A DNA stretch of 64,000 nt from a bacterium (GTDB lineage: Bacteria > Cyanobacteriota > Vampirovibrionia > Gastranaerophilales > JBAXKC01), in assembly GCA_037137535.1 (NCBI GenBank), contig JBAXKC010000005.1, forward strand, positions 38,346 through 102,345. Reading direction: 5' to 3'. The notes under the pieces are model-generated. The model saw nothing but the letters and a program-made list of their open reading frames with translations, was not told where the DNA came from and did not search any database. Numbering within the stretch: position 1 is the stretch's first letter; each line of letters opens with the position of its first letter. Below, one piece after another: positions 1-64,000 of the stretch. The position numbers and the translations under genes are program-made.

Positions 1-336
1 TTATTGCAAAACAAAGAAACGGCCCTGTTGGATCTGTTGAGCTTTTATTCCAATCAAATATAACTAAGTTTAAAAATCAGGCAACTGTTAGAACACATAG
101 TTTTTAAAAGTTAAAATATTTTAAATAAATAAGCTTAATACTAAAGTGCTATTAAGTTTATTAGTATTATAATTTTTTTGATATTTTTCTTTCTTAATAT
201 AGCTCTTAATCTATATTCTTTTACAAGCATTTTAGACAATTGTCCGATGATAATAGATTGCAAAAAAGTCTAATATTGAATTAATAAATCATAAAAAGAT
301 TTAATTGAAATTTAGAGAAGAGAGAAGGGGAAGAAT

Positions 337-1008
337 ATGCATGAAAATAAAATTAGGCTTCTCATGGTTGAAGATCACAAATTATTAAGAGTAGGTTTGA
401 AATCTATATTTGAAGAATATTCGAATTTAGAAGTTGTCGGAGAGGCAGAGGATGGGGCTACTTCGGTAAAATTAGCCAAAGAACTTAATCCTGACGTAGT
501 TTTAATGGATATTGGCTTACCTGTAATGAACGGAATTGAGGCAACCAAAAAAATCAAGGAATATAATCCAGATATTAAGGTTATAGTTTTAACTTCTCAT
601 CACACAGAAGACGAGGTTATTCAAGTTATTGCAGCAGGTGCTAATGCTTTTGCAATGAAAGATATTAAAACAGAATATTTAATCATGGTTATTCAGTCTG
701 TAAATGAAGGTGCTTTTTGGCTTGATCCTGCAATTGCAAAAGTTGTACTTGAAAAAAAACCTGCTATTATGACTCAACAAAAGCCTCAATCAAGAGCAAG
801 TTTTAAAGCTGAGCATTCTAATCTTACTGAAAGAGAGTATGAAGTGTTAAAGTTGGTTGTAGACGGTCAATCCAATAACGATATCGCTAAAACTCTTAAT
901 ATTAGCGAACATACAGCTAAAGCTCATGTTTGCAGTATTATTCAAAAATTAGTTGTAGATGATAGAACACAAGCCGCAGTAAAAGCCCTTAAAGATGGCT
1001 TAGTTTAA
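337..1008 (+). CDS. NarL/FixJ-family response regulator (receiver domain + LuxR/GerE-type HTH)
   Basis: Purine-rich RBS (GGGGAAG) just upstream of the ATG. Receiver motifs LLMVEDH, DVVLMDIGLP and VIVLTSH. C-terminal LTEREYEVLKLVVDGQSNNDIAKTLNISEHTAKAHVCSIIQKL is a classic LuxR-type HTH. Confidence 0.9.
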   Translation: MHENKIRLLMVEDHKLLRVGLKSIFEEYSNLEVVGEAEDGATSVKLAKELNPDVVLMDIGLPVMNGIEATKKIKEYNPDIKVIVLTSHHTEDEVIQVIAAGANAFAMKDIKTEYLIMVIQSVNEGAFWLDPAIAKVVLEKKPAIMTQQKPQSRASFKAEHSNLTEREYEVLKLVVDGQSNNDIAKTLNISEHTAKAHVCSIIQKLVVDDRTQAAVKALKDGLV

Positions 1009-1018
1009 TCTTTTAAAT

Positions 1019-1046
1019 GGGGAGCAGTAAAGTTATTACTGCTTCC
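1019..1046 (+). terminator. Putative hairpin terminator after the response regulator gene
   Basis: GGAGCAGTAA-agtt-TTACTGCT(T)CC stem-loop about 10 nt after the stop codon. The T-tract is weak. Confidence 0.4.
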
Positions 1047-1140
1047 TTAGGTTTTAGCCATAATTAATATAACTGATTTACCCATTGTCTTTTTGTAAAA
1101 ATAATTTATAATTTATTAAGCATTATAAAAATAAAAAATT

Positions 1141-1587
1141 GTGGGTTTTATGGAAGAATTGTGGAAAATTGAATTTACTGATGATTTATTAACAGGAATT
1201 AATGAAGTTGACGATGCGCATAGGCAATTGGCACAAAGTGCGAATGATCTTTATGAAATGTGTATAAATATTGATACAAAAAAAAATGATTTACTTGATT
1301 ACATGGAAAAAGTTCAAGATGTATTATGCGCTCATTTTGATAAGGAAATAGCATTGTTTGAGTCTTATAATCTGGATGATTGTCAAGCACATAAGCAAAT
1401 ACATGAAAAGTTTAAAGAATCTGTTTTGAATTTAGTAACAAAACCAAGTCCTGTTTTAGTAAAAGGTATGATGTTAAATCAGCTTATTAATCACTATCTT
1501 AAAGATCATTTTTTAAAAGAAGATAAAGAATGCATTATTAAGATACGAAAAATAAACTCTGATCGTCTAAAAGATAACTTAAATTAG
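1141..1587 (+). CDS. Hemerythrin-like metal-binding protein (bacteriohemerythrin family)
   Basis: Hemerythrin His/Glu/Asp pattern: DDAHRQL, HFDKEIALF (HxxxE), HKQIHEKF (HxxxH), HFLKED (HxxxxD). N-terminal W..EF.D.LLTGI..VD is typical. GTG start at 1141; alternative ATG at 1150. Confidence 0.8.
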   Translation: MGFMEELWKIEFTDDLLTGINEVDDAHRQLAQSANDLYEMCINIDTKKNDLLDYMEKVQDVLCAHFDKEIALFESYNLDDCQAHKQIHEKFKESVLNLVTKPSPVLVKGMMLNQLINHYLKDHFLKEDKECIIKIRKINSDRLKDNLN

Positions 1588-1613
1588 TTATTTAGAAATT
1601 AATATATGGGAGA

Positions 1614-1649
1614 AGAAAGTTATAATTCTTTATAACTTTCTTTATTTTA
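1614..1649 (+). terminator. Rho-independent terminator
   Basis: Perfect 12-bp stem AGAAAGTTATAA / TTATAACTTTCT with a 4-nt loop, followed by a T-rich tract (TTATTTTAT). Confidence 0.75.
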
Positions 1650-1670
1650 TAGGTGTAATATGAAAATTAT

Positions 1671-1868
1671 ATGAATAATGAAAGTGATTTAATTGAATAT
1701 ATAGATAAAACTAAGAGATTATTTTATAAACATTTTGATACTGAAGTCGCTTTGTTTCGTAAATTAAATTTAGAAGAATGTGATTATCATGAAAATTTAC
1801 ACTTTGAATTTAAAGAGGATCTTGCTGATTTAACTCTAGAAATGTTCCTGTGCTTACTAAAGCACTAA
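1671..1868 (+). pseudogene. Truncated tandem paralog of the upstream hemerythrin gene (central helices only)
   Basis: The 65-aa ORF aligns ungapped with aa ~50-100 of the 1141..1587 product (YxxK....HFD.E.ALF...NL..C..H...H..FKE). The N-terminal His helix and the C-terminal HxxxxD helix are missing in frame. Out-of-frame remnants resembling the C-terminus (..KNKEIKIN) follow the stop. Confidence 0.45.
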
Positions 1869-2084
1869 GGTTAAATTAAATAGTTTTATATTACTTGAAA
1901 AATCATTTACCTATGTATGATAAGACTTGTATTGAAAAATAAGGAAATTAAAATAAATTTATTTTTATCTCTATGTAAATCTAATGCGTTTGATTATTGG
2001 TTATAAATAAAGTAATATGATACAATCAAGCTATTAATATCAGATTTATTGTATTAAATCTGCCGTTAAATTCAGAAAGGTTTA

Positions 2085-2369
2085 ATGATGAGTGACAATC
2101 AAAATAAAGTCATTTCACTCGCTGGTGCAAGAGAAAAAGATAAAGAAAAGCAATCAGATAAAAGTAATGAAAACAAAGAACCTCAGGTTCATTGTTCATT
2201 TTGTGGACGACCAAATTTTCAGGTTCTAAAAATGATAAAAGGTCCAGGGGTTAATATTTGCTCTGAGTGTGTAATGATTTGTATTCAGTTTTTAATTCTT
2301 GAAGATAGAGTTTCCTCTCCGGAAGTACAAAGGGTTTTAGACCAGTTTTGGCAAGGGTTTAGAAAATAA
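2085..2369 (+). CDS. Standalone ClpX-type C4 zinc-finger (ZBD-like) protein
   Basis: CSFCGRPNFQVLKMIKGPGVNICSECVMIC closely matches the ClpX N-terminal zinc-binding domain (CSFCGK....KLI.GP.V.IC.EC...C). No AAA+ module follows. RBS AGAAAGG lies upstream. Confidence 0.75.
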   Translation: MMSDNQNKVISLAGAREKDKEKQSDKSNENKEPQVHCSFCGRPNFQVLKMIKGPGVNICSECVMICIQFLILEDRVSSPEVQRVLDQFWQGFRK

Positions 2370-4099
2370 TGTCAAAGAGAACATTATCAAAACTTCAAAT
2401 AAGATCAGAGATTTTATCAATATTATCAGTATTTAATAATATTGAAGATACTCCTAAAGAAAAACAGGATGAGGTTCTAAAGTCATTAAAGACCATAGAA
2501 AATAAATCTGATGTATTTGATTTTTTGCTTAAAGAATTGCCTAAATTAAGTATTGAACAAGCTCAAGTTGTAATTTATCTGTTTATTGAATTGGGTTCTT
2601 TGGATGAATTAAAAGAACCGTTATGGGCTTTTATAAAAGATTCTAATTCTTCTGATGAACTTAAAGATCTCGCAGGTATTGCTTTACGTAGTCTTGGTGA
2701 TGTTTCGGATACTCAGGTTTTTTTAAATTATCTTGATGATCCAAAAGCTGTTATTGATAAAGAAACTCAAAAGTTGCTTGAACTTGCAAAAATCAATCCG
2801 GAAGCGCAAATCGATTTTTTTGATTTTTTATTTTCGCTTCCTGAGGAAGAACAACTTTCTCTTATAAGTTCATTAAAAACAGATTATTCAGGTGAATATA
2901 TTGTAAATGTTCTTGTTCCCGCCTTGGAGTCAAACCCTTCGGGCAGAATTAAAGAAGCTTTAATAGAGGCATTGGGTGAAAGTAAGAATGAAGGTGCTGT
3001 TTCAATATTAAATGATATAGTTGATAATTCTACTGATTTGAAATTGAAGAAATTAGCTAAAAAAAATCTGACATTATTAAAAATTTCCGGCATAGATATA
3101 GAAAATAACATAGCTGATAAAAGAGGTGATACTCTTTGTAAGCATACCGATATATATGAATGTTACGCTAGTAATGTTGATGGTGTTGGTAATCAGGGCA
3201 TTATTATAAGTAGAATAAAACCAAATCAAGATATTATGATGTTTACTGTCGTTATAAATGATCTTGAAGGTATTGTTGATTGTTTTGGTTTTAACGGTAT
3301 AAGTAAAACTGATTTTTCGAGAATTATTCATAAATTTCAAGAGAAATCAACACGTCTTTCGGTTTCGCCTGAATATTGCAAGTATAAACTTATACAGGCT
3401 GAAAGAATTAACAAAAAAAATAATTCAAATATTACTTATGAATATTCAGCATGGAAGATATTAACTCATGACTTTTTAGCGTTAGAAGAGCCTGTTGAAA
3501 ATATTGCATTGGCTTGGGGGAATATTAATTATATATTTCAAGGATGTAATCTTTATAATTATCCCGATTTTAAATACTGGTTTTTTGAAGAGTCAGATCA
3601 TCCTAAAATTAAAGAATTTTTAGATAAAATTGTTAATAATATTCTTAAAGATGTGACTTATTATAAAGAAAATATAGATAAGTTGTTTGTATATTTGAAT
3701 AATGAAATAAAATTAATTCTTCCTGAAATTTTTGATGATAAATTAAGGGCTTGTTATAAAAACAGATTACTAAATATCGCATATCTTATGGATTTGCAAG
3801 GATTTAACTCTTTTAGAAATATATCAAGTTCTGTTGCTATTTCACTTGATGCTAATTATAAAGTACCATTATCTGAAAATGTATTTGTTTTTGAATTGAT
3901 GAAAAAAACTGTTAGTGAAGGTTTTTTACGACACAGGCAAAAACTTAAAGATGCTCAGCTAAATTCACAATTTGTAACATCATGGAATATTAAAAAATTG
4001 AAACAAGCTCAAGAACCTTTGCCGGCTTGTGATGATAGTGGAGTTTGCGAGATAATTGACCTTTTATATGAAGAATGGATGTTTAAACCGTCATGTTAG
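2369..4099 (+). CDS. Hypothetical protein, N-terminal helical-repeat (HEAT/ARM-like) region, family unknown
   Basis: Long uninterrupted ORF. Its start shares one nucleotide with the upstream stop (TAATG) and its 3' end overlaps ruvX by 7 nt. No motif I recognise. Confidence 0.6.
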   Translation: MSKRTLSKLQIRSEILSILSVFNNIEDTPKEKQDEVLKSLKTIENKSDVFDFLLKELPKLSIEQAQVVIYLFIELGSLDELKEPLWAFIKDSNSSDELKDLAGIALRSLGDVSDTQVFLNYLDDPKAVIDKETQKLLELAKINPEAQIDFFDFLFSLPEEEQLSLISSLKTDYSGEYIVNVLVPALESNPSGRIKEALIEALGESKNEGAVSILNDIVDNSTDLKLKKLAKKNLTLLKISGIDIENNIADKRGDTLCKHTDIYECYASNVDGVGNQGIIISRIKPNQDIMMFTVVINDLEGIVDCFGFNGISKTDFSRIIHKFQEKSTRLSVSPEYCKYKLIQAERINKKNNSNITYEYSAWKILTHDFLALEEPVENIALAWGNINYIFQGCNLYNYPDFKYWFFEESDHPKIKEFLDKIVNNILKDVTYYKENIDKLFVYLNNEIKLILPEIFDDKLRACYKNRLLNIAYLMDLQGFNSFRNISSSVAISLDANYKVPLSENVFVFELMKKTVSEGFLRHRQKLKDAQLNSQFVTSWNIKKLKQAQEPLPACDDSGVCEIIDLLYEEWMFKPSC

Positions 4100-4530
4100 A
4101 TGAAAGATTTATAGGGCTTGATGTAGGTAATAAGAGAATCGGCGTATCTTTAAGTGATAGGTTGCTTCTTACTGCTCAGCCCCTAAAGACGATTAATAGA
4201 ATGCCTGAAGTTAAGGCAATAGAAGAATTGTCAAAAATAATAAAAGAAAACGGAGTGACAGGTATAGTTGTAGGGCTTCCAAAAAATATGAACGGCTCTA
4301 TAGGTTTTCAAGCTGATAATGTACAAAATTTTGCAGAACTGCTTGAACAAAGTTTTAATCTTGATATAATTTTTGAAGATGAAAGATTATCTAGTAGACA
4401 AGCGGAAAGGTTTTTATCGGAACAAAACGTAAAACCTTCTCGCAATAAAGGGTTAATAGACGTTGCCTCAGCGGCAATAATATTACAATTGTATTTGGAC
4501 AAAAGGAGAATTCAAAATGGAAGATCTTAA
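4093..4530 (+). CDS. ruvX: Putative pre-16S rRNA nuclease / Holliday junction resolvase-like protein YqgF (RuvX)
   Basis: IGLDVGNKRIGVSLSD, GIVVGLPKNMNGS and FEDERLSS(R)QAE are the YqgF/RuvX signature blocks. The size (145 aa) is typical. Confidence 0.9.
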   Translation: MLDERFIGLDVGNKRIGVSLSDRLLLTAQPLKTINRMPEVKAIEELSKIIKENGVTGIVVGLPKNMNGSIGFQADNVQNFAELLEQSFNLDIIFEDERLSSRQAERFLSEQNVKPSRNKGLIDVASAAIILQLYLDKRRIQNGRS

Positions 4531-4873
4531 CAATATTGAAACAAAAATCATCAGAACTCAGGATGAAAATGGCGAAGTTCATAACTTTGAGCTTGTTGAT
4601 GTTGTAGAAGTAGACGGAAATGAGTATGGTTTATTAGTTTACGTTGATGAAGATGAAACTGCTGAAACTGAAAAATCAGAAGGTTGTGGATGCAGCAACG
4701 AAGAGTGTGGTTGTGAAGAAGAAGAAGAAATTATCATTATGAAATTAAATAAAAGTGGTGAGTCTTATTCATTCGAAACAATCGAAGACGATGATGAATT
4801 CAGCAAAGTTGTTGAATATCTTGAAACAGAATGTGCTGATGATGACGAAGAAGATGAAGAAGACGCAGAATAA
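4517..4873 (+). CDS. DUF1292-family protein (YrzB-like) with acidic/Cys-rich insertion
   Basis: DENGEVHNFELVDVVEVDGNEYGLLVY...IIIMKL...FETIEDDDEF..V..YLE matches the DUF1292 pattern. Adjacency to ruvX mirrors the Bacillus yrrK-yrzB arrangement. Confidence 0.75.
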   Translation: MEDLNNIETKIIRTQDENGEVHNFELVDVVEVDGNEYGLLVYVDEDETAETEKSEGCGCSNEECGCEEEEEIIIMKLNKSGESYSFETIEDDDEFSKVVEYLETECADDDEEDEEDAE

Positions 4874-4890
4874 GTTTCTTTAATCCAATA

Positions 4891-4930
4891 AATCCCTCCT
4901 GAGTTTTAATGATGCAGGAGGGATTTGTTT
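4891..4930 (+). terminator. Rho-independent terminator
   Basis: 11-bp perfect stem AATCCCTCCTG / CAGGAGGGATT followed by TGTTTG. Confidence 0.75.
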
Positions 4931-4995
4931 GTAAATGCAATTATTCATTTTATAAATGTGTTAGTATTAATTAGCAATATTAAATTAGTTATGAG

Positions 4996-5412
4996 GTGTG
5001 TCTTTTGACAGTAATTTTAGAATATAGAGAAATTCTTTCAACAGGCATAAAAAAAATTGATGACCAACATAAAAAACTATATCAGCTGATAAATGATTTA
5101 TTTACAGCGTGCGTTAATGGTTATGATAAAGAAATGATTTCTACTATTCTTTCCGATCTTGCCGAGTATATTGACGTTCATTTTAAAGATGAAGAAGATA
5201 TAATGCAGTCTGTGGGCTACTCTGATTTTTTAATTCATAAATCGGAACATGATAAATTTTATAGTCTTGTTGTAGGGATTTTGAAAGAGTATGAATTAAC
5301 AGGTGTAACTGATAATTTAATAAATGATACAAAGAAACTTTTAGTAGACTGGCTTTTAAGTCATTTAAATCATTTTGATAAAAAGTTGGCAATTTTCATC
5401 AAATCTCAGTAA
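4996..5412 (+). CDS. Hemerythrin-like metal-binding protein
   Basis: IDDQHKKL, HFKDEEDIM (HxxxE), HKSEHDKF (HxxxH), HLNHFD (HxxxxD). The longest ORF starts at GTG 4996. TTG at 5005 is better spaced (8 nt) from the GAGG RBS. Confidence 0.8.
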   Translation: MCLLTVILEYREILSTGIKKIDDQHKKLYQLINDLFTACVNGYDKEMISTILSDLAEYIDVHFKDEEDIMQSVGYSDFLIHKSEHDKFYSLVVGILKEYELTGVTDNLINDTKKLLVDWLLSHLNHFDKKLAIFIKSQ

Positions 5413-5491
5413 TTATGTTAAGAAATAATTCTAAAGATAAAGTATTGTTAATATTTTGCTCAAAAACAACAAATTCATAGAAGTTTTTTTT

Positions 5492-5525
5492 AAAAGCTGC
5501 CGATACAAATGGTAGCTTTTTAGTT
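5492..5525. terminator. Putative bidirectional-looking hairpin terminator
   Basis: AAAAGCTGCC-gatacaaat-GGTAGCTTTT (one G-U pair), flanked by a T-run upstream and TTTTTAGTTTT downstream. Confidence 0.5.
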
Positions 5526-5752
5526 TTAGAAGTTGAGAGTTTGTTTTAAGAGAGAAGTTTAGCTTATGGGAAAAAATTGTTTTTTCAATTCATGTTTCAT
5601 ATTTGAAAATATGCTAAATAGCATGTATTTAAGTGCTTTTGGGCATGTAAACAATTGTAAAAAAAAGTATAAATATGAGAGTTTTTTTAACATGTTTTTA
5701 ATTTATATGACTTTTTATTATTACGATAGAATTTGGGCTGAGGTCATAATTA

Positions 5753-7066
5753 ATGGTTAGCAAAATAGATAACTCAAAATTGTTTGAAAAATTTGCTTTG
5801 AAGCCACAGCAACAGCAAGCTCCTGCTCCTGTGACACAGCAGGCTGAAGTTGTTCCTGTTCAGGTTCAAAAGGAAATGGAAGGGGTTCAAGCAAAGACTC
5901 ACGAGCCAAAGCAAGATGAACTTAACATCGGGCATGCATCGGATCACATGGTTTCTAATGATGCTCTTACAAAAATGAAAGTCCAAGTCGAAAAGACATC
6001 AAAGCTACCTGAATACGCTATTAGGGGAATGAAAGGCGATCAGGATGCTAATTTCTATGAGTTTTTAGAATTAGGTAAAGTTCCTTATTTTCTTGGTGGT
6101 GCTGTTTTAACTGCATGTTATGCTGCCGGTGGTAAGGGGGCTGCTCCATTTGTAACAAGAATGGGAGCCGGTGCTGCATTTTTCTATACAGCTGCAATGT
6201 TAGGAAAGAATGCTATTGCTCTTCCTGTTCAGTTATTAAGAGGTATTGATCTTAATCATCCTTACAGAGATATTGTAGATTGTAGAGCAGTAGATGCTCA
6301 AGGTACATCTCCGAAAAAGAAAGAATATCACAAAGTATTTGAAAGTATCGACTTTACAAGATGGGATCTTCTTGAAAATCATGAAAAAGGAGATGTTAAA
6401 AACAACCCAAGGCTTATTAACGCTAAATATGACCGTATCGCTAAGAAAATGGGCATAAAAGAAAAAGACCTTAATGACTCAGATAGCACATTAAGAGCTT
6501 ATATCAAGAAAACACTTGTCATGAGTAAAGCTGCTCAATATATGAGTATAGCTTTATTTGCACCACTAGCTATTGGTGTAGCTAATGTTCGTGAAATGGA
6601 ATCACTTGGTCATAATATGTTTGGAGATATTGCTAAACATCTTGCAAAGCCTAAGGCTGACGCTACTATTGCCTCAACAACAAAGGATGTGTTCAGTATT
6701 ATAAAATCTGCTACAACTGATGTTATTGGTAGATCCTTTAAATCACTATGGACAGGTGAGGGTAATACGCATACTATAAAGGGTGTTAAAAATACAATAG
6801 GAAGCGTGAAAACATCTGACCTCTTTAAGCAAATGACAGGTGGAGAGTTCTTCCAATCATTAAATGGATTGCTTAAGAAACATGGCGGAAAAGCATTAAT
6901 CCTTGCTCCGTTAGTAACATCAGTAGCCGCAAACGCATGGATTTACTTCCACACAAATGCAGGCAAGAAAAAAGTATTACCTGCCGCAGAGTTTGCTATC
7001 GATAAGCAAAGACTTGCTGAACAATCAGCTCAAGGGGACAACACTCAACAAGTTAAGCCACAGTAG
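5753..7066 (+). CDS. Polytopic membrane protein, unknown family (paralogous to N-terminal part of next gene)
   Basis: GAGG RBS about 9 nt upstream. Q/P-rich N-terminus (KPQQQQAPAPVTQQAEVVPVQVQ). Four hydrophobic Gly/Ala-rich segments, e.g. VPYFLGGAVLTACYAAGG, GAGAAFFYTAAMLG, YMSIALFAPLAIGVANV and ALILAPLVTSVAANAWIYF. Confidence 0.65.
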   Translation: MVSKIDNSKLFEKFALKPQQQQAPAPVTQQAEVVPVQVQKEMEGVQAKTHEPKQDELNIGHASDHMVSNDALTKMKVQVEKTSKLPEYAIRGMKGDQDANFYEFLELGKVPYFLGGAVLTACYAAGGKGAAPFVTRMGAGAAFFYTAAMLGKNAIALPVQLLRGIDLNHPYRDIVDCRAVDAQGTSPKKKEYHKVFESIDFTRWDLLENHEKGDVKNNPRLINAKYDRIAKKMGIKEKDLNDSDSTLRAYIKKTLVMSKAAQYMSIALFAPLAIGVANVREMESLGHNMFGDIAKHLAKPKADATIASTTKDVFSIIKSATTDVIGRSFKSLWTGEGNTHTIKGVKNTIGSVKTSDLFKQMTGGEFFQSLNGLLKKHGGKALILAPLVTSVAANAWIYFHTNAGKKKVLPAAEFAIDKQRLAEQSAQGDNTQQVKPQ

Positions 7067-7083
7067 GGTTAGGGGATATTAAA

Positions 7084-9813
7084 ATGGTTAACATTAATCG
7101 AAATCTCACATTTACAAATGCAGACTTGATTAAAAAACAGTTTCAGATGAAGCCGTCTAATCAGCAAGCTCAACCTGCTCCTGTGGTTGAAAATAGTCCG
7201 CAAAAAGCTAATCAGGAATTGATTGCAGATACATTAAAATTAAGAAACGTTGAGCCTGACAAACCAAAAGGTAAAACATTTAACAGAGGTCTTCTTCAGT
7301 GGCCACAAGAAATATATGAAACCAACGTTAAAGGTGCAAAAGTTCTTTGGAAAGCTATGGCTAAAGGCGAAGGCAACGATAAAGATATCGGAAGCCTTAA
7401 CGATTTAGCGTTAGGTTTGGGCAGTTTAGGTATTGCTGCTGCTTTAGCACTTAGACCTAAGGCTTCCCCTGCCGAAAGAGCTATGGAATTTGCCGGTTTT
7501 GGAACATGGTTTGCAGCGCAAGCTATTTGGCCAAAAACTATTCTCGCAGGACCTGTTAAATTTTTTACCGGTGTAGATATTAATAAAACTTATCAGCATA
7601 GTGAAGGCAAAATTAATAGAACGCTTACTGATCCTCAATATATTCCTTGGGATCACTATACTCAAAAAGAATATGATGAAGTTGGTAAAAAATGTCATAT
7701 TCCTGAAAATATCAAAGATAGAAATAAACATGTTCAAAATAAAATCAGACAGGTTGGCGTTCAGTCAAATACTTTATGGATGCTGACAGCAGGTTTTTCA
7801 ACTCCGTTAATTTCCAGTTTATTTGCTGATAGATTAAGACCGGCTGTTGCAGGTGGTCTTGAGATGGTAAATGAAACAAAAAATTCTATGAAGTTATTCG
7901 GATTCAAGAAAACACTTCACGATAGAATTGATAGAGCTCTTCAAAATCTTGAACATAAGATGATTCCTAACGCTACAGGTAACGGATTAGGTTCTGTGGG
8001 TAGAGGTGTTCAAAACTTCTTCATTAGTGCTGATAATATGTTAGGAACTATTAAAAAGCCTATTTTATCCACAGTTCAACATCTTGTCGGCTATAAGCCT
8101 GAAGAAGCATTAAAAGGTTTTGATTCTAAAGCTGAATCTATTTCTAAGAAAACTGCTGAGCAAATGGAAAAATTACTTGAGTCTAATCCTAATAAAGAGA
8201 AAATGACAAGTGAATTAGCAAATATGTTTAAAGATTCTAGTGAATTAGGTTCATTTAGACATACTGACTTATTTAACAGTATTGTTAAAACTGTATCTTC
8301 TAAAATGGATGAAATTCCTGGAAAAGATGCGACTAAACAAGCAGAGCTTAAAAAACAAATCGTTAGTGTTGTTTCATCGGCTAAGAAATTTGTTGAGATG
8401 GCAAAAGATGTTGAAGGCTATGCTAAAACAACACTCGGTAATTACGCTGATACAACTATAGCTCACGCTTGGGATCAAGCTCCTAGAGAAATGATGGATG
8501 CTTTAAGACTTCCTAATGCTGTAAGAGTTAAATTACAAAGTGTTAACGGTCAAACTCCTAATGGTATAAGTGCAGTTGCTCTTGAAATTTCTGATTATAT
8601 TCATAAACTTCCTGCTGCTGAAAGAGAAGAAGTTAAAATTGCATTAGATAATGTTATTCATAAGCACGATAGTAAGTTATCAGGAATGGCTGAGAGAGTA
8701 GGTGTTGTCTTTACTGAAGGAGGAGCTAAAGAGACTGAAAATGGTGTAATGCAAAAATTAAGAGCATACTCTAAAGACCTTAGCACTCAACTTTATGATA
8801 GTGATGATTTTAAAACAGCAAATATTTATATGGATAATCTGAGTAATATGGTCAGAGATCGTATTATGAATACAAAAAATTCCTTCCATAAAATGCCTGT
8901 GTTATTTGAAGCTCATACAAAAGAAGTTGAATTAATTGCTGAGTATAATAAAAAGAATCCGACTAAAGCTATTGATCTTAAAAATGGCGTGACTAATATA
9001 GTAATGGAATTGTCAAGTAAACCTAAGGAAGCACTTAACGATCATGAAAAAACATTACTTGAGGGTCTAACTAAATCAATGAAGTTTAAGAGTACTTTTG
9101 ATCCGCATAACTTAATGACAGTTGACAAAGGTGTAAGTTTAGATGAATTCTTAAATAAATGCAGAGCGATTTATGGAAGTAATCCTGCAACAGAAGCTAA
9201 AGGCACTATAAATGAGATGTTAAATCAATTATTTGTGTCAATGTATAAAATTGAGGATACAGGTAAGGATCTCAGTAAATGGACAGAGGCAGCTCTTACT
9301 GATTTATTAAAAGGTGATAATCAATTAGCAAAACAATTAAAATCTGCAAGTGGTGATGACCTTAAACATATGCTTGAGGCTAATGATCACCAGTTAGAAA
9401 AAACGATTAATTCTCATTTGGGTGAATTATTTAATCAAGCTAAGTCAACAATGACAGAAAAAGGTTTAATATCACTTACTGAAGATTCAATTAAAGCTAT
9501 ATTTAATGAAACCTTTAATAAAGCGGGTATTGATGTTTCTCATTCGTTAAAAACACAAGCATTTATTGAAGAAAAAGCTGATGCTCTTGCTCCAAAACTT
9601 AAATCAGCTGGAGCTTGGTTAGGTAAAGCTCTTGATAAATTTATCGCAGATGCAGCAGGTGAGACTGTACTTTACAGAGGTTGGTTGACAAAAGTCGGTA
9701 GTGCATTCGCTGTTCTTACAGGTGTAACATTAATCGCTTCATCAATGATGGGCAAGAAAAACAAATATAATCCGGGTGTCTATGAGGTAAGGGAGACCAA
9801 GAAATATGAATAA
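7084..9813 (+). CDS. Large membrane protein, unknown family (N-terminal domain paralogous to 5753..7066; long helical region; C-terminal TM anchor)
   Basis: AGGGGA RBS. N-terminus MKPSNQQAQPAPVV. TM segments LALGLGSLGIAAALAL, FAGFGTWFAAQAIW, LWMLTAGFSTPLISSLFA and a C-terminal VGSAFAVLTGVTLIASSMMG. Motifs G(I/V)D(L/I)N, W-D and YD..(A/G)KK are shared with the upstream gene. Confidence 0.65.
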   Translation: MVNINRNLTFTNADLIKKQFQMKPSNQQAQPAPVVENSPQKANQELIADTLKLRNVEPDKPKGKTFNRGLLQWPQEIYETNVKGAKVLWKAMAKGEGNDKDIGSLNDLALGLGSLGIAAALALRPKASPAERAMEFAGFGTWFAAQAIWPKTILAGPVKFFTGVDINKTYQHSEGKINRTLTDPQYIPWDHYTQKEYDEVGKKCHIPENIKDRNKHVQNKIRQVGVQSNTLWMLTAGFSTPLISSLFADRLRPAVAGGLEMVNETKNSMKLFGFKKTLHDRIDRALQNLEHKMIPNATGNGLGSVGRGVQNFFISADNMLGTIKKPILSTVQHLVGYKPEEALKGFDSKAESISKKTAEQMEKLLESNPNKEKMTSELANMFKDSSELGSFRHTDLFNSIVKTVSSKMDEIPGKDATKQAELKKQIVSVVSSAKKFVEMAKDVEGYAKTTLGNYADTTIAHAWDQAPREMMDALRLPNAVRVKLQSVNGQTPNGISAVALEISDYIHKLPAAEREEVKIALDNVIHKHDSKLSGMAERVGVVFTEGGAKETENGVMQKLRAYSKDLSTQLYDSDDFKTANIYMDNLSNMVRDRIMNTKNSFHKMPVLFEAHTKEVELIAEYNKKNPTKAIDLKNGVTNIVMELSSKPKEALNDHEKTLLEGLTKSMKFKSTFDPHNLMTVDKGVSLDEFLNKCRAIYGSNPATEAKGTINEMLNQLFVSMYKIEDTGKDLSKWTEAALTDLLKGDNQLAKQLKSASGDDLKHMLEANDHQLEKTINSHLGELFNQAKSTMTEKGLISLTEDSIKAIFNETFNKAGIDVSHSLKTQAFIEEKADALAPKLKSAGAWLGKALDKFIADAAGETVLYRGWLTKVGSAFAVLTGVTLIASSMMGKKNKYNPGVYEVRETKKYE

Positions 9814-11773
9814 CGTTCAAAATAACAATAATCAGTTTATTGTAAAACTTCCTTTGAATAAAACTAATCAGCCGTTACCTCAACAGCCTGTGTATGTTGC
9901 TCCTGCGGCTACACATGTGAATCAGCAGCCAAATCAGGTAGTTTATGCAAATAATATTCCTAATATTTTCTTTAAATCACCACAACCTCAAAAAGCTGTT
10001 GTTGCTCCACAAGTAGCTCCACAGCAACAAGCTAATACTCAATCAATGTCGTCAGATTGGGTTTCAAGTTGGATAAAAGTTAAAATGCCTGCAGCGGCTA
10101 ATGCTTCAACAGCAGTAGCAAAGGCTGCTCCGGTTCAGAAAATATCTGATGTGAAACTTGATCCGAATTTTCATTGGAAAAACGACCTTAGGCAGTTATT
10201 CCACGAAAATAAAGCTTGTATTATGGCAGTGTTAATGAATACATTCAATGCTAAAGATAAAGATGGTGACAGATTAATTCAACCGTCTAAAGGTGAAGAA
10301 TTCGGCACTTGGTATAATGGTATCGAGCGTCTTGATGAGATGAAAGCATTAGGTATTAATACATTACACATTCTTCCTCCAAACCCACCCGGTGCAAAAG
10401 GTGCTATGGGGAACAACGGTTCAAGATATGCTGTTGATGATTATACTAAATTAGATCCAATGCTTGATGATCCAAAATGTCCTCTTGGCGTGGAAGATGA
10501 AGCAAAATTATTCATTCAGGAAGCTCATAAACGTGGTATCAGAGTAATGTTTGACCTTGCAAGCTGTTTCTCAATCGATCAGTTTGAAAAATCTGCTGCT
10601 AATCAAGATAAAAATCCTGCAACTCCAAAAGTAGCTGTAAATCCTGACGGTACACCGGCTATTCCTCAAGGTTGGGAAGACATTAGAATGATGGATCCTT
10701 GGGAAGATAAAGATAAGAGAATTTTACACAAAGGCTTGATGGATTATCATAAAAAATTCATTGATTTGGCACAAAGAATTGGTGTTGATGGTATCAGAGC
10801 TGACGTTGCAAGAGCGAAACCTGTTGAATTCTGGAATGAATTAATTGCATATTCCAGAAGTAAAGATCCAAACTTCTGCTGGTTAGCTGAAAGCTATTGT
10901 TATGAAGATGCCTCACCAATGCAAAACGTACCTGCTGATAGACCTGAAGAGCTGTTAAAAGTTGGTTTCGATTCATACTATGGTCAAGATCACTTATTCC
11001 CATTATGGAAAAACAGTAAAGATTTCCATGACAATATGCTTCTAAACCTTGATCTTTCACATAAAGTAGGGCCTAATAAGTCTGTAATCGGTTCAATGCA
11101 TACCCATGATGATAGAAGTCCTATGTCAAACGGTGGCGCTCCATACTGTTGTTTAACAGCAGGCGCTCAACTTACATTACCGATGACTAATCCATACTTT
11201 ACAATCGGTTTTGAATCAGGTGACAGATATTTATATCCATACGATGGCAAGCCTGTTCAAGGTTGGGCAAGAACAGACTCTAAAACCTATGTAACTCATA
11301 GTGAGTTTATCGACATCTTTAATACGTCAGATAAACCGCATGGCGATAATCCTGAAATCGGCCAATATATGACTGATATGACAAAAGTTAGAAAGCAATA
11401 TGAAGATGTTATTACCAAAGGTTCTTACATTCCGTTAAAAACTACTAATAAAGAAGATTTAATTATCGGTTATGCAAGACACTATAACGGTAAAACCTTA
11501 CTTGCTATTGCTAACAAAGATGTAAATGCTGTTCAGCAAGGAAAAGTGAAAGTACCAACTTTAAAAGAAGGACAAGTTCTTAAAGATCTTTCACCTGCTT
11601 ATGGTGCACCAAGTAATTATGTCGCTAAAAACGGAGAAGTTGACGTAGAACTTGGACCAGCTAGATTCCATCTTTTTGAAATTGATACACCTGAAATAGA
11701 AAAAGCTGCTGATGGCGTATATTCTCAAAACCTTGATTTATCTATGTATGAACAAACTCCAATAAAAGATTAA
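9806..11773 (+). CDS. Glycoside hydrolase family 13 (alpha-amylase superfamily) protein with about 110-aa Q/P-rich N-terminal extension
   Basis: GH13 conserved regions: GINTLHILPP, VDGIRADVARAK (region II, nucleophile Asp), CWLAESY (region III Glu), SMHTHDDRS (region IV HD). The start overlaps the upstream stop by 8 nt (ATGAATAA). No signal peptide is visible. Confidence 0.8.
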   Translation: MNNVQNNNNQFIVKLPLNKTNQPLPQQPVYVAPAATHVNQQPNQVVYANNIPNIFFKSPQPQKAVVAPQVAPQQQANTQSMSSDWVSSWIKVKMPAAANASTAVAKAAPVQKISDVKLDPNFHWKNDLRQLFHENKACIMAVLMNTFNAKDKDGDRLIQPSKGEEFGTWYNGIERLDEMKALGINTLHILPPNPPGAKGAMGNNGSRYAVDDYTKLDPMLDDPKCPLGVEDEAKLFIQEAHKRGIRVMFDLASCFSIDQFEKSAANQDKNPATPKVAVNPDGTPAIPQGWEDIRMMDPWEDKDKRILHKGLMDYHKKFIDLAQRIGVDGIRADVARAKPVEFWNELIAYSRSKDPNFCWLAESYCYEDASPMQNVPADRPEELLKVGFDSYYGQDHLFPLWKNSKDFHDNMLLNLDLSHKVGPNKSVIGSMHTHDDRSPMSNGGAPYCCLTAGAQLTLPMTNPYFTIGFESGDRYLYPYDGKPVQGWARTDSKTYVTHSEFIDIFNTSDKPHGDNPEIGQYMTDMTKVRKQYEDVITKGSYIPLKTTNKEDLIIGYARHYNGKTLLAIANKDVNAVQQGKVKVPTLKEGQVLKDLSPAYGAPSNYVAKNGEVDVELGPARFHLFEIDTPEIEKAADGVYSQNLDLSMYEQTPIKD

Positions 11774-11801
11774 TCTAGTAAAATAACTAAATTAATTATA
11801 A

Positions 11802-11836
11802 AAATCCCTTACATTATTTAAGATGTAAGGGATTTT
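11802..11836. terminator. Rho-independent terminator after GH13 gene
   Basis: 13-bp perfect stem AAATCCCTTACAT / ATGTAAGGGATTT with an 8-nt loop and a trailing T-run. Confidence 0.8.
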
Positions 11837-12126
11837 AGCTATAAAGACGGGCATTTAAACCCTAATGCCAGCTTGCCGTTTTATGACAAAGTCCGACTAG
11901 AATAAAAACGCCCTATATTTAATAACCCTGCATAAGGTAATTCCATAAAAAAGATAAATCGCAACAGTATCGTAACATTGACTTCACGTCTTGTATTAAC
12001 TTATCTTTTCTTATCCTTTATAAATATATCATTATGTTATATAAACAACATCGGTTGTTCGTTCTACAACAATTGTCTATAATTACAAATATATTACCAT
12101 AATATTGTTGTACAACAATTGGCTTA

Positions 12127-14049
12127 TTATGTTAATTTAGCTATTTTTTCCGCTAGCTGAGCAATTTCCTCACAGTTATCAGCAGAAACATTTATAAGTT
12201 TAGTTATTTCAGTCATTTCTTTACCAGCTTCATTCATGTTAGTTTCAAGTTTGTCTGAAATTTTATTCATTAACTCTACTTGCTTCTGAATTATGGATTC
12301 ACTAGATTTAGTTGAATCTACAACTTCTTTAGATTGTTCAGAAAGTTTTCTTACTTCATCCGCTACAATTGCAAAGCCACGTCCATGATCACCCGCACGA
12401 GCTGCTTCAATAGAAGCATTAAGTGAGAGTAAATTTGTCATACCTGCTATATTTACAATTTCTTTTGATGCTTCAATAAATTCATTAACGCTTTGTTCAA
12501 CACTATAAATACTATTTTTTAAATCACTTGAGGTTTTAATAAGATTAATTATTTGTTCTTTTATTTGTTCCGTATTTGCACTATTTTCTTTATTTGAATT
12601 AGCGACATTTAATACTTTTTCTATAATCTTATCCACATTTGTTTTAAGAATAGTTGATGATTCCTCTTTTTCTGCATTAATTTCCTGTAATTCTGCTGTC
12701 ATTTGTTGTAGTTTACAATTTTGTGCATTTATCATGTCATGTTCTATTTTAAGCTCTTTTTTATTATAAAATATGCAGTTTTTTAAATGATTAGTATTAT
12801 TAAATATAGAAAGGGCCATATTTTTACAATTGCCATATCCGCAAGCATTACAGTTTATGTTTTTATCTTTTTCAGTATATTTATGCAGTTTTATAAATAC
12901 TTCATTCAATTCGCTTTGATTTGGAATTAATATTTTTACATCAGAAGATTTATTTTTGTATTTTCTAATAAAATCATTCAAGTCTATTTCTTTGTTAAAC
13001 ATATCAAATAAAGGATAGGTATTTTTATTAAATATATTCTTTGAGCTTTTTTCTTTGATTTTTTGTTTTTTTGCTAAATTCATTTTATTATCAAGATCAT
13101 CTATGTGACGATCTTTACATGTCCCTGTCCCCAAATTGCAGCCGAAAGAACAGTTTAAAATATCTACAATAAGAGGCAAATTTTTATTTTCTTTTACTCT
13201 TTTATTATATGAATCAAGGTAACTATATGCATGCTCATTACCTTCTACCTGTCTTACCCAGGCATCAGGTATATGGAATTCTACGTTTTCTCTAAGACCA
13301 CCTGGTCTTGAGAAGGTTAAGCCTAATCCACATCCGATATCATCAAAGTCTGTTTCTTCATAGCTATTTAGGTTTATATTATTTCTTTTTAAATAATTCT
13401 CTATTTTTTTATAGGTAATATTATATGAAATATAACCATTAGTATTGGGATCATTAAATTCATCTGTTTTTCCAAGACAAGGTGATAAAAAGGCTATGTT
13501 ATCATTTATTTTTTTATAATTTTTCATGTAAATAGCAGTACAGAGAGCAGGACTATGAACAGGTGAGGTTTTTTCGATTAATTCAGGTTTGTATTTTTCT
13601 ATATAATTAACAATTGCAGGACAAGGCTGTGCAATGACAGAGTCTAAATTTTTAGTAGTAATCGCTTTGATATAAGCCCATGTACATAGATCAGCACCAA
13701 ATGACACATCATATATTAAATTTATACCTTTGCTTTTAAAAAATGAAAAAAGTTTTTTGTAATTGTCAAAATTCAACCTTGCTGCAGGAGCTGCAACAAT
13801 GGATAATTTTTTACCTTTTTTTAAATCTTCAAAAAATAATTCTGTATCATCATTATATCTACGAGCATTATGATCACATTCCTCTATACAATGTCCACAA
13901 TTTATACATTTATAAGGATCAACTTTAATTTTATTATCGTTGTTTTCGTCTAAATAGGCTATATTGGCGTATATTGCAGGACAACCATTTATGCATTTAT
14001 TGCAACCGACACAATTCTCTTCAATTGTGTAAACAATATTATTCTTCAT
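12127..14049 (-). CDS. Soluble methyl-accepting chemotaxis protein with N-terminal 2x[4Fe-4S] ferredoxin + [FeFe]-hydrogenase-like H-domain sensor
   Basis: Ferredoxin motifs [12 protein letters not shown] and [12 protein letters not shown]-cluster-like motifs AQPCPA (L1), [10 protein letters not shown] (L2) and [13 protein letters not shown] (L3). An extra Cys cluster, CNACGYGNC...C. C-terminal MCP tip motif [35 protein letters not shown]. No TM helix. Confidence 0.85.
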
Positions 14050-14261
14050 TATTTTGACCCAGCTTCCTTTTTATTTTATTTTAAATCCAACATACATAAT
14101 CGATATTTTTTCTTTAATTATAATTAGAAAACAATATAGTAATAATAAAAAAATTTATAATCTATCCTCTTGTCATACTAACTAATGAAAGATTTAATTT
14201 TATGAAACATAATTAGTTTAACTTTTATACGGTGGTTATGATAATTTATGAGGTATTTACC

Positions 14262-14567
14262 ATGAATGTTTCAAGAATTGATGGTTTTAAAGAAGAAATG
14301 CATAATGCTACTGAATCAATGAAAACTAGAATATCAGAAGTTCAAGGTAAAGTTGAAGAGAATATTAATAAAGCTATGGTTGTTACTGCTGACAGTTTAG
14401 AAAATACGGCAAAAAAATTTAACGGTACTGCTGAAGTTTTACGAGAAAAAAATGCTCAAACTATTAAAAATGATGTATCTGAGCTTGTTAAAAAATATCC
14501 TGCTTATACTTTTGTTGGTGCTATGGTTATAGGCTTTATTTTTGGCAAAATGCTTTCAAAACGATAG
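14262..14567 (+). CDS. DUF883/ElaB-YqjD-like tail-anchored membrane protein
   Basis: GAGG RBS 7 nt upstream of the ATG at 14262 (the ORF extends to GTG 14232). Hydrophilic helical N-terminus, then KKYPAYTFVGAMVIGFIFGKMLSKR, which resembles the YqjD C-terminus (ENPWTGVGIGAAIGVVLGVLLSRR). Confidence 0.6.
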   Translation: MNVSRIDGFKEEMHNATESMKTRISEVQGKVEENINKAMVVTADSLENTAKKFNGTAEVLREKNAQTIKNDVSELVKKYPAYTFVGAMVIGFIFGKMLSKR

Positions 14568-14580
14568 GAGGATTGTAGCT

Positions 14581-14922
14581 TTGTTTAAAAATGAACCAAA
14601 TTTTAAAGAGAAAAATAATATTCCGCATCTAATTAAAGAAATAGTTAATGAATTTTTAAATTTGACATTAAAGCACATAAGTTTAATAAAATTTGATATA
14701 AAACATGATATTAGAGTTGCAATAAGTCATATATTATTAGGTCTTTTATGCATTTTTATGGGATTTTGCGGACTTATTTTTCTTGGGTTTTTCTTTATTC
14801 TGATGCTGACTAAAGCTTTACCGCTATGGTTGGCTACTTTGTTGGTAGCGTTATTGTATTTTGTCATTTCTATAATTTTGCTGGCTTTTGCAATGAATAA
14901 AATTAACATTGAAAAATTTTAG
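14581..14922 (+). CDS. YqjE-like (holin-X/DUF1469-type) two-TM membrane protein
   Basis: AGGAGG sits about 9 nt upstream of an in-frame TTG at 14581 (the ORF is open from 14542). Amphipathic N-terminus followed by two long hydrophobic helices. The position between two DUF883-like genes mirrors the E. coli yqjD-yqjE-yqjK order. Confidence 0.5.
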   Translation: MFKNEPNFKEKNNIPHLIKEIVNEFLNLTLKHISLIKFDIKHDIRVAISHILLGLLCIFMGFCGLIFLGFFFILMLTKALPLWLATLLVALLYFVISIILLAFAMNKINIEKF

Positions 14923-14945
14923 CATAATATATTTGGAGATTTAAA

Positions 14946-15251
14946 ATGGATAAAAGACATGAACTTCTAAACGATATTGAGCGTTCGCAGGAGCGCATTC
15001 AAGATGATATCTCTCATATTGGAGATATTATTCATAATAAAACTAATATAGCGGATGCAATAAAAAAACATCCGTTTCAATCTCTTGCTATTGGAACAGC
15101 AGCAGGTTTTGCATTGGCATTTATTTCTACCCCTATTGGAAGAGTAGTTATTAAATCACTTATAGGTTCTGCTGTTGCTACTGCCGGTGCTCATTATTCC
15201 AAAAAGGGAATAGATTATTTACAATTATTAAAAGAGAAAAAAGTTGTTTAA
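14946..15251 (+). CDS. DUF883-like / YqjK-position small membrane protein
   Basis: GGAGA RBS. Helical N-terminus, then KKHPFQSLAIGTAAGFALAFI, a TM segment of the ElaB/YqjD type. Confidence 0.55.
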   Translation: MDKRHELLNDIERSQERIQDDISHIGDIIHNKTNIADAIKKHPFQSLAIGTAAGFALAFISTPIGRVVIKSLIGSAVATAGAHYSKKGIDYLQLLKEKKVV

Positions 15252-15979
15252 AGTGGTTTCTTTTTAGGTATTCCTGCCTTACGTGGATAATGAGAGGAAG
15301 TGTTCCCGACTTTCTTTATTATTAGTATATTTCTATCAGTATTTTCTATTGAATAATCTATTTGTTTTACAGACTCGCCTTTGAGGGTCTGTAAAGCTTT
15401 TTGGGCTTCGTTAAGTTCTTCTTGAGCTTCTTTTGCTTTATATGCTGCAAATATACCGTCCTTTTTAACAAATGGCAGGCAATATTCGCATAGTATATTA
15501 AGTCGACTTACTGCTCTTGCAACAGAAATATCAAATTTTTCTCTCATTTCGACAGTATGTGCCAGATCTTCCGCTCTTCCGTTTACTGTTTTAATTCGGT
15601 CTGTTAATTCTAATATTTCTGCCAATTCTTTAATAAAGTTAATTTTTTTACCAACTGAATCCACAGCAGTTAAAGTCCATGTGTCAAATAAAATAATCAG
15701 CGGAACTCCAGGAAAACCACCACCACAGCCAATATCAATAATAGAAAGGTTCTTTTTTTCTCTAATTTCTTCATCAAGATATAAGGAAATAGAGTCTGCG
15801 AAATGCTTTGTCATAACTGTTTCATAGCTTGCATCGCTGACTATATTTGTATGTTCGTTAAACTTATTTAAAAATTCAAAATATTTTCCGAAAAGTTCAA
15901 TTTGCTTTTCGTTTAATTCAATATCAAATTCTTTTATTTTATTTATTAAAAGTTCCATAATTTTATCGTCCTTTAGCAT
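15248..15979 (-). CDS. rsmG: 16S rRNA (guanine527-N7)-methyltransferase RsmG (GidB)
   Basis: SAM-binding motif IIDIGCGGGFPGVPL, the N-terminal L...Q...F..Y...L..WN-like region, and ARAV. Typical length. Alternative start at 15958 (MELLINK). Confidence 0.9.
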   Translation of the reverse strand: MLKDDKIMELLINKIKEFDIELNEKQIELFGKYFEFLNKFNEHTNIVSDASYETVMTKHFADSISLYLDEEIREKKNLSIIDIGCGGGFPGVPLIILFDTWTLTAVDSVGKKINFIKELAEILELTDRIKTVNGRAEDLAHTVEMREKFDISVARAVSRLNILCEYCLPFVKKDGIFAAYKAKEAQEELNEAQKALQTLKGESVKQIDYSIENTDRNILIIKKVGNTSSHYPRKAGIPKKKPL

Positions 15980-18650
15980 TCTTTATTCGTTCCATAATAA
16001 TATTAAAACGAACTTCTCCTATTTCATTCATTATTTGTCTTATTTTTCGGTCAATTTTTTCAGAGCTGTCTGTAGAAATTGTAGCTCCTATGGTTTTTCT
16101 TGAGAGGATAAAGTTTTTTAGAGATTTTTCATAATCTCTTACATTTAAGAAAAAATCGCCAAGATCAAATAAGGAACCTGCAACAAGATAAATATCTTTA
16201 GAGCTTTTTGCTGATTCTAGTCCCATATTCAAATAATCAAGGGCTTTATCATTATTACCTTGGTAAATATATATATTTGCAAGTTTATTAATTGTTTTAT
16301 ATTCACCATCAAAGTTTTTATTTATTCTGTCAACATTTAATGATTTCTGATAAAAGTTTAGTGCATTATCAAAGTTGTTATTTTCTTCATAAATAGCCGC
16401 AATATTTGCTAATGCTTCCGCTAAGAAAATATTTTGTTCAATATTTTGAAATTCAGCACATTTTTTATAATATTCCAAAGCTTTTGAAATATTATTCATA
16501 TCATCATAAACCAGAGCCAGTTTGAATGCAGTAAGAGCATATTGTTCTTTACTTTGAGCTGTTTCATTTTTTTCTGCAAATTGAAGTGATTTTAAATAAT
16601 AAGTTATAGCAAGTTCAGCATTTTTCCTGTAATCATAAATCTCCGCTAATCCTGTGTATGCCTCTGATAGTATTTCATTATTCAGATTATTATTTTTGTC
16701 ATTAATAACTCTTTTAAAGGCTTTTAGTGCTTCGTCATGTTTATAACTTTCGCTATAGGCATTACCAAGCATATTATTTACTTTATTTGCGGTTATATAG
16801 TCATTTTCTTGTTGATAAAAGTCTATTGACTCATTATAATAAACCGCTGCATCTTCATATTTATGCATTTCGGCTAAAATATCAGCTATTTGTATAGATA
16901 TTTGAGCAACTTGTTTTTTATCTCCTAATGATTTTGAAAGATTTAATGCTTTTTTATATTGATAAAAAGCTAAATCAAGTTTATGTGCTTTTTGAAACTC
17001 ATCTGCTTTTTCAAGTAATTCTTTTCTTTCTTGTGTAGGTGAAATCTTTTCTTCTTGTTCGGTTGTTTGATCATTTTCTTGAAAAAATATTGGAATAATT
17101 AATTTTGACGGGTCAGTTTTTTCTCTTGATAAATCTTCATTAATAGATTCTTCTTCTAATAATTTTTTTTCATCATCAGAAAGTTCAAAACCTAAATCAT
17201 CGTCATCCATGTCTTGAATGGTTTCGATTAATTTCTTTTTGAAATTATTGTCTATATTTACTGTTTCGTTGTCTTCAAAGTTTAAGACACTTTCTTCATT
17301 TGTATTTTCAATGTTTTTACTTTGTTGTTTCTCTTGTTTATTGGGATTTTTCTGTGCAGGAGGCATTTGTGATTTTTTAAAATCATAAAATTGATTTGGA
17401 GTTGATGCCAATATATTAAAATTGGTTTTAAATTTCGTGCTTATTTTATAGTGATAATATTGTTCTGTGTGTAAAAGTTTTCGAGAAAGAGTTATTTCTC
17501 TTTCATTTATTGGTTTTGGTATTTGATTTGAGTAAAATTCATGTAAGAAATTATGAATTTTACCTTTTTCATTTGTGGCAATATGTTTATATATAAGATT
17601 TTTAATCATAGGCTTAATGTAGTAATTACCGTTATTATCGGTTACTATCATAAGCTCTTTGAGTTTATTTATTTTGTGTTCTAAATCACCTTCCGCATTA
17701 AGTTTTTGCAGTAGGCTTATTTTTACGGGGTGTCTTAATGCTGATAAAAACCTGCATAATTTTATACAATCTTGCGGAATAATATCATATATTTTTTCTA
17801 TAATATATTCTTCAAAACTTTCTTTTCTTGACGAATATTCTCCAATTAAATCAAATGGTGTTATTTTTAAGTTTATTACACCATTTATAAACCATAATAA
17901 ACTTTCAGGATAACCTCTAGTTATTTCAAAGGCCTGATAAAGTGTGTTTTCATAGCCTATTAAATTATGATCTTTAAATATTTGCAACGCATGGTTATCA
18001 TCAAGGCCGCCCAGCTTTATGCGAGAACTGTTTTTCTCGTTAAGGTTAAGTCCTGATACCAATAATTTTTGCGAAGAAATAATTAACTTAATATTTGGAA
18101 ATTTAAGTAAATAGTTCAAAAACTTTGCTATTTCTTCATCGGCAAAGTTGAAATTTTTGTCGGTTAAAAACTCTAATGAGTCTATAGCTATAATTAACGG
18201 TCTTTTTAAGTTTTTTATATACTCTATAACTTTTCTATCAATGGATAAAGTTGATGAAGCTTTTATATCACGGGCAAGCTCTGTGTTTTTTTTGAAGAAT
18301 TTATTCAAATAAGAATATAAAGAAACGATTATATCATCGAGATTAGTTATTTGTGAGCATTCATAATAAAAACGTAAAATAGAATCATCAAGGCTAAGAA
18401 AAAGTGATTTTATAAATTCTGTTTTTCCTACTCCATAAAATCCATTTATAACTAAAGCTTTTCTCATCTCTGAATTTATTGTTCTGATGGCTTCTTTAAA
18501 GTGTTCATTTCGATTTATTAAAATATAAGGTGTGTTTTTATTGATATGTTTTACTTTTGCTTTGTTTAAAACGTCTAAAATTCCGTCAAATTCTTGTATT
18601 GACGGGCTAATATTGTCGGTTAATGCAGTTTTAAAGAAAGATTTTCTCAT
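15963..18650 (-). CDS. STAND/AAA-type P-loop NTPase with acidic linker and C-terminal TPR array
   Basis: Walker A INGFYGVGKTEF; Walker B-like PLIIAIDSLEF. Acidic low-complexity linker (QDMDDDDLGFELSDDEKKLLEEE). About 8 TPR-like repeats follow (A..YY..S..........A...LG..Y). Confidence 0.7.
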   Translation of the reverse strand: MRKSFFKTALTDNISPSIQEFDGILDVLNKAKVKHINKNTPYILINRNEHFKEAIRTINSEMRKALVINGFYGVGKTEFIKSLFLSLDDSILRFYYECSQITNLDDIIVSLYSYLNKFFKKNTELARDIKASSTLSIDRKVIEYIKNLKRPLIIAIDSLEFLTDKNFNFADEEIAKFLNYLLKFPNIKLIISSQKLLVSGLNLNEKNSSRIKLGGLDDNHALQIFKDHNLIGYENTLYQAFEITRGYPESLLWFINGVINLKITPFDLIGEYSSRKESFEEYIIEKIYDIIPQDCIKLCRFLSALRHPVKISLLQKLNAEGDLEHKINKLKELMIVTDNNGNYYIKPMIKNLIYKHIATNEKGKIHNFLHEFYSNQIPKPINEREITLSRKLLHTEQYYHYKISTKFKTNFNILASTPNQFYDFKKSQMPPAQKNPNKQEKQQSKNIENTNEESVLNFEDNETVNIDNNFKKKLIETIQDMDDDDLGFELSDDEKKLLEEESINEDLSREKTDPSKLIIPIFFQENDQTTEQEEKISPTQERKELLEKADEFQKAHKLDLAFYQYKKALNLSKSLGDKKQVAQISIQIADILAEMHKYEDAAVYYNESIDFYQQENDYITANKVNNMLGNAYSESYKHDEALKAFKRVINDKNNNLNNEILSEAYTGLAEIYDYRKNAELAITYYLKSLQFAEKNETAQSKEQYALTAFKLALVYDDMNNISKALEYYKKCAEFQNIEQNIFLAEALANIAAIYEENNNFDNALNFYQKSLNVDRINKNFDGEYKTINKLANIYIYQGNNDKALDYLNMGLESAKSSKDIYLVAGSLFDLGDFFLNVRDYEKSLKNFILSRKTIGATISTDSSEKIDRKIRQIMNEIGEVRFNIIMERIKNAKGR

Positions 18651-18801
18651 ACTTAGAATATTTTACTAGGTAATTGTCTTTTTTTCCATAAATTATTAAT
18701 ATGATTGAGATTTTATAATGTGTAAAGTAATCTTAACAAATATAGCAATTATACCAATTTAGTAGTTTTTATAATTATATATAAGGAGGTAAAATCTATT
18801 T

Positions 18802-19458
18802 ATGATTAATTCAAATTATAATTCACAGGTTGCATTTGCAGGAAAAGAGAAAACAGAGAAAAAATCTGCATATCCTGAAAAACAATCTGATAATATAAAA
18901 AGAGTTGCCGTTAATACTGCTGTTACTGTAGGGACAGGGGCAGCGTTGGGTGCCGGTGCTGCTGTAGGTATAAATGAGTTTGCTGTTTCTAAAGTAACTA
19001 ATGGTATTAAAGAAGTTACTGATACATTTAATAGTAAGTTTCTAAATTCAGATGTTGCAGAAAAAGTGATTTGTGAAGACTCTCATCCTATTGTTCAACT
19101 GGGAGAAAAAATTTCTGATGGATTGAGAGCAGTAAAAAACATATTTGGTTTACCAAAAAATAATGAATTTAGAACAGGCTTTAATGATGCTCTTGAATCT
19201 GCTGCATTTGTCGGAGAAAACAGATATTACTTAAACGGTAATATCGATGAAATTGGACAGAATGTATTACCTTTTATAAATAATTTCAGAGATGAAATGG
19301 TTAATCATATTAGAAGTTGCACAAAAAAGACTATTCTTCCTTTTGCTGCTATTGGTGCAGCAACTGCTTTAATTCTAGGAACAGCCGGAAGTTTGACTAT
19401 TCATGGAGTTAAGGATATTTTTAGAACTGATAAAAAAGAAGAAACTTCTAAAGCATAG
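18802..19458 (+). CDS. Hypothetical membrane protein (two Gly/Ala-rich TM segments)
   Basis: AAGGAGG RBS. TM segments VAVNTAVTVGTGAALGAGAAVGI and ILPFAAIGAATALILGTAGSL. No recognisable family. Confidence 0.55.
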   Translation: MINSNYNSQVAFAGKEKTEKKSAYPEKQSDNIKRVAVNTAVTVGTGAALGAGAAVGINEFAVSKVTNGIKEVTDTFNSKFLNSDVAEKVICEDSHPIVQLGEKISDGLRAVKNIFGLPKNNEFRTGFNDALESAAFVGENRYYLNGNIDEIGQNVLPFINNFRDEMVNHIRSCTKKTILPFAAIGAATALILGTAGSLTIHGVKDIFRTDKKEETSKA

Positions 19459-19485
19459 ACTTTGAAATTTAAACAAATATTACTA

Positions 19486-19520
19486 AAAGCTTTAGTCTCT
19501 ACTAAGGCTTTTAGTTTTTT
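19486..19520 (+). terminator. Rho-independent terminator
   Basis: AAAGCTTTAGT-ctct-ACTAAGGCTTT stem (one G-U pair) followed by TAGTTTTTT. Confidence 0.7.
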
Positions 19521-19565
19521 CATGGGATAATTGTATAGTCATAGTTCAATATTTGGGGAAAAGAC

Positions 19566-20375
19566 ATGACACAGAATAAAATTAAAGTTGCTGTATGCGG
19601 CGCATGTGGCAAAATGGGGCAAGAAGTAATCAGAGCCGTATTAAATGAAGCTGATTTAGAGCTTGTTGCGGCTATTGATATTCAAAATACTGGAAAAGAT
19701 ATCGGAGAAATTGTTAATAATACAACTTCTGGCGTAAAAGTAACTAAAGATTTAAAAGAAACACTTTTGAACTCTAAATCTGATGTTATAGTTGACTTTA
19801 CATCACCTGAGCTTATCTATAAAAGCTCGATAACTGCTATTGAATGTGGTGTCCGTCCTGTAATAGGTACAACAGGTTTAAGTGAAGAGCAACTTGCTGA
19901 ATTAAAAAGACTTTCAGAAGAAAATAAACTTAGCGTATTAATCGCTCCTAACTTTGCAATTGGTGCGGTTTTAATGATGATGTATGCAGCTCAAGCTTCA
20001 AAATATTTTGAACATGCTGAAATTATTGAATTACATCACAATAGAAAAAAAGATGCTCCATCAGGAACAGCAATTAAAACAGCTCAATTAATGACCGAAG
20101 CTCGCAAAGAATTCAGCAAGGATAATATTCCCGAAACTGAATTTATAGAAGGCGCAAGAGGCGGAGTTACCGACTCAAATATCCATATTCACAGCGTAAG
20201 ACTTCCGGGTTATATTGCCAGTCAGGAAGTTATTTTTGGAGCTATGGGACAAACCTTTACTATCAGGCATGATTCCTTCAATAGAGAATGTTATATGCCA
20301 GGTGTAGTTTTAGCGATAAAACATGTTATGAAAAATAATGATTTTGTATATGGATTAGAAAACATATTATTATAA
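19566..20375 (+). CDS. dapB: 4-hydroxy-tetrahydrodipicolinate reductase
   Basis: N-terminal Rossmann motif VAVCGACGKMGQ; catalytic block ELHHNRKKDAPSGTA; GYIASQEVIFG. Confidence 0.92.
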   Translation: MTQNKIKVAVCGACGKMGQEVIRAVLNEADLELVAAIDIQNTGKDIGEIVNNTTSGVKVTKDLKETLLNSKSDVIVDFTSPELIYKSSITAIECGVRPVIGTTGLSEEQLAELKRLSEENKLSVLIAPNFAIGAVLMMMYAAQASKYFEHAEIIELHHNRKKDAPSGTAIKTAQLMTEARKEFSKDNIPETEFIEGARGGVTDSNIHIHSVRLPGYIASQEVIFGAMGQTFTIRHDSFNRECYMPGVVLAIKHVMKNNDFVYGLENILL

Positions 20376-20386
20376 GGATAAAATCT

Positions 20387-21403
20387 ATGAAAAAGCCTAA
20401 TATAGCAGTTCTTGGCGCAACAGGCGTTGTAGGAAGCGAAATATTAAAAATATTATCAGAAAAAAACTTTCCGTTTGAAAATATAAAATTCCTTGCTAGT
20501 GCTAGAAGTGCAGGTAAAGATATTCAATTTAACGGTAAAACTTATAAAATTGAAGAAGCTACTCCTGAATCATTTGAAGGAGTAAATATTGTTCTTTCTT
20601 CCGCAGGAGCAGCGACAAGTAAAGCTCTTGCTCATGAAGCAGTAAAAAGAGGGGCTGTAGTAGTTGATAATACCAGTTTATTCAGAATGGAAAAGGATGT
20701 TCCGCTTGTAATAGCAGGTGTTAATGATGAAGATTTAAGAAACCATAAAGGCATTATTGCAAATCCTAACTGTTCTACTTCACAACTTATGCTAGCTTTA
20801 AAACCGCTTCACGATTATGCAACAATAAAAAGACTAGTAGTTAGTACATATCAGTCAGTTAGTGGTGCAGGTATAGAAGCTATTAATGAATTAACAGAAA
20901 ATACTAAAGCTACGCTTGAAAATAAAAACTACGAAAATAAAGTATTTAAAAAATCTATTGGCTTTAATGTTATTCCTCAAATTGATGTTTTCCTTGACAA
21001 TGGATACACAAAAGAGGAAATGAAAGTCGTAAATGAAACTAAGAAAATCCTTCACTTACCTGAAAATACTCCTATTGCTACAACAGCGGTAAGAGTTCCT
21101 GTTTATATCAGTCATAGTGAAGCTGTAAACGTAGAGTTTGAAAAAGAGCTTTCTCCTGAAAAAGCTAGAGAAATTCTCTCAACTGCTTTTGGTGTTGTAG
21201 TTGAAGACAATCCTTCAGACTTTGTATTCCCTACTCCTGTTGAAACAGCAGGAAAAGACCCTGTTTATGTAGGAAGAATAAGAAAAGATCTTTCCTGTGA
21301 AAATGGAATTGCAATGTGGGTTGTTGCTGATAATTTAAGAATCGGTGCTGCTCTCAATACTGTAAGAATTGCCGAAAAACTCGTAGAAATGGGTTTATAC
21401 TAA
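20387..21403 (+). CDS. asd: Aspartate-semialdehyde dehydrogenase
   Basis: VLGATGVVG NAD(P) motif; active-site NPNCSTS; YQSVSGAG; ADNLRIGAA. Confidence 0.92.
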   Translation: MKKPNIAVLGATGVVGSEILKILSEKNFPFENIKFLASARSAGKDIQFNGKTYKIEEATPESFEGVNIVLSSAGAATSKALAHEAVKRGAVVVDNTSLFRMEKDVPLVIAGVNDEDLRNHKGIIANPNCSTSQLMLALKPLHDYATIKRLVVSTYQSVSGAGIEAINELTENTKATLENKNYENKVFKKSIGFNVIPQIDVFLDNGYTKEEMKVVNETKKILHLPENTPIATTAVRVPVYISHSEAVNVEFEKELSPEKAREILSTAFGVVVEDNPSDFVFPTPVETAGKDPVYVGRIRKDLSCENGIAMWVVADNLRIGAALNTVRIAEKLVEMGLY

Positions 21404-21422
21404 ATTTATAAAGGAGCTGAAA

Positions 21423-22313
21423 ATGTCTTTAAGATATAATGCCGGAGAAGTTATTACAGCAATGGCAACTCCGTTTAATGATAAATTGGCAATTGATTTT
21501 GAAGCAGTTGAAAAACTTGTTGAACATTTAATAAATAACGGTAGTGATGCTATTTTAGTGGCAGGAACAACAGGCGAATCTCCAACTTTAACTCATGAAG
21601 AAGAGTTTGAGCTTTTATCAGTTGTAAAGTCTGTTGCAAAAGGTAGAGTTAAAGTTATTATGGGAGCAGGCTCAAATAGTACTGATACCGCTGTTGCATC
21701 TACTAAAAGAGTTACAGCAATTGGCGCAGATGCTATTTTGACTGTAGTTCCATATTATAATAAACCGTCACAACGAGGACTTATCGAGCATTTTGGCGCA
21801 ATTGCAAAGGCGGCGGATATTCCTATAATGCTCTACAATATACCTGGAAGAACAGGCATAAATATGCAACCTGAAACAATTGTAAAAGTTGCTGAAGAAA
21901 ATAAAAATATTTTTGCGGTAAAACAAAGCAACGCAGACCTAGATTTAGTTAGTGAAATTGCTTCAACTGCTCCCGAAGGATTTGTTGTATATAGCGGTGA
22001 TGACAGCTTAACCTTACCTATGATGTCTTTAGGCGCTTATGGTGTTGTTAGTGTTGCAAGTCATATAATTGGTAACGATATTAAAGAGATGATTTCTTGC
22101 TTTAATAGAGGTGAAAATCAAAAAGCTAGAGAAATTCACTATAAATGTTTCCCTGTATTTAAAGCTATTTTCACAGCACCAAATCCTGTGCCTATAAAAG
22201 CTTGTCTTGAAAGAATAGGAATCATGTCTGATAATGTGAGATTACCGCTTGTTTCTCTGTCAAATGAGGAAAAAGCTGTTCTTCTTAAAGTTATCGAGCA
22301 ATTTGAAGGCTAA
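21423..22313 (+). CDS. dapA: 4-hydroxy-tetrahydrodipicolinate synthase
   Basis: VAGTTGESPTL, PYYNKPSQ, YNIPGRTG and Schiff-base Lys context (AVKQS). Completes the dapB-asd-dapA cluster. Confidence 0.92.
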   Translation: MSLRYNAGEVITAMATPFNDKLAIDFEAVEKLVEHLINNGSDAILVAGTTGESPTLTHEEEFELLSVVKSVAKGRVKVIMGAGSNSTDTAVASTKRVTAIGADAILTVVPYYNKPSQRGLIEHFGAIAKAADIPIMLYNIPGRTGINMQPETIVKVAEENKNIFAVKQSNADLDLVSEIASTAPEGFVVYSGDDSLTLPMMSLGAYGVVSVASHIIGNDIKEMISCFNRGENQKAREIHYKCFPVFKAIFTAPNPVPIKACLERIGIMSDNVRLPLVSLSNEEKAVLLKVIEQFEG

Positions 22314-22338
22314 TAATTTAAAAATAATTTTGTGAATT

Positions 22339-22370
22339 TACCCCGTACTTTAATATACGGGGTATTCTAT
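22339..22370 (+). terminator. Putative terminator after dapA
   Basis: TACCCCGTA-ctttaata-TACGGGGTA hairpin followed by TTCTATTG (weak T-tract). Confidence 0.55.
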
Positions 22371-22447
22371 TGTAAAAGCTTATTATTGACAATTTTTAAT
22401 GTATAATTTATTGCCGAGGCTATAAAAACAGATAAAAGGTAAACTAG

Positions 22448-23167
22448 ATGAATAGATATAACCGAAATATTTTAATGATTGAAGAGAGCGGACAACAAAA
22501 ACTTTTAAATTCAAAAATATTAATTGCAGGTGCAGGTGGATTGGGTTCAACTGTCATTGTAAATCTTGCCTCTTTGGGTATAGGAAAATTAGGCATAATT
22601 GATAATGACAAATTAGATATTACTAATCTTAACAGGCAATATATTCATAAATTTGAAAATATCGGCAAAGATAAAGTTGACTCTGCTGAAGAGTGGATTA
22701 AGTCTTTTAACCCTGATATTGAAGTAGAAAAATTCAAATTAAGACTAAATGAAGATAATGCGGAAAGTATTATTTCAAAATTCGATCTTGTAATTGATTG
22801 TTTTGATTCTTATGCGTCAAAATTCATATTAAATGACATTTGTAATAAACTGAAGAAACCGCTTATTCATGGCGGTGTAATGGAATATAGCGGTCAAGTT
22901 CTAACAATTTTTCCTGAAAAATCAGCATGTTTAAGGTGTATTTTTCCCGATGCAAATCTTGATGCTTATGTGGTTAAAGGAATTATAAGTCCGACAGTAA
23001 GCGTTATTGCTTCATTGCAGGCAATGGAAGCAGCTAAGGTTATTTTAGGGGAAGATAACCTTTTAATCGATAAACTTCTTACTTATAACGGCAAACTTCA
23101 AGAATTTAAGAAAATTAACCTGACCAAAAATCAGGCATGTCCTTTGTGTTCCACTTTAAAAGTATAA
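22448..23167 (+). CDS. ThiF/MoeB/HesA-family E1-like adenylyltransferase
   Basis: Nucleotide-binding IAGAGGLGS; DNDKLDITNLNRQ; CxxC pairs CLRC and CPLC. Confidence 0.8.
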   Translation: MNRYNRNILMIEESGQQKLLNSKILIAGAGGLGSTVIVNLASLGIGKLGIIDNDKLDITNLNRQYIHKFENIGKDKVDSAEEWIKSFNPDIEVEKFKLRLNEDNAESIISKFDLVIDCFDSYASKFILNDICNKLKKPLIHGGVMEYSGQVLTIFPEKSACLRCIFPDANLDAYVVKGIISPTVSVIASLQAMEAAKVILGEDNLLIDKLLTYNGKLQEFKKINLTKNQACPLCSTLKV

Positions 23168-23253
23168 ATGGTTGCTCTTGAATTAATCTATTAGATATAA
23201 CAAAAGACAAGTCTTAATTTTCAAAGACATGTCTTTTCTTTATTAGACAGTAG

Positions 23254-26200
23254 TTATTCCACAGAGAAAATATCCTCTAAATCCTGATAAGTCAATGCTT
23301 TTCCTATTGATCTGTCTACAGAAATAATGGTATCTGCAATATCACGTTTTTTCTCTTTTAATTTCATTATTTTTTCTTCAACAGAGTTTTTTGTAATAAA
23401 CCTGTAAACGAAAACATTTTTGGTTTGTCCAATTCTGTAAGCTCTATCAGTTGCCTGATCTTCAACAGCAGGATTCCACCATGGGTCATAATGAATTACA
23501 TAGTCGGCACCTGTTAAATTCAGACCTGTTCCGCCCGCTTTAAGACTTATTAAAAATATGGGGATGCTATCGTCATTATTGAAGTTATTTACTCTTTCGG
23601 CTCGGTCTTTTGTTGAACCGGTAAGATACTCATGTTTTATGCCTTTTTCTTCAAGCCATTCTTTAACAATATCAAGCATTTGAACAAATTGACTGAATAA
23701 TAAAATTCTATGTCCCTCGCTTATGATTTCTTCGAGCATTTCTTTTAAATGTTCAAATTTACCTGATGTTTCAATGCCTCTTTCACCTTGTTTATCAAAG
23801 AGTTTTGGATGGCAACAGATTTGTCTTAATCTTAATAGAGCGGCAAAAATAGACATTTGACTTTTTTCAATTCCGTCCTTTTGCACTTTTGCCATAAGTT
23901 CTTTTTTAGTGCTGTCAAGAACATCAAGATAAAAGTCTTTTTGTTCAGGCAACATGTGACAATATGCAATGTTTTCAACTTTATCGGGAAGGTCTTTTGC
24001 AATATCTCTTTTCATTCTTCTAAGAATAAACGGATAAATTTGTTTTTTAAGTTTGGATTCGACCAGCCTGTCTTCTCTCTCTTGAATTGGAACTAAATAC
24101 CTTGATTTAAACTCTTTATCATCATATAAAAAGCCCGGCATTAAGAAGTCAAAAACTGACCATAATTCGTTAATGCTGTTTTCTATCGGTGTACCTGAAA
24201 GAGCGATTCTATGTTGTGCATTAAGCTGTTTTGCCGATTGTGCGGTAATTGAATCAGAGTTTTTAATATTTTGTGATTCATCAAGAATAATAAATCTGAA
24301 ATTATATTTTTTTAACTCTTCAATATCTCTTCTTAACAACGCATAACTGGTAATTATTATGTCATGCTTGTCAATTTTACCGAAAGAATCTTTTCTTGAT
24401 GAGCCTGTTAAGTTTAAATATTTTAATTTTGGCGTAAATTTCTCAATCTCCGCTTCCCAGTTAAAAACAACTGAAGTCGGACAAACTACTAATGTCGGCA
24501 TAAGTTTATCTTCTTCTTTCGCCTTTAGAATGAGAGCGAGAGTCTGAAGTGTTTTACCAAGACCCATATCATCAGCAAGTATTCCGTTTAGTCCGTAATC
24601 ATATAAGAACCATAACCAGTTAAGACCTTTTATCTGATATTCTCTGAGATCGGCTTTTAGACCTTTTGGTTTGCTTATGTCTTCAAGTGTATTAAAAGAT
24701 TTGATTTGTGTCCAAAATCTTTCAAATTTTTCGCTCATTTCAATTTTTACATTTTGCTCGATTAATTCATTAACAAGACCTGCTCTATATGTTTTTATTT
24801 TATAAACGTCTTCTCCGTTTATTTTTTGAGCATCAAAACTCGTCAAACTCTTTGTAAAGTTAAGAATGAGAGCTAATGGTATTTCGACATAGCCTTTATT
24901 GTAAGCATTTATATATTTTTTTCCATGTAAAAAAGCTTGAATTACATCATCTGTAGCTATTTCAACTTCCCCTGAAATCATTTTTACAGCCATTAAGAAA
25001 CTATCGGCAGATTTTTCAAAATCTAAATGTGCAGAAACTACAAGCGGTTCAGGTAATACAGTAATTAATGAAAAATCTCCTGTTTCTTCAAAAATCCAGT
25101 CATCTCCTGCTTTAGGTTTATAAAAATTATAAAAATCTACTGCATCATCGCCTTCTACTTGAAGGTTATTTGTTTGCATCGGATAAAATTTACAGGTCTG
25201 TAAAGAGTTATAAGCTTGCTGTTCATGTTTTAAATCTCTTTTTAGCCAGTATATAATTTCTTCTTCAGGTTTTTTAACTGTAACATAAGGCGTTTTATCA
25301 GCGAGTTTGCCAAAAGGAACTCTTGTGCCGTCATACTCAAATTCTAATGCCGCTTTTATTGTGTTATTTTCTAAAAGTTCCATTGTAACTATATTAGTAG
25401 GTATTTTTTGTTCTAGGTTCAGTTTGCCTAATGTTTCAGATATTTCTACAGGCATGACTTCTTTTATCTTAGGAAGTTCTTCATATATGAATTTTCCGCC
25501 GTCAGCATCCCTTATATCAGTAAAAGTGGATTTTGTTAAATAAGGAGGTAATTTCATAAGTTTGATATTTGTCGGGAATACAAATTGCTTGTATCTTCCC
25601 CATTGAGAATGTTTTGAGTAATATCTTATTTCTTCAAAAGGAAGTATTTCATCAATATCTGTTCTATGCCAATGCAAAGATAAGAGCACATTTCCAACAA
25701 GTGACACATTTACGGCCAGTTTAAGATTCAAAATATTTTGATTAAAAATAAGTCTTTTTTTAGTTACAGGATCAACAACTTCTTCAAGTTTAGAAAGTAG
25801 GTTTATTGTTTCATCAAGTAAATTAAAAGGTATAGAATAAAATTCGCTGTCTTTTTGAAATTTAGCTTTTTTATATAAGAACTGCATTACTCCAAATTCA
25901 TTTTTTTGAGTTTCATTGAGTTCAAAGGTTGAACCAGGTGTTTTTTGTAATGCAATAACCGCTCTCAATAAGCTTTCTACGTCTTTTACGACTTCTTCTT
26001 TATTTCTGTCAATTATTTTTATTCCGATAAATTTAGGCTTTAACTCAGGGGCAAATAAAAACCTGTAAGCTCCTTGAGGTGATTCTAAAGGAGGTGGAGT
26101 TTCTTCATCAAAGTCAAAAGTTTCTTCTGTTTTTTTTGTGAGATATTCCTCATAAAAATGTTTTTCTATTGAATAAATAGCCGCAGATACTGCATGTTTG

Positions 26201-26433
26201 CACCATTCTTCTTCAAGGGGGCAGTTGCATTCAGCTTTTATATTATTCTCATCAAATTTTAACTTTACCTCATAGCTTTCCTGAAAACTTCCTTTTATTT
26301 TTGCATTTACTGTATAGTCTTCAAGTAAAGCTTCAAGAACCATATCTTTTTTAAAATATTCATAGCCTCTTCTCCAACTTCCCGGAGTTGCTGCTTCTTT
26401 TAGATATTTAAAGTTAAAATTACTTTTTTTCAT
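23254..26433 (-). CDS. SNF2-family DEAD/H helicase with N-terminal SWIM zinc finger
   Basis: SWIM motif CNCPLEEEWCKHAVSA. SNF2 motifs ILADDMGLGKT, DESQNIKN, LSGTPIEN. Helicase-C motifs GGTGLNLTGADYVIHYDPWWNP and QATDRAYRIGQ. The ORF is open to 26457; ATG 26433 has an AGGA RBS. Confidence 0.9.
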   Translation of the reverse strand: MKKSNFNFKYLKEAATPGSWRRGYEYFKKDMVLEALLEDYTVNAKIKGSFQESYEVKLKFDENNIKAECNCPLEEEWCKHAVSAAIYSIEKHFYEEYLTKKTEETFDFDEETPPPLESPQGAYRFLFAPELKPKFIGIKIIDRNKEEVVKDVESLLRAVIALQKTPGSTFELNETQKNEFGVMQFLYKKAKFQKDSEFYSIPFNLLDETINLLSKLEEVVDPVTKKRLIFNQNILNLKLAVNVSLVGNVLLSLHWHRTDIDEILPFEEIRYYSKHSQWGRYKQFVFPTNIKLMKLPPYLTKSTFTDIRDADGGKFIYEELPKIKEVMPVEISETLGKLNLEQKIPTNIVTMELLENNTIKAALEFEYDGTRVPFGKLADKTPYVTVKKPEEEIIYWLKRDLKHEQQAYNSLQTCKFYPMQTNNLQVEGDDAVDFYNFYKPKAGDDWIFEETGDFSLITVLPEPLVVSAHLDFEKSADSFLMAVKMISGEVEIATDDVIQAFLHGKKYINAYNKGYVEIPLALILNFTKSLTSFDAQKINGEDVYKIKTYRAGLVNELIEQNVKIEMSEKFERFWTQIKSFNTLEDISKPKGLKADLREYQIKGLNWLWFLYDYGLNGILADDMGLGKTLQTLALILKAKEEDKLMPTLVVCPTSVVFNWEAEIEKFTPKLKYLNLTGSSRKDSFGKIDKHDIIITSYALLRRDIEELKKYNFRFIILDESQNIKNSDSITAQSAKQLNAQHRIALSGTPIENSINELWSVFDFLMPGFLYDDKEFKSRYLVPIQEREDRLVESKLKKQIYPFILRRMKRDIAKDLPDKVENIAYCHMLPEQKDFYLDVLDSTKKELMAKVQKDGIEKSQMSIFAALLRLRQICCHPKLFDKQGERGIETSGKFEHLKEMLEEIISEGHRILLFSQFVQMLDIVKEWLEEKGIKHEYLTGSTKDRAERVNNFNNDDSIPIFLISLKAGGTGLNLTGADYVIHYDPWWNPAVEDQATDRAYRIGQTKNVFVYRFITKNSVEEKIMKLKEKKRDIADTIISVDRSIGKALTYQDLEDIFSVE

Positions 26434-27138
26434 TATAATTCCTAGAAAATCATACAAAACTTTTAATTATTTTTATTGTATTATCCACCCGCAATTACTT
26501 TAAGTTTAAAAATTACAAGTAATTATGGGAGTGGTTAATGTTTAAATACGTATTTCTTAATACGTCAAAAATATCTTCAATTACTAATATACTATAACCT
26601 GATAATAATGTACTAATTCATTAAGCTAATATTAAGACTGTATCAATATAGAATGAATTTATTAATGTCATTTACTCGTATCTCTACTGAATAATTATCT
26701 TTATGCCGTATGTAATTATTACAAAGAATGCCTTTTAGTTTTTAAATAGTTATTTTTAGTATGGTCGAACTGATAAGTTTTCGTTAAAGAATGTTTTTTT
26801 AAACTATCCATGCAAATAGGTAATAGTGGTAATGCTATAAGTCGTTTGTAAGCTTCATAATCATTTGTAAATAAATGAAACATGTTAATACCTTTGAGTT
26901 TACTAAATTAAAACTTTATTACGAGGTTAGAAAAATAAATAAATGTTAAATAAGGTATTAAAAAAAATAAATGAAGTCAGTTGTAGATAAATGTAATCTT
27001 TGCTTGATATATCGATTACACATTTAGCATGTTTCTAAAAATAGTGCTAAAACTAAATATTTAGTTATAGGGATGGTAGTTTTCAGGATGAGGAACCAGG
27101 TTATTCATTCTGGTAGAAAACAAAGGGAGGAAACTAGT

Positions 27139-29052
27139 ATGAGTTTCAAAAAAATGACATTAGCAGCAGCTATTACAATAGGTATGGTTGCAGTTGGCGG
27201 CGCTGCAAGAGCGGCAGATTTGAATGGTGCAACAATTCCTACATCATCAGATGCTTGTACACCAAGTAATATAATCTCTTCTCAGCAGGTTAATTGTCCG
27301 GTCAGCGGTACTTGTCCTGCTATGTCCACAGATGGTAAACTTGATTATTCAGAAAGACAAGTTTATGCGTTCCCTAATTTAAGTGGGCAAAACCTTGTAA
27401 TTCCTAATGAGAATACAATGGTTCAATTAGGTCAATCATCTGATGTAAGTGTTCCGACTAAAAACAATATTACAGGTGCGGCAGCTCCTATTGGTCAAAA
27501 TGGTGTAATTTTGAACAATAGAGCAGGTGTTGGAATCGCAGGACAAACCGTAAACCTTTCAGAAGAAAATACAGGTTGTTGCCCTGATTCAAAAAAAGCA
27601 GAAGCAGAACAGCCTAAGAGAACAGGTGCAGCTGCAGCAGTAGATGAGTCTTGTGCTCCTGTTAATCCTTGTACAGGCGGTGCAGCTCCTGCTAATAATA
27701 CTTTCCAATCAAGTTCAGGACTTCAAATTGAAAAGAAAATTCCTGAATGTGAATTAGAACAAATGAGAAAAACAGGTGCAGCCGCTGCAATAATTCCAAA
27801 TCAATTTACTGATGTAAGTTCTGATTTCTGGGCAAGTAATCAAATTAACTTGCTTGGTTCAAAAGGAATTTTGGCAGGATATCCTGACAGAACATACAGA
27901 CCAACACTTCCAACATTAAGATCTGAATTTGCAAGTATGGTTGTTGCAGGTTTAAATCTTGAAGGAACACAAGCTTATTCCGAGAAAAAATTTAAAGATG
28001 TTCCTGAAAATCACTGGGCTAGAAATGATATTTATAAAGCCTATAATCAAGGTTATATGAATGGTTATTCCGATAATACTTTCCGTCCGTCAGAAACTAT
28101 TTCCAGAGCTCAAGCGTTTAATTCATTCGCAAAAGCATTACCAGGTAAAATGACGGCTCAGGAAGCTCAAGGTGTATTAGCATCTTATGCTGATAATAAT
28201 ACTGTTCCTGATTGGGCTAAAATTGGTATGGCAGAATCTATTAGTGCAGGATTAACTAAAGATTCACCTGATCCTACAAGATTAAATCCTAATAAAGATG
28301 CTTCAAGAGCTGAAATGGCAGCAGTTATTGCTCAATTAAGACAAACATTAGCCCTTGATCCATCTAATATTCCTACGGGAGCAGCTTCTGAAATACAAAC
28401 ATTCCCTACACTCAGCTTGAAATTTAATGATATGTTACATGCTAGAGGTAGTCATATTGGTGATACTTTCGTAGCAGAAACTCAAGATCAGGTTACAATA
28501 AACGGACAAGTATACCCAACAGGCTCTAAAGTTCACGGTAAAATTGTTGAAGTTGTTATGCCTAATTTAGATAACAAAGGTTCAGTAAAACTTGCCTTTG
28601 ATACTATCGAAGATAATGGCCATAAAGCTGATTTACCTAAACAAATTTTATCAGCAGGTATTACAAGAAGTGATAATGTAAATATTATCGCAAGAGCTGT
28701 ACAATTCCCATTTGTATGGCCTGGTAAACTTGTCGGTACAGCAGGAAGATCAGTTTCTAATATTGGTATAATTGCTTCCAATACAGTTCAAGAGATGATG
28801 GGTGCTACCGGTTTTGCGGCTGGTCACGTATTCTCTGGTGAATTTGGCGCAGCAGGAAGAAACACTTATGAAGTTGGTAAATCACTTGCTATGGGCGTAG
28901 TTGATACAGGTAAAACTGTAATTAGCGGTACCGTAGGACTATTCAAAGAATCAGGTGATGAATTAACTTATATTGTATCTCCTGATACATTACAAGTATC
29001 AAGCATCAACCCTGATGAAGTTGTTCAAGTTGCATTTGGTTGCCCTCAATAA
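27139..29052 (+). CDS. Secreted S-layer-homology (SLH) domain protein with unclassified C-terminal domain
   Basis: GGGAGG RBS before ATG 27139. Signal peptide MSFKKMTLAAAITIGMVAVGGAARA. Three SLH repeats (FTDVSSDFWA..GILAGYPDRTYRP; FKDVPENHWA..GYMNGYSDNTFRP; a third ending ASRAEMAAVIAQL). Confidence 0.8.
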   Translation: MSFKKMTLAAAITIGMVAVGGAARAADLNGATIPTSSDACTPSNIISSQQVNCPVSGTCPAMSTDGKLDYSERQVYAFPNLSGQNLVIPNENTMVQLGQSSDVSVPTKNNITGAAAPIGQNGVILNNRAGVGIAGQTVNLSEENTGCCPDSKKAEAEQPKRTGAAAAVDESCAPVNPCTGGAAPANNTFQSSSGLQIEKKIPECELEQMRKTGAAAAIIPNQFTDVSSDFWASNQINLLGSKGILAGYPDRTYRPTLPTLRSEFASMVVAGLNLEGTQAYSEKKFKDVPENHWARNDIYKAYNQGYMNGYSDNTFRPSETISRAQAFNSFAKALPGKMTAQEAQGVLASYADNNTVPDWAKIGMAESISAGLTKDSPDPTRLNPNKDASRAEMAAVIAQLRQTLALDPSNIPTGAASEIQTFPTLSLKFNDMLHARGSHIGDTFVAETQDQVTINGQVYPTGSKVHGKIVEVVMPNLDNKGSVKLAFDTIEDNGHKADLPKQILSAGITRSDNVNIIARAVQFPFVWPGKLVGTAGRSVSNIGIIASNTVQEMMGATGFAAGHVFSGEFGAAGRNTYEVGKSLAMGVVDTGKTVISGTVGLFKESGDELTYIVSPDTLQVSSINPDEVVQVAFGCPQ

Positions 29053-29077
29053 GCGCTAAATTTAATTAACAACGAAT

Positions 29078-29108
29078 AAGAGGACTGGTTTCAGTCCTCT
29101 TATTTTTA
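29078..29108. terminator. Bidirectional rho-independent terminator between convergent genes
   Basis: AAGAGGACTG-gttt-CAGTCCTCTT perfect 10-bp stem, with an A-tract before and ATTTTTAT after. Confidence 0.8.
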
Positions 29109-29132
29109 TGAGTTTTTATAGTTCTTGAATTA

Positions 29133-29654
29133 TTAGCTTTTAAGAAAATCATCTAATGCTTGATCATTTTTTGTTACTTTTGGTTTATCGTAATATTTTT
29201 TTGCAAGATTAATAACACCTTTAAATAGAGAATCAAGTCCATGAATACCATGTTCTTCATCAACTATTACAGTTTTTTTGCCATCAGGTTGTTCAATTGT
29301 GTAAAAGTTTGCATCAGATCCAAAACAATGTTGAGGTGAATCTTCAGCATTATTTTTGTCTGATTGACTAATGTGTGGATCTTTGTTTATCTCTTTGATT
29401 GTTTTCATTGAGACAGTGAATGTATCTTTATCAGGTCCAATAGTTTTTAATTTTGATTTGCAGAAGTTACCTTTGTTCAAAAAATCATTAACTAAATTAC
29501 CTTCCGGATGTTTGATATCTTGAGGTTCTCCATTGCAAACACCAGATAAAATATCTGGATTTTGATCGCTAAAAACTTTTTTTAGACCTTCTGCATTAGG
29601 AAGATCAAATTTTAGGTTTGCTTTAAAAGCTATATTGTTTGTTTTTGAAATCAT
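29133..29654 (-). CDS. Hypothetical protein
   Basis: 173-aa ORF with no recognisable motif. Its N-terminus, MISKTNNIAFKAN, resembles other unknowns in the window. Confidence 0.5.
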   Translation of the reverse strand: MISKTNNIAFKANLKFDLPNAEGLKKVFSDQNPDILSGVCNGEPQDIKHPEGNLVNDFLNKGNFCKSKLKTIGPDKDTFTVSMKTIKEINKDPHISQSDKNNAEDSPQHCFGSDANFYTIEQPDGKKTVIVDEEHGIHGLDSLFKGVINLAKKYYDKPKVTKNDQALDDFLKS

Positions 29655-29885
29655 TGTTTTATTCCTATATGATGTACAGATTTAATGATGCTTTCATTAT
29701 AAGTATAAAAAAGTATGTGTCAAATTTTATAAGTAATAAAGTTTGACATCAAAAACCTTAAAATTCCTAACGTTTCATAATGCGATAGGTGGTTGTCATA
29801 ATGGTTTCATCTTATCCGCAAAAAAAAAGATTTACGGACAAACAATGATAAGATAATAAATTTAATTTAGATTTATATAAACTTG

Positions 29886-30563
29886 TCATGGCGTTTCAAA
29901 ATGTGGTTCATCTTTAAATGTTTTCCAATTGCCACCCCAAGAAAGACCTAATGATTCACCAATTTTTCCAGCATTAGAATACTCTGGCGATTCCCATTCA
30001 ATTTCACCATTTTTTCCAATAATAGCAATATCAAAAGCCTTACCGGAATTATGATTAGATTGTCCTCCACGTGCATTTGTAACAATTGGCCCAGGCGTTG
30101 TTCGTCCTTGAGCATAGAGTTTTTCTTGCTCGTCAAATGACCTATATCCTGAAATTATCTTTATATTAATTCCTTTGTCTTTACAAGCTAAATATAAATC
30201 AATAGCTTTTTGTGCGGCATCAGGATTCAATCCTTTTAATTTTTTTTTAATTGAGTCAGGGACTTCAATAGCTGATTTACCATCAGTCGCCTTTTCATTT
30301 ATTTGTTTTATCTCGTCTGGAGCCATTGGTTGTAAATCTATATTTTCTATACGAATTGATTGGTTGTCATTTGTAGAAGTGATTTCACTATTTTTTTCAA
30401 CACATCCATTTAGTCCGGTAGCAAGAAATAGGCTTGTAGCAAGTGCTGCTAAACCTAATTTTAGTTTTGAAATGGATTCTTTTTTTTGATTTGCATTAAA
30501 TCCAATACAATTAAATTCATATTTATCGTAAGTGAGCGGAGTGGAATTATTAATATTAGACAT
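29886..30563 (-). CDS. Peptidase M15 family (VanY/D-Ala-D-Ala carboxypeptidase-like) cell-wall hydrolase with N-terminal membrane/lipoprotein-like anchor
   Basis: Zn-ligand pattern SGYRSFDEQ..., SNHNSGKAFD (HxxxxxxD) and EPHFE (final His). Anchor LGLAALATSLFLATGLNGC. The ORF is open to 30629; M at 30563 is the likely start. Confidence 0.8.
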   Translation of the reverse strand: MSNINNSTPLTYDKYEFNCIGFNANQKKESISKLKLGLAALATSLFLATGLNGCVEKNSEITSTNDNQSIRIENIDLQPMAPDEIKQINEKATDGKSAIEVPDSIKKKLKGLNPDAAQKAIDLYLACKDKGINIKIISGYRSFDEQEKLYAQGRTTPGPIVTNARGGQSNHNSGKAFDIAIIGKNGEIEWESPEYSNAGKIGESLGLSWGGNWKTFKDEPHFETP

Positions 30564-30908
30564 TATCTTATTAGTGATTAAGGTCTTTTTTTCATTTAAT
30601 ACCAGCGATTCTGCTCTTATAATTCGCATGTTTGTCCCCTCTAACTTTTAGCAAAGCTCTATATTATTATATTTTTTGTTAATATTGAAAATTAATTTTA
30701 CTATTTTTATAGAATTAATTTAATTAGTGAGCATCATTGACTTTTTTTACTTCATTTTTATTCACTTTATTTAAAGTGTATCAAAAATATGGTATTAACT
30801 TCATTGAATTTAGCAATTCAGTTTTTTTATTTTTAAACAAATAAAAATAGAAGCTTGTTTGCTAGAAATATCTAAACAAAAAGCTCCTATTATTTTTTAA
30901 TTTTATAA

Positions 30909-32192
30909 TTACTTAACTATTGTTTTAACTTGCTCAATAGCCGAGGCTTCATTTTTATGTTCGGTGTTATATTTTGTTATTTGCGTGGATAACACTTCTT
31001 CTGCTTTCATAAGTTGTGGATCTTTTCCGTCTCTTACATCATCAGTAGTAACTTTAACGGTATAGTCCGGCATTATCCCTTTTTTATTTATATCTGTATC
31101 ATTAGGCGTTAAATATTTTTGAATAGTAATATTCATTCCTGAGCCATCAGGTAATCTGTTGATTTCTTGTACAATTCCCTTACCGAAAGATTTTGTTCCG
31201 ACTAAAGTTGCTCTTCCGTTATCTTTTAGAGCTCCGCTTAAAATTTCGCTCGCACTAGCACTGCCGCTATCTATAAGCAATACTACAGGCTTGTCGGTAA
31301 TAGTGGCTTTGTCGGATTTTTGAGTTTGTTTATATCCGTCTCTATCAACTGTACTGACTATTACACCGCCATCAAGCAGCATATCAGCTATTTTAACCGC
31401 ATTGGACAATAGTCCGCCGGGGTTTGATCTTAAATCAATGATATAACCACTTTTTGTGTTAAGTTTTTCTAGTGCATCTTTGACTTCATCGGCTGCATTG
31501 GAGCTTATAAATGAATTAAGTTTGATATAACCCATATTGTTTTCTACTTTTATTCCTTTTGGTGGAATTAAAGATACTGATTTAACGTTAATTTTGCTTC
31601 TTGCAATAGTAAAGCTTTTAAGTTCTTCGCCTCTTTTTACTTCTATAGTAACGGTAGTACCTTCTTCGCCTCTTATTCTGTCGGCAGCTTCTTTTACTGA
31701 AATACCTTTTGTGCTTTTCTGATCAATTTTAATTATTTCATCATTTGAGAGTAATCCTGCTTTTGCCGCAGGTGTATCTTCAATAGGTGATATAACTACT
31801 ATTTTCTCATCTTTAATACCTATTTGTATTCCAATTCCAAAAAGAGTTCCTTTTATTGAGTTTCCTTCATCAGCAAAAGCTTCAGGGTCTAAAAATCTTG
31901 TATATGGGTCATTAAGGCTTGCTAGCATTGTTTGAATAGCAAGATAAGCATCCGCATCGGTTTTTATGCTGTTATCGTATCTATGTCTCCATTTATTCCA
32001 ATCTTGAGCGTTTTCACTAGGGTCAAGGAATTTAACACTTACGATTTTCCAGACTTGGTCATAAAGTGATTGCGGTGTGTTGGCAAAGACACTATTTGTA
32101 AACATTCCAAAATAGGAAAAAGCTAGAGCTGAAATTGCCACAGGTAAGATTTTTTTTAGTTTTTTAGTTGTGTTTGTTTGTTTTGCGCCCAA
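30909..32192 (-). CDS. S41-family C-terminal processing (tail-specific) peptidase with PDZ domain
   Basis: Signal/anchor ILPVAISALAFSYFGMF. PDZ block GIGIQIG...VISPIEDTPAAKAGL. Catalytic blocks DLRSNPGG, GSASASEI and SFGKG. Confidence 0.9.
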   Translation of the reverse strand: MGAKQTNTTKKLKKILPVAISALAFSYFGMFTNSVFANTPQSLYDQVWKIVSVKFLDPSENAQDWNKWRHRYDNSIKTDADAYLAIQTMLASLNDPYTRFLDPEAFADEGNSIKGTLFGIGIQIGIKDEKIVVISPIEDTPAAKAGLLSNDEIIKIDQKSTKGISVKEAADRIRGEEGTTVTIEVKRGEELKSFTIARSKINVKSVSLIPPKGIKVENNMGYIKLNSFISSNAADEVKDALEKLNTKSGYIIDLRSNPGGLLSNAVKIADMLLDGGVIVSTVDRDGYKQTQKSDKATITDKPVVLLIDSGSASASEILSGALKDNGRATLVGTKSFGKGIVQEINRLPDGSGMNITIQKYLTPNDTDINKKGIMPDYTVKVTTDDVRDGKDPQLMKAEEVLSTQITKYNTEHKNEASAIEQVKTIVK

Positions 32193-32263
32193 TTTTATAT
32201 TCCTCTTTTCATCACTTGCAACTAATTACTATAATTGTAGCACATTGTTTTTTTTAGTGTATA

Positions 32264-33199
32264 TTATCCAGAGCTTTGATATTCTTCAATATAATGATAA
32301 ACAGTTGAAACGTCAAATTTTATTTGTTTTTTTAGCTCTTCTATTGAGTTGAATTTAACTTCGTCTCTTATTTTTTTTTGAAAAATAAGTTCAATTTCTT
32401 CATTATATATATTTTGATTAAAGTCTAAAATATGTACCTCAATAAGATTATAAGTTATGTCTGCAAAAGTTGGTCGTTTTCCTATATTTATTACTGCATT
32501 GAATAGTTCATTTTTTATTTTTGCTTGAACATAATAGACACCGTTTGCAGGCATGGCAATATATTCGGGTTTTTGTATGTTTGCAGTGGGAAAACCTAAT
32601 TCTCTTCCTCTTTGCATTCCCTTTATTACAGTTCCTTTTAATGAATAAGGTCTGCCTAAATATTCGGAAGCTGATGTTATATCGCCAACAGCCAAGAAGT
32701 CCCTTATCGAAGAGCTGCTTACCGCAATTTCATTTATTAGTACAGGAGAAACTACATTTACTTCATAGTTGTATTCTATTGAATTATTTTTAAGAAATTC
32801 ATAATTCCCTTTTTTATTTGCTCCAAAATTATGGTCATAGCCTATGGTTATGCTTTTTGCGTTTAATGATGCGATTAAATATTCTTTAAGGTATTTTTCT
32901 GCACTTATTTTAGAAAATTTATCATCAAAATCAATTAAAAAGACTGCATCAACGCCTTCTTTTTCTAAAAGTTCAAGTTTTTCTTCAGTTGCAGTAATTA
33001 ATTTTATTTTATTTTCAGAGGTTATAACTTCAGGATGTGTGTCAAAAGTTACAATACATGTAGGGCAATTAAATTCTTTACCCTTATCCATAGCAGTTTT
33101 TATAACTTTTTTATGGGCGGAATGTACACCATCAAACATCCCTAACGCAAGACTAGAGGCTTTAAAAATATTTTTTAACGGTGTTTTTATTATTTGCAT
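32264..33199 (-). CDS. ribF: Bifunctional riboflavin kinase / FMN adenylyltransferase
   Basis: GMFDGVHSAHKK (FAD synthetase HxGH-like motif). The C-terminal riboflavin kinase block has GRELGFPTAN, GVY and RPT...E.HILDF. Confidence 0.92.
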   Translation of the reverse strand: MQIIKTPLKNIFKASSLALGMFDGVHSAHKKVIKTAMDKGKEFNCPTCIVTFDTHPEVITSENKIKLITATEEKLELLEKEGVDAVFLIDFDDKFSKISAEKYLKEYLIASLNAKSITIGYDHNFGANKKGNYEFLKNNSIEYNYEVNVVSPVLINEIAVSSSSIRDFLAVGDITSASEYLGRPYSLKGTVIKGMQRGRELGFPTANIQKPEYIAMPANGVYYVQAKIKNELFNAVINIGKRPTFADITYNLIEVHILDFNQNIYNEEIELIFQKKIRDEVKFNSIEELKKQIKFDVSTVYHYIEEYQSSG

Positions 33200-33373
33200 A
33201 TATTCTCTCAGTCACCTAAGAACCACATTCATAATAGCATAGTTATGCTTAATTTTTTTATATATAAAGTTTGAATTCAATTCAAAATGAAAATATACTA
33301 ATAGACTGTTATCTCTAAGAAAAATATATTATAATAGATATTGTAGTGGTTTAGAATTTTCTGCGGAAGTTTT

Positions 33374-35047
33374 ATGTTGACTTATGCTGAATTAATTACT
33401 TTTGTTTTAACAATATTAGTTGGTATTACTGTATTTACTCTTTATAAATACGTAATGCAGAGTTTTAATGAGCTTTATGTTGAAAAAAACTTGAATAAAA
33501 ATGCACAATTCAATAAGATGAAAGAAATGCAGGAAGAAGCCCTTAACGATGTAGCTCTTTTTAAAAAAGCTATGCAATTGTATCAGTTAGGACAACTCAA
33601 CGAGGCTTTAAAACTTTTTAAAAGCTATGTGAGAAAAAAGCCCAATGATATTGATGCAAGACTTTCTATGACAGATATTTTCATACAGAAAAATGAAATT
33701 ATTCATGCTATTGAGCAATTAAATCATATAAAAAAACTTGATATGTCTAATTTATCCTTTAAAGAAAAACTTATTGAGTGTTACGAATCTTTAGGCAATT
33801 ATGCTTCTGCTGTTAACGAATTAAATGATTGTTTGAAAATAGTACCTGATAATATTTCTTATCTTAAGAGATCAGCAGCAATGTATAAAAAAGTGGGAAA
33901 CTTTAATTATGCTCTGGCTCAATATCAAAAAATATTGAAAATTGAAACTTCTGATTTGGCTACAAGAAAAGAAGTGGCTACTATTTATTTTGATAGTACA
34001 AATTATAAAAAAGCAGCTGAAGAATTAGAAATCTTATTAAGATATTCTCCACAAGATATGCAGATTTTAAAAAAACTTGCTCAATCTTATAAAAAATCAA
34101 ATCAATATGAAAAGGCATTAGGAACTTATAATCAAATATTATCCTTTGAGCCTGAAAATAAAGAAGTAGCAAAAGATTTAGCAGATGTTTACTGTCATTT
34201 TGGTAATTATCAAGCCGCAATAGCTCTTTATGAAAATATAATAAATCAACATGACTTTTCTTTAAGTGCAAAATCAAGGTATGCAGAACTTTTAACTTTT
34301 TGTTCTTATTTCGATAAAGCTATTTCTATCTGTAAAGATATACTATCAAAAGAAAGCAATAATGAGTACATTAACAATATTCTGTCTAAAGCCTATGAAG
34401 GTAAGGGCGATTATTTGTCCGCTATTGATATATATAAAGATTTAATAGCCGTTTCAAGAGATGAAGACAGTAAAAGTCATTATAGAAATTTATTAAGTGT
34501 AGTTTTGTGCAATTGGGGTGTTACTTTGTACAAACAGAAGCTTTATAATGATTCATTAGATAAATTTTCACTTGCTGTTTTTTATGATGACAAAAATCCC
34601 GATATTTATTTTAATCTGGGGAAAGCAAATCATCTGATTAAAAATTTTGATACAGCTAAAGCAAACTTTAAAAGAGCAATCGTATTAGCTCCTGATGATT
34701 ATGATTCTTATCTCGGAATGGCATCTTTATTTGAGGAAATAGGTGAAAAAGACAGGGCTTTAAGCTATTATCTACAGGCAAAGAAATTAGCACCTTTTAA
34801 TATTGAAGTTTTATGTGATTTAGGTGTTTTTTACGGGAAATATAACAACATGGATAAAGCTATTGAAGAGTTTAAATTAGCTGCATCAGTCGATGAAAAT
34901 TCTATTGATGCACATTATAATTTAGGCGTAGCTTATGAGATGGTAGGACAATTGCATTTAGCAAAAGCGGAGTATGAAAAAACACTTTTTATAAATCCTA
35001 ATCACCGTGAAGCTAAGAATAATCTTGAAGTATTAATGAATGATTAA
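33374..35047 (+). CDS. TPR-repeat protein with N-terminal TM anchor
   Basis: N-terminal hydrophobic helix ELITFVLTILVGITVFTLY, followed by more than 10 TPR-like 34-aa units (..A...Y..AL...P.......LA..Y...G....A). Confidence 0.8.
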   Translation: MLTYAELITFVLTILVGITVFTLYKYVMQSFNELYVEKNLNKNAQFNKMKEMQEEALNDVALFKKAMQLYQLGQLNEALKLFKSYVRKKPNDIDARLSMTDIFIQKNEIIHAIEQLNHIKKLDMSNLSFKEKLIECYESLGNYASAVNELNDCLKIVPDNISYLKRSAAMYKKVGNFNYALAQYQKILKIETSDLATRKEVATIYFDSTNYKKAAEELEILLRYSPQDMQILKKLAQSYKKSNQYEKALGTYNQILSFEPENKEVAKDLADVYCHFGNYQAAIALYENIINQHDFSLSAKSRYAELLTFCSYFDKAISICKDILSKESNNEYINNILSKAYEGKGDYLSAIDIYKDLIAVSRDEDSKSHYRNLLSVVLCNWGVTLYKQKLYNDSLDKFSLAVFYDDKNPDIYFNLGKANHLIKNFDTAKANFKRAIVLAPDDYDSYLGMASLFEEIGEKDRALSYYLQAKKLAPFNIEVLCDLGVFYGKYNNMDKAIEEFKLAASVDENSIDAHYNLGVAYEMVGQLHLAKAEYEKTLFINPNHREAKNNLEVLMND

Positions 35048-35203
35048 TCTGCTTTGTTTTGATAATTTAAAACTTAATAATAATTTGGCAACTTAAGTTA
35101 ATTATTAAATATACATTAGTATTATATAGTTAAATGGACTACTATATCTCAATTTTTTATGTAATAATAAAGCGTCTATCGTGAGTCTTATTTGGAGACA
35201 AAA

Positions 35204-35656
35204 ATGGAAAGAACATTTATTGCTTTAAAGCCGGATGCCGTTCAAAGAGGTTTAATCGGTGAAATTATCAGCCGTATTGAAAAAAGAGGTTTTAAAATCG
35301 TAGCTATGAAATTAATGCACCTTAGTGAAGAAAAAGCTAAAGAGCATTATAGCGAACATATAGGAAAACCTTTCTTTGACAAGCTTGTGACTTTTATAAC
35401 AAGTGGGCCTATCGTTGCTATTGTTGTTGAAGGTGTCAATGTTGTAAAAACAATGAGAAAAACTATGGGAGCAACTAATCCTCAAGATTCAGAATTAGGA
35501 TCAATCAGAGCTGATTTTGGACAGGATATGGGGAGAAATATTATCCATGGTTCTGACTCATTAGAAAGTGCAAAACGTGAAATAGCAATATTTTTTGATG
35601 ATTCTGAGATTTTACCGTCATGGAATAGAGATGTTGATAAATGGGTTATTGAGTAA
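35204..35656 (+). CDS. ndk: Nucleoside-diphosphate kinase
   Basis: GGAGA RBS before ATG 35204. MERTFIALKPD, GPIVAIVVEG and active-site NIIHGSDS. Confidence 0.93.
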   Translation: MERTFIALKPDAVQRGLIGEIISRIEKRGFKIVAMKLMHLSEEKAKEHYSEHIGKPFFDKLVTFITSGPIVAIVVEGVNVVKTMRKTMGATNPQDSELGSIRADFGQDMGRNIIHGSDSLESAKREIAIFFDDSEILPSWNRDVDKWVIE

Positions 35657-35674
35657 AAAATTGAAAATGGTTTT

Positions 35675-36799
35675 ATGAGTGAAAAATATTTTGACTATAC
35701 ATTAGAAAAAAAATCTGCTAAATCAAATGCAAGAGCAGGTACATTTAAAACTCCTCACGGAGAAATTAAAACACCCGTATTTATGCCTGTTGGTACTAAT
35801 TCTGCCGTTAAAATGATGACAGGACACCATTTGTATGAAACAAATGCGCAGATTATATTATCAAATTCATATCATTTATTTTTAAGACCAGGGCATAAAT
35901 TAATTGAAAAAGCAGGCGGTCTTCATAAATGGATGAATTGGCATAAGCCTATATTAACTGATTCAGGCGGATTTCAAGTCTTTAGTCTTGCTGCTTTAAG
36001 AAAAATAACTGAAGAAGGAGTAACCTTCAGAGATCCTAAGCGTGGTGATTCTTATTTTATTAATCCTGAAGTTTCTATGGAAATTCAGAATGCCCTTGGC
36101 CCTGATATTATGATGGCATTTGATGAATGCGCACCATATCCTTGTGATCACACTCATGCTAAGAAAGCCATGGAACGTACTCATAGATGGTTGGATAGAT
36201 GTTTTGCCGCTCATAAAAGACCTGACCAAGCATTATTTCCAATTGTTCAAGGTTCTACTTATGATGATTTGCGTGCAGAAAGCGTTAAATATATATCATC
36301 AGTAGAAGCTCATGGCTATGCAATCGGTGGTGTTAGTGTTGGTGAACCTAGAGAGCTTATTAATCATATTGTTGAAATAACAGCCCCCGAATTACCAGAA
36401 AATAAACCTAGATATTTAATGGGTGTCGGAACTCCCGAAGATTTACTTGATGGTGTCTTAAGGGGTATTGATATGTTTGATTGCGTTATGCCTACAAGAA
36501 ATGCAAGGCATGGTAGCTTTTTTACAAATAAAGGTCGTGGTGTAATTAAAAATAAAGAGTTTGAAGAAGATTTTACTCCTTTAGATCCCGACTGCACCTG
36601 TTATGCTTGTAGAAATCATACTAAAGCCTATATCAGACATCTCTTTAGAATGAAAGAAGCTACTGCGGCTATTCTTATGAGTATTCATAATATTCATTTC
36701 CTTGTAAACTTAATGTTTGAAGCAAGGGAAGCTGTTTTAAATGATAATTATGAAGCATTTTATGATAAGAAAATGACTGATTTGGGTATTATTCGTTAA
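35675..36799 (+). CDS. tgt: Queuine tRNA-ribosyltransferase
   Basis: TPVFMPVGT, LTDSGGFQV, YAIGGVSVGE, MGVGTPEDL and Zn site CTCYAC....H. Confidence 0.95.
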   Translation: MSEKYFDYTLEKKSAKSNARAGTFKTPHGEIKTPVFMPVGTNSAVKMMTGHHLYETNAQIILSNSYHLFLRPGHKLIEKAGGLHKWMNWHKPILTDSGGFQVFSLAALRKITEEGVTFRDPKRGDSYFINPEVSMEIQNALGPDIMMAFDECAPYPCDHTHAKKAMERTHRWLDRCFAAHKRPDQALFPIVQGSTYDDLRAESVKYISSVEAHGYAIGGVSVGEPRELINHIVEITAPELPENKPRYLMGVGTPEDLLDGVLRGIDMFDCVMPTRNARHGSFFTNKGRGVIKNKEFEEDFTPLDPDCTCYACRNHTKAYIRHLFRMKEATAAILMSIHNIHFLVNLMFEAREAVLNDNYEAFYDKKMTDLGIIR

Positions 36800-36830
36800 G
36801 AATATATTTTTAGTAGTTCATCAAATATTT

Positions 36831-36865
36831 AAAAACCTGCTTTCATAAGCAGGTTTTTGGTTTTC
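36831..36865. terminator. Bidirectional rho-independent terminator (tgt / cobO convergent pair)
   Basis: AAAAACCTGCTT-tcat-AAGCAGGTTTTT perfect 12-bp stem with flanking A and T tracts. Confidence 0.85.
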
Positions 36866-36878
36866 TTGGATAGTTATA

Positions 36879-37475
36879 TTAGAATTCTATTCCTTCTCTT
36901 GCAGGAATACCTATATCCCAATAGTGTTTTATCGGTTTTATTTCTGAGACAAGATGAGCTATTTCCACAATTTCAGGATGTGCTCTTCTGCCTGTCATTA
37001 CAATTTCTAAATCTAAAGGCTTGTTTTGTAAGAAGTCTTTGACATCATTTATTTCGATTAATCCAAGGTCTATTGCTATATTTATCTCATCAAGAACGAT
37101 AAGTTTATATTCATTAGATTTTGCTGCATCTTTTGCAATGTCCCAACCTTTAGCAATAGCAACCTGATCTTCATCATTGATATTAGAGCTATATACAATT
37201 CTATCAACGCCTGCTTGAACAATTTTTAGCTTATTGCTTAAATTTTGCATTAATTCTTTAAAAGAGTATAATTCACCGTAGTTGGTTCCACCCTTAGTAA
37301 ACATAACTATAAGGACATTCCAACCTCTGCCCAGTGCTCTCATTGTTAAACCGAGAGATGCGGTTGTTTTACCTTTGCCATCTCCTGTATAGACTTGAAT
37401 ATAGCCTCGTTCATCAAACTGAGGATTTATCAACTCCTGATCAGATAGATTTTGTTTTCTTGAATTTTTGGTCAT
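36879..37475 (-). CDS. cobO: Cob(I)yrinic acid a,c-diamide (corrinoid) adenosyltransferase, CobO/BtuR type
   Basis: P-loop YTGDGKGKTTASLG, plus LDEINIAIDLGLI and TGRRAHPEIVEIAHLVSE..PIKH. The ORF is open to 37541; ATG 37475 has an AAGGG RBS and matches family length. Confidence 0.82.
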   Translation of the reverse strand: MTKNSRKQNLSDQELINPQFDERGYIQVYTGDGKGKTTASLGLTMRALGRGWNVLIVMFTKGGTNYGELYSFKELMQNLSNKLKIVQAGVDRIVYSSNINDEDQVAIAKGWDIAKDAAKSNEYKLIVLDEINIAIDLGLIEINDVKDFLQNKPLDLEIVMTGRRAHPEIVEIAHLVSEIKPIKHYWDIGIPAREGIEF

Positions 37476-37648
37476 TGTCTTGCCCTTAAAATATCTATTA
37501 TTAATTTTATCATTAATAAAATAAAAAATTTTCTTTATCATAAAATTAATTGATTACTTTGAATTTTTGAATTGCCAAATATAATTAATATTAGTATTAA
37601 TAAACAAATATTAATACCATTATTTATTAAATTAATATCTCTAAACAT

Positions 37649-37683
37649 AAAAAATCCTGACATCAATTGTCAGGATTTTTTTA
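37649..37683. terminator. Rho-independent terminator downstream of the T1SS ABC-MFP operon
   Basis: ATCCTGACA-tcaat-TGTCAGGAT stem flanked by A6 and T7 runs. Confidence 0.78.
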
Positions 37684-37698
37684 GATTATATGCTTTGT

Positions 37699-39033
37699 TT
37701 ATCTTACGCTCATACCTTCATTTAAGTATTTAATCAGTGGGTAAATAAAGAACTCTATAATTCTTCTTTTTCCAACTTTGATTTCTGCACTTAAACTCAT
37801 ACCTGTTTTGAGATAAACTTTTTTACTTTCAACCATCAACGACTTATCGATAGGTGTTATGTAAACTTCATAGATAAGTCCTGCTTTCGGGTCTTGAATA
37901 CTGTCTTCTGAGATGCTTTTTACTTTTCCTTTTAAAATTCCGTACTTTTGGAAATCAAAGGTATCAATTTTAAGAGCTACCGGCATTCCTTCATGAATAA
38001 AGCCTATATCTCTGTTTTCAGCTGTGGCTTTAATTACAAGAGGAGTGTTTATCGGAACAATTGACATTAATTTTTCTGCTGACGTTACAACTCCACCAAC
38101 TGTGTGGACTGAAAGAGTATTAATATAACCATCAACAGGTGAAATAATGCGTTGTTTAGTATTTTTGTAAGTTGCTTCTTTAATTTGTGAAATAAGATCA
38201 GTAGAATTTTTTTGTTTATCAGAAAGTTCTTTTAAATTCTCAGCTTTAAAGTTAGCTCTAATGTATGATTGCTCTTCTAGTGCCTGATTTCTTTGATGAT
38301 GTAACTCATCTAATTTGAAATCAGCTTCTTTTATTTGGCTTTGTAGATTTAAAATATCTGAATGGCATTGATCAACTTCATTTTTTGCAATTATATTTAT
38401 AACTGCATTTAGTCGTCTTTCTTTATCTTTAAGAATAGTTAATTGATTTAAATTATTACTTCTTGAAGCTAAAGTAGATTTAATTTGCTCATCAACTTTT
38501 TTAAGCTCTAATTCTTTTACATCTAACTGTTTTTGCATACTATCCATAGATGAATTGTATAGTTGAGTCTGTGTATTTATTGAATAAACATCAGGTAATT
38601 TTTCACCTGTTGCAGTAGGTGGAACAAATCTAACACCTTGAGATGATGCATCTAACCTTTGTGATTCTAATTGAATATAATCAAGATTTTTTTTCATTGC
38701 ATCAAGCCTAGGAGCGGTAGTTGAAGGATCTATTTCCATCAAAATTTGTCCTTTTTTTACAAAAGAACCCTCTTTTACAAAAATATTAGTTATTACACCA
38801 GTATCTAAAGGTTGAATTACTTTAATATTTCCGTCAGGAATTATCTGTCCTCTTGTTGTTACTACAATGTCAACTTGTCCAAGGACTAACCAGAGTATAG
38901 TGCAAACAAATAAGATAACTACTGTCCAAAACATTGTTCTGCCAATAGGGCTTACAGGTGCATCTTCTATTTCTAATAAAATAGGCTTAAACTCGTGAGC
39001 GTCATCCATTCTCTTAAATAGTTTTTTAAGCAT
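37699..39033 (-). CDS. HlyD-family type I secretion membrane fusion protein
   Basis: N-terminal TM FWTVVILFVCTILWLVLG; lipoyl-like VKEGSFVKKGQILMEID; long coiled-coil; C-terminal beta-barrel block GMSLSAEIKVGKRRIIEFF. Overlaps the upstream ABC gene by 8 nt. Confidence 0.9.
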   Translation of the reverse strand: MLKKLFKRMDDAHEFKPILLEIEDAPVSPIGRTMFWTVVILFVCTILWLVLGQVDIVVTTRGQIIPDGNIKVIQPLDTGVITNIFVKEGSFVKKGQILMEIDPSTTAPRLDAMKKNLDYIQLESQRLDASSQGVRFVPPTATGEKLPDVYSINTQTQLYNSSMDSMQKQLDVKELELKKVDEQIKSTLASRSNNLNQLTILKDKERRLNAVINIIAKNEVDQCHSDILNLQSQIKEADFKLDELHHQRNQALEEQSYIRANFKAENLKELSDKQKNSTDLISQIKEATYKNTKQRIISPVDGYINTLSVHTVGGVVTSAEKLMSIVPINTPLVIKATAENRDIGFIHEGMPVALKIDTFDFQKYGILKGKVKSISEDSIQDPKAGLIYEVYITPIDKSLMVESKKVYLKTGMSLSAEIKVGKRRIIEFFIYPLIKYLNEGMSVR

Positions 39034-41140
39034 TTACCGGCTCCTGTTGTGTGTACAATTTATAATAATAGCCTTTTTTATCTATTAATTCCTGATGTGT
39101 TCCCATTTCAATTATTTTGCCCTCATCTAAAGCTACAATTAAATCGCAACCGACAACAGTAAATAATCTGTGAGCTATAACAAACATAGTTCTGCTGCTT
39201 TTAATCTGTCCGATATTATCTTGAATAATTTTTTCTGATTCGTAATCAAGTGCAGAAGTCGCTTCGTCAAAAATAAGGATTTTAGGATTTGTAATAATAG
39301 CTCTCGCTATTGCTATTCTTTGTCTTTGACCGCCGGAAAGAGTTGAACCTCTTTCACCGACTAGAGTGTCATAACCTTCAGGTAATTTTCTGATAAAGTC
39401 ATGTGCTCCTGCAATTTTTGCACATTCAATTATTAATTCAATTGAAGCATCAGGTTTTGGTAGTGCAATGTTATCTCTTATTGAGCCGCTAAATAAATAA
39501 TTCTCTTGTAATACTATTCCGATATTATTTCTTAACCATACTGGATTCATGTGTCTTGTATCGACATCATCAAGATAAACGGCACCTTCATTAGGAATAT
39601 ATAATCTTTGAATAAGTTTTGCGATTGTACTTTTACCGCTTCCGCTTCTTCCTACAAATCCGACACTCATTCCAGATTCAACCTTAAGGCTAAAATTATC
39701 GATAACATAAGGAGAATTAATATTGTATTTGAATGATAGGTTTTCTATCTTTATTGATCCATTAATGCTTGGTAATGTAATAGCTTTGCTATTTGTCGAT
39801 TCAATAGGGGAATTTAAAATATCACCTAATCTGTCAACACCAAGAAGTGCTTGTTGAAACTCGTTCCATAAACCTACAAGTCTTAAAACAGGACCTGTGA
39901 ATTGACCGGAGAACATTTGAAACGCAATAAGCTGACCTATACTTAGTTTATTATCAATTACAAGTTTAACTCCTAGGTATAGAACTATAATTGACATCAT
40001 TTTTTGAAAAGCTCCACATATTGCTCCAAGCAATACTCCTAAGTTAGCAAGGTTAAATCCTGATTTAACATAAGCACCTAGGTAATCATCCCATTTTTGT
40101 TGCATTGAACCTTCAATTGCAAGAGATTTAACGGTTTGAACTCCTGTAACAGACTCAACTAAATAGGAGTTTGATTGAGCTCCCATTTGAAATTTTTCGT
40201 TTAATCTGTTTCTAAGTTCAGGCGTAACTGTAACATAAAGTAATGCTAATAACGCCACAAATATTATAACTACCACAGATAGCTTAACACTATATAGAAC
40301 CATAAATACAACGAATATTAATGAGAAGAATACGTCAATGATTACTGATACAGCTTTACTGCATATAAAAGATCGAATATTTTCTAATTCTCTTATTCTT
40401 TCAATAATATTTCCGACTTTTCTCGATTCAAAATACATAAATGGTAAACCAAATAGATGTTTGAATAATTTTGAACCCAATTTTGCATCAATTTTGCTGA
40501 CTGTGTGAATAAAGATATAATTTCTTGAAATATTAAGAACAAGTTCAAATAGTGCAGTTCCGATAAAAGCTGCCGCTAATACGTCTAAAGTAAGCATACT
40601 TCTATGAACAATTACTTTATCCATAATTACTTGAGTAAATAAAGGTGTTACGAGTCCAAAAAGCTGAACAATAAACGAACCTATTAAAACTTCTGCTATA
40701 ACACGTTTATACTTTAAAATTTCGACAAAAAACCACTTGAAACCAAATCGAATGCTTTCTGACAACATTTTATGAAAAACTGCAATATATTCAAAAGAAA
40801 GTTCATCTATTTGTTCAAAAGTAAGTTCTTGGGTTACATTTGTATCACTGGCAGGTATATAAAGTAATGCTTTTTCTTCTGCTTTTTTGTCTTTTAACAC
40901 AACTCCGAAAGTATTATCTTTAAAGACTATTACAGCAGGTAACGGGTAATTTTCTATAAATTGACTTATAGGTATTTTTTTTAATTTAGCTTTAAATCCA
41001 TACCTTTTAATGATTTGAAGTAATTGTGCCTTAGATAATTCACTTTCATCTAAACAAAATTCTCTCACTATTGATCGTAGATCTACACTCATTCTACTTA
41101 ATTTAGCAATAATTTCGAAACATAAGAGAGCAGTTTGCAT
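39026..41140 (-). CDS. Type I secretion system ABC transporter (permease/ATPase) with N-terminal degenerate C39-like domain
   Basis: Six-TM ABC exporter core. Walker A GRSGSGKST, signature LSGGQRQR, Walker B ILIFDEATSALD. The N-terminal ~125 aa resembles the HlyB C39-like domain. Confidence 0.9.
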   Translation of the reverse strand: MQTALLCFEIIAKLSRMSVDLRSIVREFCLDESELSKAQLLQIIKRYGFKAKLKKIPISQFIENYPLPAVIVFKDNTFGVVLKDKKAEEKALLYIPASDTNVTQELTFEQIDELSFEYIAVFHKMLSESIRFGFKWFFVEILKYKRVIAEVLIGSFIVQLFGLVTPLFTQVIMDKVIVHRSMLTLDVLAAAFIGTALFELVLNISRNYIFIHTVSKIDAKLGSKLFKHLFGLPFMYFESRKVGNIIERIRELENIRSFICSKAVSVIIDVFFSLIFVVFMVLYSVKLSVVVIIFVALLALLYVTVTPELRNRLNEKFQMGAQSNSYLVESVTGVQTVKSLAIEGSMQQKWDDYLGAYVKSGFNLANLGVLLGAICGAFQKMMSIIVLYLGVKLVIDNKLSIGQLIAFQMFSGQFTGPVLRLVGLWNEFQQALLGVDRLGDILNSPIESTNSKAITLPSINGSIKIENLSFKYNINSPYVIDNFSLKVESGMSVGFVGRSGSGKSTIAKLIQRLYIPNEGAVYLDDVDTRHMNPVWLRNNIGIVLQENYLFSGSIRDNIALPKPDASIELIIECAKIAGAHDFIRKLPEGYDTLVGERGSTLSGGQRQRIAIARAIITNPKILIFDEATSALDYESEKIIQDNIGQIKSSRTMFVIAHRLFTVVGCDLIVALDEGKIIEMGTHQELIDKKGYYYKLYTQQEPVNA

Positions 41141-41382
41141 TAATATTCAACCCCAAATATAAATGATTTCAATAAATTTCATATCAAGCATTAATAGATT
41201 TATAAAAATTAAAAAATTTATTAAATTCTGATAGAACTATAAAATCTTAGCATGAAGACTTAGCCTCATCAATAAAGCCTACTACTTATACAGTATTTAT
41301 ATGACCGTTATTTTTTTATGGAGTCAATCTTTTATATGAATTTTTTTAACAACTTGTCGGATAAATAAAAAATTAAAAAATT

Positions 41383-42729
41383 ATGATTTATAATATTATT
41401 ATGAAAAAGAAATTTAATTTATCAATTGGATTAATTTGTGCAATGTTGCTGGCAACCGGCAACTTTGCTAAAGCTGAAACAATTACTTTTGACAACGTTT
41501 ATGATAAGACAAAAACTTATTCACAAGAGCTTAAAATTTCAAACATTGAAATAGGAATAAGCAAAACTGAATTAAAAAGTGCTAAAGCCGATTATTATCC
41601 AACTTTGACGGCTGGATCTTATGCTGAATACACAAGAGATTTAACAAAAAAAACAGGCGGTAGCGGAGGCTCTTCAATTTCTTCTGTTGGCTCAAGTGTT
41701 GTTTCCTCTGCTTCACAATATCAAAATCTTTTAAATATTAACCTATCTTATAATTTATTTGATTTTGGGGTAATCCATAAAAAAGTAGTTATGGCAAAAA
41801 AGGATGTAGAAGAAAAAAATATTCTATATAAACAAAGCCTTGTTGATTTGAAAATGAAATTGCTTGACGTATATACGAAGGGTTTAATTTTAAATAAAAG
41901 CATAAAAGCGTTAAATCAAATGTTACCAGTTGCCCAATCACTATATGATATGAAACAAGAACTTTATAAAGAGGGATTTGCTTCTAAATTACAAGTTTCT
42001 GATGAATCTATTAATGTAATGAAGCTTAAAAATGAAATATTGGATAATCAAATTGAATTCAAAAAAGTATTAACTGATCTTTCATCATATACACATGAAA
42101 ATTATGATATTGAAAATACTGAATTGTCTGATTTTGATAATCAAGATTATATTGTTCCTATTGCAAATAAAAGTAATAGGCAAAACTTAAAGTATAAAGT
42201 TTATCAACTAGAAATTGAAAAGAAAAAAGCTGAGTTAGAATCAATGAAAAGACAGAAATTACCAAATATAAAGCTATATACCAGTTTTGGATTATATGGT
42301 GCAGATAGAAGTGACTTTTTAAAATCAGTAAATAATATTGGTACAAGAAATCTTACTGCGGGCATTTCAGCATCTTTACCGTTATTTGACGGATTTAAAA
42401 ACTCTGCAAATTGCGACAGATTAAAAATGGAGCTTAAAAAACTTCAATTACAAAAAGAACAGGCTGAGGAAGATTATAATTCAAGTCTTGATAAATTAAC
42501 TGAAAGTTTATCTTCTTATAAAGAAGAAAAGAAAAACTATGATATTTTACTAGGTGAAGTAAGCGAAAAACTTGCTATGCTTAATCAATTATCACAAGAA
42601 AAACTGACTGATAAAGCATCTGTTGAGAAGCAAAAGCAAGAGTTAATCAAACAAAAGCTGGAATATGAAAAAAATAGAATTATAATAGCCTCTTCAATTA
42701 GAAAAATTGAAACTTTATTAGGCACTTAG
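41383..42729 (+). CDS. TolC-family outer membrane efflux/secretion protein
   Basis: Signal peptide MKKKFNLSIGLICAMLLATGNFAKA (M at 41401 may be the true start). Two OEP-type repeats with a YYPTL motif and long coiled helices. Divergent from the T1SS ABC gene. Confidence 0.8.
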   Translation: MIYNIIMKKKFNLSIGLICAMLLATGNFAKAETITFDNVYDKTKTYSQELKISNIEIGISKTELKSAKADYYPTLTAGSYAEYTRDLTKKTGGSGGSSISSVGSSVVSSASQYQNLLNINLSYNLFDFGVIHKKVVMAKKDVEEKNILYKQSLVDLKMKLLDVYTKGLILNKSIKALNQMLPVAQSLYDMKQELYKEGFASKLQVSDESINVMKLKNEILDNQIEFKKVLTDLSSYTHENYDIENTELSDFDNQDYIVPIANKSNRQNLKYKVYQLEIEKKKAELESMKRQKLPNIKLYTSFGLYGADRSDFLKSVNNIGTRNLTAGISASLPLFDGFKNSANCDRLKMELKKLQLQKEQAEEDYNSSLDKLTESLSSYKEEKKNYDILLGEVSEKLAMLNQLSQEKLTDKASVEKQKQELIKQKLEYEKNRIIIASSIRKIETLLGT

Positions 42730-42755
42730 CAGATCATATAATATTGGATTTTCTG

Positions 42756-42785
42756 AGGCAAAATGCTGTTTGTAGAATTTTGCCT
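42756..42785. terminator. Putative hairpin between convergent genes
   Basis: AGGCAAAAT-12 nt-ATTTTGCCT stem. No strong T-tract. Confidence 0.4.
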
Positions 42786-42829
42786 TAGAGTGTTTTCACT
42801 TGGTGATAAATAGTTTTAAGTGTTCTTTA

Positions 42830-43855
42830 TTAAAACTTCTTACAAGCAGGGCTTGTTATATCAGGAAGTATTATGAAAGAAGATTTTTTATTTTCATTTG
42901 TTGTTAATATAGGTTTCCAATAATCTTTTACAAGTAATTTAAAGTTCTTGTCTTTTTCAAATTTTAAATTTATTAAGGAAGTTTTTAGTTTGGCACTACT
43001 TTGATAATATTTTCTCTCATAAATATATATAATTGCTTCTGAATTGGTAGAGTTAATTACTGATGAAATATAAGAAATAACGTGTTCATAATAATCTTGG
43101 GCTGTTATTGATAATAAAATATCCACATAAAAATTAAGATTATCCTTTGAATAAATTGTTATAAATCCTTCGGCTTCATTTCGTTCTTGATTTATAAATA
43201 CAAGTTTTTTAGGGTTGTATTTTCTTAAATAATCTAATAAACTGTTTTTTAGGCTTATTTTGTAATCATTTTTTGATTTTTTTAATGAAACTCTAAATTG
43301 TGGATACAATGTAAAAGTATCAAGCTCTAAAAGCTCTTCAGCGTCTTTAGACCTGATTTCTCTGATTTTATAGCCATCAAGTTTTATTTTTTCAACATCA
43401 TTACTTTTGAGTTTCCAGATGTCAATTTCACTTAAATACCTAAATCCACAACCATTTTGAAAAAGTGCAATAGTTTCTGTTTGCATGGACTCAAGTGCTG
43501 TTATGAAAGATTGAACACCGGCACCGCCATATTTATTTACAACATAATTAACTAACTGTTTGCCAATATCAAGATTATTCTGATCAAGAATTAGCCTGTT
43601 AATTCTCCATCTCGTGTTGTGTTTATTATCAGGCATAAGGCCTATCAAACCAAGGAGTTCACCTTTATTTACCGCTACATAATTTTGTTCAAGAAACCTC
43701 ATATTTAGAGGCATACTGTCATTGAATAAGGATAGCGGGAAAAAAGTGAACTTCCTGTCTGATATAATGCTATAAACATTTGCAGGCTCAATAAATTCAA
43801 TTTTTTGAGCCAGTTTTTTTATATCTGAAGGTATAAAACGTCTAATTTTTAGCAT
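42830..43855 (-). CDS. Putative tandem GNAT-fold acetyltransferase-like protein
   Basis: GNAT-like N-terminus IRRFIPSDIKKL, a beta-strand LLGLIGL, and a motif-A-like GKQLVNYVVNKYGGAGVQSF. The second half begins IREIRSKDAEELLELD. This is an assignment by pattern only. Confidence 0.5.
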   Translation of the reverse strand: MLKIRRFIPSDIKKLAQKIEFIEPANVYSIISDRKFTFFPLSLFNDSMPLNMRFLEQNYVAVNKGELLGLIGLMPDNKHNTRWRINRLILDQNNLDIGKQLVNYVVNKYGGAGVQSFITALESMQTETIALFQNGCGFRYLSEIDIWKLKSNDVEKIKLDGYKIREIRSKDAEELLELDTFTLYPQFRVSLKKSKNDYKISLKNSLLDYLRKYNPKKLVFINQERNEAEGFITIYSKDNLNFYVDILLSITAQDYYEHVISYISSVINSTNSEAIIYIYERKYYQSSAKLKTSLINLKFEKDKNFKLLVKDYWKPILTTNENKKSSFIILPDITSPACKKF

Positions 43856-43868
43856 TTAACTTCTTTAA

Positions 43869-44327
43869 TTATATTACTTCTACAATTAATTCAACTTCTA
43901 CTGAAGAATTCAGCGGTAATGTGTTTACACCAACAGCTGAACGAGCATGTTTGCCTTTATCTCCAAAGACGTCGCCTAATAAGTCAGAAGCTCCGTTAAT
44001 AACTTTTGGTTGATCTGTGAATAATGAATCACTATTTACAAATCCAACAACTTTAACAATTCTTACAACATTATCAAGTCCGACAATATCGTTAATTACA
44101 CTTAGAGCATTGATAACGCAAAGTTTAGCTCCTTCATAGCCATGTTCGATATTATTTTCAAATCCGCCAATTTTACCAGTATAAGCAAGTTTACCTTCTT
44201 TCATTGGTAAAACTCCTGAGGTGAAAACGAGATTTCCTGTTCTAACGGCAGGAATATATGTAGCAACCGGTTGTGGTGCAGGTGGAAGTTCTATTCCAAG
44301 TTCTTTTAATCTTTCAAGTATTGACAT
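43869..44327 (-). CDS. RidA/YjgF-family (endoribonuclease L-PSP fold) protein
   Basis: L.ELGIELP....P.A.Y.P.V..GNLVFTSG..P, plus C-terminal HARSAVGV..LP....VE.E. Typical for Rid-family members of about 150 aa. Confidence 0.85.
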   Translation of the reverse strand: MSILERLKELGIELPPAPQPVATYIPAVRTGNLVFTSGVLPMKEGKLAYTGKIGGFENNIEHGYEGAKLCVINALSVINDIVGLDNVVRIVKVVGFVNSDSLFTDQPKVINGASDLLGDVFGDKGKHARSAVGVNTLPLNSSVEVELIVEVI

Positions 44328-44377
44328 AATTTTTACTCCTTAACACAAAATTCCAACTTAAATTTTAACAGAAACAA

Positions 44378-45280
44378 TTATACGTTTCCAGCGTATACAT
44401 ATTGCAAACCTGCTTTTTTCCCAATTTCGACACCTTCATATATTTTTTCTAATGGAGTAGGCGGTAAATGAGCCATTTTGTATTGAGGAAAAAACCTTGT
44501 AACGTGCCACGGGGTATCTTTTCCAAGTTTAGTTGCAATCCATTCGGCAGTTTTTTCAAAATTGTCTACGCTATCATTTATGGTAGGAATAATGTTTGTA
44601 ATAATTTCAACATGCATTTCTAATTGCTTTGCTCTTTCAATTGTTTCACGAACTTTGTGTCCATTTTTGGCATTACAAAATTCTTCATAAAATTTATCAT
44701 CCATACTTTTTACATCGGCTCTGAATACATCAAGATATGGAGCAATTAGCTCTAGTGCTTCAACTGTCATATAGCCGTTGGTCACATATACAGTATAAAA
44801 GCCTTGTTCTTTTGCAAGTTTTGCCGAGTCTATTGTATATTCAAGCCATATTGCAGGTTCGTTATACGTCCAGCTCAAGCCTTGACAGTTATTTTTCGCA
44901 ATTATACTTACAAGATGTTCTGGTGATAATTGTCCGCTTTTATTTAAAAGTGCTTTTATTTGTGGATTAGCTAAACTTTCAGCAGACACTTGCGATATTT
45001 GCCAATTCTGACAATGTTTACAGTTAAAATTACAGCCAAAACTTCCAACAGAAAGAACTTTTGTTCCTCGTCTATAATTGTAAACAGGTTTTTTTTCTAT
45101 AGGGTCTGCGGCAATAGAAGAAATAAGTCCATAAGTATTTAAAACCATTTCCCCGTTAATATTTTTTCTTGAAAAGCATCGGGCTATTGTATTTTGCGGA
45201 ATAACGCATTTGTGATTACAGACATAGCATCGAACAAATCCATTTTTTAATTTTTCCCATAATAAGGCTTTATTACTCAT
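44378..45280 (-). CDS. AmmeMemoRadiSam-system radical SAM enzyme (AmrS-like)
   Basis: N-terminal Cys motif CYVCNHKC...C, DPIEKKP, and radical-SAM cluster GCNFNCKHCQNWQIS. Confidence 0.85.
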   Translation of the reverse strand: MSNKALLWEKLKNGFVRCYVCNHKCVIPQNTIARCFSRKNINGEMVLNTYGLISSIAADPIEKKPVYNYRRGTKVLSVGSFGCNFNCKHCQNWQISQVSAESLANPQIKALLNKSGQLSPEHLVSIIAKNNCQGLSWTYNEPAIWLEYTIDSAKLAKEQGFYTVYVTNGYMTVEALELIAPYLDVFRADVKSMDDKFYEEFCNAKNGHKVRETIERAKQLEMHVEIITNIIPTINDSVDNFEKTAEWIATKLGKDTPWHVTRFFPQYKMAHLPPTPLEKIYEGVEIGKKAGLQYVYAGNV

Positions 45281-45282
45281 AA

Positions 45283-46590
45283 TTATTCATTCCATAGCTT
45301 GCTAAATTCGTTTATGGTTTCTTCTAGCCATTCTCTTCCTTTAGCTAAACTCTTCCAATCAAGTTTTTCATCCGATGAGTGCATATTTTCTATATTCGCC
45401 AATCCGACTAAGATAGGTAAGAATTTTTCACCTTTTTCATTCGTTTTTTCATTTGCATAAATATGAGTTTCAGCACCTGCATGGAAAACACTTTCTTTTG
45501 AGTTAATCTCAAGGTTATTTGCCGCTATGCTTATCGCCTTGCTTAACGGATTATTTTCTGATTTAAGAAAAGGTTTTAGATGCTTTTGTATGACAACTTC
45601 AACTTTTATTTTACCGTTATATTTTTTTTCTGTTTCTGAAACGATATTTTTAATAATATTTAATAATTCTTCTTCAGGCTCAATTTCACTACTGCGTAAG
45701 GAATATGAAATATAGGCTTCTGAAGAAATTATGTTTAATGGTGATTCTTGAGAAATTGTTTTCATTGCTTCTTTTGCCGCATATTTTGGAAGAATATTTT
45801 TTTGAGTTTTTATATTTGCTATGGTATCTTTTATAGCCTCATTAAAATAACCGCCTGCCGAACCTCCGATAATTACACCTGCATTTATGGAAGTTACAAC
45901 ACCTTTATCAGTTTGCTTAAATACACCTTGAGGTATTTTAGAATCTATTTCCGTTAAAATTTTAATAGCACTGATTCTGTCGATATCAGATATATTAATC
46001 CCCGAGTGTCCGCCTTTTCCACCTGTTACATTAATATAAACATTGGTAAAGCCAGCCCCTGCAACGTCATGCTCTCCGAGTTTTTCACCGTCTGCAACAA
46101 TTACATATTTTGATTTTAATTTTGAAGTATCAAGATTTCTTATTCCGGTCATTCCCATTTCTTCGTCTTTGGTGAATGTTGCTTCAAGCATTCCATGAGA
46201 AGTTTTTGAGTCAAGACTGTTTAGGCCTATTAAGAGATCCATTATTGCAGCTACGCCAGCTTTATTATCTGCACCAAGCGTTCTTGTCTTATCAGTTTCA
46301 ATAAAAACACCGTTTTTAGATAATTTTAAGTTAACAGCATCAGAACCTCCAACTACGTCCATATGTGCTGATAATAAAAGTGAAGGGATGTTTTTACAAC
46401 CCGAAGAAGCAGGGATTTTAGCTATAACATTACCAAAAGTATCATATTTAGCAGCAATTCCATGAATGCTTAAAATTTCTATGATTCTTTCTGATACTTG
46501 TTTCTCTTTCCCCGATGGAGACGGGATTTCAGCGAGTTCGCAAAAAAGATCAATAACTCTGTGTTCTTTTTTTATCTGCTCAAGGTTCAT
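45283..46590 (-). CDS. M20-family metallopeptidase (peptidase T-like)
   Basis: EIPSPSGKE, LLSAHMDVV, GADNKAGVAAIMDL and TKDEEMGMTG metal-ligand blocks. Confidence 0.8.
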   Translation of the reverse strand: MNLEQIKKEHRVIDLFCELAEIPSPSGKEKQVSERIIEILSIHGIAAKYDTFGNVIAKIPASSGCKNIPSLLLSAHMDVVGGSDAVNLKLSKNGVFIETDKTRTLGADNKAGVAAIMDLLIGLNSLDSKTSHGMLEATFTKDEEMGMTGIRNLDTSKLKSKYVIVADGEKLGEHDVAGAGFTNVYINVTGGKGGHSGINISDIDRISAIKILTEIDSKIPQGVFKQTDKGVVTSINAGVIIGGSAGGYFNEAIKDTIANIKTQKNILPKYAAKEAMKTISQESPLNIISSEAYISYSLRSSEIEPEEELLNIIKNIVSETEKKYNGKIKVEVVIQKHLKPFLKSENNPLSKAISIAANNLEINSKESVFHAGAETHIYANEKTNEKGEKFLPILVGLANIENMHSSDEKLDWKSLAKGREWLEETINEFSKLWNE

Positions 46591-46765
46591 AAATACTTCC
46601 TTTCAAACATGCTTTGCGAATACCATTTTGTTTATGTAATAATTAAACTACATCTATATGTGTTATTGTATGTGAATTTTCTTTTATTTTATAATGTAAT
46701 AGAAAATAAAGGATTTTATTCTCTGATTATATCAAATCTTTGAGAAACTAAAGCAGGAGAAAAAA

Positions 46766-46891
46766 ATGAGCGAATATGTTTTTAAAATGAAAAAAGGCGA
46801 AATTGAGATTGAATTGAAATCTGATGATGCCAGATTCATTGAAGATCAACTTGACAAGTGGAGAGAAGCTCTTCTTAATAAAGAAGACTAA
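46766..46891 (+). CDS. Small ORF (41 aa) homologous to the N-terminal module of the next gene
   Basis: AGGAGA RBS 7-8 nt upstream of the ATG. MSEYVFKMKKGEIEIELKSDDARFIEDQLDKWREALLNKED aligns ungapped with aa 4-38 of the 46914 product (13 of 34 identical, including the KW pair). Confidence 0.5.
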   Translation: MSEYVFKMKKGEIEIELKSDDARFIEDQLDKWREALLNKED

Positions 46892-46913
46892 AAACTGAAG
46901 GAAGGGTAAAGCA

Positions 46914-48239
46914 TTGCCTCACTATTATTTATTCAAACTAAAAAAGAATGATGTGGTTTTTGAATTTTCTTCTCAAGACCCTAAGCTGATGTATTCTCAG
47001 TTCAATAAATGGGCTGAAGAATTAATTGGTTCAACTTCAAAAAAAATCGGTTCGCCTGTAAAAAAGGCCGAGCCTGTTAAAGTTCAACAAGCTGTAAAAA
47101 TTGAGAAAAAACAAGAACCTATTATTATAGAAACTGTTAAAGTTGTTACAAGAGAAGAATATGAGGCAATGCAAAAGCAGCAGGCTGCTCCGCTTGAACC
47201 TGCTGAAATACCTCAACCGGTATTAAAGGATTATCCTGAAGAATTTGAAGAAGAAGCCACAATTGTAGAAGAACCTGTTCAGCAAGAAGTAGTTCAAGTC
47301 GAGGAAATTCAAGAGCCTATTATACAGGAAGTTAAAAAAGTAATTTCTGAACAATTACCGCCTCCTGTCAAATTAAGGTCTTTAAGTCTTGATGATATTG
47401 ATATCAGCACAAGACAAGAACCTATTGTTCAACAAACAGAAGAAATTAAAGATGATTTTATTACTTTTGAAACAATAGAAAAAAAACCTGAAATTATAAT
47501 TGAAGAACCTTCTGTTAAAGAAACAGAAGAGGTTGTGACTTTCCCTAATGCAGTTGAATCAACTTCAAAGTTTAAACTTACTGAAGATAATGAGCCAAAA
47601 GCATATGAATTTAAGACTTTTAATCAGGATGAAGTGTTTGAAGAAGAGCCTGCCGTAACAGATAAAGCTGTTGAAGAAGCTGTAATAAATGAAAAGTTCA
47701 AACCTTCAAATGTAACTGCAAGTGATGCTTCAAAAGATCAATTCTTTAAAATATTACAAAAAAAGTTTAGTTCAATAGTTGACGAACCTGAAGTTGAAGA
47801 AGTTAAGCCTAAGAATATTATTAAAGAAGAACTTCCGCCTCTTTCAAGTCCGGAAGTCGAATATAAGAAACCGGAAATAAGTTCTTATACTCCGCTTGAA
47901 GAAGTGAGAACCGCTCCTCAGCCTTCAATGCAAAATAAAGCATTGGATTTGAAAAATTTAGATAATTTGATTCAGTTGAAAAAACCTGATAATATGTTTG
48001 ATTATTTACTTATAGCCGCATATTATTTAAAAGAAGGTGAGTTTTTAGATCGTTATTCTCTAAAGCAGATGAATTCTAAAATATTTCCATATACCAGAAA
48101 GCCTATTGATCACTCTATAATTCAAAAAGCTGTTGCCAGAAATTACATTGAGGTAGTACCTGACTATACAGGAATGGCTGAAGTTACTGAATATGTTATT
48201 ACTGATGAAGGCGAGAATTATTTAATAAATGAACTCTAA
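46914..48239 (+). CDS. Hypothetical protein: short N-terminal module, about 280-aa E/P/V/Q-rich disordered linker, compact C-terminal domain
   Basis: TTG start with GAAGGAAGGG upstream. Long ORF. The C-terminal ~100 aa (FDYLLIAAYYLKEG....YVITDEGENYL) looks like a winged-helix-type fold. The 3' end overlaps mnmA by 11 nt. Confidence 0.6.
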   Translation: MPHYYLFKLKKNDVVFEFSSQDPKLMYSQFNKWAEELIGSTSKKIGSPVKKAEPVKVQQAVKIEKKQEPIIIETVKVVTREEYEAMQKQQAAPLEPAEIPQPVLKDYPEEFEEEATIVEEPVQQEVVQVEEIQEPIIQEVKKVISEQLPPPVKLRSLSLDDIDISTRQEPIVQQTEEIKDDFITFETIEKKPEIIIEEPSVKETEEVVTFPNAVESTSKFKLTEDNEPKAYEFKTFNQDEVFEEEPAVTDKAVEEAVINEKFKPSNVTASDASKDQFFKILQKKFSSIVDEPEVEEVKPKNIIKEELPPLSSPEVEYKKPEISSYTPLEEVRTAPQPSMQNKALDLKNLDNLIQLKKPDNMFDYLLIAAYYLKEGEFLDRYSLKQMNSKIFPYTRKPIDHSIIQKAVARNYIEVVPDYTGMAEVTEYVITDEGENYLINEL

Positions 48240-49302
48240 TACTAAAAAAACTAGAGTTGCTGTTGCTATGAGTGGCGGTGTAGATAGTAGCGTTGCAGCT
48301 TTATTATTAAAAAATCAAGGTTATGACGTAATTGGGATAACAGGGGTTATGCATTGTGGTAATAATGCTAATGATGCTGTTATAAATGCAAAAAAAGTTT
48401 GTGAAATACTAGGTATTTCACATTTTGTTATTGATATGAAAGAACTTTTTCAAGAAAAGGTTGTTGATTATTTTGTAAATAGCTATAAAGAAGGATTAAC
48501 TCCAAATCCTTGTCCTGTTTGTAATAAATTTATAAAATGGGGTAAACTCAGAAAAACTGCTCATGAGTTGTATTTTGCTGATTTTATAGCAACAGGGCAC
48601 TACGCCAATATTTCAAATGAAAAGGGTACTTATAAGCTAATTCAAGCTAAAGATAATAAAAAAGATCAGCTATATATGTTACATACACTAACGCAGGAAG
48701 ATATTTCAAAAACAATGTTTCCTTTAGCAAATCTTGTTAAATCGCAAGTTAGAGAAATTGCAAGGGAAAATAACTTACCTGTTGCAGATAACAAAGAAAG
48801 TCAGGATGTTTGCTTTATTCAACCTCCTTTAACTACTCCAAAGTTTTTATCTGACAATATTGGTGAAAAAGAAGGCATGTTTGTAAGTATTCATACTAAT
48901 GAAGTTTTAGGTAAGCATTCAGGCTATTATAAATATACGATTGGACAACGTAAAGGTATTGGCATTGCTCATAAAGAACCATTATATGTTGCAGGTTTAA
49001 ATCCGAATGAAAATATTGTTTATCTTTGTTATAAAGATGATCTTTTTTCTACAACAACATTTGTTGAGAATATGAATTGGGTATTACCCGAATATTCAAA
49101 AAATGATTTTGAGGCCTTTTGCAAAATAAGATATAATACGTCGGCAAAAAAAGCTAAAATAATACATCTTGATAATAATAAAGTGAAAATTATATTTGAT
49201 GAGCCTGAATCAGCTGTAACAATAGGACAAATGGCTGTTATCTATTCTGCTGACAATAGTTTTCTTATTGGTGGCGGAACAATATACGGAGTAAATGAAT
49301 AA
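48229..49302 (+). CDS. mnmA: tRNA-specific 2-thiouridylase MnmA
   Basis: PP-loop VAVAMSGGVDSSVAA, NPCPVCNK, ATGHYA, KDQLYML and ESQDVCF. Confidence 0.95.
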   Translation: MNSNTKKTRVAVAMSGGVDSSVAALLLKNQGYDVIGITGVMHCGNNANDAVINAKKVCEILGISHFVIDMKELFQEKVVDYFVNSYKEGLTPNPCPVCNKFIKWGKLRKTAHELYFADFIATGHYANISNEKGTYKLIQAKDNKKDQLYMLHTLTQEDISKTMFPLANLVKSQVREIARENNLPVADNKESQDVCFIQPPLTTPKFLSDNIGEKEGMFVSIHTNEVLGKHSGYYKYTIGQRKGIGIAHKEPLYVAGLNPNENIVYLCYKDDLFSTTTFVENMNWVLPEYSKNDFEAFCKIRYNTSAKKAKIIHLDNNKVKIIFDEPESAVTIGQMAVIYSADNSFLIGGGTIYGVNE

Positions 49303-49318
49303 TTTAAAGGATTAGGGT

Positions 49319-51058
49319 ATGAATAATATTCAAAAGACACTAGCTGTTTCTTTGCTATCTCTTTCTCTATCAACTTGTGCATTTTCAAAAAATGCAGTTT
49401 ATCATCATAAAAATATTCATTCTGTAAAAAAGAATAAAATAGCAGTCAAAAAGCTCACTTATGTAAAAAATAAAAAAAATGTTGTAACTCCTAAGCATGA
49501 AGTTTTTATTAAGAATGATGATTCAATTAAAACGGCAATAACAGTTAATGACGGTATAACCTTTGATGATTTGGTTGCGTTATCAAAAAATCCACATCCT
49601 GACGGTGTTTTAGGTTATAAACTTCAAAAAGTATTAACTACTCCAATAGTTGATAATACTATTAATCCTAATCCTTCATCTGATGAAAAATATAGTACCT
49701 CAATTGGTGATTATATCAGGGTAGCCAGTTGGAATATTGAAAGAGGTTTGAATTTAGATAATATAAAATTATTATTTTCTAATGATGATGAGTTGTTGAA
49801 AAAAGTTAATCCTAAAGCTAATAAAATTGATGTAGAGAAAGAGGCTAATCAACTTAAGCAGTCTGATATTATTGTAATGAATGAAGTTGATGACGGTATG
49901 CCGAGGACAGGATACAGAAATGTTGCTAAAGAATTAGCAGAAACCTTACATTATAATTATGCTTATGCACCTGAATTTTTAGAAGTGGACCCCGCTCATC
50001 TTGGTGAGGAAGATTGCCAGTGGTCAGAAGAAAAATATCTATTTCCAGATAAAAAATATGAAGTAGATAAATCTAAATACAAAGGTCTTCATGGAAATGC
50101 AATTTTAAGTAAATATCCCCTTGAAAATGTTAGAATTGTAAGACTTCCAGCGGCTTATGATTGGTTTCAAGGTGAAAGAGATAAGGTAACTGAACTGGAA
50201 ACAGCAAGAAGAGAAGCTGCTAAGGTTATTTTTAAAGAGGAAATGCTAAGAGAAATCAGGCAAGGTGGCAGAATGGCTATAATTGCCGATGTGGTAGTTC
50301 CGAAAACAAATCAAAAAATTACTGTAGTTGCGGCACATATTGAAAATAGAACTACTCCTGCTAGAAGACTTGTTCAGCTAAAAGCTATACTTGATGATAT
50401 AAAAGATGTTCATAACCCTGTAATATTCGCAGGTGACTTTAATACAACTATATCTGATGGCTCTCCGACAAGTGTAAAAAAAGAAGTCTTAAAAAGAATA
50501 ACCGATCCTGAGTTTATTGCCAGAAATGCAATAATGACAATGCTTCCTTTATCATATGTTGTTAATATTTCATCTTTAACAGGTAATTTCGTTAGAAAAT
50601 ACACCGACCCTACAGTAAAAAATATACCTGTAATCGCTCCTAACAAAGAAAGATCTTTCTTTAATACTTTAAGAAAATTTACTTTTAATGACGGTTATCA
50701 GTTTGATTTCAGAGGGGAGAAAAATAGAACCCGTAAAGGTGAAAATGGTCTTATTGCTCAATCTAATGAACGTCAATATAAAGGTTTTGTACCTACTTAT
50801 GTATTTGAGCGTCCGCTTGTTCTAGGGCGTTATAAATTAGATTGGATTTTTGTAAAATCATTCTCTGAAAAATCGACTGATGATGATCAAAGTTTTAAAC
50901 TTGCTCCACATTTCGGCTCAACATTAAGGGCATTAAATTATTCATTTACTCCGATATTATCTGATCATGCGCCAATAACTGCAGATTTACCTTTAAATGA
51001 ACCGCCCAAGCATATAAAAAGAGAAAAATCGATAAAGACGACTAAGGAAAATAAATAA
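49319..51058 (+). CDS. Secreted endonuclease/exonuclease/phosphatase (EEP) family protein
   Basis: Signal peptide LAVSLLSLSLSTCAFS. EEP blocks VASWNIERG, VMNEVD, GNAILSKYPL, VVAAHIE, FAGDFNT and LSDHAPI. Confidence 0.75.
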   Translation: MNNIQKTLAVSLLSLSLSTCAFSKNAVYHHKNIHSVKKNKIAVKKLTYVKNKKNVVTPKHEVFIKNDDSIKTAITVNDGITFDDLVALSKNPHPDGVLGYKLQKVLTTPIVDNTINPNPSSDEKYSTSIGDYIRVASWNIERGLNLDNIKLLFSNDDELLKKVNPKANKIDVEKEANQLKQSDIIVMNEVDDGMPRTGYRNVAKELAETLHYNYAYAPEFLEVDPAHLGEEDCQWSEEKYLFPDKKYEVDKSKYKGLHGNAILSKYPLENVRIVRLPAAYDWFQGERDKVTELETARREAAKVIFKEEMLREIRQGGRMAIIADVVVPKTNQKITVVAAHIENRTTPARRLVQLKAILDDIKDVHNPVIFAGDFNTTISDGSPTSVKKEVLKRITDPEFIARNAIMTMLPLSYVVNISSLTGNFVRKYTDPTVKNIPVIAPNKERSFFNTLRKFTFNDGYQFDFRGEKNRTRKGENGLIAQSNERQYKGFVPTYVFERPLVLGRYKLDWIFVKSFSEKSTDDDQSFKLAPHFGSTLRALNYSFTPILSDHAPITADLPLNEPPKHIKREKSIKTTKENK

Positions 51059-53934
51059 TGACCTCTAAAACCCTAATTCTTATAGATGGACACGCTTTAG
51101 CCTATAGATCATATTTTGCACTCGAGAGAACCGGTATGAAAACTCGTGACGGCAAACATACATGGGCTGTTTTCGGATTTTTTAAAGCAATCTTTGATTT
51201 GCTGGCAAGAGTTCAACCTGATGCAATTGCAGTAACTTTTGATTGTGGAAGAGAAACATTCAGACTGGAAGCTTATTCTGAATATAAAGCGAATAGGCAG
51301 TCTATGCCAGATTCTATGAGAGAGCAGCTTCAATATATTCATGAGGGGGTAGAGGCTTTAGATATTCCTATTTATAAATTACCTGGGTTTGAAGCGGATG
51401 ATTTAATCGGGACAATAGTTACAAGAGCAAAATCATTAGGTCATAAATCTTTGATATTAACTGGTGATCAGGATTCATTCCAGTTGATTGATAAAGAAGG
51501 TCAAATTAAAGTTTTAATCCCATCAAAAGGCGAACTTGTAGAATATGACAGAGACAAAGTTCATGAAAAAATGGAAATTTATCCTGAAGATGTTGTCGAT
51601 TATAAAGCATTAAGAGGTGATACCTCAGATAATATTCCAGGTGTTAAAGGTATAGGCGAGAAAACAGCTGTTAAGCTCTTAAAAGAATTTGGTACGTTAG
51701 ACGGTGTTTATGAGCATATTAATGAAATTACGTCTAAGAGCATTAAATCTAAACTTGAAACTGATAAAGAAATAGCCTATAAAAGTCAATTTCTTGCGAC
51801 TATTAAACTTGATGTGCCTATGGAATTCGACTTTGAGCATACTCATCTTACAATGCCGAATATTGATAAACTTTCCGAGTTTTTGACAACTTTTCAGTTA
51901 AATGCTTTTTTAAAACAATTACCGACTATTTTAAAGCCTTTTAACAACGGAGTAGTTCCGGATATTAAATTAACAGCAGAACCTGAAATTAAAACTGATT
52001 CTCAGCTTAGTTTGTTTAGTCAAATGCCCCAAGAAAATAATCATGAAAAAGCTATAATTGAGCAAGAAATAAGTGATTGTAAACATACTCTCGAAATAAT
52101 TGACAGTGAGCAAAAACTTGATGATTTAATTAAAATTCTCAACCTTGCAACTGTTATTTCGCTTGATACGGAAACAACTGACCTTGATACTTTAAGAGCT
52201 GATCTTGTTGGTATTTCTTTTGGAATAAATCCTCAAGTGAATTTTAAAGATGGTAATTTATTTGCAGATAAAACAAAAAATGATTGTGTTAATACTTTTT
52301 ATATTCCTGTTGGACATATTGAAGGTAAGCAGCTAGACAGAATCTTTGTTTTAGATAAATTAAAACTCGTTTTTGAAAATGACAATATAAAAAAAGTTTT
52401 ACAAAATGCGAAATATGAAATAAATATTTTAAAAAATTATAATATTACCTTAAAAGGCATAATTTTTGACACAATGCTTGCAAGTTATGTGAAAGATCCC
52501 GCAGGAAAACATGGCTTAAAGCAGCAGGCTCTTTTGCATCTTAATTATTCAATGACAAAGATTGAAGAGTTAATTGGCAAAGGCAAAAATGCATTAACAA
52601 TGGATAAAGTTTCTATTAATGATTCTGCAAAATATGCCTGTATGGATGCGGCTTCAACAATTAATCTTGCTGACTATTATTTAACAAAACTCGATAATAA
52701 AGATAAAGAAATTTTAAATGATATAGAAATGCCTTTAATTTCTGTACTTGCGGATATGGAAAGAACTGGAGTTTGTGTAGATAAAGAATATCTGGCAGAA
52801 TTATCAAAAGAACTTGGTTCAAAATTAGAAAAAATAGAAACAGCTATTTTTGAAATTGCGGGGGAACGATTTAATGTTAATTCCCCGAAACAGGTTGCCG
52901 ATATTTTATTTGAAAAACTTCAATTACCTGTTAAAGCAGGGAGTAAGACAAAGACAGGTATTAGTACCGATGCAAAAACTCTTGAATATTTAAAAGATAT
53001 TAATCCTATTGCGGGTTTATTACTCGAACATAGGCATTTATCAAAACTTAAATCAACTTATGTTGATTCATTGCCGCTTCTTATAAATCCTAAAACAAAA
53101 CGTATTCATACGAGTTATAATCAAACAGCAACAACAACAGGACGTCTTTCAAGCAGTAATCCTAACTTGCAGAATATTCCAATCAGGTCTGAAATTGGTA
53201 ATAGAATAAGGGCGGCTTTTGTAACAGAAGACCATGAAAATTATGTTATTCTTGCTGCGGATTATTCACAAATTGAATTAAGGCTTTTAGCTCATGTTTC
53301 TCAAGATGAAAACTTAGTATCGGCATTTAGAAATAATATCGATATTCATACAGATACAGCTTCAAAAGTGTTTAACGTATCAACTGAAGAAGTTACAAAA
53401 GATATGCGTAGACAGGCAAAAGCTGTAAACTTCGGTATTATATACGGGCAAACAAGTTATGGGCTTTCCGAATCCCTTGGTATTCCTGCATCAGAAGCTA
53501 AGCAAATGATTGAAAAGTATTTTGAAACATATCCTAAAATTAAAGAATATATTGAAAATACTATTAAAGAAGCTCAACAGAATGGATGTGTTGCCACATT
53601 CTATGGAAGAAAGCGTTATTTTGACGAAGATATTCACAGTAGAAATAAAAATATCAGAGAATTTGCTCAAAGAGCGGCTGTAAATGCACCTTTGCAGGGA
53701 ACTGCCGCGGATCTGATAAAACTTGCAATGATAAAACTTCATGATGAATTGCAAAAAAGAAAATTAAAATCTAAACTTATTTTGCAGGTGCATGATGAAT
53801 TGGTACTTGAAACAGCTAAAGATGAGCTTGATGAAGTTATAAATCTTGTAAAAGATTGTATGGAGCTAAATCAACCGTTTTCAGTTCCTCTTGAAATTGA
53901 TATAACAAGTGCAAAAAACTGGATGGAAGTATAA
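51058..53934 (+). CDS. polA: DNA polymerase I (5'-3' exonuclease, 3'-5' exonuclease-like and polymerase domains)
   Basis: LIDGHALAYRSYFA, GDTSDNIPGVKGIGEKTA, DTETT, RLSSSNPNLQNIP, DYSQIELR and QVHDEL. The start shares one nucleotide with the upstream stop (TAATG). Confidence 0.96.
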   Translation: MTSKTLILIDGHALAYRSYFALERTGMKTRDGKHTWAVFGFFKAIFDLLARVQPDAIAVTFDCGRETFRLEAYSEYKANRQSMPDSMREQLQYIHEGVEALDIPIYKLPGFEADDLIGTIVTRAKSLGHKSLILTGDQDSFQLIDKEGQIKVLIPSKGELVEYDRDKVHEKMEIYPEDVVDYKALRGDTSDNIPGVKGIGEKTAVKLLKEFGTLDGVYEHINEITSKSIKSKLETDKEIAYKSQFLATIKLDVPMEFDFEHTHLTMPNIDKLSEFLTTFQLNAFLKQLPTILKPFNNGVVPDIKLTAEPEIKTDSQLSLFSQMPQENNHEKAIIEQEISDCKHTLEIIDSEQKLDDLIKILNLATVISLDTETTDLDTLRADLVGISFGINPQVNFKDGNLFADKTKNDCVNTFYIPVGHIEGKQLDRIFVLDKLKLVFENDNIKKVLQNAKYEINILKNYNITLKGIIFDTMLASYVKDPAGKHGLKQQALLHLNYSMTKIEELIGKGKNALTMDKVSINDSAKYACMDAASTINLADYYLTKLDNKDKEILNDIEMPLISVLADMERTGVCVDKEYLAELSKELGSKLEKIETAIFEIAGERFNVNSPKQVADILFEKLQLPVKAGSKTKTGISTDAKTLEYLKDINPIAGLLLEHRHLSKLKSTYVDSLPLLINPKTKRIHTSYNQTATTTGRLSSSNPNLQNIPIRSEIGNRIRAAFVTEDHENYVILAADYSQIELRLLAHVSQDENLVSAFRNNIDIHTDTASKVFNVSTEEVTKDMRRQAKAVNFGIIYGQTSYGLSESLGIPASEAKQMIEKYFETYPKIKEYIENTIKEAQQNGCVATFYGRKRYFDEDIHSRNKNIREFAQRAAVNAPLQGTAADLIKLAMIKLHDELQKRKLKSKLILQVHDELVLETAKDELDEVINLVKDCMELNQPFSVPLEIDITSAKNWMEV

Positions 53935-53994
53935 AAAACTTTGAATTTAGCGTTTAACTGTTAAAATTAATATATAGTTAAACGGAGAAAGATA

Positions 53995-54672
53995 ATGCAC
54001 ATTCCAGACGGTTTTTTAAGTCCAATTACTTGTATAACTTGTTATGCAGCAATAATTCCGTTTTGGATTATATTCTCAAAAAAAGTACAAAAGGGTATGA
54101 ATACTCAATTAATGTCGTATGCAGCTCTGGGTGCTTCATTTTCCTTTTTAATTATGATGATAAATATACCGATTCCCGGTGGAACGTGCGGACATGCAAC
54201 GGGTACAGCTTTATTGAGCCTGCTATTTGGTCCTGAATATGCTTTTATACTTGTTTCTTTAGCTTTAGCTATACAAGCGTTGATTTTTGGTGATGGCGGA
54301 ATTACTACCTACGGTGCAAATGTGATTTCAATGGCATTAATCCCATCATATATAGCTCATTATCTGAATTATATATTAGGCAAATTAAGAAATAATACAA
54401 CACTTTGTCCGATAAATTCGGCTATAAGTGCTTATTTTGCTATTGTTTCTGGGGCTTTGTTTACTTCGGTTATACTTGGCGTTCAGCCTTACTTTTTTCA
54501 TTCTGCAACAGGACTTCCAATGTTTTTCCCGTATGGATTAAATGTTACTATTCCTGCTATGTTAATTCCCCATATTCTTGTATTTGGTTCTATTGAGGGA
54601 GTAATAACCTCTTTAGTTATAAAATATCTGGCAACTTCAAATAATTTATTAAATTTGCAGGTTGATGAATAA
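53995..54672 (+). CDS. cbiM: ECF-type cobalt/nickel transporter substrate-capture component CbiM/NikM
   Basis: Canonical N-terminus MHIPDGFLS. Multiple TM helices, with the GGTCGHATG and FGDGGIT blocks. Confidence 0.88.
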   Translation: MHIPDGFLSPITCITCYAAIIPFWIIFSKKVQKGMNTQLMSYAALGASFSFLIMMINIPIPGGTCGHATGTALLSLLFGPEYAFILVSLALAIQALIFGDGGITTYGANVISMALIPSYIAHYLNYILGKLRNNTTLCPINSAISAYFAIVSGALFTSVILGVQPYFFHSATGLPMFFPYGLNVTIPAMLIPHILVFGSIEGVITSLVIKYLATSNNLLNLQVDE

Positions 54673-55001
54673 TGCAATATAAAAAGTTAAGATTAATAGT
54701 ATTTTTATTAATTATAATTTCACCTCTCGGTGTTATTTTACCTGAACTTATAAAAAATAATGGCACTTGGGGCGAATGGGGCAACGATGAACTTTATAGA
54801 ATGATTGGTTATTTACCTCATGGGATAAATAAACTTAGTTCTTCATGGTCATCAGTTTTTCCTGACTATTCTTTAACGTCAACTCAACATGGTTTAGTGG
54901 GCAAATCAATTGAGTATTATACCTCTGCTGTAATTGGAGCAGTTTGCTGTTTCTCTTTGAGCTTATTTTTATTAAAACGTATGAATGGAAACGTAAAATA
55001 A
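54672..55001 (+). CDS. Small membrane component of the CbiMNQO-type transporter (CbiN/NikN/PDGLE-like)
   Basis: Two terminal TM helices flank a short loop containing the GEWG motif. It sits at the cbiN position, and its ATG overlaps the cbiM stop (TAATG). Confidence 0.5.
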   Translation: MQYKKLRLIVFLLIIISPLGVILPELIKNNGTWGEWGNDELYRMIGYLPHGINKLSSSWSSVFPDYSLTSTQHGLVGKSIEYYTSAVIGAVCCFSLSLFLLKRMNGNVK

Positions 55002-55003
55002 TT

Positions 55004-55705
55004 ATGCAATTTATTGATAAAACATTAGAAGACGTAATGCAAATTTTAAAAAGAGATTATTGTTTATCCACTCAGCATAATAATCGTTTTTATAATAAAA
55101 TTTCACCTGAATTAAAATTATTATTATTTAGTATTATGCTTTTAATCGTAAACTTCATTGGAAATATTCAATTTGATTTTCTTATTTCATTTTTTTTGAT
55201 AATGCAGATTTATTTTATTGATTCAAAATTTAGAAGAGTTTCATTTCTGTTAATAATTTTTAATCTTATATTTTTAAGTTTGATTTTTCTTCCCGTATTA
55301 TTAACCTTCAACTTTGACAAAAACTTAGCAATAGGCTTTAGTTTAAAGCATTTTCATCTTTTTATAACTAACGTATTAAGAACAGAAACTTCTCTTATCC
55401 TTTTAATTTTATTATGGCTTACTACAAGTTGGGATAAAATTATTAAGTCATTAAAGATATTTAAAGTTCCCGACTTTATAATAGAAATTTTACTTTTAAA
55501 TTATAGATATATTTTCTATTTCTTGAATTTATTAAATAATATAAACTATTCTCTAAAAAGCAGGTTGATTAAACGTGTTAATATAAGATTAATGTATAAA
55601 TTTATTTCGTTTAAAATATTGTTAATACTATATAAGTCGGTTTCAATGGCTAAACAGGTAAACATGGTGATGATTTCAAGGAGTTATAATGTCCGAAAGT
55701 TCTAA
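55004..55705 (+). CDS. cbiQ: ECF transporter transmembrane (T) component CbiQ
   Basis: Hydrophobic multi-TM protein at the cbiQ position. ATG 55004 lies 2 nt after the upstream stop (the ORF is open from 54944). The 3' end overlaps cbiO by 17 nt. Confidence 0.7.
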   Translation: MQFIDKTLEDVMQILKRDYCLSTQHNNRFYNKISPELKLLLFSIMLLIVNFIGNIQFDFLISFFLIMQIYFIDSKFRRVSFLLIIFNLIFLSLIFLPVLLTFNFDKNLAIGFSLKHFHLFITNVLRTETSLILLILLWLTTSWDKIIKSLKIFKVPDFIIEILLLNYRYIFYFLNLLNNINYSLKSRLIKRVNIRLMYKFISFKILLILYKSVSMAKQVNMVMISRSYNVRKF

Positions 55706-56438
55706 AGTTTTATATAAGTTTGAAAATGTTTCTTTTAATTATTTTAAAGAAAAGCCTATTTTTAATAATTTGAATTTTGAGATAAATGTATCTGATAAAG
55801 TTTCTATTCTCGGGCCAAATGGAGCCGGAAAAAGCACTTTATTGAATTTGTTAAATGGATTAGTCTTTCCAACCTCGGGTAAAGTTATTTGCGGTGGAAT
55901 GGAATTAAACAAGGTAAACCTTGCAAAATGGAATAATAACCACCAATTTAGAAGAAAATGTGCCTATGTGTTTCAAAATCCCGAAGTTCAGCTTTTATGT
56001 CCGACTGTAAGAGAAGAATTAGCTTTTGGACTTGATCAGCTTGGCATTGATAAAGCTAATATAGTAAATTTTGTAGATTTAACTGCAAAAAAATTCAATA
56101 TAGAAAAGCTTTTAGATTCACATCCTTATAATTTAAGTATTGGGCAGAAAAAACTTGTTGGTTTAGCTTCTGTTTTAATTTTAAATACAGGTATTATTTT
56201 GTTTGATGAGCCAACAACTTCTTTAGATTTGAAAACTAAAAAATTGATTGTTGATGTCCTCGAAAAGTTAAAAAATTCTGATAAAACCATTATTATAAGT
56301 ACTCATGATTTAGATATTGCAGAGCAAACTTCAAATAAAACCATTCTTTTAAATAAAAATAATGAAATTTGCGCAATTGATGAAACTCATAAAATTATTA
56401 ATAATAGAGAATTATTAGAACAAGCCGAATTGATTTAA
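55689..56438 (+). CDS. cbiO: ECF transporter ATP-binding protein CbiO
   Basis: Walker A GPNGAGKST, Q-loop, signature LSIGQKKL, Walker B ILFDEPTTSLD, H-loop STHD. Confidence 0.88.
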   Translation: MSESSKVLYKFENVSFNYFKEKPIFNNLNFEINVSDKVSILGPNGAGKSTLLNLLNGLVFPTSGKVICGGMELNKVNLAKWNNNHQFRRKCAYVFQNPEVQLLCPTVREELAFGLDQLGIDKANIVNFVDLTAKKFNIEKLLDSHPYNLSIGQKKLVGLASVLILNTGIILFDEPTTSLDLKTKKLIVDVLEKLKNSDKTIIISTHDLDIAEQTSNKTILLNKNNEICAIDETHKIINNRELLEQAELI

Positions 56439-56554
56439 TTTAAATTTAATATATTCTTTATTTGTAATCACTCCAAATTAGAATAACTGTGTGCAATAAT
56501 TAAATAGAGTTTAAAATAATATAAATAAACTTTAGCAGACAAGGATTTCATAAT

Positions 56555-59431
56555 ATGTATGAAAATTATAAAAAAGAATATATTACGGTAAGAAAGGCAA
56601 ATCAGCATAATTTAAAGGATGTAAGCCTATCAATACCAAAAAATCAATTAGTTGTATTTACAGGAGTAAGCGGTTCGGGAAAGAGTTCTTTAGCGTTCGA
56701 TACTATTTTTGCTGAGGGACAACGCCGATATATAGAAAGTTTAAGCTCCTATGCAAGACAATTCTTAGGGAGAATGGATAAACCTGAAGTCGAAAGTATT
56801 GAAGGTTTAAGTCCTGCTATATCTATTGACCAAAAAACTACAAGTAATAATCCACGTTCTACAGTTGGAACTGTAACAGAAATATATGACCATTTGCGTT
56901 TGTTATTTGCAAGAGTGGGAACACCTCATTGTCCTCAATGTGGCGATATAATTAGTCCTCAGACTGTTGATCAGATTGTTGACAGTATTTTAAATCTTGA
57001 AGAAGGTACTAAAATTCAAATTCTTTCGCCTGTTATTAGAGGCAGAAAGGGAGAATATCACTCTTTATTGAATGAAATCAAACAAGAAGGTTTCGTAAGG
57101 GTAAGAATTGACGGAAAAGTTTATAATCTTGACGATGATGAAGTCAAATTAGCTAAAACAAAAAAACACGATATTGAAATTATCATAGATAGAATTATAG
57201 TAAAAGAAAGTGCTCGCTCAAGAATTGCCGATAGCGTTCAACTTGCACTTAAAAAAGCTGAAGGTCTTTTGCTGGTTGATATTATAGGTGAAAGAGAACA
57301 AATATATTCTGAAAAACTGGCATGCCATAAATGCCAATTAAGTTTTGATGAGCTTTCCCCTCGAATGTTCAGTTTTAACAGTCCTTACGGAGCTTGTGAT
57401 AATTGTAGCGGATTAGGGGCTCATTTAGAAATTTCACCTGACTTAATTGTTCCAGACCCTACTAAATCCATAGCTAAGGGTGCTATTTATCCTTGGGCAA
57501 AAACAGGAAATTCTTATTATACTGATTTATTGAAATCCGTTGCTGATCATTTTGAAATTGATTTGAATACTCCCTTTGAAGAATTATCGCAAGAAAAACG
57601 AGAAATTATTTTATTCGGAAGCGGTAAAGAGAAAGTTATGCTTACTCATGAGGATTTTAATAAAACTCGTAAAAAATCTTATTATGCAAAATTTGAGGGT
57701 GTAATTCCTTACTTGAAAAGACGATATGATGATTCAAATTCAGATTTAATCAGAGATGAAATTGCAAAATACATGACGGCTATTCCTTGTCCTGTCTGCA
57801 AAAGCCAAAGACTTAAAGAGTTTCCGCTGGCAGTAAAAATAAAAGGACAATCAATTGCAGATGTTTCATTAATGCCGATAGATGCTTGTCATGATTATAT
57901 TTCATCGCTATATTTGAGTTTTAATGAATATCAGCTTGCTATTGTTCATCAATTATTAAATGAAATTCGAGAAAGATTAAAGTTTTTATTAGATGTAGGT
58001 TTGAATTATCTTACACTGGACAGAACAGCCGGTACATTGTCGGGTGGTGAATCTCAGAGAATAAGACTTGCTACTCAAATTGGTTCAGGGCTTGCAGGTG
58101 TGTTGTATGTTCTTGATGAGCCTAGTATCGGGCTTCATCAGGTAAATAATGAGCAACTGTTAAACACTCTTTTCAGATTGAGAAACCTTGGCAATACCTT
58201 AATTGTTGTTGAGCATGACGAAGATATTATCAGAAAAGCTGATTGGGTTGTTGATATTGGTCCTAAAGCGGGTGTTCATGGTGGTGAAATTGTTTCAGAA
58301 GGAACACCTGAAGATATTGAGAATGATATTAATTCAATAACAGGTCAGTATTTAAGAGGAGCAAAAAATATTGCTATTCCTAAAATTAGACGAGAAGGAA
58401 ACGGCAATTCAATAGATATTATTAATGCTCATAAAAATAATTTAAAAAATATAAATGTAGAAATCCCGTTGGGTAAATTTATATCAGTTACAGGTGTTAG
58501 CGGTTCAGGCAAGTCTTCGTTAATCTTTGATTTGTTATATGAATTTGTTAAACATAAATTAAACAGAAATACCCCTAAACCTCAAGGTGTTAGAGATATT
58601 ACAGGGCTTGAAAATATTGATAAAGTTATAGATATTGACCAAAGCCCTATCGGTAGAACACCAAGAAGTAACCCTGCCACGTATACAGGGACTTTTGACC
58701 ATATAAGAGAACTTTTTTCCGTAACAAATGAAGCTAAAACAAGAGGTTATAAACCCGGTAGATTCAGCTTCAATGTTAAAGGTGGAAGATGCGAGGCTTG
58801 CAAGGGGGACGGTATCATTAAAATTGAGATGAATTTTTTACCCGATGTCTATGTCCCATGCGAAGTGTGTAAAGGTGCAAGATATAGCAGAGAAACTCTC
58901 GAAGTGAAATATAAAGGGAAATCAATTAGCGAAGTTCTTGATATGACTGTTGAAGAAGCATTAGAATTCTTCAAGAACATTCCTAGAGTTGCGAATAAAC
59001 TACAAACTCTTTTCGATGTCGGTTTAGATTATATAAAATTAGGGCAAAGTGCAACGACTTTATCTGGGGGCGAAGCGCAAAGAGTTAAGCTGGCGGCTGA
59101 ATTGAATAGACGAAGTACAGGTAAAACATTATATTTACTTGATGAACCTTCGGTCGGTTTACATTGGGCGGATTTGCAAAAACTAACAGAAATTCTTAAT
59201 AGACTTGCCGATGCAGGCAATACAATTTTAGTTATTGAGCATAATTTAGACATAATAAAAATTTCGGATTGGGTTATAGATCTAGGCCCTGATGGTGGAA
59301 ATGCAGGTGGAACTATTTTGGCTCAAGGAACGCCTGAAGAAGTTGCTTTATGTAAAGAATCTTATACGGGTAAATATTTGAAACAAATTCTTGAAAAAGA
59401 AAAGAATAAACCTAATATGCAGGTAAATTGA
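56555..59431 (+). CDS. uvrA: Excinuclease ABC subunit A
   Basis: Two ABC modules ([14 protein letters not shown] / [13 protein letters not shown]; LSGGESQR / LSGGEAQR). Zn modules CPQCG, CHKC...C.NC and CEAC.G.G...C..C.G.R. 958 aa. Confidence 0.97.
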
Positions 59432-59433
59432 GT

Positions 59434-59793
59434 ATGAAAATTCTAAAAATAATTATGGGACTTGGTGTTTTATTTTTATTAAATCTTTTAAGCATAAATT
59501 TAGTTCATATCTTAAATATCCATTTTCCTGCTCCTTTGGTTGGAATGTTATTATTTACAGCTCTTTTAAAACTAGAAATAATACCTATAAGTTTAATTGA
59601 GGGTGGATGTAAATTAATGCTCGAAAATATGGGATTATTTTTTGTCCCTTTACTTGTTGGTGTTGTTCTTTATTTGAATTTGATAGCTAAAAATGCCCTG
59701 CCTATTGTTTTAACTATTGTAATAAGTTCAGCTTTAATAATATGTGCTGTTGGTTATTCTTCAGAGTATTTAATCAATAAGAGAGCAAAATAA
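59434..59793 (+). CDS. lrgA: CidA/LrgA-family holin-like membrane protein
   Basis: About 120 aa with four TM helices and the P.PLVGMLLF motif. It immediately precedes lrgB. The ORF is open from TTG 59428, overlapping the uvrA stop. Confidence 0.8.
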   Translation: MKILKIIMGLGVLFLLNLLSINLVHILNIHFPAPLVGMLLFTALLKLEIIPISLIEGGCKLMLENMGLFFVPLLVGVVLYLNLIAKNALPIVLTIVISSALIICAVGYSSEYLINKRAK

Positions 59794-60494
59794 TGATTTT
59801 TATTGGTAAAATTATAAATTCGCCAATATTATGGTTTGTAGTTACTATAATAATTTATAAAATCGCAGAACAGTTTAAAAAACATCTATTCTTTTCAAAA
59901 ATTCCTCCAACTTGTCTTGCTGCAATTAGTTTGATATTTTTATTAAAAATATGTTCAATTAAATATCAATGCTATAACAGTGGAGGTTCTTTAATAACCT
60001 ATTTATTAGGTCCTGCAACTATTGCTCTTGCCTTACCCTTGGTTAAAAGCTTCGATATTTTAAAGCAAAATTTTAAAGTAATTCTTGCGGGAGTGAGTAT
60101 TGCAACGTTTACAGGAATATTTTCCGTATATTTAATTGCTGAAATACTTAAAGCGACAAAACCAATTGTTTTATCGCTTATTCCTAAAGCTGTTACAACT
60201 CCAATTGCAGTTGAAATATCTAAATCTATTGGAGGCATTCCTGAATTAACTGCGGCTATAGTTGTTATAACAGGCTTAACAGGTTATTTATTTGGGCATA
60301 AACTTTTAAAAATATTAAAAATTAAAAATAATATTTCAATAGGACTTGCTATTGGTTCATCAAGTCATGTTATCGGCACATCTCGCTGTATGGAAATTAG
60401 TCCCGTTCAAGCGGCGATTAGCAGTATTTCTTTAATTTTAGTCGGATTTCTTACGGCAATTTTAGCTCCATTGATAGTGCGATTACTTTATTAA
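59793..60494 (+). CDS. lrgB: LrgB/CidB-family membrane protein
   Basis: Blocks LGPATIALALPL, PKAVTTPIA.EIS..IGG and GSSSH.IGT are typical of LrgB. The ATG overlaps the lrgA stop (TAATG). Confidence 0.85.
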   Translation: MIFIGKIINSPILWFVVTIIIYKIAEQFKKHLFFSKIPPTCLAAISLIFLLKICSIKYQCYNSGGSLITYLLGPATIALALPLVKSFDILKQNFKVILAGVSIATFTGIFSVYLIAEILKATKPIVLSLIPKAVTTPIAVEISKSIGGIPELTAAIVVITGLTGYLFGHKLLKILKIKNNISIGLAIGSSSHVIGTSRCMEISPVQAAISSISLILVGFLTAILAPLIVRLLY

Positions 60495-60583
60495 TAATAA
60501 AGTATAATATTCTGATATATTTTTTTAAATTAAGATGATAATATAAAAATGTTTCGTAAATTTATTGGATGAAATAATTATCA

Positions 60584-61735
60584 ATGATATATTTAATTTT
60601 TCCTGTCGGAAGTTTTCATGGTTGGGGTGTTTGTGGGAAATACTTAACCAGAGAGTTATCTTCTATAACTGATACTAAGCTTATTACGCATTCTGTCAAT
60701 GAAGCTGAAATTTCAGATCCTTTAGATTACGAATTTTTAAAAAGTAAATTTGTAGGCTTTGAAGAAACTAAGCGATTTATTACCGGTTCTAAAATTATAG
60801 ATATGCCTGTACTTCAAGCAATTGCAGGTCCTATGAATCCTTGGCTGATAGAAACTAAAACTTCATTTAAAGTCGGTTATACTTTTTTTGAAGATAATCT
60901 TCTATCAGAGAGTTATGTAGCAAATGCTTCAAAAAACTTTGATTACGTTGTAGCTGGCTCAAAATGGTGTGAAGAAATACTTGAAAGTTATGGCTGTACT
61001 AATGCTAAAACAGTTATTCAAGGTGTTGATACACAAATTTTTAACCCTTTTGATAATGAAAAAAAATATTTTAAAGATAAATTTATTATTTTTTCAGGTG
61101 GTAAATTTGAACTTAGAAAAAGTCAGGATTTAGTAATTAGAGCTTTTAAAATTTTGCAAGATAAATACGATGATGTAATGCTTTTGACTAACTGGTACAA
61201 TAAATGGCCACATAGCTTTAATACTATGGCAGTTACTCCTCATATTAAATTTAGCGGATTAGCTGAAAATAATTATAATCACACAATTAATAAAATATTA
61301 ACTGATAATGGAATTGATTTAAGACGTGTAATAAGTGTACCTCCTGTTCCAAATACTTCATTGGCAAGAATCTATAAAAATACTGATATAGGTCTTTTCC
61401 CAAATCGTTGCGAAGGTGGAACAAACCTTGTGCTTATGGAATATATGGCATGCGGAAAACCTACTATAGCTTCATATAATTCTGGTCATAAAGATATTCT
61501 TACTTCTGAAAATTCAATAAAAATTGAAGAGATGAAGCAAATTAAAATTAATAAAGAGCGAAGAGATGTTGCTGTTTGGGATGAACCTAATTTAGATGAA
61601 ATTATCAGTCATTTAGAATGGGCATACAACAATAGAGAAAGCCTTAAACTAATCGGTAACAAGGCAGGTGAAGACTTATGTCAAACCACATGGGCTAAAA
61701 GTGCCGAAAATTTTTATAAACTGTTTAATCTTTAA
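60584..61735 (+). CDS. Glycosyltransferase, GT-B fold (GT4/GT1-like)
   Basis: C-terminal E-x7-E-type block FPNRCEGGTNLVLMEYMACGKPTIAS. Overall size is typical of GT4 enzymes. Confidence 0.75.
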   Translation: MIYLIFPVGSFHGWGVCGKYLTRELSSITDTKLITHSVNEAEISDPLDYEFLKSKFVGFEETKRFITGSKIIDMPVLQAIAGPMNPWLIETKTSFKVGYTFFEDNLLSESYVANASKNFDYVVAGSKWCEEILESYGCTNAKTVIQGVDTQIFNPFDNEKKYFKDKFIIFSGGKFELRKSQDLVIRAFKILQDKYDDVMLLTNWYNKWPHSFNTMAVTPHIKFSGLAENNYNHTINKILTDNGIDLRRVISVPPVPNTSLARIYKNTDIGLFPNRCEGGTNLVLMEYMACGKPTIASYNSGHKDILTSENSIKIEEMKQIKINKERRDVAVWDEPNLDEIISHLEWAYNNRESLKLIGNKAGEDLCQTTWAKSAENFYKLFNL

Positions 61736-64000
61736 GCAGCGTGCCATGAGTTTGATACTATAGCCATTAATTCGCTGTTATTTCTTACATCGTCAGCACT
61801 TGTTATAGTTACATTATGACTTGCTGTATAACTTGCCATTTGTTGAATAATGTTGTCAATATCCTGATTATCAATGTAATTGCCGTTGCTTAATTGGATT
61901 TTTTCTATTGTGTTGCCATTTTGTTCATCTTGAACTGTTACTCTGTTACCGTTTTTATAGTCAATGATTAGATCGTTATTATCGGCATAGATTGCTATGT
62001 CTGATTTATTTATATTAGTTCCAAAAACTATCTTGTCTTGAGTTCCTGAAGTATCGCTGATAAAGTCTATACCGTCATTTTGGTTAATTAAATATGTATC
62101 ATCACCGGCACCACCATAAAGTGAATCATTACCGCTACCACCAATTAAAGTGTCATTGCCATCAAGCCCTTCAAGCATATTAGAGCCTGCTGCACCAGTA
62201 AGAATGTTATCAAGCTCATTACCTGTTCCATTGATTGTATTTAATTGCTGCTTAATCGCATTGTCTGTTATTACAGCATAGCCACTTGTAGTTCCATTCC
62301 AGCCGTATTGGTCAAAATAGTAGAAAGCTGATTTCATTTGATCATATGATACATATCTTTCTGCATCTGATTGAAGTCTTCTTCCACTATCACAAATGTA
62401 AAAGCCCTCTATTTTGTTAGCATTACTTGCATCGTATGCAACACCTGTTAAAGTAACAGCATGGTTAATTGTGCTTGAAGAACCGTATTGAGCTCCCCAA
62501 ATTTTATAAGCATTTATTTCTACAATTACACCTTTATTTTCTTTCAGATAACCTGCAATATTTTCTAGACTAGTAATTTCATAATGTGCTTGAACTCCAA
62601 AACTTTCCAGTATTTTTTCTTGATTTTCAGGAGTTGTTCCACCGTTATTGTAGGAATTTGAAGTTTTTGTGCAAAGATTTTTTGATATTGCCATTCCTAC
62701 TACTTGTGTTTCTAATGCATCGGTTCGTCCTGAAAGATAGGTATAGCCTGTTTTTTTGGATAATGCACCCGCCTGAATTAATATATTTTCACAAGAAACT
62801 ATACCGCAATCACCAAGATAATTGTAACTATTATCTCCTTGAGCGTAATCAAGATAATTTTTCCATAAACTTGATTCACCGTAGGTTATAACTTGTTTAC
62901 CAGTTGATAGAACAGAAACGTTATTTCCTGAGGTGCCTGTTAAAGTTAAATTTTCAATGTTATTTCCTAAAGTGTAGGAAAAAGACGAAGAAACGGTATC
63001 ATTTCCTTCATTTTCATTTTCTATAATTATGTCTTTTACACTGTCTATGTAATAGGTGTCATCGCCGGCACCGCCAATCATTGTGTCATTGCCTGCACCA
63101 CCATTGATAATATTATTTCCAGAGTTTCCGTTAATAATATTATTTCCTGCATTTCCAGTCGCATTAATATTATTAGAGCCTATTAAAATGATATTTTCTA
63201 AATTTGCTCCTAATGTATAACTAATTGAAGATGCAACGGTATCTATTCCTTGATTTGCATATTCTGTTATAACATCTGAAAGACTGTCTATATAATAAGT
63301 ATCATTGCCTGTTCCACCGTATAACTTGTCAATTCCTGCGCCACCGTCTAAGGTATCATTCCCTGCACCGCCATAAATAACGTCATTTCCGTCTCCACCG
63401 TTAATAGAATTATTGCCGTCATTGCCGTTTATAGTATTGCTTGATTCATTTCCTGAAGCATTAATATTTGATTTTCCTGTTAAATTCAGAGTTTCGAGAT
63501 TACTGCTTAATGTATAGGAAGCAGTAGAATTGACAATATCATTTCCTTGATTTGCAGATTCAATAATTACATCAAGCGAATTATCAACGTAATAAGTGTC
63601 ATTTCCATTGCCACCAATCATTGTATCAGCACCAATGCCACCGTTTATTATATTTGCTGCATCATTGCCAGTGATTATATTATCAAGTATGTTTCCAACT
63701 CCATTAAGTGTTTTAGTTCCAGTTAGAGTAAGATTTTCTACATTTACTCCTAAAGTATAACTAATGGACGAATAAATAAGATCAGTGCCTTCATCTTTAT
63801 TTTCTACTATTACATCGCCAATATTATCGACATAATAGGTGTCATTACCGTCCCCGCCTTTCATTATGTCAGCGCCGGTTTTGCCGTCGATAATATTGTT
63901 TCCCGTATTTCCTATAATTAAATTATTTAAACTATTACCAGTTGCGTCTAAGTTCTCACTTCCGGATAAGGTTAGATTTTCTACATAATTGTTTAATGTG
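61732..64000 (-). CDS. RTX (hemolysin-type Ca-binding repeat) secreted protein with embedded papain-like Cys peptidase-like domain; 5' end lies beyond the window
   Basis: Many GGxGxDxUx nonapeptides (GGIGADTMIGGNGNDTYY, GGDGNDVIYGGAGNDTLDGGAGIDKLYGGTGNDTYY). My translation of 63865-64000 stays open and continues the repeat (..NLIIGNTGNNIIDGKTGADIMKGGDGND), so the gene is truncated by the window edge. The C-terminal ..DLIIDYKNGNRVTV..NTIEKIQLSNGNYI.. block is typical of T1SS substrates. Confidence 0.85.
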   Translation of the reverse strand, partial: TLNNYVENLTLSGSENLDATGNSLNNLIIGNTGNNIIDGKTGADIMKGGDGNDTYYVDNIGDVIVENKDEGTDLIYSSISYTLGVNVENLTLTGTKTLNGVGNILDNIITGNDAANIINGGIGADTMIGGNGNDTYYVDNSLDVIIESANQGNDIVNSTASYTLSSNLETLNLTGKSNINASGNESSNTINGNDGNNSINGGDGNDVIYGGAGNDTLDGGAGIDKLYGGTGNDTYYIDSLSDVITEYANQGIDTVASSISYTLGANLENIILIGSNNINATGNAGNNIINGNSGNNIINGGAGNDTMIGGAGDDTYYIDSVKDIIIENENEGNDTVSSSFSYTLGNNIENLTLTGTSGNNVSVLSTGKQVITYGESSLWKNYLDYAQGDNSYNYLGDCGIVSCENILIQAGALSKKTGYTYLSGRTDALETQVVGMAISKNLCTKTSNSYNNGGTTPENQEKILESFGVQAHYEITSLENIAGYLKENKGVIVEINAYKIWGAQYGSSSTINHAVTLTGVAYDASNANKIEGFYICDSGRRLQSDAERYVSYDQMKSAFYYFDQYGWNGTTSGYAVITDNAIKQQLNTINGTGNELDNILTGAAGSNMLEGLDGNDTLIGGSGNDSLYGGAGDDTYLINQNDGIDFISDTSGTQDKIVFGTNINKSDIAIYADNNDLIIDYKNGNRVTVQDEQNGNTIEKIQLSNGNYIDNQDIDNIIQQMASYTASHNVTITSADDVRNNSELMAIVSNSWHAA
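62905..64000 (-). repeat. Diverged tandem coding repeat (about 80-90 aa module, at least 4 copies) within the RTX gene
   Basis: Recurring module: GG.G.DT(M/Y).. DTYY(V/I)D...D.I.E....G.D.V.SS.SYTL..N.E.L.L.G......G N...N.I.GN.G.N.I.GG. Confidence 0.65.

Follow-up and report, generated by a model that had tools for sequence, protein, structure and literature searches.

Three adjacent genes in the window (the whole 64,000-nucleotide stretch of Candidatus Melainabacteria DNA that we analyzed) make up a previously undescribed functional module: two paralogous genes for membrane-anchored proteins, g1 and g2, followed by g3, which encodes a GH13 enzyme. Our preferred reading, to which we give a probability of roughly 40%, is that the g1/g2 pair tethers a cytoplasmic enzyme for alpha-1,4-glucans to the membrane, and the module's job is probably the handling of glycogen-like sugars at the cell membrane. 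We regard the module as functionally real because the tight three-gene operon is conserved in hundreds of species of the Melainabacteria (Vampirovibrionia).

Operon structure and conservation

The trio is one translationally coupled operon. The three open reading frames (437, 909, and 655 aa) all lie on the + strand at exactly the coordinates given in a preliminary description of this locus. Its 17-nt gap with an AGGGGA motif, its 8-nt overlap, and all the motifs that it quoted are likewise found in the sequence.

5492-5520, + strand: terminator-like hairpin, closing the preceding hemerythrin gene (consensus scan)
5753-7066, + strand: g1, smaller paralogue, 437 aa, membrane-anchored family (open reading frame; stop codon TAG at 7064-7066)
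7071-7076, + strand: AGGGGA, ribosome-binding site of g2, in the 17-nt g1-g2 spacer, 7 nt 5' of the g2 ATG
7084-9813, + strand: g2, larger paralogue, 909 aa (open reading frame)
9790-9795, + strand: AGGGAG, candidate ribosome-binding site of g3
9806-9813, + strand: 8-nt overlap of g2 stop and g3 start, ATGAATAA (sequence)
9806-11773, + strand: g3, GH13 enzyme, 655 aa (Pfam, NCBIfam, and PDB sequence searches; orthologue alignment)
about 11796-11844, + strand: intrinsic-terminator hairpin 3' of g3 (RNA fold and sequence)

The g2/g3 overlap points to translational coupling, and AGGGAG is the likely ribosome-binding site of g3. The hairpin at 5492-5520 follows an open reading frame (4996-5412) with a Pfam match to hemerythrin and sets the 5' limit of the transcription unit. 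At the other end, the hairpin after g3 has a 15-bp core stem (11801-11815/11822-11836) between an A-tract and a U-tract, and its fold (-20.6 kcal/mol, z = -6.4) was equaled in stability by none of 200 shuffled sequences. A consensus scan detected no + strand terminator within the operon, in agreement with the earlier claim that only the third gene is followed by one.

At least 346 species-level genomes carry the module. Synteny of the GH13 gene with g1 and g2, as the preliminary description had supposed, extends to every divergent relative examined and to 72 of 80 GTDB species-level genomes, where order and orientation are both retained; the remaining eight loci are at contig ends or in cut or frameshifted assemblies. 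An exhaustive HMMER search for g1 relatives recovered the trio even in the most divergent of them, L089 (44% GC) and L090 (52% GC), and it was also recovered at loci reached by starting from g3. Across lineages of 31% to 52% GC, the order, orientation, and coupled junctions are kept while the flanking genes are wholly different, and at both junctions the genes overlap or are ≤30 nt apart in 10 out of 10 independently called relatives. Identity between relatives is 51%-75% for g3, the slowest-evolving member, 34%-59% for g1, and 26%-50% for g2, a pattern that fits an enzyme with adaptor subunits.

In L090, a GlgA-like (glycogen-synthase-like) gene overlaps g3 by 4 nt. A TreY/neopullulanase-like GH13 gene (1200-1470 aa) adjoins the trio in seven loci and in L092, where it is followed by a TreZ/GlgB-like gene. 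These neighbors, found in several lineages, lend independent support to a putative alpha-glucan link. A different context prevails in one related gut clade, in which the trio lies ~83 nt downstream from BacA/UppP in a KdsD-KdsC-QueD-BacA string; co-directional BacA/UppP and Kdo-pathway genes immediately precede the trio in 50 of the 80 loci, an arrangement absent from the window and from environmental lineages. This context speaks of the envelope rather than of storage and counts against our preferred reading.

Two paralogues without known relatives

BLASTP aligns g1 and g2 over 271 columns (E = 5e-6, 21% identity), spanning the paired motifs QQQQAPAPV/QQAQPAPV, RGIDLN/TGVDIN, RWDLL/IPWDHY, and YDRIAKKMGI/YDEVGKKCHI, and g1 proteins match g2 proteins from other genomes. 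The paralogy, which had been proposed from a visual comparison, passes a significance test by profile-profile alignment (hhalign, 97.1% probability, E = 7.4e-11, 170 columns). As the preliminary description had stated, neither protein could be placed in a known family: Pfam and NCBIfam searches returned nothing below E = 0.3, member-wise Pfam scans of the two families gave no consistent family, the best E-value in a PDB profile search was 0.46, and Foldseek against the PDB reached only 0.59 for g1 and 0.07 for g2 (the latter with a low-confidence model), with TM-scores <0.2. As paralogues, g1 and g2 belong to one lineage-restricted family, for which no relatives are known.

Both proteins consist of a polar head, a conserved domain with three hydrophobic segments (H1-H3), a variable or poorly conserved helical region, and a C-terminal anchor (H4):

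g1 aa 1-84: variable polar head (family alignments)
g1 aa 85-280: conserved core (family alignments)
g1 aa 105-125 and 136-158: Gly/Ala-rich helices H1 and H2
g1 aa 160-255: beta-hairpin/short-helix domain
g1 aa 258-280: H3
g1 aa 281-378: variable helical region
g1 aa 379-400 (nt 6887-6952, + strand): C-terminal anchor H4 (hydrophobicity)
g2 aa 1-60: polar head
g2 aa 61-270: N-domain, homologous to the g1 core, with H1 (103-123), H2 (134-156), and H3 (229-249)
g2 aa 271-865: helical region of ~600 aa, poorly conserved (conservation profile)
g2 aa 868-890 (nt 9685-9753, + strand): C-terminal anchor H4 (hydrophobicity)

The AF2 model of g1 has a pLDDT of 71.8; that of g2 is all-helical but of low confidence (pLDDT 51.7). 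The four hydrophobic segments occupy equivalent positions and are conserved in both families, the C-terminal one being the strongest. In g1, this fourth segment (aa 381-399), the most hydrophobic of the protein, was missing from the list in the preliminary description.

By a simple Hessa sum, for which g3 served as the negative control and gave no scoring segment, H1 and H2 are marginally hydrophobic (family medians of 4-8 kcal/mol, compared with ~2.4 for the C-terminal anchor). Values of ~2.4-2.8 kcal/mol are reached only by H4 of both proteins and by H3 of g2. The C-terminal anchor is the one convincing membrane span; g1 and g2 are membrane-anchored and, in the preliminary description's term, only tentatively polytopic. 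Since K and R are abundant in all loops and H1 and H2 are too weakly hydrophobic for confident span calls, the topology of g1 and g2 is ambiguous, which counts against our preferred reading. Should H3 be a true span, the 600-aa helical region of g2 would be periplasmic, in favor of the export rival discussed below.

All three proteins of the module share a polar, low-complexity head of 45-150 aa. The Q/P richness ascribed to these heads is evident in the window, where Q+P fractions are 0.19, 0.17, and 0.24 for g1, g2, and g3 (0.06-0.09 in the remainder of the proteins), but it does not extend to the families, whose medians are 0.05, 0.13, and 0.14. The heads cannot be aligned between lineages, and their composition follows genome GC, being rich in N/T/K in gut lineages and in P/A/S in lineages of 44%-52% GC. 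Q/P richness is a peculiarity of the window genome's lineage, the conserved trait being a variable, polar, and disordered N-terminal head.

A GH13 enzyme without subfamily assignment

The third gene carries the full GH13 signature reported for it (GIRADVARAK, LAESY, and HTHDD):

aa 1-125 (nt 9806-10180, + strand): Q/P-rich head, non-conserved
aa 126-643: catalytic barrel and C-domain
nt 10802-10804, + strand: nucleophile D333
nt 10889-10891, + strand: acid/base E362
nt 11108-11110, + strand: transition-state stabilizer D435

Residues D333, E362, H434, D435, and D436 are invariant in orthologues; the triad D333/E362/D435 is invariant in seven of these and retained in the distant L089 and L090. 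With this intact triad, g3 is predicted to be catalytically competent. PF00128 scores 33 bits (cutoff 22), only aa 161-308 aligning, and 26 GH13 chains in the PDB match g3 at E ≤ 1e-5. We found no hydrophobic segment in g3 on either of two scales, and therefore no Sec-type signal peptide, as had been stated.

The best PDB match of the g3-family profile is Thermotoga maritima maltosyltransferase (1GJU/1GJW; E = 5.6e-21), in three stretches covering barrel and C-domain. Neither protein has a signal peptide, and alpha-1,4-glucans are the known or predicted substrates of both. However, the match covers partial stretches only, g3 has a disordered head of 60-150 aa, and its CSR-VII is G-F-E or G-Y-Q, as against G-Q-E in the maltosyltransferase. 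To our knowledge, the Thermotoga enzyme has no membrane partners. A weaker match is GlgE (GH13_3; 3ZSS, 4U2Y; E = 8e-12 over ~190 residues), which resembles g3 in regions I-III (g3/GlgE: DLxSCxSxD/DFALQCSPD, RADVARAKPVEFW/RVDNPHTKPVAFW, and LAESYT/LAEAFT). GlgE and, by prediction, g3 are cytoplasmic, and both lack the usual Asn-His at the end of CSR-I, the g3 family having DL[AP]SC[FAM]S with no His. That pair is typical of GH13 and not obligatory. Where GlgE has ordered N-terminal domains, g3 has its disordered head, and the GLGE_C model matches g3 only faintly (E = 0.14).

The second and third best PDB matches belong to GH13_48: T. neapolitana AmyB (4GKL, 5.9e-19) and a Lactobacillus plantarum protein (3DHU, 7.5e-15), both intracellular maltogenic amylases (PMC11239784). 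Following the membership criteria of the same study, GH13_48 has Cys as the residue preceding the nucleophile, a minority having Ala, Val, or Leu, with GQ ending CSR-VII, NH ending CSR-I, and L-[DN] ending CSR-V (PMC11239784). In the g3 family, the residue preceding the nucleophile is Cys in L089 and L090 (GFRCD) and Ala in the window and in its close relatives (GIRAD); both residues occur there in GH13_48. For CSR-V, placed by HMMER alignments alone, the window has DIRM-M-D and relatives have DIRM-[FL]-x. GH13_48 was nevertheless rejected for g3, which has no GQ in CSR-VII and S-C for the NH of CSR-I; it also has T-H-D for N-H-D. The hallmarks of GH13_49, the group of Haloarcula japonica MalA, are a CSR-II that ends in [WY]-[GA], an Asp preceding the acid/base, and a Glu in CSR-IV; the group was rejected because CSR-II of g3 ends in R-A, Ala precedes E362, and CSR-IV reads S-[MF]-[HA]-T-H-D. 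The NCBIfam MalA model scores 48 bits on g3 (cutoff 875). Falling outside the criteria of both subfamilies, g3 represents an as yet unassigned GH13 clade. Judged from these sequence comparisons, the clade falls between GH13_48, the Thermotoga maltosyltransferase, and GlgE, extending GH13, and its nearest solved relatives (the maltosyltransferase, AmyB, and GlgE) work on alpha-1,4-glucans by moving or releasing maltosyl units.

A proposed role at the membrane

We infer the physical association, topology, substrate, and reaction direction of the three proteins as follows. The paralogues g1 and g2 would assemble into a pseudo-symmetric hetero-oligomer that their C-terminal anchors fix in the cytoplasmic membrane, with the Gly/Ala-rich helices embedded or re-entrant and with the conserved N-proximal domains and the long helical arm of g2 facing the cytoplasm. 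The enzyme would be recruited to this scaffold, possibly via its flexible head, and would have glycogen or malto-oligosaccharides as its substrates at the inner membrane face, in step with enzymes of glycogen and trehalose metabolism wherever these are encoded next to the trio. A cytoplasmic GH13 enzyme with a membrane scaffold of its own has no precedent known to us, and this counts against the proposal. A GH13-fold protein as obligate partner of a membrane protein does have a precedent in the heteromeric transporters of SLC3 (rBAT/4F2hc) and SLC7 (PMC11239784). SLC3 proteins, however, are extracellular and non-enzymatic and have a membrane span of their own, whereas g3 has no span and an intact triad, and the SLC7 light chain is unrelated to g1 and g2.

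Alternative explanations

The main rival is alpha-glucan export, which we consider unlikely. Here g3 would elongate or trim a cytoplasmic alpha-1,4-glucan in the manner of GlgE or the maltosyltransferase, and the g1/g2 hetero-oligomer would be an inner-membrane conduit, with the helical region of g2 reaching into the periplasm and a surface or capsular glucan as the product. Export is favored by a topology in which the H1-H2 hairpin and H3 truly cross the membrane, since the segment from H3 to H4 (100 aa in g1, 600 aa in g2) would then be periplasmic; the Lys-rich tail after H4 fits a cytoplasmic C terminus, and the GlgE-like motifs of g3 and the position 3' of BacA/UppP and Kdo-pathway genes point the same way. 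Alpha-glucans that GH13 or GT5 enzymes make in the cytoplasm must cross the membrane: mycobacterial capsular glucan needs export by a transporter that is still unidentified, and Aeromonas exports a glycogen-like glucan through undecaprenyl-phosphate-dependent machinery that requires WecP and WaaL (PMC11046441). These systems are functional analogies for export, and the Aeromonas route uses O-antigen machinery, which the trio lacks. Moreover, the conserved trio includes no energy coupling (ATPase, Wzx/Wzy, or synthase-type glycosyltransferase), the hydrophobicity of H1-H3 is marginal, the BacA adjacency of a single gut clade may be inherited gene order, and the literature searched reports no extracellular alpha-glucan for Melainabacteria. 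A broader formulation, in which g1 and g2 are new membrane machinery that moves a cytoplasmic glycogen-like alpha-glucan across the inner membrane or tethers it there, fed by a GlgE/maltosyltransferase-like g3, strikes us as distinctly unlikely.

It is improbable that g1 and g2 constitute a novel permease for malto-oligosaccharides or trehalose, with g3 degrading the imported sugar at the transporter exit. Operons that join a cytoplasmic GH13 enzyme to a sugar transporter are common. Melainabacteria ferment sugars and, by prediction, use starch and glycogen (PMC3787301), and AmyB and 3DHU, as intracellular maltogenic amylases, would suit uptake. Yet g1 and g2 resemble no transporter family in sequence or fold, offer at most four weak spans per subunit, and come with no binding protein or ATPase; a permease would not be expected to carry a 600-aa helical domain, and the GlgA-like and TreY/TreZ-like neighbors indicate internal glucan metabolism.

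We give equally little credence to mere co-expression, in which g1 and g2 have a membrane role unrelated to glucans (envelope organization, for example) and g3 just shares their promoter. The two proteins do lack any carbohydrate-related domain or detectable glucan link of their own, but the operon has persisted from 31% to 52% GC despite its changed surroundings, and such persistence is rare for functionally unrelated genes.

Non-classical secretion, with the heads as export signals, g3 as a secreted amylase, and g1/g2 as a translocon- or holin-like pair or as substrates of the flagellar type III exporter, is very improbable. In its favor, all three proteins begin with a disordered head, as type III substrates generally do; the closely spaced Gly/Ala-rich helices of g1 and g2 resemble translocator and Inc-type hairpins; M-x(1-5)-NL[ILM] opens both of the unrelated proteins g2 and g3 in the gut clade (61% and 51% of members, compared with 2% of 666 flanking ORFs); and L006, L090, and L091 have flagellar genes near the trio. 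But the shared motif is absent from the window's lineage and from high-GC lineages, flagellar adjacency is limited to 3-4 of ~95 loci and to none of the 80 species loci, Pfam gave no flagellin or type III family match for the trio, and the nearest relatives of g3 are intracellular.

Significance

The non-photosynthetic sister lineage of the Cyanobacteria, Melainabacteria are common in human and animal gut communities. The trio, given its presence across so many of their genomes, probably belongs to their core physiology, and two-thirds of the module are proteins without detectable relatives or a known fold, an annotation gap in every such genome. If the g1/g2 pair does form a membrane-bound alpha-glucan complex with g3, this would be a new spatial organization of glycogen and maltodextrin metabolism. 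If instead the glucan is exported, the module would be a first candidate for a transport step whose agent in other bacteria has yet to be identified; and were g1 and g2 a translocon, it would be the first one identified that is dedicated to alpha-glucan, a component described as missing in mycobacteria (PMC11046441).

Organization of the operon

The operon at 5753-11773 consists of three open reading frames, here called g1, g2 and g3; the first two encode membrane-anchored paralogues and the third a GH13 enzyme.

5753-7066, + strand: g1, open reading frame of 437 aa
7084-9813, + strand: g2, open reading frame of 909 aa
9806-11773, + strand: g3, open reading frame of 655 aa

The TAG stop of g1 (7064-7066) is followed by a 17-nt spacer containing AGGGGA at 7071-7076. 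The overlap of g2 and g3 is ATGAATAA (9806-9813), and AGGGAG lies ten bases 5' of the g3 start. RNA folding places a hairpin 3' of g3 at about 11796-11844 (-20.6 kcal/mol, z = -6.4), and a consensus scan found no + strand terminators inside the operon. All the elements listed in the preliminary description (three open reading frames, the 17-nt gap with AGGGGA, the g2/g3 overlap and the terminator after g3) are thus present in the sequence, and the peptide motifs that it quoted are all found in the translations. Upstream, a terminator-like hairpin at 5492-5520 ends the hemerythrin gene preceding g1; the consensus scan gave no sigma-70-type site on the + strand in 5521-5752, 5' of g1, and the total number of such sites in the scan was not above that in shuffles.

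Conservation of the trio

The named relatives of these proteins belong to Candidatus Melainabacteria, chiefly to the order Gastranaerophilales. Through g2 homologues we reached six contigs carrying the same trio among completely different neighbours, with identities to the window proteins of 51-75% for g3, 34-59% for g1 and 26-50% for g2. When one genome per GTDB species was scanned, 346 genomes proved to have a g1 relative. In 72 of the 80 loci fetched from species-level genomes, g1, g2 and g3 have the same order and orientation, and in the remaining eight the locus lies at a contig end or in a frameshifted assembly. The preliminary description had envisaged that the GH13 gene might not accompany the other two in relatives; it clearly does. 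All of the independently gene-called loci (10/10) have an overlap or a gap of ≤30 nt at each of the two junctions. The most divergent g1-like proteins recovered by an exhaustive HMMER search, from loci L089 and L090 (GC 44% and 52%, compared with 31% in the window), are still encoded in the same trio, the stop and start codons of which overlap, and divergent g3 homologues taken as the starting point also lead to the trio. These data show a translationally coupled operon that is deeply conserved.

The two membrane proteins

That g1 and g2 are paralogous, at first suggested by eye, is borne out by both pairwise and profile comparison. By BLASTP, residues 7-272 of g1 align to residues 12-242 of g2 (E = 5e-6), and g1 proteins match g2 proteins from other genomes; hhalign of the two family profiles (g1 alignment, n = 60 sequences; g2, n = 9) gives a probability of 97.1% (E = 7.4e-11, 170 columns).

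Four hydrophobic segments (H1-H4) are kept at equivalent positions in both families, including the C-terminal segment, which the preliminary description had correctly placed in g2 and had not listed for g1. By a simple Hessa-scale sum, the segments near autonomous membrane insertion are the C-terminal one of both proteins and H3 of g2 only (medians ~2.4-2.8 kcal/mol); H1 and H2, which are rich in Gly/Ala, score 4-8, and no comparable hydrophobic segment exists in g3. Because its score is near autonomous insertion, the predicted C-terminal membrane anchor of g1 and g2 is solid. The earlier term "polytopic" is less secure: H1, H2 and the H3 of g1 fall short on the same sum, and H1-H3 may be true spans that packing stabilizes, hairpins that re-enter the membrane, or helices buried in the protein.

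Searches for known relatives were negative at every level. Neither protein had a match below E = 0.3 in Pfam or NCBIfam, Pfam scans of each member of both alignments gave no consistent family, and the trio carried by MEL.A1, a complete genome, gave the same outcome. The best match of the g1 profile among all PDB sequences had an E-value of only 0.46. The AlphaFold2 model of g1, built from the 60-sequence alignment (mean pLDDT 71.8, pTM 0.67), is a bundle of long helices in which H2 and H3 are separated by a beta-hairpin and short helices, and its head (residues 1-58) is disordered; Foldseek found no match for the model in the PDB (best E 0.59, TM-scores below 0.2). The g2 model is all-helical and unreliable, its pLDDT of 51.7 being too poor for fold inference, and it likewise had no Foldseek match. 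The g1 profile retrieves 240 clusters at E ≤ 0.001 among 1.84 billion representative proteins (exhaustive HMMER search), so the g1 superfamily is small and lineage-restricted. By these profile and model comparisons g1 and g2 each represent a new family whose predicted fold has no match, in agreement with the initial failure to place them in any known family.

The g1 profile aligns to two separate stretches of one g1-like protein, P0265 (631 aa; locus L015, 1763-3658). This may be a fusion of two g1 copies in tandem or an artefact of the assembly; the contig is 3.8 kb long.

Placement of g3 within GH13

The GH13 catalytic signature noted in g3 is confirmed: D333, E362 and D435 are invariant in the orthologues, L089 and L090 included. 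The enzyme is a GH13 member whose catalytic apparatus is intact, and we predict that it is catalytically competent.

The closest solved relative of the g3 family profile is the Thermotoga maritima maltosyltransferase (1GJU, 5.6e-21), followed by T. neapolitana AmyB (4GKL, 5.9e-19), a Lactobacillus plantarum protein (3DHU, 7.5e-15) and GlgE (8e-12), to which g3 is also similar in the wording of conserved regions I-III. The best NCBIfam match is Haloarcula MalA, far under its cutoff. The Thermotoga maltosyltransferase is an intracellular enzyme that handles the maltosyl units of alpha-1,4-glucans. GH13_48 and GlgE enzymes likewise act within the cell, transferring maltosyl units on alpha-1,4-glucans or releasing them (PMC11239784, PMC11046441).

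Two of these relatives, AmyB and 3DHU, are the defining members of subfamily GH13_48; for GH13_49 it is Haloarcula MalA (PMC11239784). The residue before the g3 nucleophile, Ala or Cys, is compatible with GH13_48. However, by the published criteria (PMC11239784), g3 is excluded from GH13_48, having neither the NH of conserved sequence region (CSR) I nor the GQ of CSR-VII, and from GH13_49, having none of its three markers. We therefore place it in an unassigned clade near GH13_48, the maltosyltransferase and GlgE; judged on sequence, it adds a new clade to a known family. As the preliminary description stated, it has no signal peptide, and these comparisons show a signal-less GH13 enzyme of putative maltosyl-handling type.

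The N-terminal heads

The N-terminal extensions, or heads, of the window proteins are indeed enriched in Q and P (fractions of 0.19, 0.17 and 0.24 in g1, g2 and g3, versus 0.06-0.09 elsewhere), but this is not a trait of the families, whose median Q+P fractions are 0.05, 0.13 and 0.14. Gut genomes have heads rich in N/T/K, whereas lineages of 44-52% GC have heads rich in P/A/S, and no alignment between lineages is possible. A conserved Q/P-rich targeting module is thus rejected in the form proposed, since neither composition nor sequence is kept family-wide. What all three proteins conserve is a polar, low-complexity head of 45-150 aa, presumably disordered (pLDDT below 50 in the g1 and g2 models).

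The extreme N-terminus carries a separate short motif in each of the three families. In the gut clade (loci L022-L088), M-x(1-5)-NL[ILM] starts 61% of g2 and 51% of g3 proteins, though the two are unrelated, compared with 1% of g1 proteins and 2% of 666 flanking open reading frames. Examples are MTTNLIQNYI in g2 and MINSTNLLxLKL in g3 (e.g., L033, 8986-11577 and 11580-13313). Neither the lineage of the window nor the high-GC lineages have the motif, which may be either a peptide that the two proteins share for docking or recognition or the result of convergence within this clade.

Neighborhood of the trio in other genomes

Alpha-glucan genes recur beside the trio.

L090, 14409-16925: GlgA-like glycogen synthase of 838 aa, 4-nt overlap with the end of g3
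L092 (Candidatus Adamsella), 8983-15482: giant GH13 (profile matches), followed by a TreZ/GlgB-like gene of 782 aa
L003, 12890-17062: giant GH13 (profile matches)
L013, L014, L020, L009, L016 and L012: giant GH13 (profile matches)

The GlgA-like protein is nearly twice the usual length, and the operon of the 52% GC lineage is longer by this gene. The giant GH13 proteins (1200-1470 aa), which adjoin the trio in seven loci and in L092, are unrelated to g3, and their profile matches are N-terminal only and weakly TreY/neopullulanase/cyclomaltodextrinase-like. We rejected the 1390-aa protein of L003 as a g3 paralogue: it has no BLASTP similarity to g3 and is neopullulanase/TreY-like. The recurrent GlgA-like, TreY-like and TreZ/GlgB-like neighbors uphold the alpha-glucan connection drawn in the preliminary description.

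The trio is flanked by flagellar hook or rod genes in three loci (L006, L090 and L091) and by FliW/CsrA in L089. A tblastn search of the 80 species loci with these genes gave no further flagellar case and therefore no enrichment; we rejected a link to flagella or type III export, as these neighbors form no pattern. Separately, L042 (3243-4700, - strand) and 23 other gut-clade loci encode, ~3 kb 5' of the trio on the opposite strand, a protein of 485 aa that has an ADP-ribosyltransferase exoenzyme-type domain.

Other features of the window

The window is ordinary chromosome (dapB-asd-dapA, polA, uvrA, gidB, etc.). Several further genes were noted.

2369-4099, + strand: HEAT repeats, weak DUF7401 match, 576 aa; 7-nt overlap with the next open reading frame (4093-4530)
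12127-14049, - strand: fused 4Fe-4S ferredoxin, [FeFe]-hydrogenase large-subunit-like and methyl-accepting chemotaxis signalling domains, 640 aa; converges on the terminator of the trio
15963-18650, - strand: STAND-type NTPase with a long TPR array (AAA_22/nSTAND6 + TPR_12), 895 aa
27073-29052, + strand: SLH (S-layer-homology) domains, which in the cyanobacterial lineage typically serve to anchor the outer membrane, 659 aa
39026-41140, - strand; 41383-42729, + strand; 61732-63864, - strand: type I secretion components, namely an ABC exporter carrying a C39 peptidase domain, an outer-membrane efflux protein like TolC, and a protein of 710 aa that contains RTX calcium-binding repeats
49319-51058, + strand: endonuclease/exonuclease/phosphatase family with a weak intein-splicing-domain match, 579 aa; directly 5' of and abutting polA (51058-53934)

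The 640-aa fusion protein could be a redox- or H2-sensing chemoreceptor.

Possible function

Our tentative reading, to which we give a probability of roughly 0.4, is that g1 and g2 would assemble into an inner-membrane hetero-oligomer and recruit g3, whose processing of alpha-1,4-glucan would thereby take place at the membrane.

The main alternative, which we regard as unlikely, is that g1 and g2 are a conduit exporting a glucan made in the cytoplasm. A periplasmic location of the helical region of g2 would fit export, as would adjacency to BacA: a string of genes for KdsD (SIS+CBS), a KdsC-like phosphatase, QueD/PTPS and BacA/UppP lies directly 5' of the trio on the same strand in 50 of the 80 species loci (e.g., L053, 5176-7848; L004, 3916-6631), with BacA ~83 nt 5' of g1. 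These 50 loci all belong to a related gut clade, and the string is absent from the window and from environmental lineages; the envelope context may therefore be inherited gene order. The alpha-glucan exporter of mycobacteria is unknown, and in Aeromonas glucan takes a route via the undecaprenyl-phosphate machinery (PMC11046441), so export would bear on an acknowledged gap.

That the three proteins form a categorically new machine for glucan translocation or tethering seems improbable. An uptake module and mere co-expression are each a little less probable again, and non-classical secretion is the least likely of all.

We found no paper describing this operon or its GH13 clade in Melainabacteria, and the database names of the proteins are all "hypothetical protein" or generic glycosidase. 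As a whole, the trio joins a GH13 enzyme and membrane proteins in one operon; its mechanism we infer, and the trio itself is real, widespread and unannotated.

Follow-up and report, generated by a model that had tools for sequence, protein, structure and literature searches.

At positions 12127-14049, the minus strand of the window (the whole stretch of 64,000 nucleotides that was analyzed) carries an open reading frame that starts with ATG and encodes a protein of 640 amino acids (Table 1). Five elements are fused in this protein, namely a pair of ferredoxin-type cysteine motifs, an [FeFe]-hydrogenase-like H-domain, a further cysteine motif, a coiled coil and a methyl-accepting chemotaxis protein (MCP) signaling hairpin, and in this respect the preliminary description, made from the letters of the DNA, agrees with the open reading frame listing of the window, the Pfam matches and the cysteine spacing. 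The motifs that it had quoted, QPCP (residues 141-144), PCLGK (190-194), CSFGC (300-304) and the hairpin tip (544-569), are all present at those residues, and its claim that the protein lacks a transmembrane segment is confirmed by a highest 19-residue Kyte-Doolittle mean of 1.13 over the whole 640-residue protein. No HAMP domain was detected in the receptor.

Table 1. Features of the receptor gene, with residues of the protein, positions in the window, strand, and assignment or evidence.
Whole gene	1-640	12127..14049	-	Cytoplasmic chemoreceptor with hydrogenase-like sensor, [FeFe] group C2 type; open reading frame, domains and homologs
2x[4Fe-4S] ferredoxin domain	7-62	13864..14031	-	Pfam Fer4_10/Fer4_7; Cys 13/16/19/23 and 48/51/54/58
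H-domain core	81-312	13114..13809	-	PF02906, hhalign, Foldseek
L1 variant QPCP	141-144	13618..13629	-	P142 at the position of relay Cys299; C143 at that of ligand C300
L2 SPCLGK	189-194	13468..13485	-	S189 at the M353 position; C191 = C355; K194 = K358
L3 NCSFGC	299-304	13138..13155	-	C300 = C499; C304 = bridging C503
H-domain C-terminal extension	313-395	12865..13113	-	Collinear with the CpI C-terminal segment; hhalign to CpI 574
Cx2Cx4Cx16C (C400/C403/C408/C425)	400-425	12775..12852	-	Putative extra [4Fe-4S] site; Cys spacing
Long helical MCP module	426-640	12130..12774	-	MCPsignal; AF2 DSSP helix 426-639; MCP structures aligned
MCP hairpin tip (26 residues)	544-569	12343..12420	-	CheA/CheW contact region

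Pfam recognizes the ferredoxin dicluster (residues 7-62), in which the motif CxxCxxCxxxC occurs twice, together with Fe_hyd_lg_C (PF02906), which spans residues 81-307 (E 1e-26; 94 bits, cutoff 22), and MCPsignal (PF00015), which spans residues 510-637 (E 3e-22; 80 bits, cutoff 34.6), and a match to PF04060 ('putative Fe-S cluster') at residues 398-427 falls below threshold (20.1 bits against 23). A chance match is ruled out by these E-values and by the existence of more than 120 full-length homologs with the same architecture, which are 48-73% identical to the receptor. The MCP module begins one residue after C425, the last cysteine of the C-terminal cluster motif, and has a short C-terminal arm of about 85 residues (12 heptads). 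The hairpin tip aligns with that of the Thermotoga maritima MCP structures 2ch7 and 3ja6, E. coli MCP structures align as well, and the tip is spanned by a block (N539-L569) that is invariant in the family alignment. A search for methylation sites returned only matches to a relaxed consensus, AELQEINA (residue 452) and AEKEESST (residue 459), and these are not kept in the family consensus.

An AF2 model of the monomer (mean pLDDT 78.6) supports the assignment of the sensor, since the top 50 fold matches to this model in the PDB are all [FeFe]-hydrogenases (Foldseek, probability 1.00, 420-470 aligned columns), and the PDB matches, whether found by sequence or by fold, are all true hydrogenases. 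Residues 313-395 are modeled as helices, and the MCP part is drawn as one continuous helix (residues 426-639) rather than as a hairpin, so that the bundle geometry was not read from the model. The confidence of the model is lowest at residues 241-250 and 303-313, which form the loops around the would-be [2Fe] site.

The registry of the H-domain was established against CpI, for which the reference sequence is 100% identical to PDB 1C4A/3C8Y over residues 1-574, and standard CpI numbering therefore applies. A profile built from 32 family members matches CpI with an E-value of 6.6e-26, and global hhalign places residues 1-391 onto CpI 135-574 with a probability of 99.7; the L3 registry is taken from the local HMMER domain and the global hhalign, as the CpI L3 segment was left unaligned by global hmmalign. 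Four cysteines map onto the H-cluster ligands (C143, C191, C300 and C304 onto C300, C355, C499 and C503 of CpI, respectively), and the eight ferredoxin cysteines align with the FS4A and FS4B ligands C147/150/153/157/190/193/196/200 and are invariant in all 32 members. Also retained are the residues that hold the [2Fe] subcluster (K194 for K358, E197 for E361, A87-P88 for A230-P231, S166-P167 for S323-P324 and F246 for F417).

At the relay position, P142 takes the place of CpI C299, the motif reading AQPCP instead of TSCCP. Further changes relative to CpI are found at M353 (S189), at M497 (L298, which directly precedes L3) and at S232 (A89), and along the proton path, where E282 and R286 are replaced by A125 and A129 and E279 falls in a gap. 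Judged from this alignment, no H-cluster ligand is lacking, and nothing remains of the canonical proton-transfer path. The preliminary description had proposed that the relay cysteine is absent with the ligand cysteine and the L2 and L3 motifs retained, and had named an alignment against CpI as the check; the alignment upholds this proposal. Its further point, that loss of the relay cysteine has been described for sensory [FeFe] hydrogenases, is likewise found in the literature (PMC10055695), where the relay position of these enzymes is reported to be occupied by Ala (43%), Cys (17%), Pro (about 10%) or Ser (about 10%), the M353 position by Gly, Ser or Thr, and the M497 position is reported as not conserved.

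The best database match of the receptor is only 73% identical to it. The homologs are found in Sporomusa, Oxobacter pfennigii, Alkalithermobacter, Desulfitispora and many metagenome-assembled genomes, and the annotations of the nearest named ones go no further than '[Fe-Fe] hydrogenase large subunit C-terminal domain-containing protein' or 'methyl-accepting chemotaxis protein'. Sporomusa, Oxobacter pfennigii and Alkalithermobacter are anaerobes, which are expected to encode [FeFe] hydrogenases. A profile search of genome contigs with the family alignment was dominated by the generic MCP tip pattern IEAARAG[ED]xG, and at least four full-length relatives are among the matches listed.

The sensor part alone (residues 1-440) has a much wider distribution than the receptor architecture, an exhaustive search having returned 646 clusters (50% identity) at E <= 1e-30. 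Among the best 150 of the 646 cluster representatives, the module is N-terminal in every case and is followed by an MCP tail in 54. In the 57 non-MCP representatives that were scanned, HisKA (26), HATPase_c (25), receiver (20), GGDEF (15), PAS_9 (14), EAL (4) and SpoIIE (3) domains were found, and the sensor thus occurs with interchangeable outputs (MCP, histidine kinase, GGDEF, EAL and PP2C domains). On a neighbor-joining tree of 142 sensors, the label MCP or non-MCP changes at least 29 times, a crude count that is inflated by truncated proteins, as compared with shuffled labels, which change 43 times on average and never fewer than 37 times. Over the same 142 sensors, the four H-cluster cysteines and the four cysteines of the C-terminal cluster are present in all, and the K358 equivalent is present in 141. 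The substitutions described above are also typical of the family, with Pro at the relay position in 128, Leu at the M497 position in 138 and Ser at the M353 position in 129 of the 142, and an extra cysteine (C170) occurs in 130. Because the ligand cysteines are kept in 142 of 142 sensors while the outputs switch, the module is a dedicated signal-input domain, joined to every major bacterial output.

The host is a freshwater Melainabacterium, a member of the sister group of Cyanobacteria. The UvrA protein encoded in the window shares 77-78% identity with proteins from Candidatus Gastranaerophilales, ACD20 and Melainabacteria GWF2_37_15, the DNA of the window (GC content 31%) occurs in freshwater and lake metagenomes, and SLH, TolC and RTX/T1SS genes indicate a diderm cell. 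According to published descriptions, Melainabacteria are fermenters that produce H2 and depend on its level being low, and their environmental members have chemotaxis (PMC3787301); HydABC, HydE, HydG, flagella and che genes are reported for Tpq-Mel-01, of the Gastranaerophilales, and type IV pili are also encoded by Melainabacteria (PMC5877343).

The receptor gene has unrelated genes on either side and appears to be monocistronic. Neither HydEFG nor che or flagellar genes were found across the 64-kb window and a further 20 kb or so of the 94-kb contig. The only radical-SAM gene of the window (44378-45280) was considered as a candidate for HydE and rejected, as its product is an AmmeMemoRadiSam enzyme (257 bits, cutoff 220). 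In a relative that is 59% identical, the receptor gene lies directly upstream of motA-motB-fliL-fliM-fliY-cheB-cheR, and in three other relatives an iPGM gene and a response-regulator gene, common to all three, are found upstream. The contigs of the closest homologs share a LuxR-type regulator (52% identity). Promoter-like sites around the gene are fewer than in shuffled sequences (12 versus 18.9), and no convincing terminator was found there. A metatranscriptome from the same sample shows that the organism is active and covers the neighboring genes, with a depth of nearly zero over most of the receptor gene; a few partial metatranscriptome contigs match at 13.3-14.0 kb and may derive from homologs.

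With moderate confidence, we interpret the protein as a soluble, probably homodimeric chemoreceptor with a sensory, non-catalytic input of the [FeFe] group C2 type that responds to H2. Sensing of H2 is likely, and the receptor probably allows the cell to direct its movement according to hydrogen. The cysteine complement suffices for two ferredoxin-type [4Fe-4S] clusters, for an H-cluster composed of [4Fe-4S]H and [2Fe]H, and for a fourth, C-terminal cluster. In the proposed mechanism, the [2Fe] subcluster would be installed by HydEFG, and the H-cluster would bind H2 and slowly split it heterolytically, as HydS enzymes are known to take up the H-cluster and to react with H2 at low rates (PMC10055695; PMC6984386; PMC13104023). 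The H-cluster's redox and protonation state, and that of the accessory clusters, would then follow the local level of H2, and a conformational change could be relayed through the C-terminal cluster mini-domain, the last ligand of which (C425) stands at the start of the signaling helix. By entering the MCP hairpin, the signal would modulate CheA/CheW and bias motility, so that, most plausibly, the cells of an H2-producing fermenter that needs low H2 would be steered away from a build-up of H2 or toward H2 consumers.

The main rival to this interpretation is a protein that senses redox state, energy state or a gas other than H2 through its [4Fe-4S] clusters only, in which the H-domain would carry just the cubane, in the manner of Nar1/NARF, or would use its metal site to respond to O2, CO, NO or the ferredoxin pool; the MCP output would then report the cellular redox state. 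We regard this as unlikely. In its favor, nearly the whole clade has Pro at the C299, Leu at the M497 and Ser at the M353 position, and the M497L variant of CpI has been reported without a properly integrated [2Fe]H (PMC10055695), an observation that bears directly on L298. Electrons could pass between the N-terminal ferredoxin domain and ferredoxin, and the low confidence of the AF2 model at the presumed [2Fe]-site loops may also weigh against an H-cluster. The absence of maturase, che and flagellar genes from about 84 kb of the contig and the near-absence of the receptor gene from the metatranscriptome count against the H2-sensing reading, the lack of maturase genes also favoring the rival, and C2 hits were thrown out as non-validated hydrogenases in one genome-mining study. 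Also relevant is the C-terminal cluster of Thermoanaerobacter mathranii HydS (TamHydS), which is not reduced under 1 atm H2 (2026 TamHydS study) and by analogy argues against a redox relay through the fourth cluster.

Against the rival, K358, E361, P231, S323-P324 and F417, whose sole role is to secure the [2Fe] subcluster with its CN ligands, are conserved across sensors that are 37-60% identical. Furthermore, T. maritima HydS (TmHydS) and TamHydS, which have comparable substitutions, still bind a functional H-cluster (PMC10055695; PMC6984386), and the named hosts of the homologs are anaerobes, as well as Melainabacteria being reported to carry [FeFe] hydrogenases (PMC3787301; PMC5877343).

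A second alternative retains H2 as the input and differs in the output, with a Che-like pathway that drives type IV pilus motility, as in the cyanobacterial Tax/Pix systems, or an output other than motility. Kinship of the host with Cyanobacteria and the type IV pili of Melainabacteria (PMC5877343) are in keeping with such an arrangement, as are the lack of flagellar and che genes near the gene in the window and the wiring of the same sensor to many non-motility outputs. Set against these points are the flagellar and chemotaxis genes (motAB, fliL, fliM, fliY, cheB and cheR) that adjoin the gene of the 59% identical relative, a hairpin tip that has the canonical CheA/CheW-binding sequence, and the flagella and chemotaxis genes reported for environmental Melainabacteria (PMC3787301; PMC5877343), and this alternative is accordingly considered improbable. 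A catalytically active hydrogenase, in which the C-terminal coiled coil would serve only oligomerization or localization, is scarcely credible: the cluster complement is complete and TmHydS, with Ala at the relay position, keeps measurable activity (PMC10055695), but nothing is left of the canonical proton path, the MCP tip is as well conserved as in true receptors, the module has been recombined with different signaling outputs, and, when the protein was compared with catalytic groups A and B (TSCCP with the relay cysteine, the E279/E282/R286/S319 path, and a score above the NCBIfam cutoffs), its scores were far too low (126 against 450 for TIGR04105 and 100 against 406 for TIGR02512).

A broader proposal, on which we are tentative and come down slightly on the side of doubt, is that the QPCP-type module serves as a mobile input domain for H2 with general uses, that H2 itself is a chemoeffector in this Melainabacterium, and that the cell, an H2-inhibited fermenter, swims to H2-consuming partners. 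If this proposal is correct, the protein would be the first taxis receptor based on an H-cluster and, because it is fused to its partner, the first sensory [FeFe] hydrogenase with a known signaling partner; H2 taxis would moreover give fermenters that produce H2, Melainabacteria among them, a mechanism for establishing syntrophic contacts. The receptor would not surprise a specialist and offers a good handle on whether the putative sensory [FeFe] hydrogenases of groups C and D sense H2, since the MCP fusion ties the partner covalently to the sensor and gives an output (CheA activity, swimming bias) that is easily measured, which would allow a direct functional assay of H2 sensing by an H-cluster.

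The receptor class itself has been catalogued since 2016, and the present protein is an instance of it in a new host lineage rather than the discovery of the class. HydDB lists '[FeFe] group C2, chemotactic (putative)' (Sondergaard, Pedersen and Greening, PMC5037454), and the statement of the preliminary description that MCP-linked members had been noted only bioinformatically holds against this entry; in the literature searched, no study of a characterized MCP-linked [FeFe] member was found. By its description, group C2 consists of H-domain proteins for which sensing of H2 and signaling by way of a methyl-accepting chemotaxis domain have been proposed, and the architecture of the receptor matches, the assignment being made by architecture and motifs and set against the class by its description. 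The receptor has the H-domain with four ligand cysteines in register, the fused MCPsignal domain, the sensory-type changes at P142, S189 and L298, and the C-terminal Cx2Cx4Cx16C motif. The same sensor is also fused to GGDEF and EAL outputs, neither of which is listed in the C1-C3 scheme of HydDB.

In the literature searched, TmHydS (group C, M2f) and TamHydS (group D, M2e) are the only putative sensory [FeFe] hydrogenases to have been characterized. Both have in common with the receptor the N-terminal 2x[4Fe-4S] domain, the full set of ligand cysteines in the absence of the relay cysteine, M353 and M497 positions that are occupied by small or altered residues, and a C-terminal cluster motif of the form Cx2Cx4Cx16C, the hallmark of the M2e and M2f HydS enzymes (PMC6984386; PMC13104023). 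They differ in having Ala at the relay position, where the receptor has Pro, and TmHydS has Ser at the M497 position, where the receptor has Leu. A further difference lies in the output, which is a PAS domain in TmHydS and is lacking in TamHydS, whereas the receptor is fused to an MCP hairpin. The 2026 TamHydS study closes by calling for the identification of interaction partners and of the signaling mechanism; in the receptor, the covalently fused hairpin makes the downstream partner (CheA/CheW) predictable.

Compared with the catalytic enzymes CpI (PDB 3C8Y/4XDC) and CbA5H, with which it shares the fold, FS4A and FS4B and the H-cluster cysteines, as well as the equivalents of K358, E361, P231, P324 and F417 found in catalytic [FeFe] hydrogenases, the receptor lacks the N-terminal FS2 and FS4C domains of CpI and adds the fourth cluster motif and the MCP module. 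It also has AQPCP for TSCCP, Ser and Leu at the M353 and M497 positions, and none of the C299/E279/E282/R286 path. On the signaling side, the receptor resembles soluble MCPs, Aer and Aer2 in its canonical hairpin tip, in the lack of a periplasmic domain and in the coupling of a cofactor-based intracellular sensor to the control of CheA; its sensor is a multi-cluster hydrogenase module of about 430 residues, in contrast to a PAS-FAD or PAS-heme domain. Finally, the regulatory [NiFe] hydrogenases (group 2b, HoxBC-HoxJ, and group 2c, linked to diguanylate cyclases; PMC5037454) embody the same concept of a hydrogenase turned H2 sensor. They do so in an unrelated family of metalloenzymes, as multi-subunit complexes with transcription or c-di-GMP as the output, compared with the single fused polypeptide described here, for which the predicted output is taxis.

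Residue C170 of the hydrogenase-like sensor matches no ligand of the Clostridium pasteurianum [FeFe] hydrogenase CpI and is aligned opposite I327, three residues past P324. It is kept in all 32 close homologues and in 130 of the 142 aligned sensors of the clade (QPCP-type sensors, after the QPCP that replaces TSCCP in the window's protein). Close to the [2Fe] site, C170 might stand in as a proton-transfer residue or as a redox-active one.

Positions of the C170 codon and of further genes in the window
Feature	Window position	Strand
NarL/LuxR-type response regulator gene, then hemerythrin-domain protein gene	337-1587	+
Second hemerythrin gene, 3.4 kb downstream of the first	4996-5412	+
Three overlapping, tightly packed ORFs (437, 909 and 655 aa)	5753-11773	+
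C170 codon, receptor gene	13540-13542	-
AAA/STAND-like NTPase with TPR repeats, 895 aa, directly downstream of rsmG	15963-18650	-
SLH-domain protein, 659 aa	27073-29052	+
Type I secretion set, RTX-repeat protein	37699-42729 and 61732-64000	
AmmeMemoRadiSam-system radical SAM enzyme, M20 peptidase, YjgF/RidA-like protein	44378-46590	-

Upstream of the receptor gene, the contigs of three relatives with 56-58% identity (L085, L087 and the P0016 ENA contig) share a gene order, in which a cofactor-independent phosphoglycerate mutase gene is followed by a response-regulator gene; the window has no such gene order. In L087, an ortholog of the window's NarL/LuxR-type regulator (52% identity) adjoins the C2 receptor gene in divergent orientation. 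The two hemerythrin proteins of the window possibly bind O2 or NO, in a presumed anaerobe. Within the block of three ORFs, which has the highest coverage in the region in the same-sample metatranscriptome (contig depth about 8-9), the 437-aa and 909-aa ORFs have no match in Pfam or NCBIfam, and the 655-aa ORF has a Q/N/P-rich N-terminus and, as its sole domain match, a weak one to the alpha-amylase catalytic domain.

The radical SAM gene, which adjoins the M20 peptidase and YjgF/RidA-like protein genes, was considered as a hydrogenase maturase and rejected, as its product scores over the NCBIfam cutoff for the AmmeMemoRadiSam system. In the type I secretion set, an ABC exporter that carries a C39 peptidase domain is accompanied by an HlyD-family protein and a TolC-like OEP; the RTX-repeat ORF extends beyond the window end and encodes 992 aa on the full contig. 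The SLH-domain protein is consistent with a diderm envelope tethered through SLH domains.

The outputs joined to the sensor were compared among P0249-P0398, the top 150 representatives of 646 clusters (E<=1e-30) matching residues 1-440. At 59% identity, P0249 comes nearest to the sensor of the window; its architecture is that of a hybrid kinase (PAS-HisKA-HATPase-REC) and not that of an MCP. Among the 57 non-MCP representatives scanned for domains, the QPCP-type sensor carries a GGDEF output in 15 and an EAL output in four, and HD and STAS outputs are likewise joined to it. The C1-C3 scheme of HydDB holds kinase-, MCP- and phosphatase-linked types only (PMC5037454).
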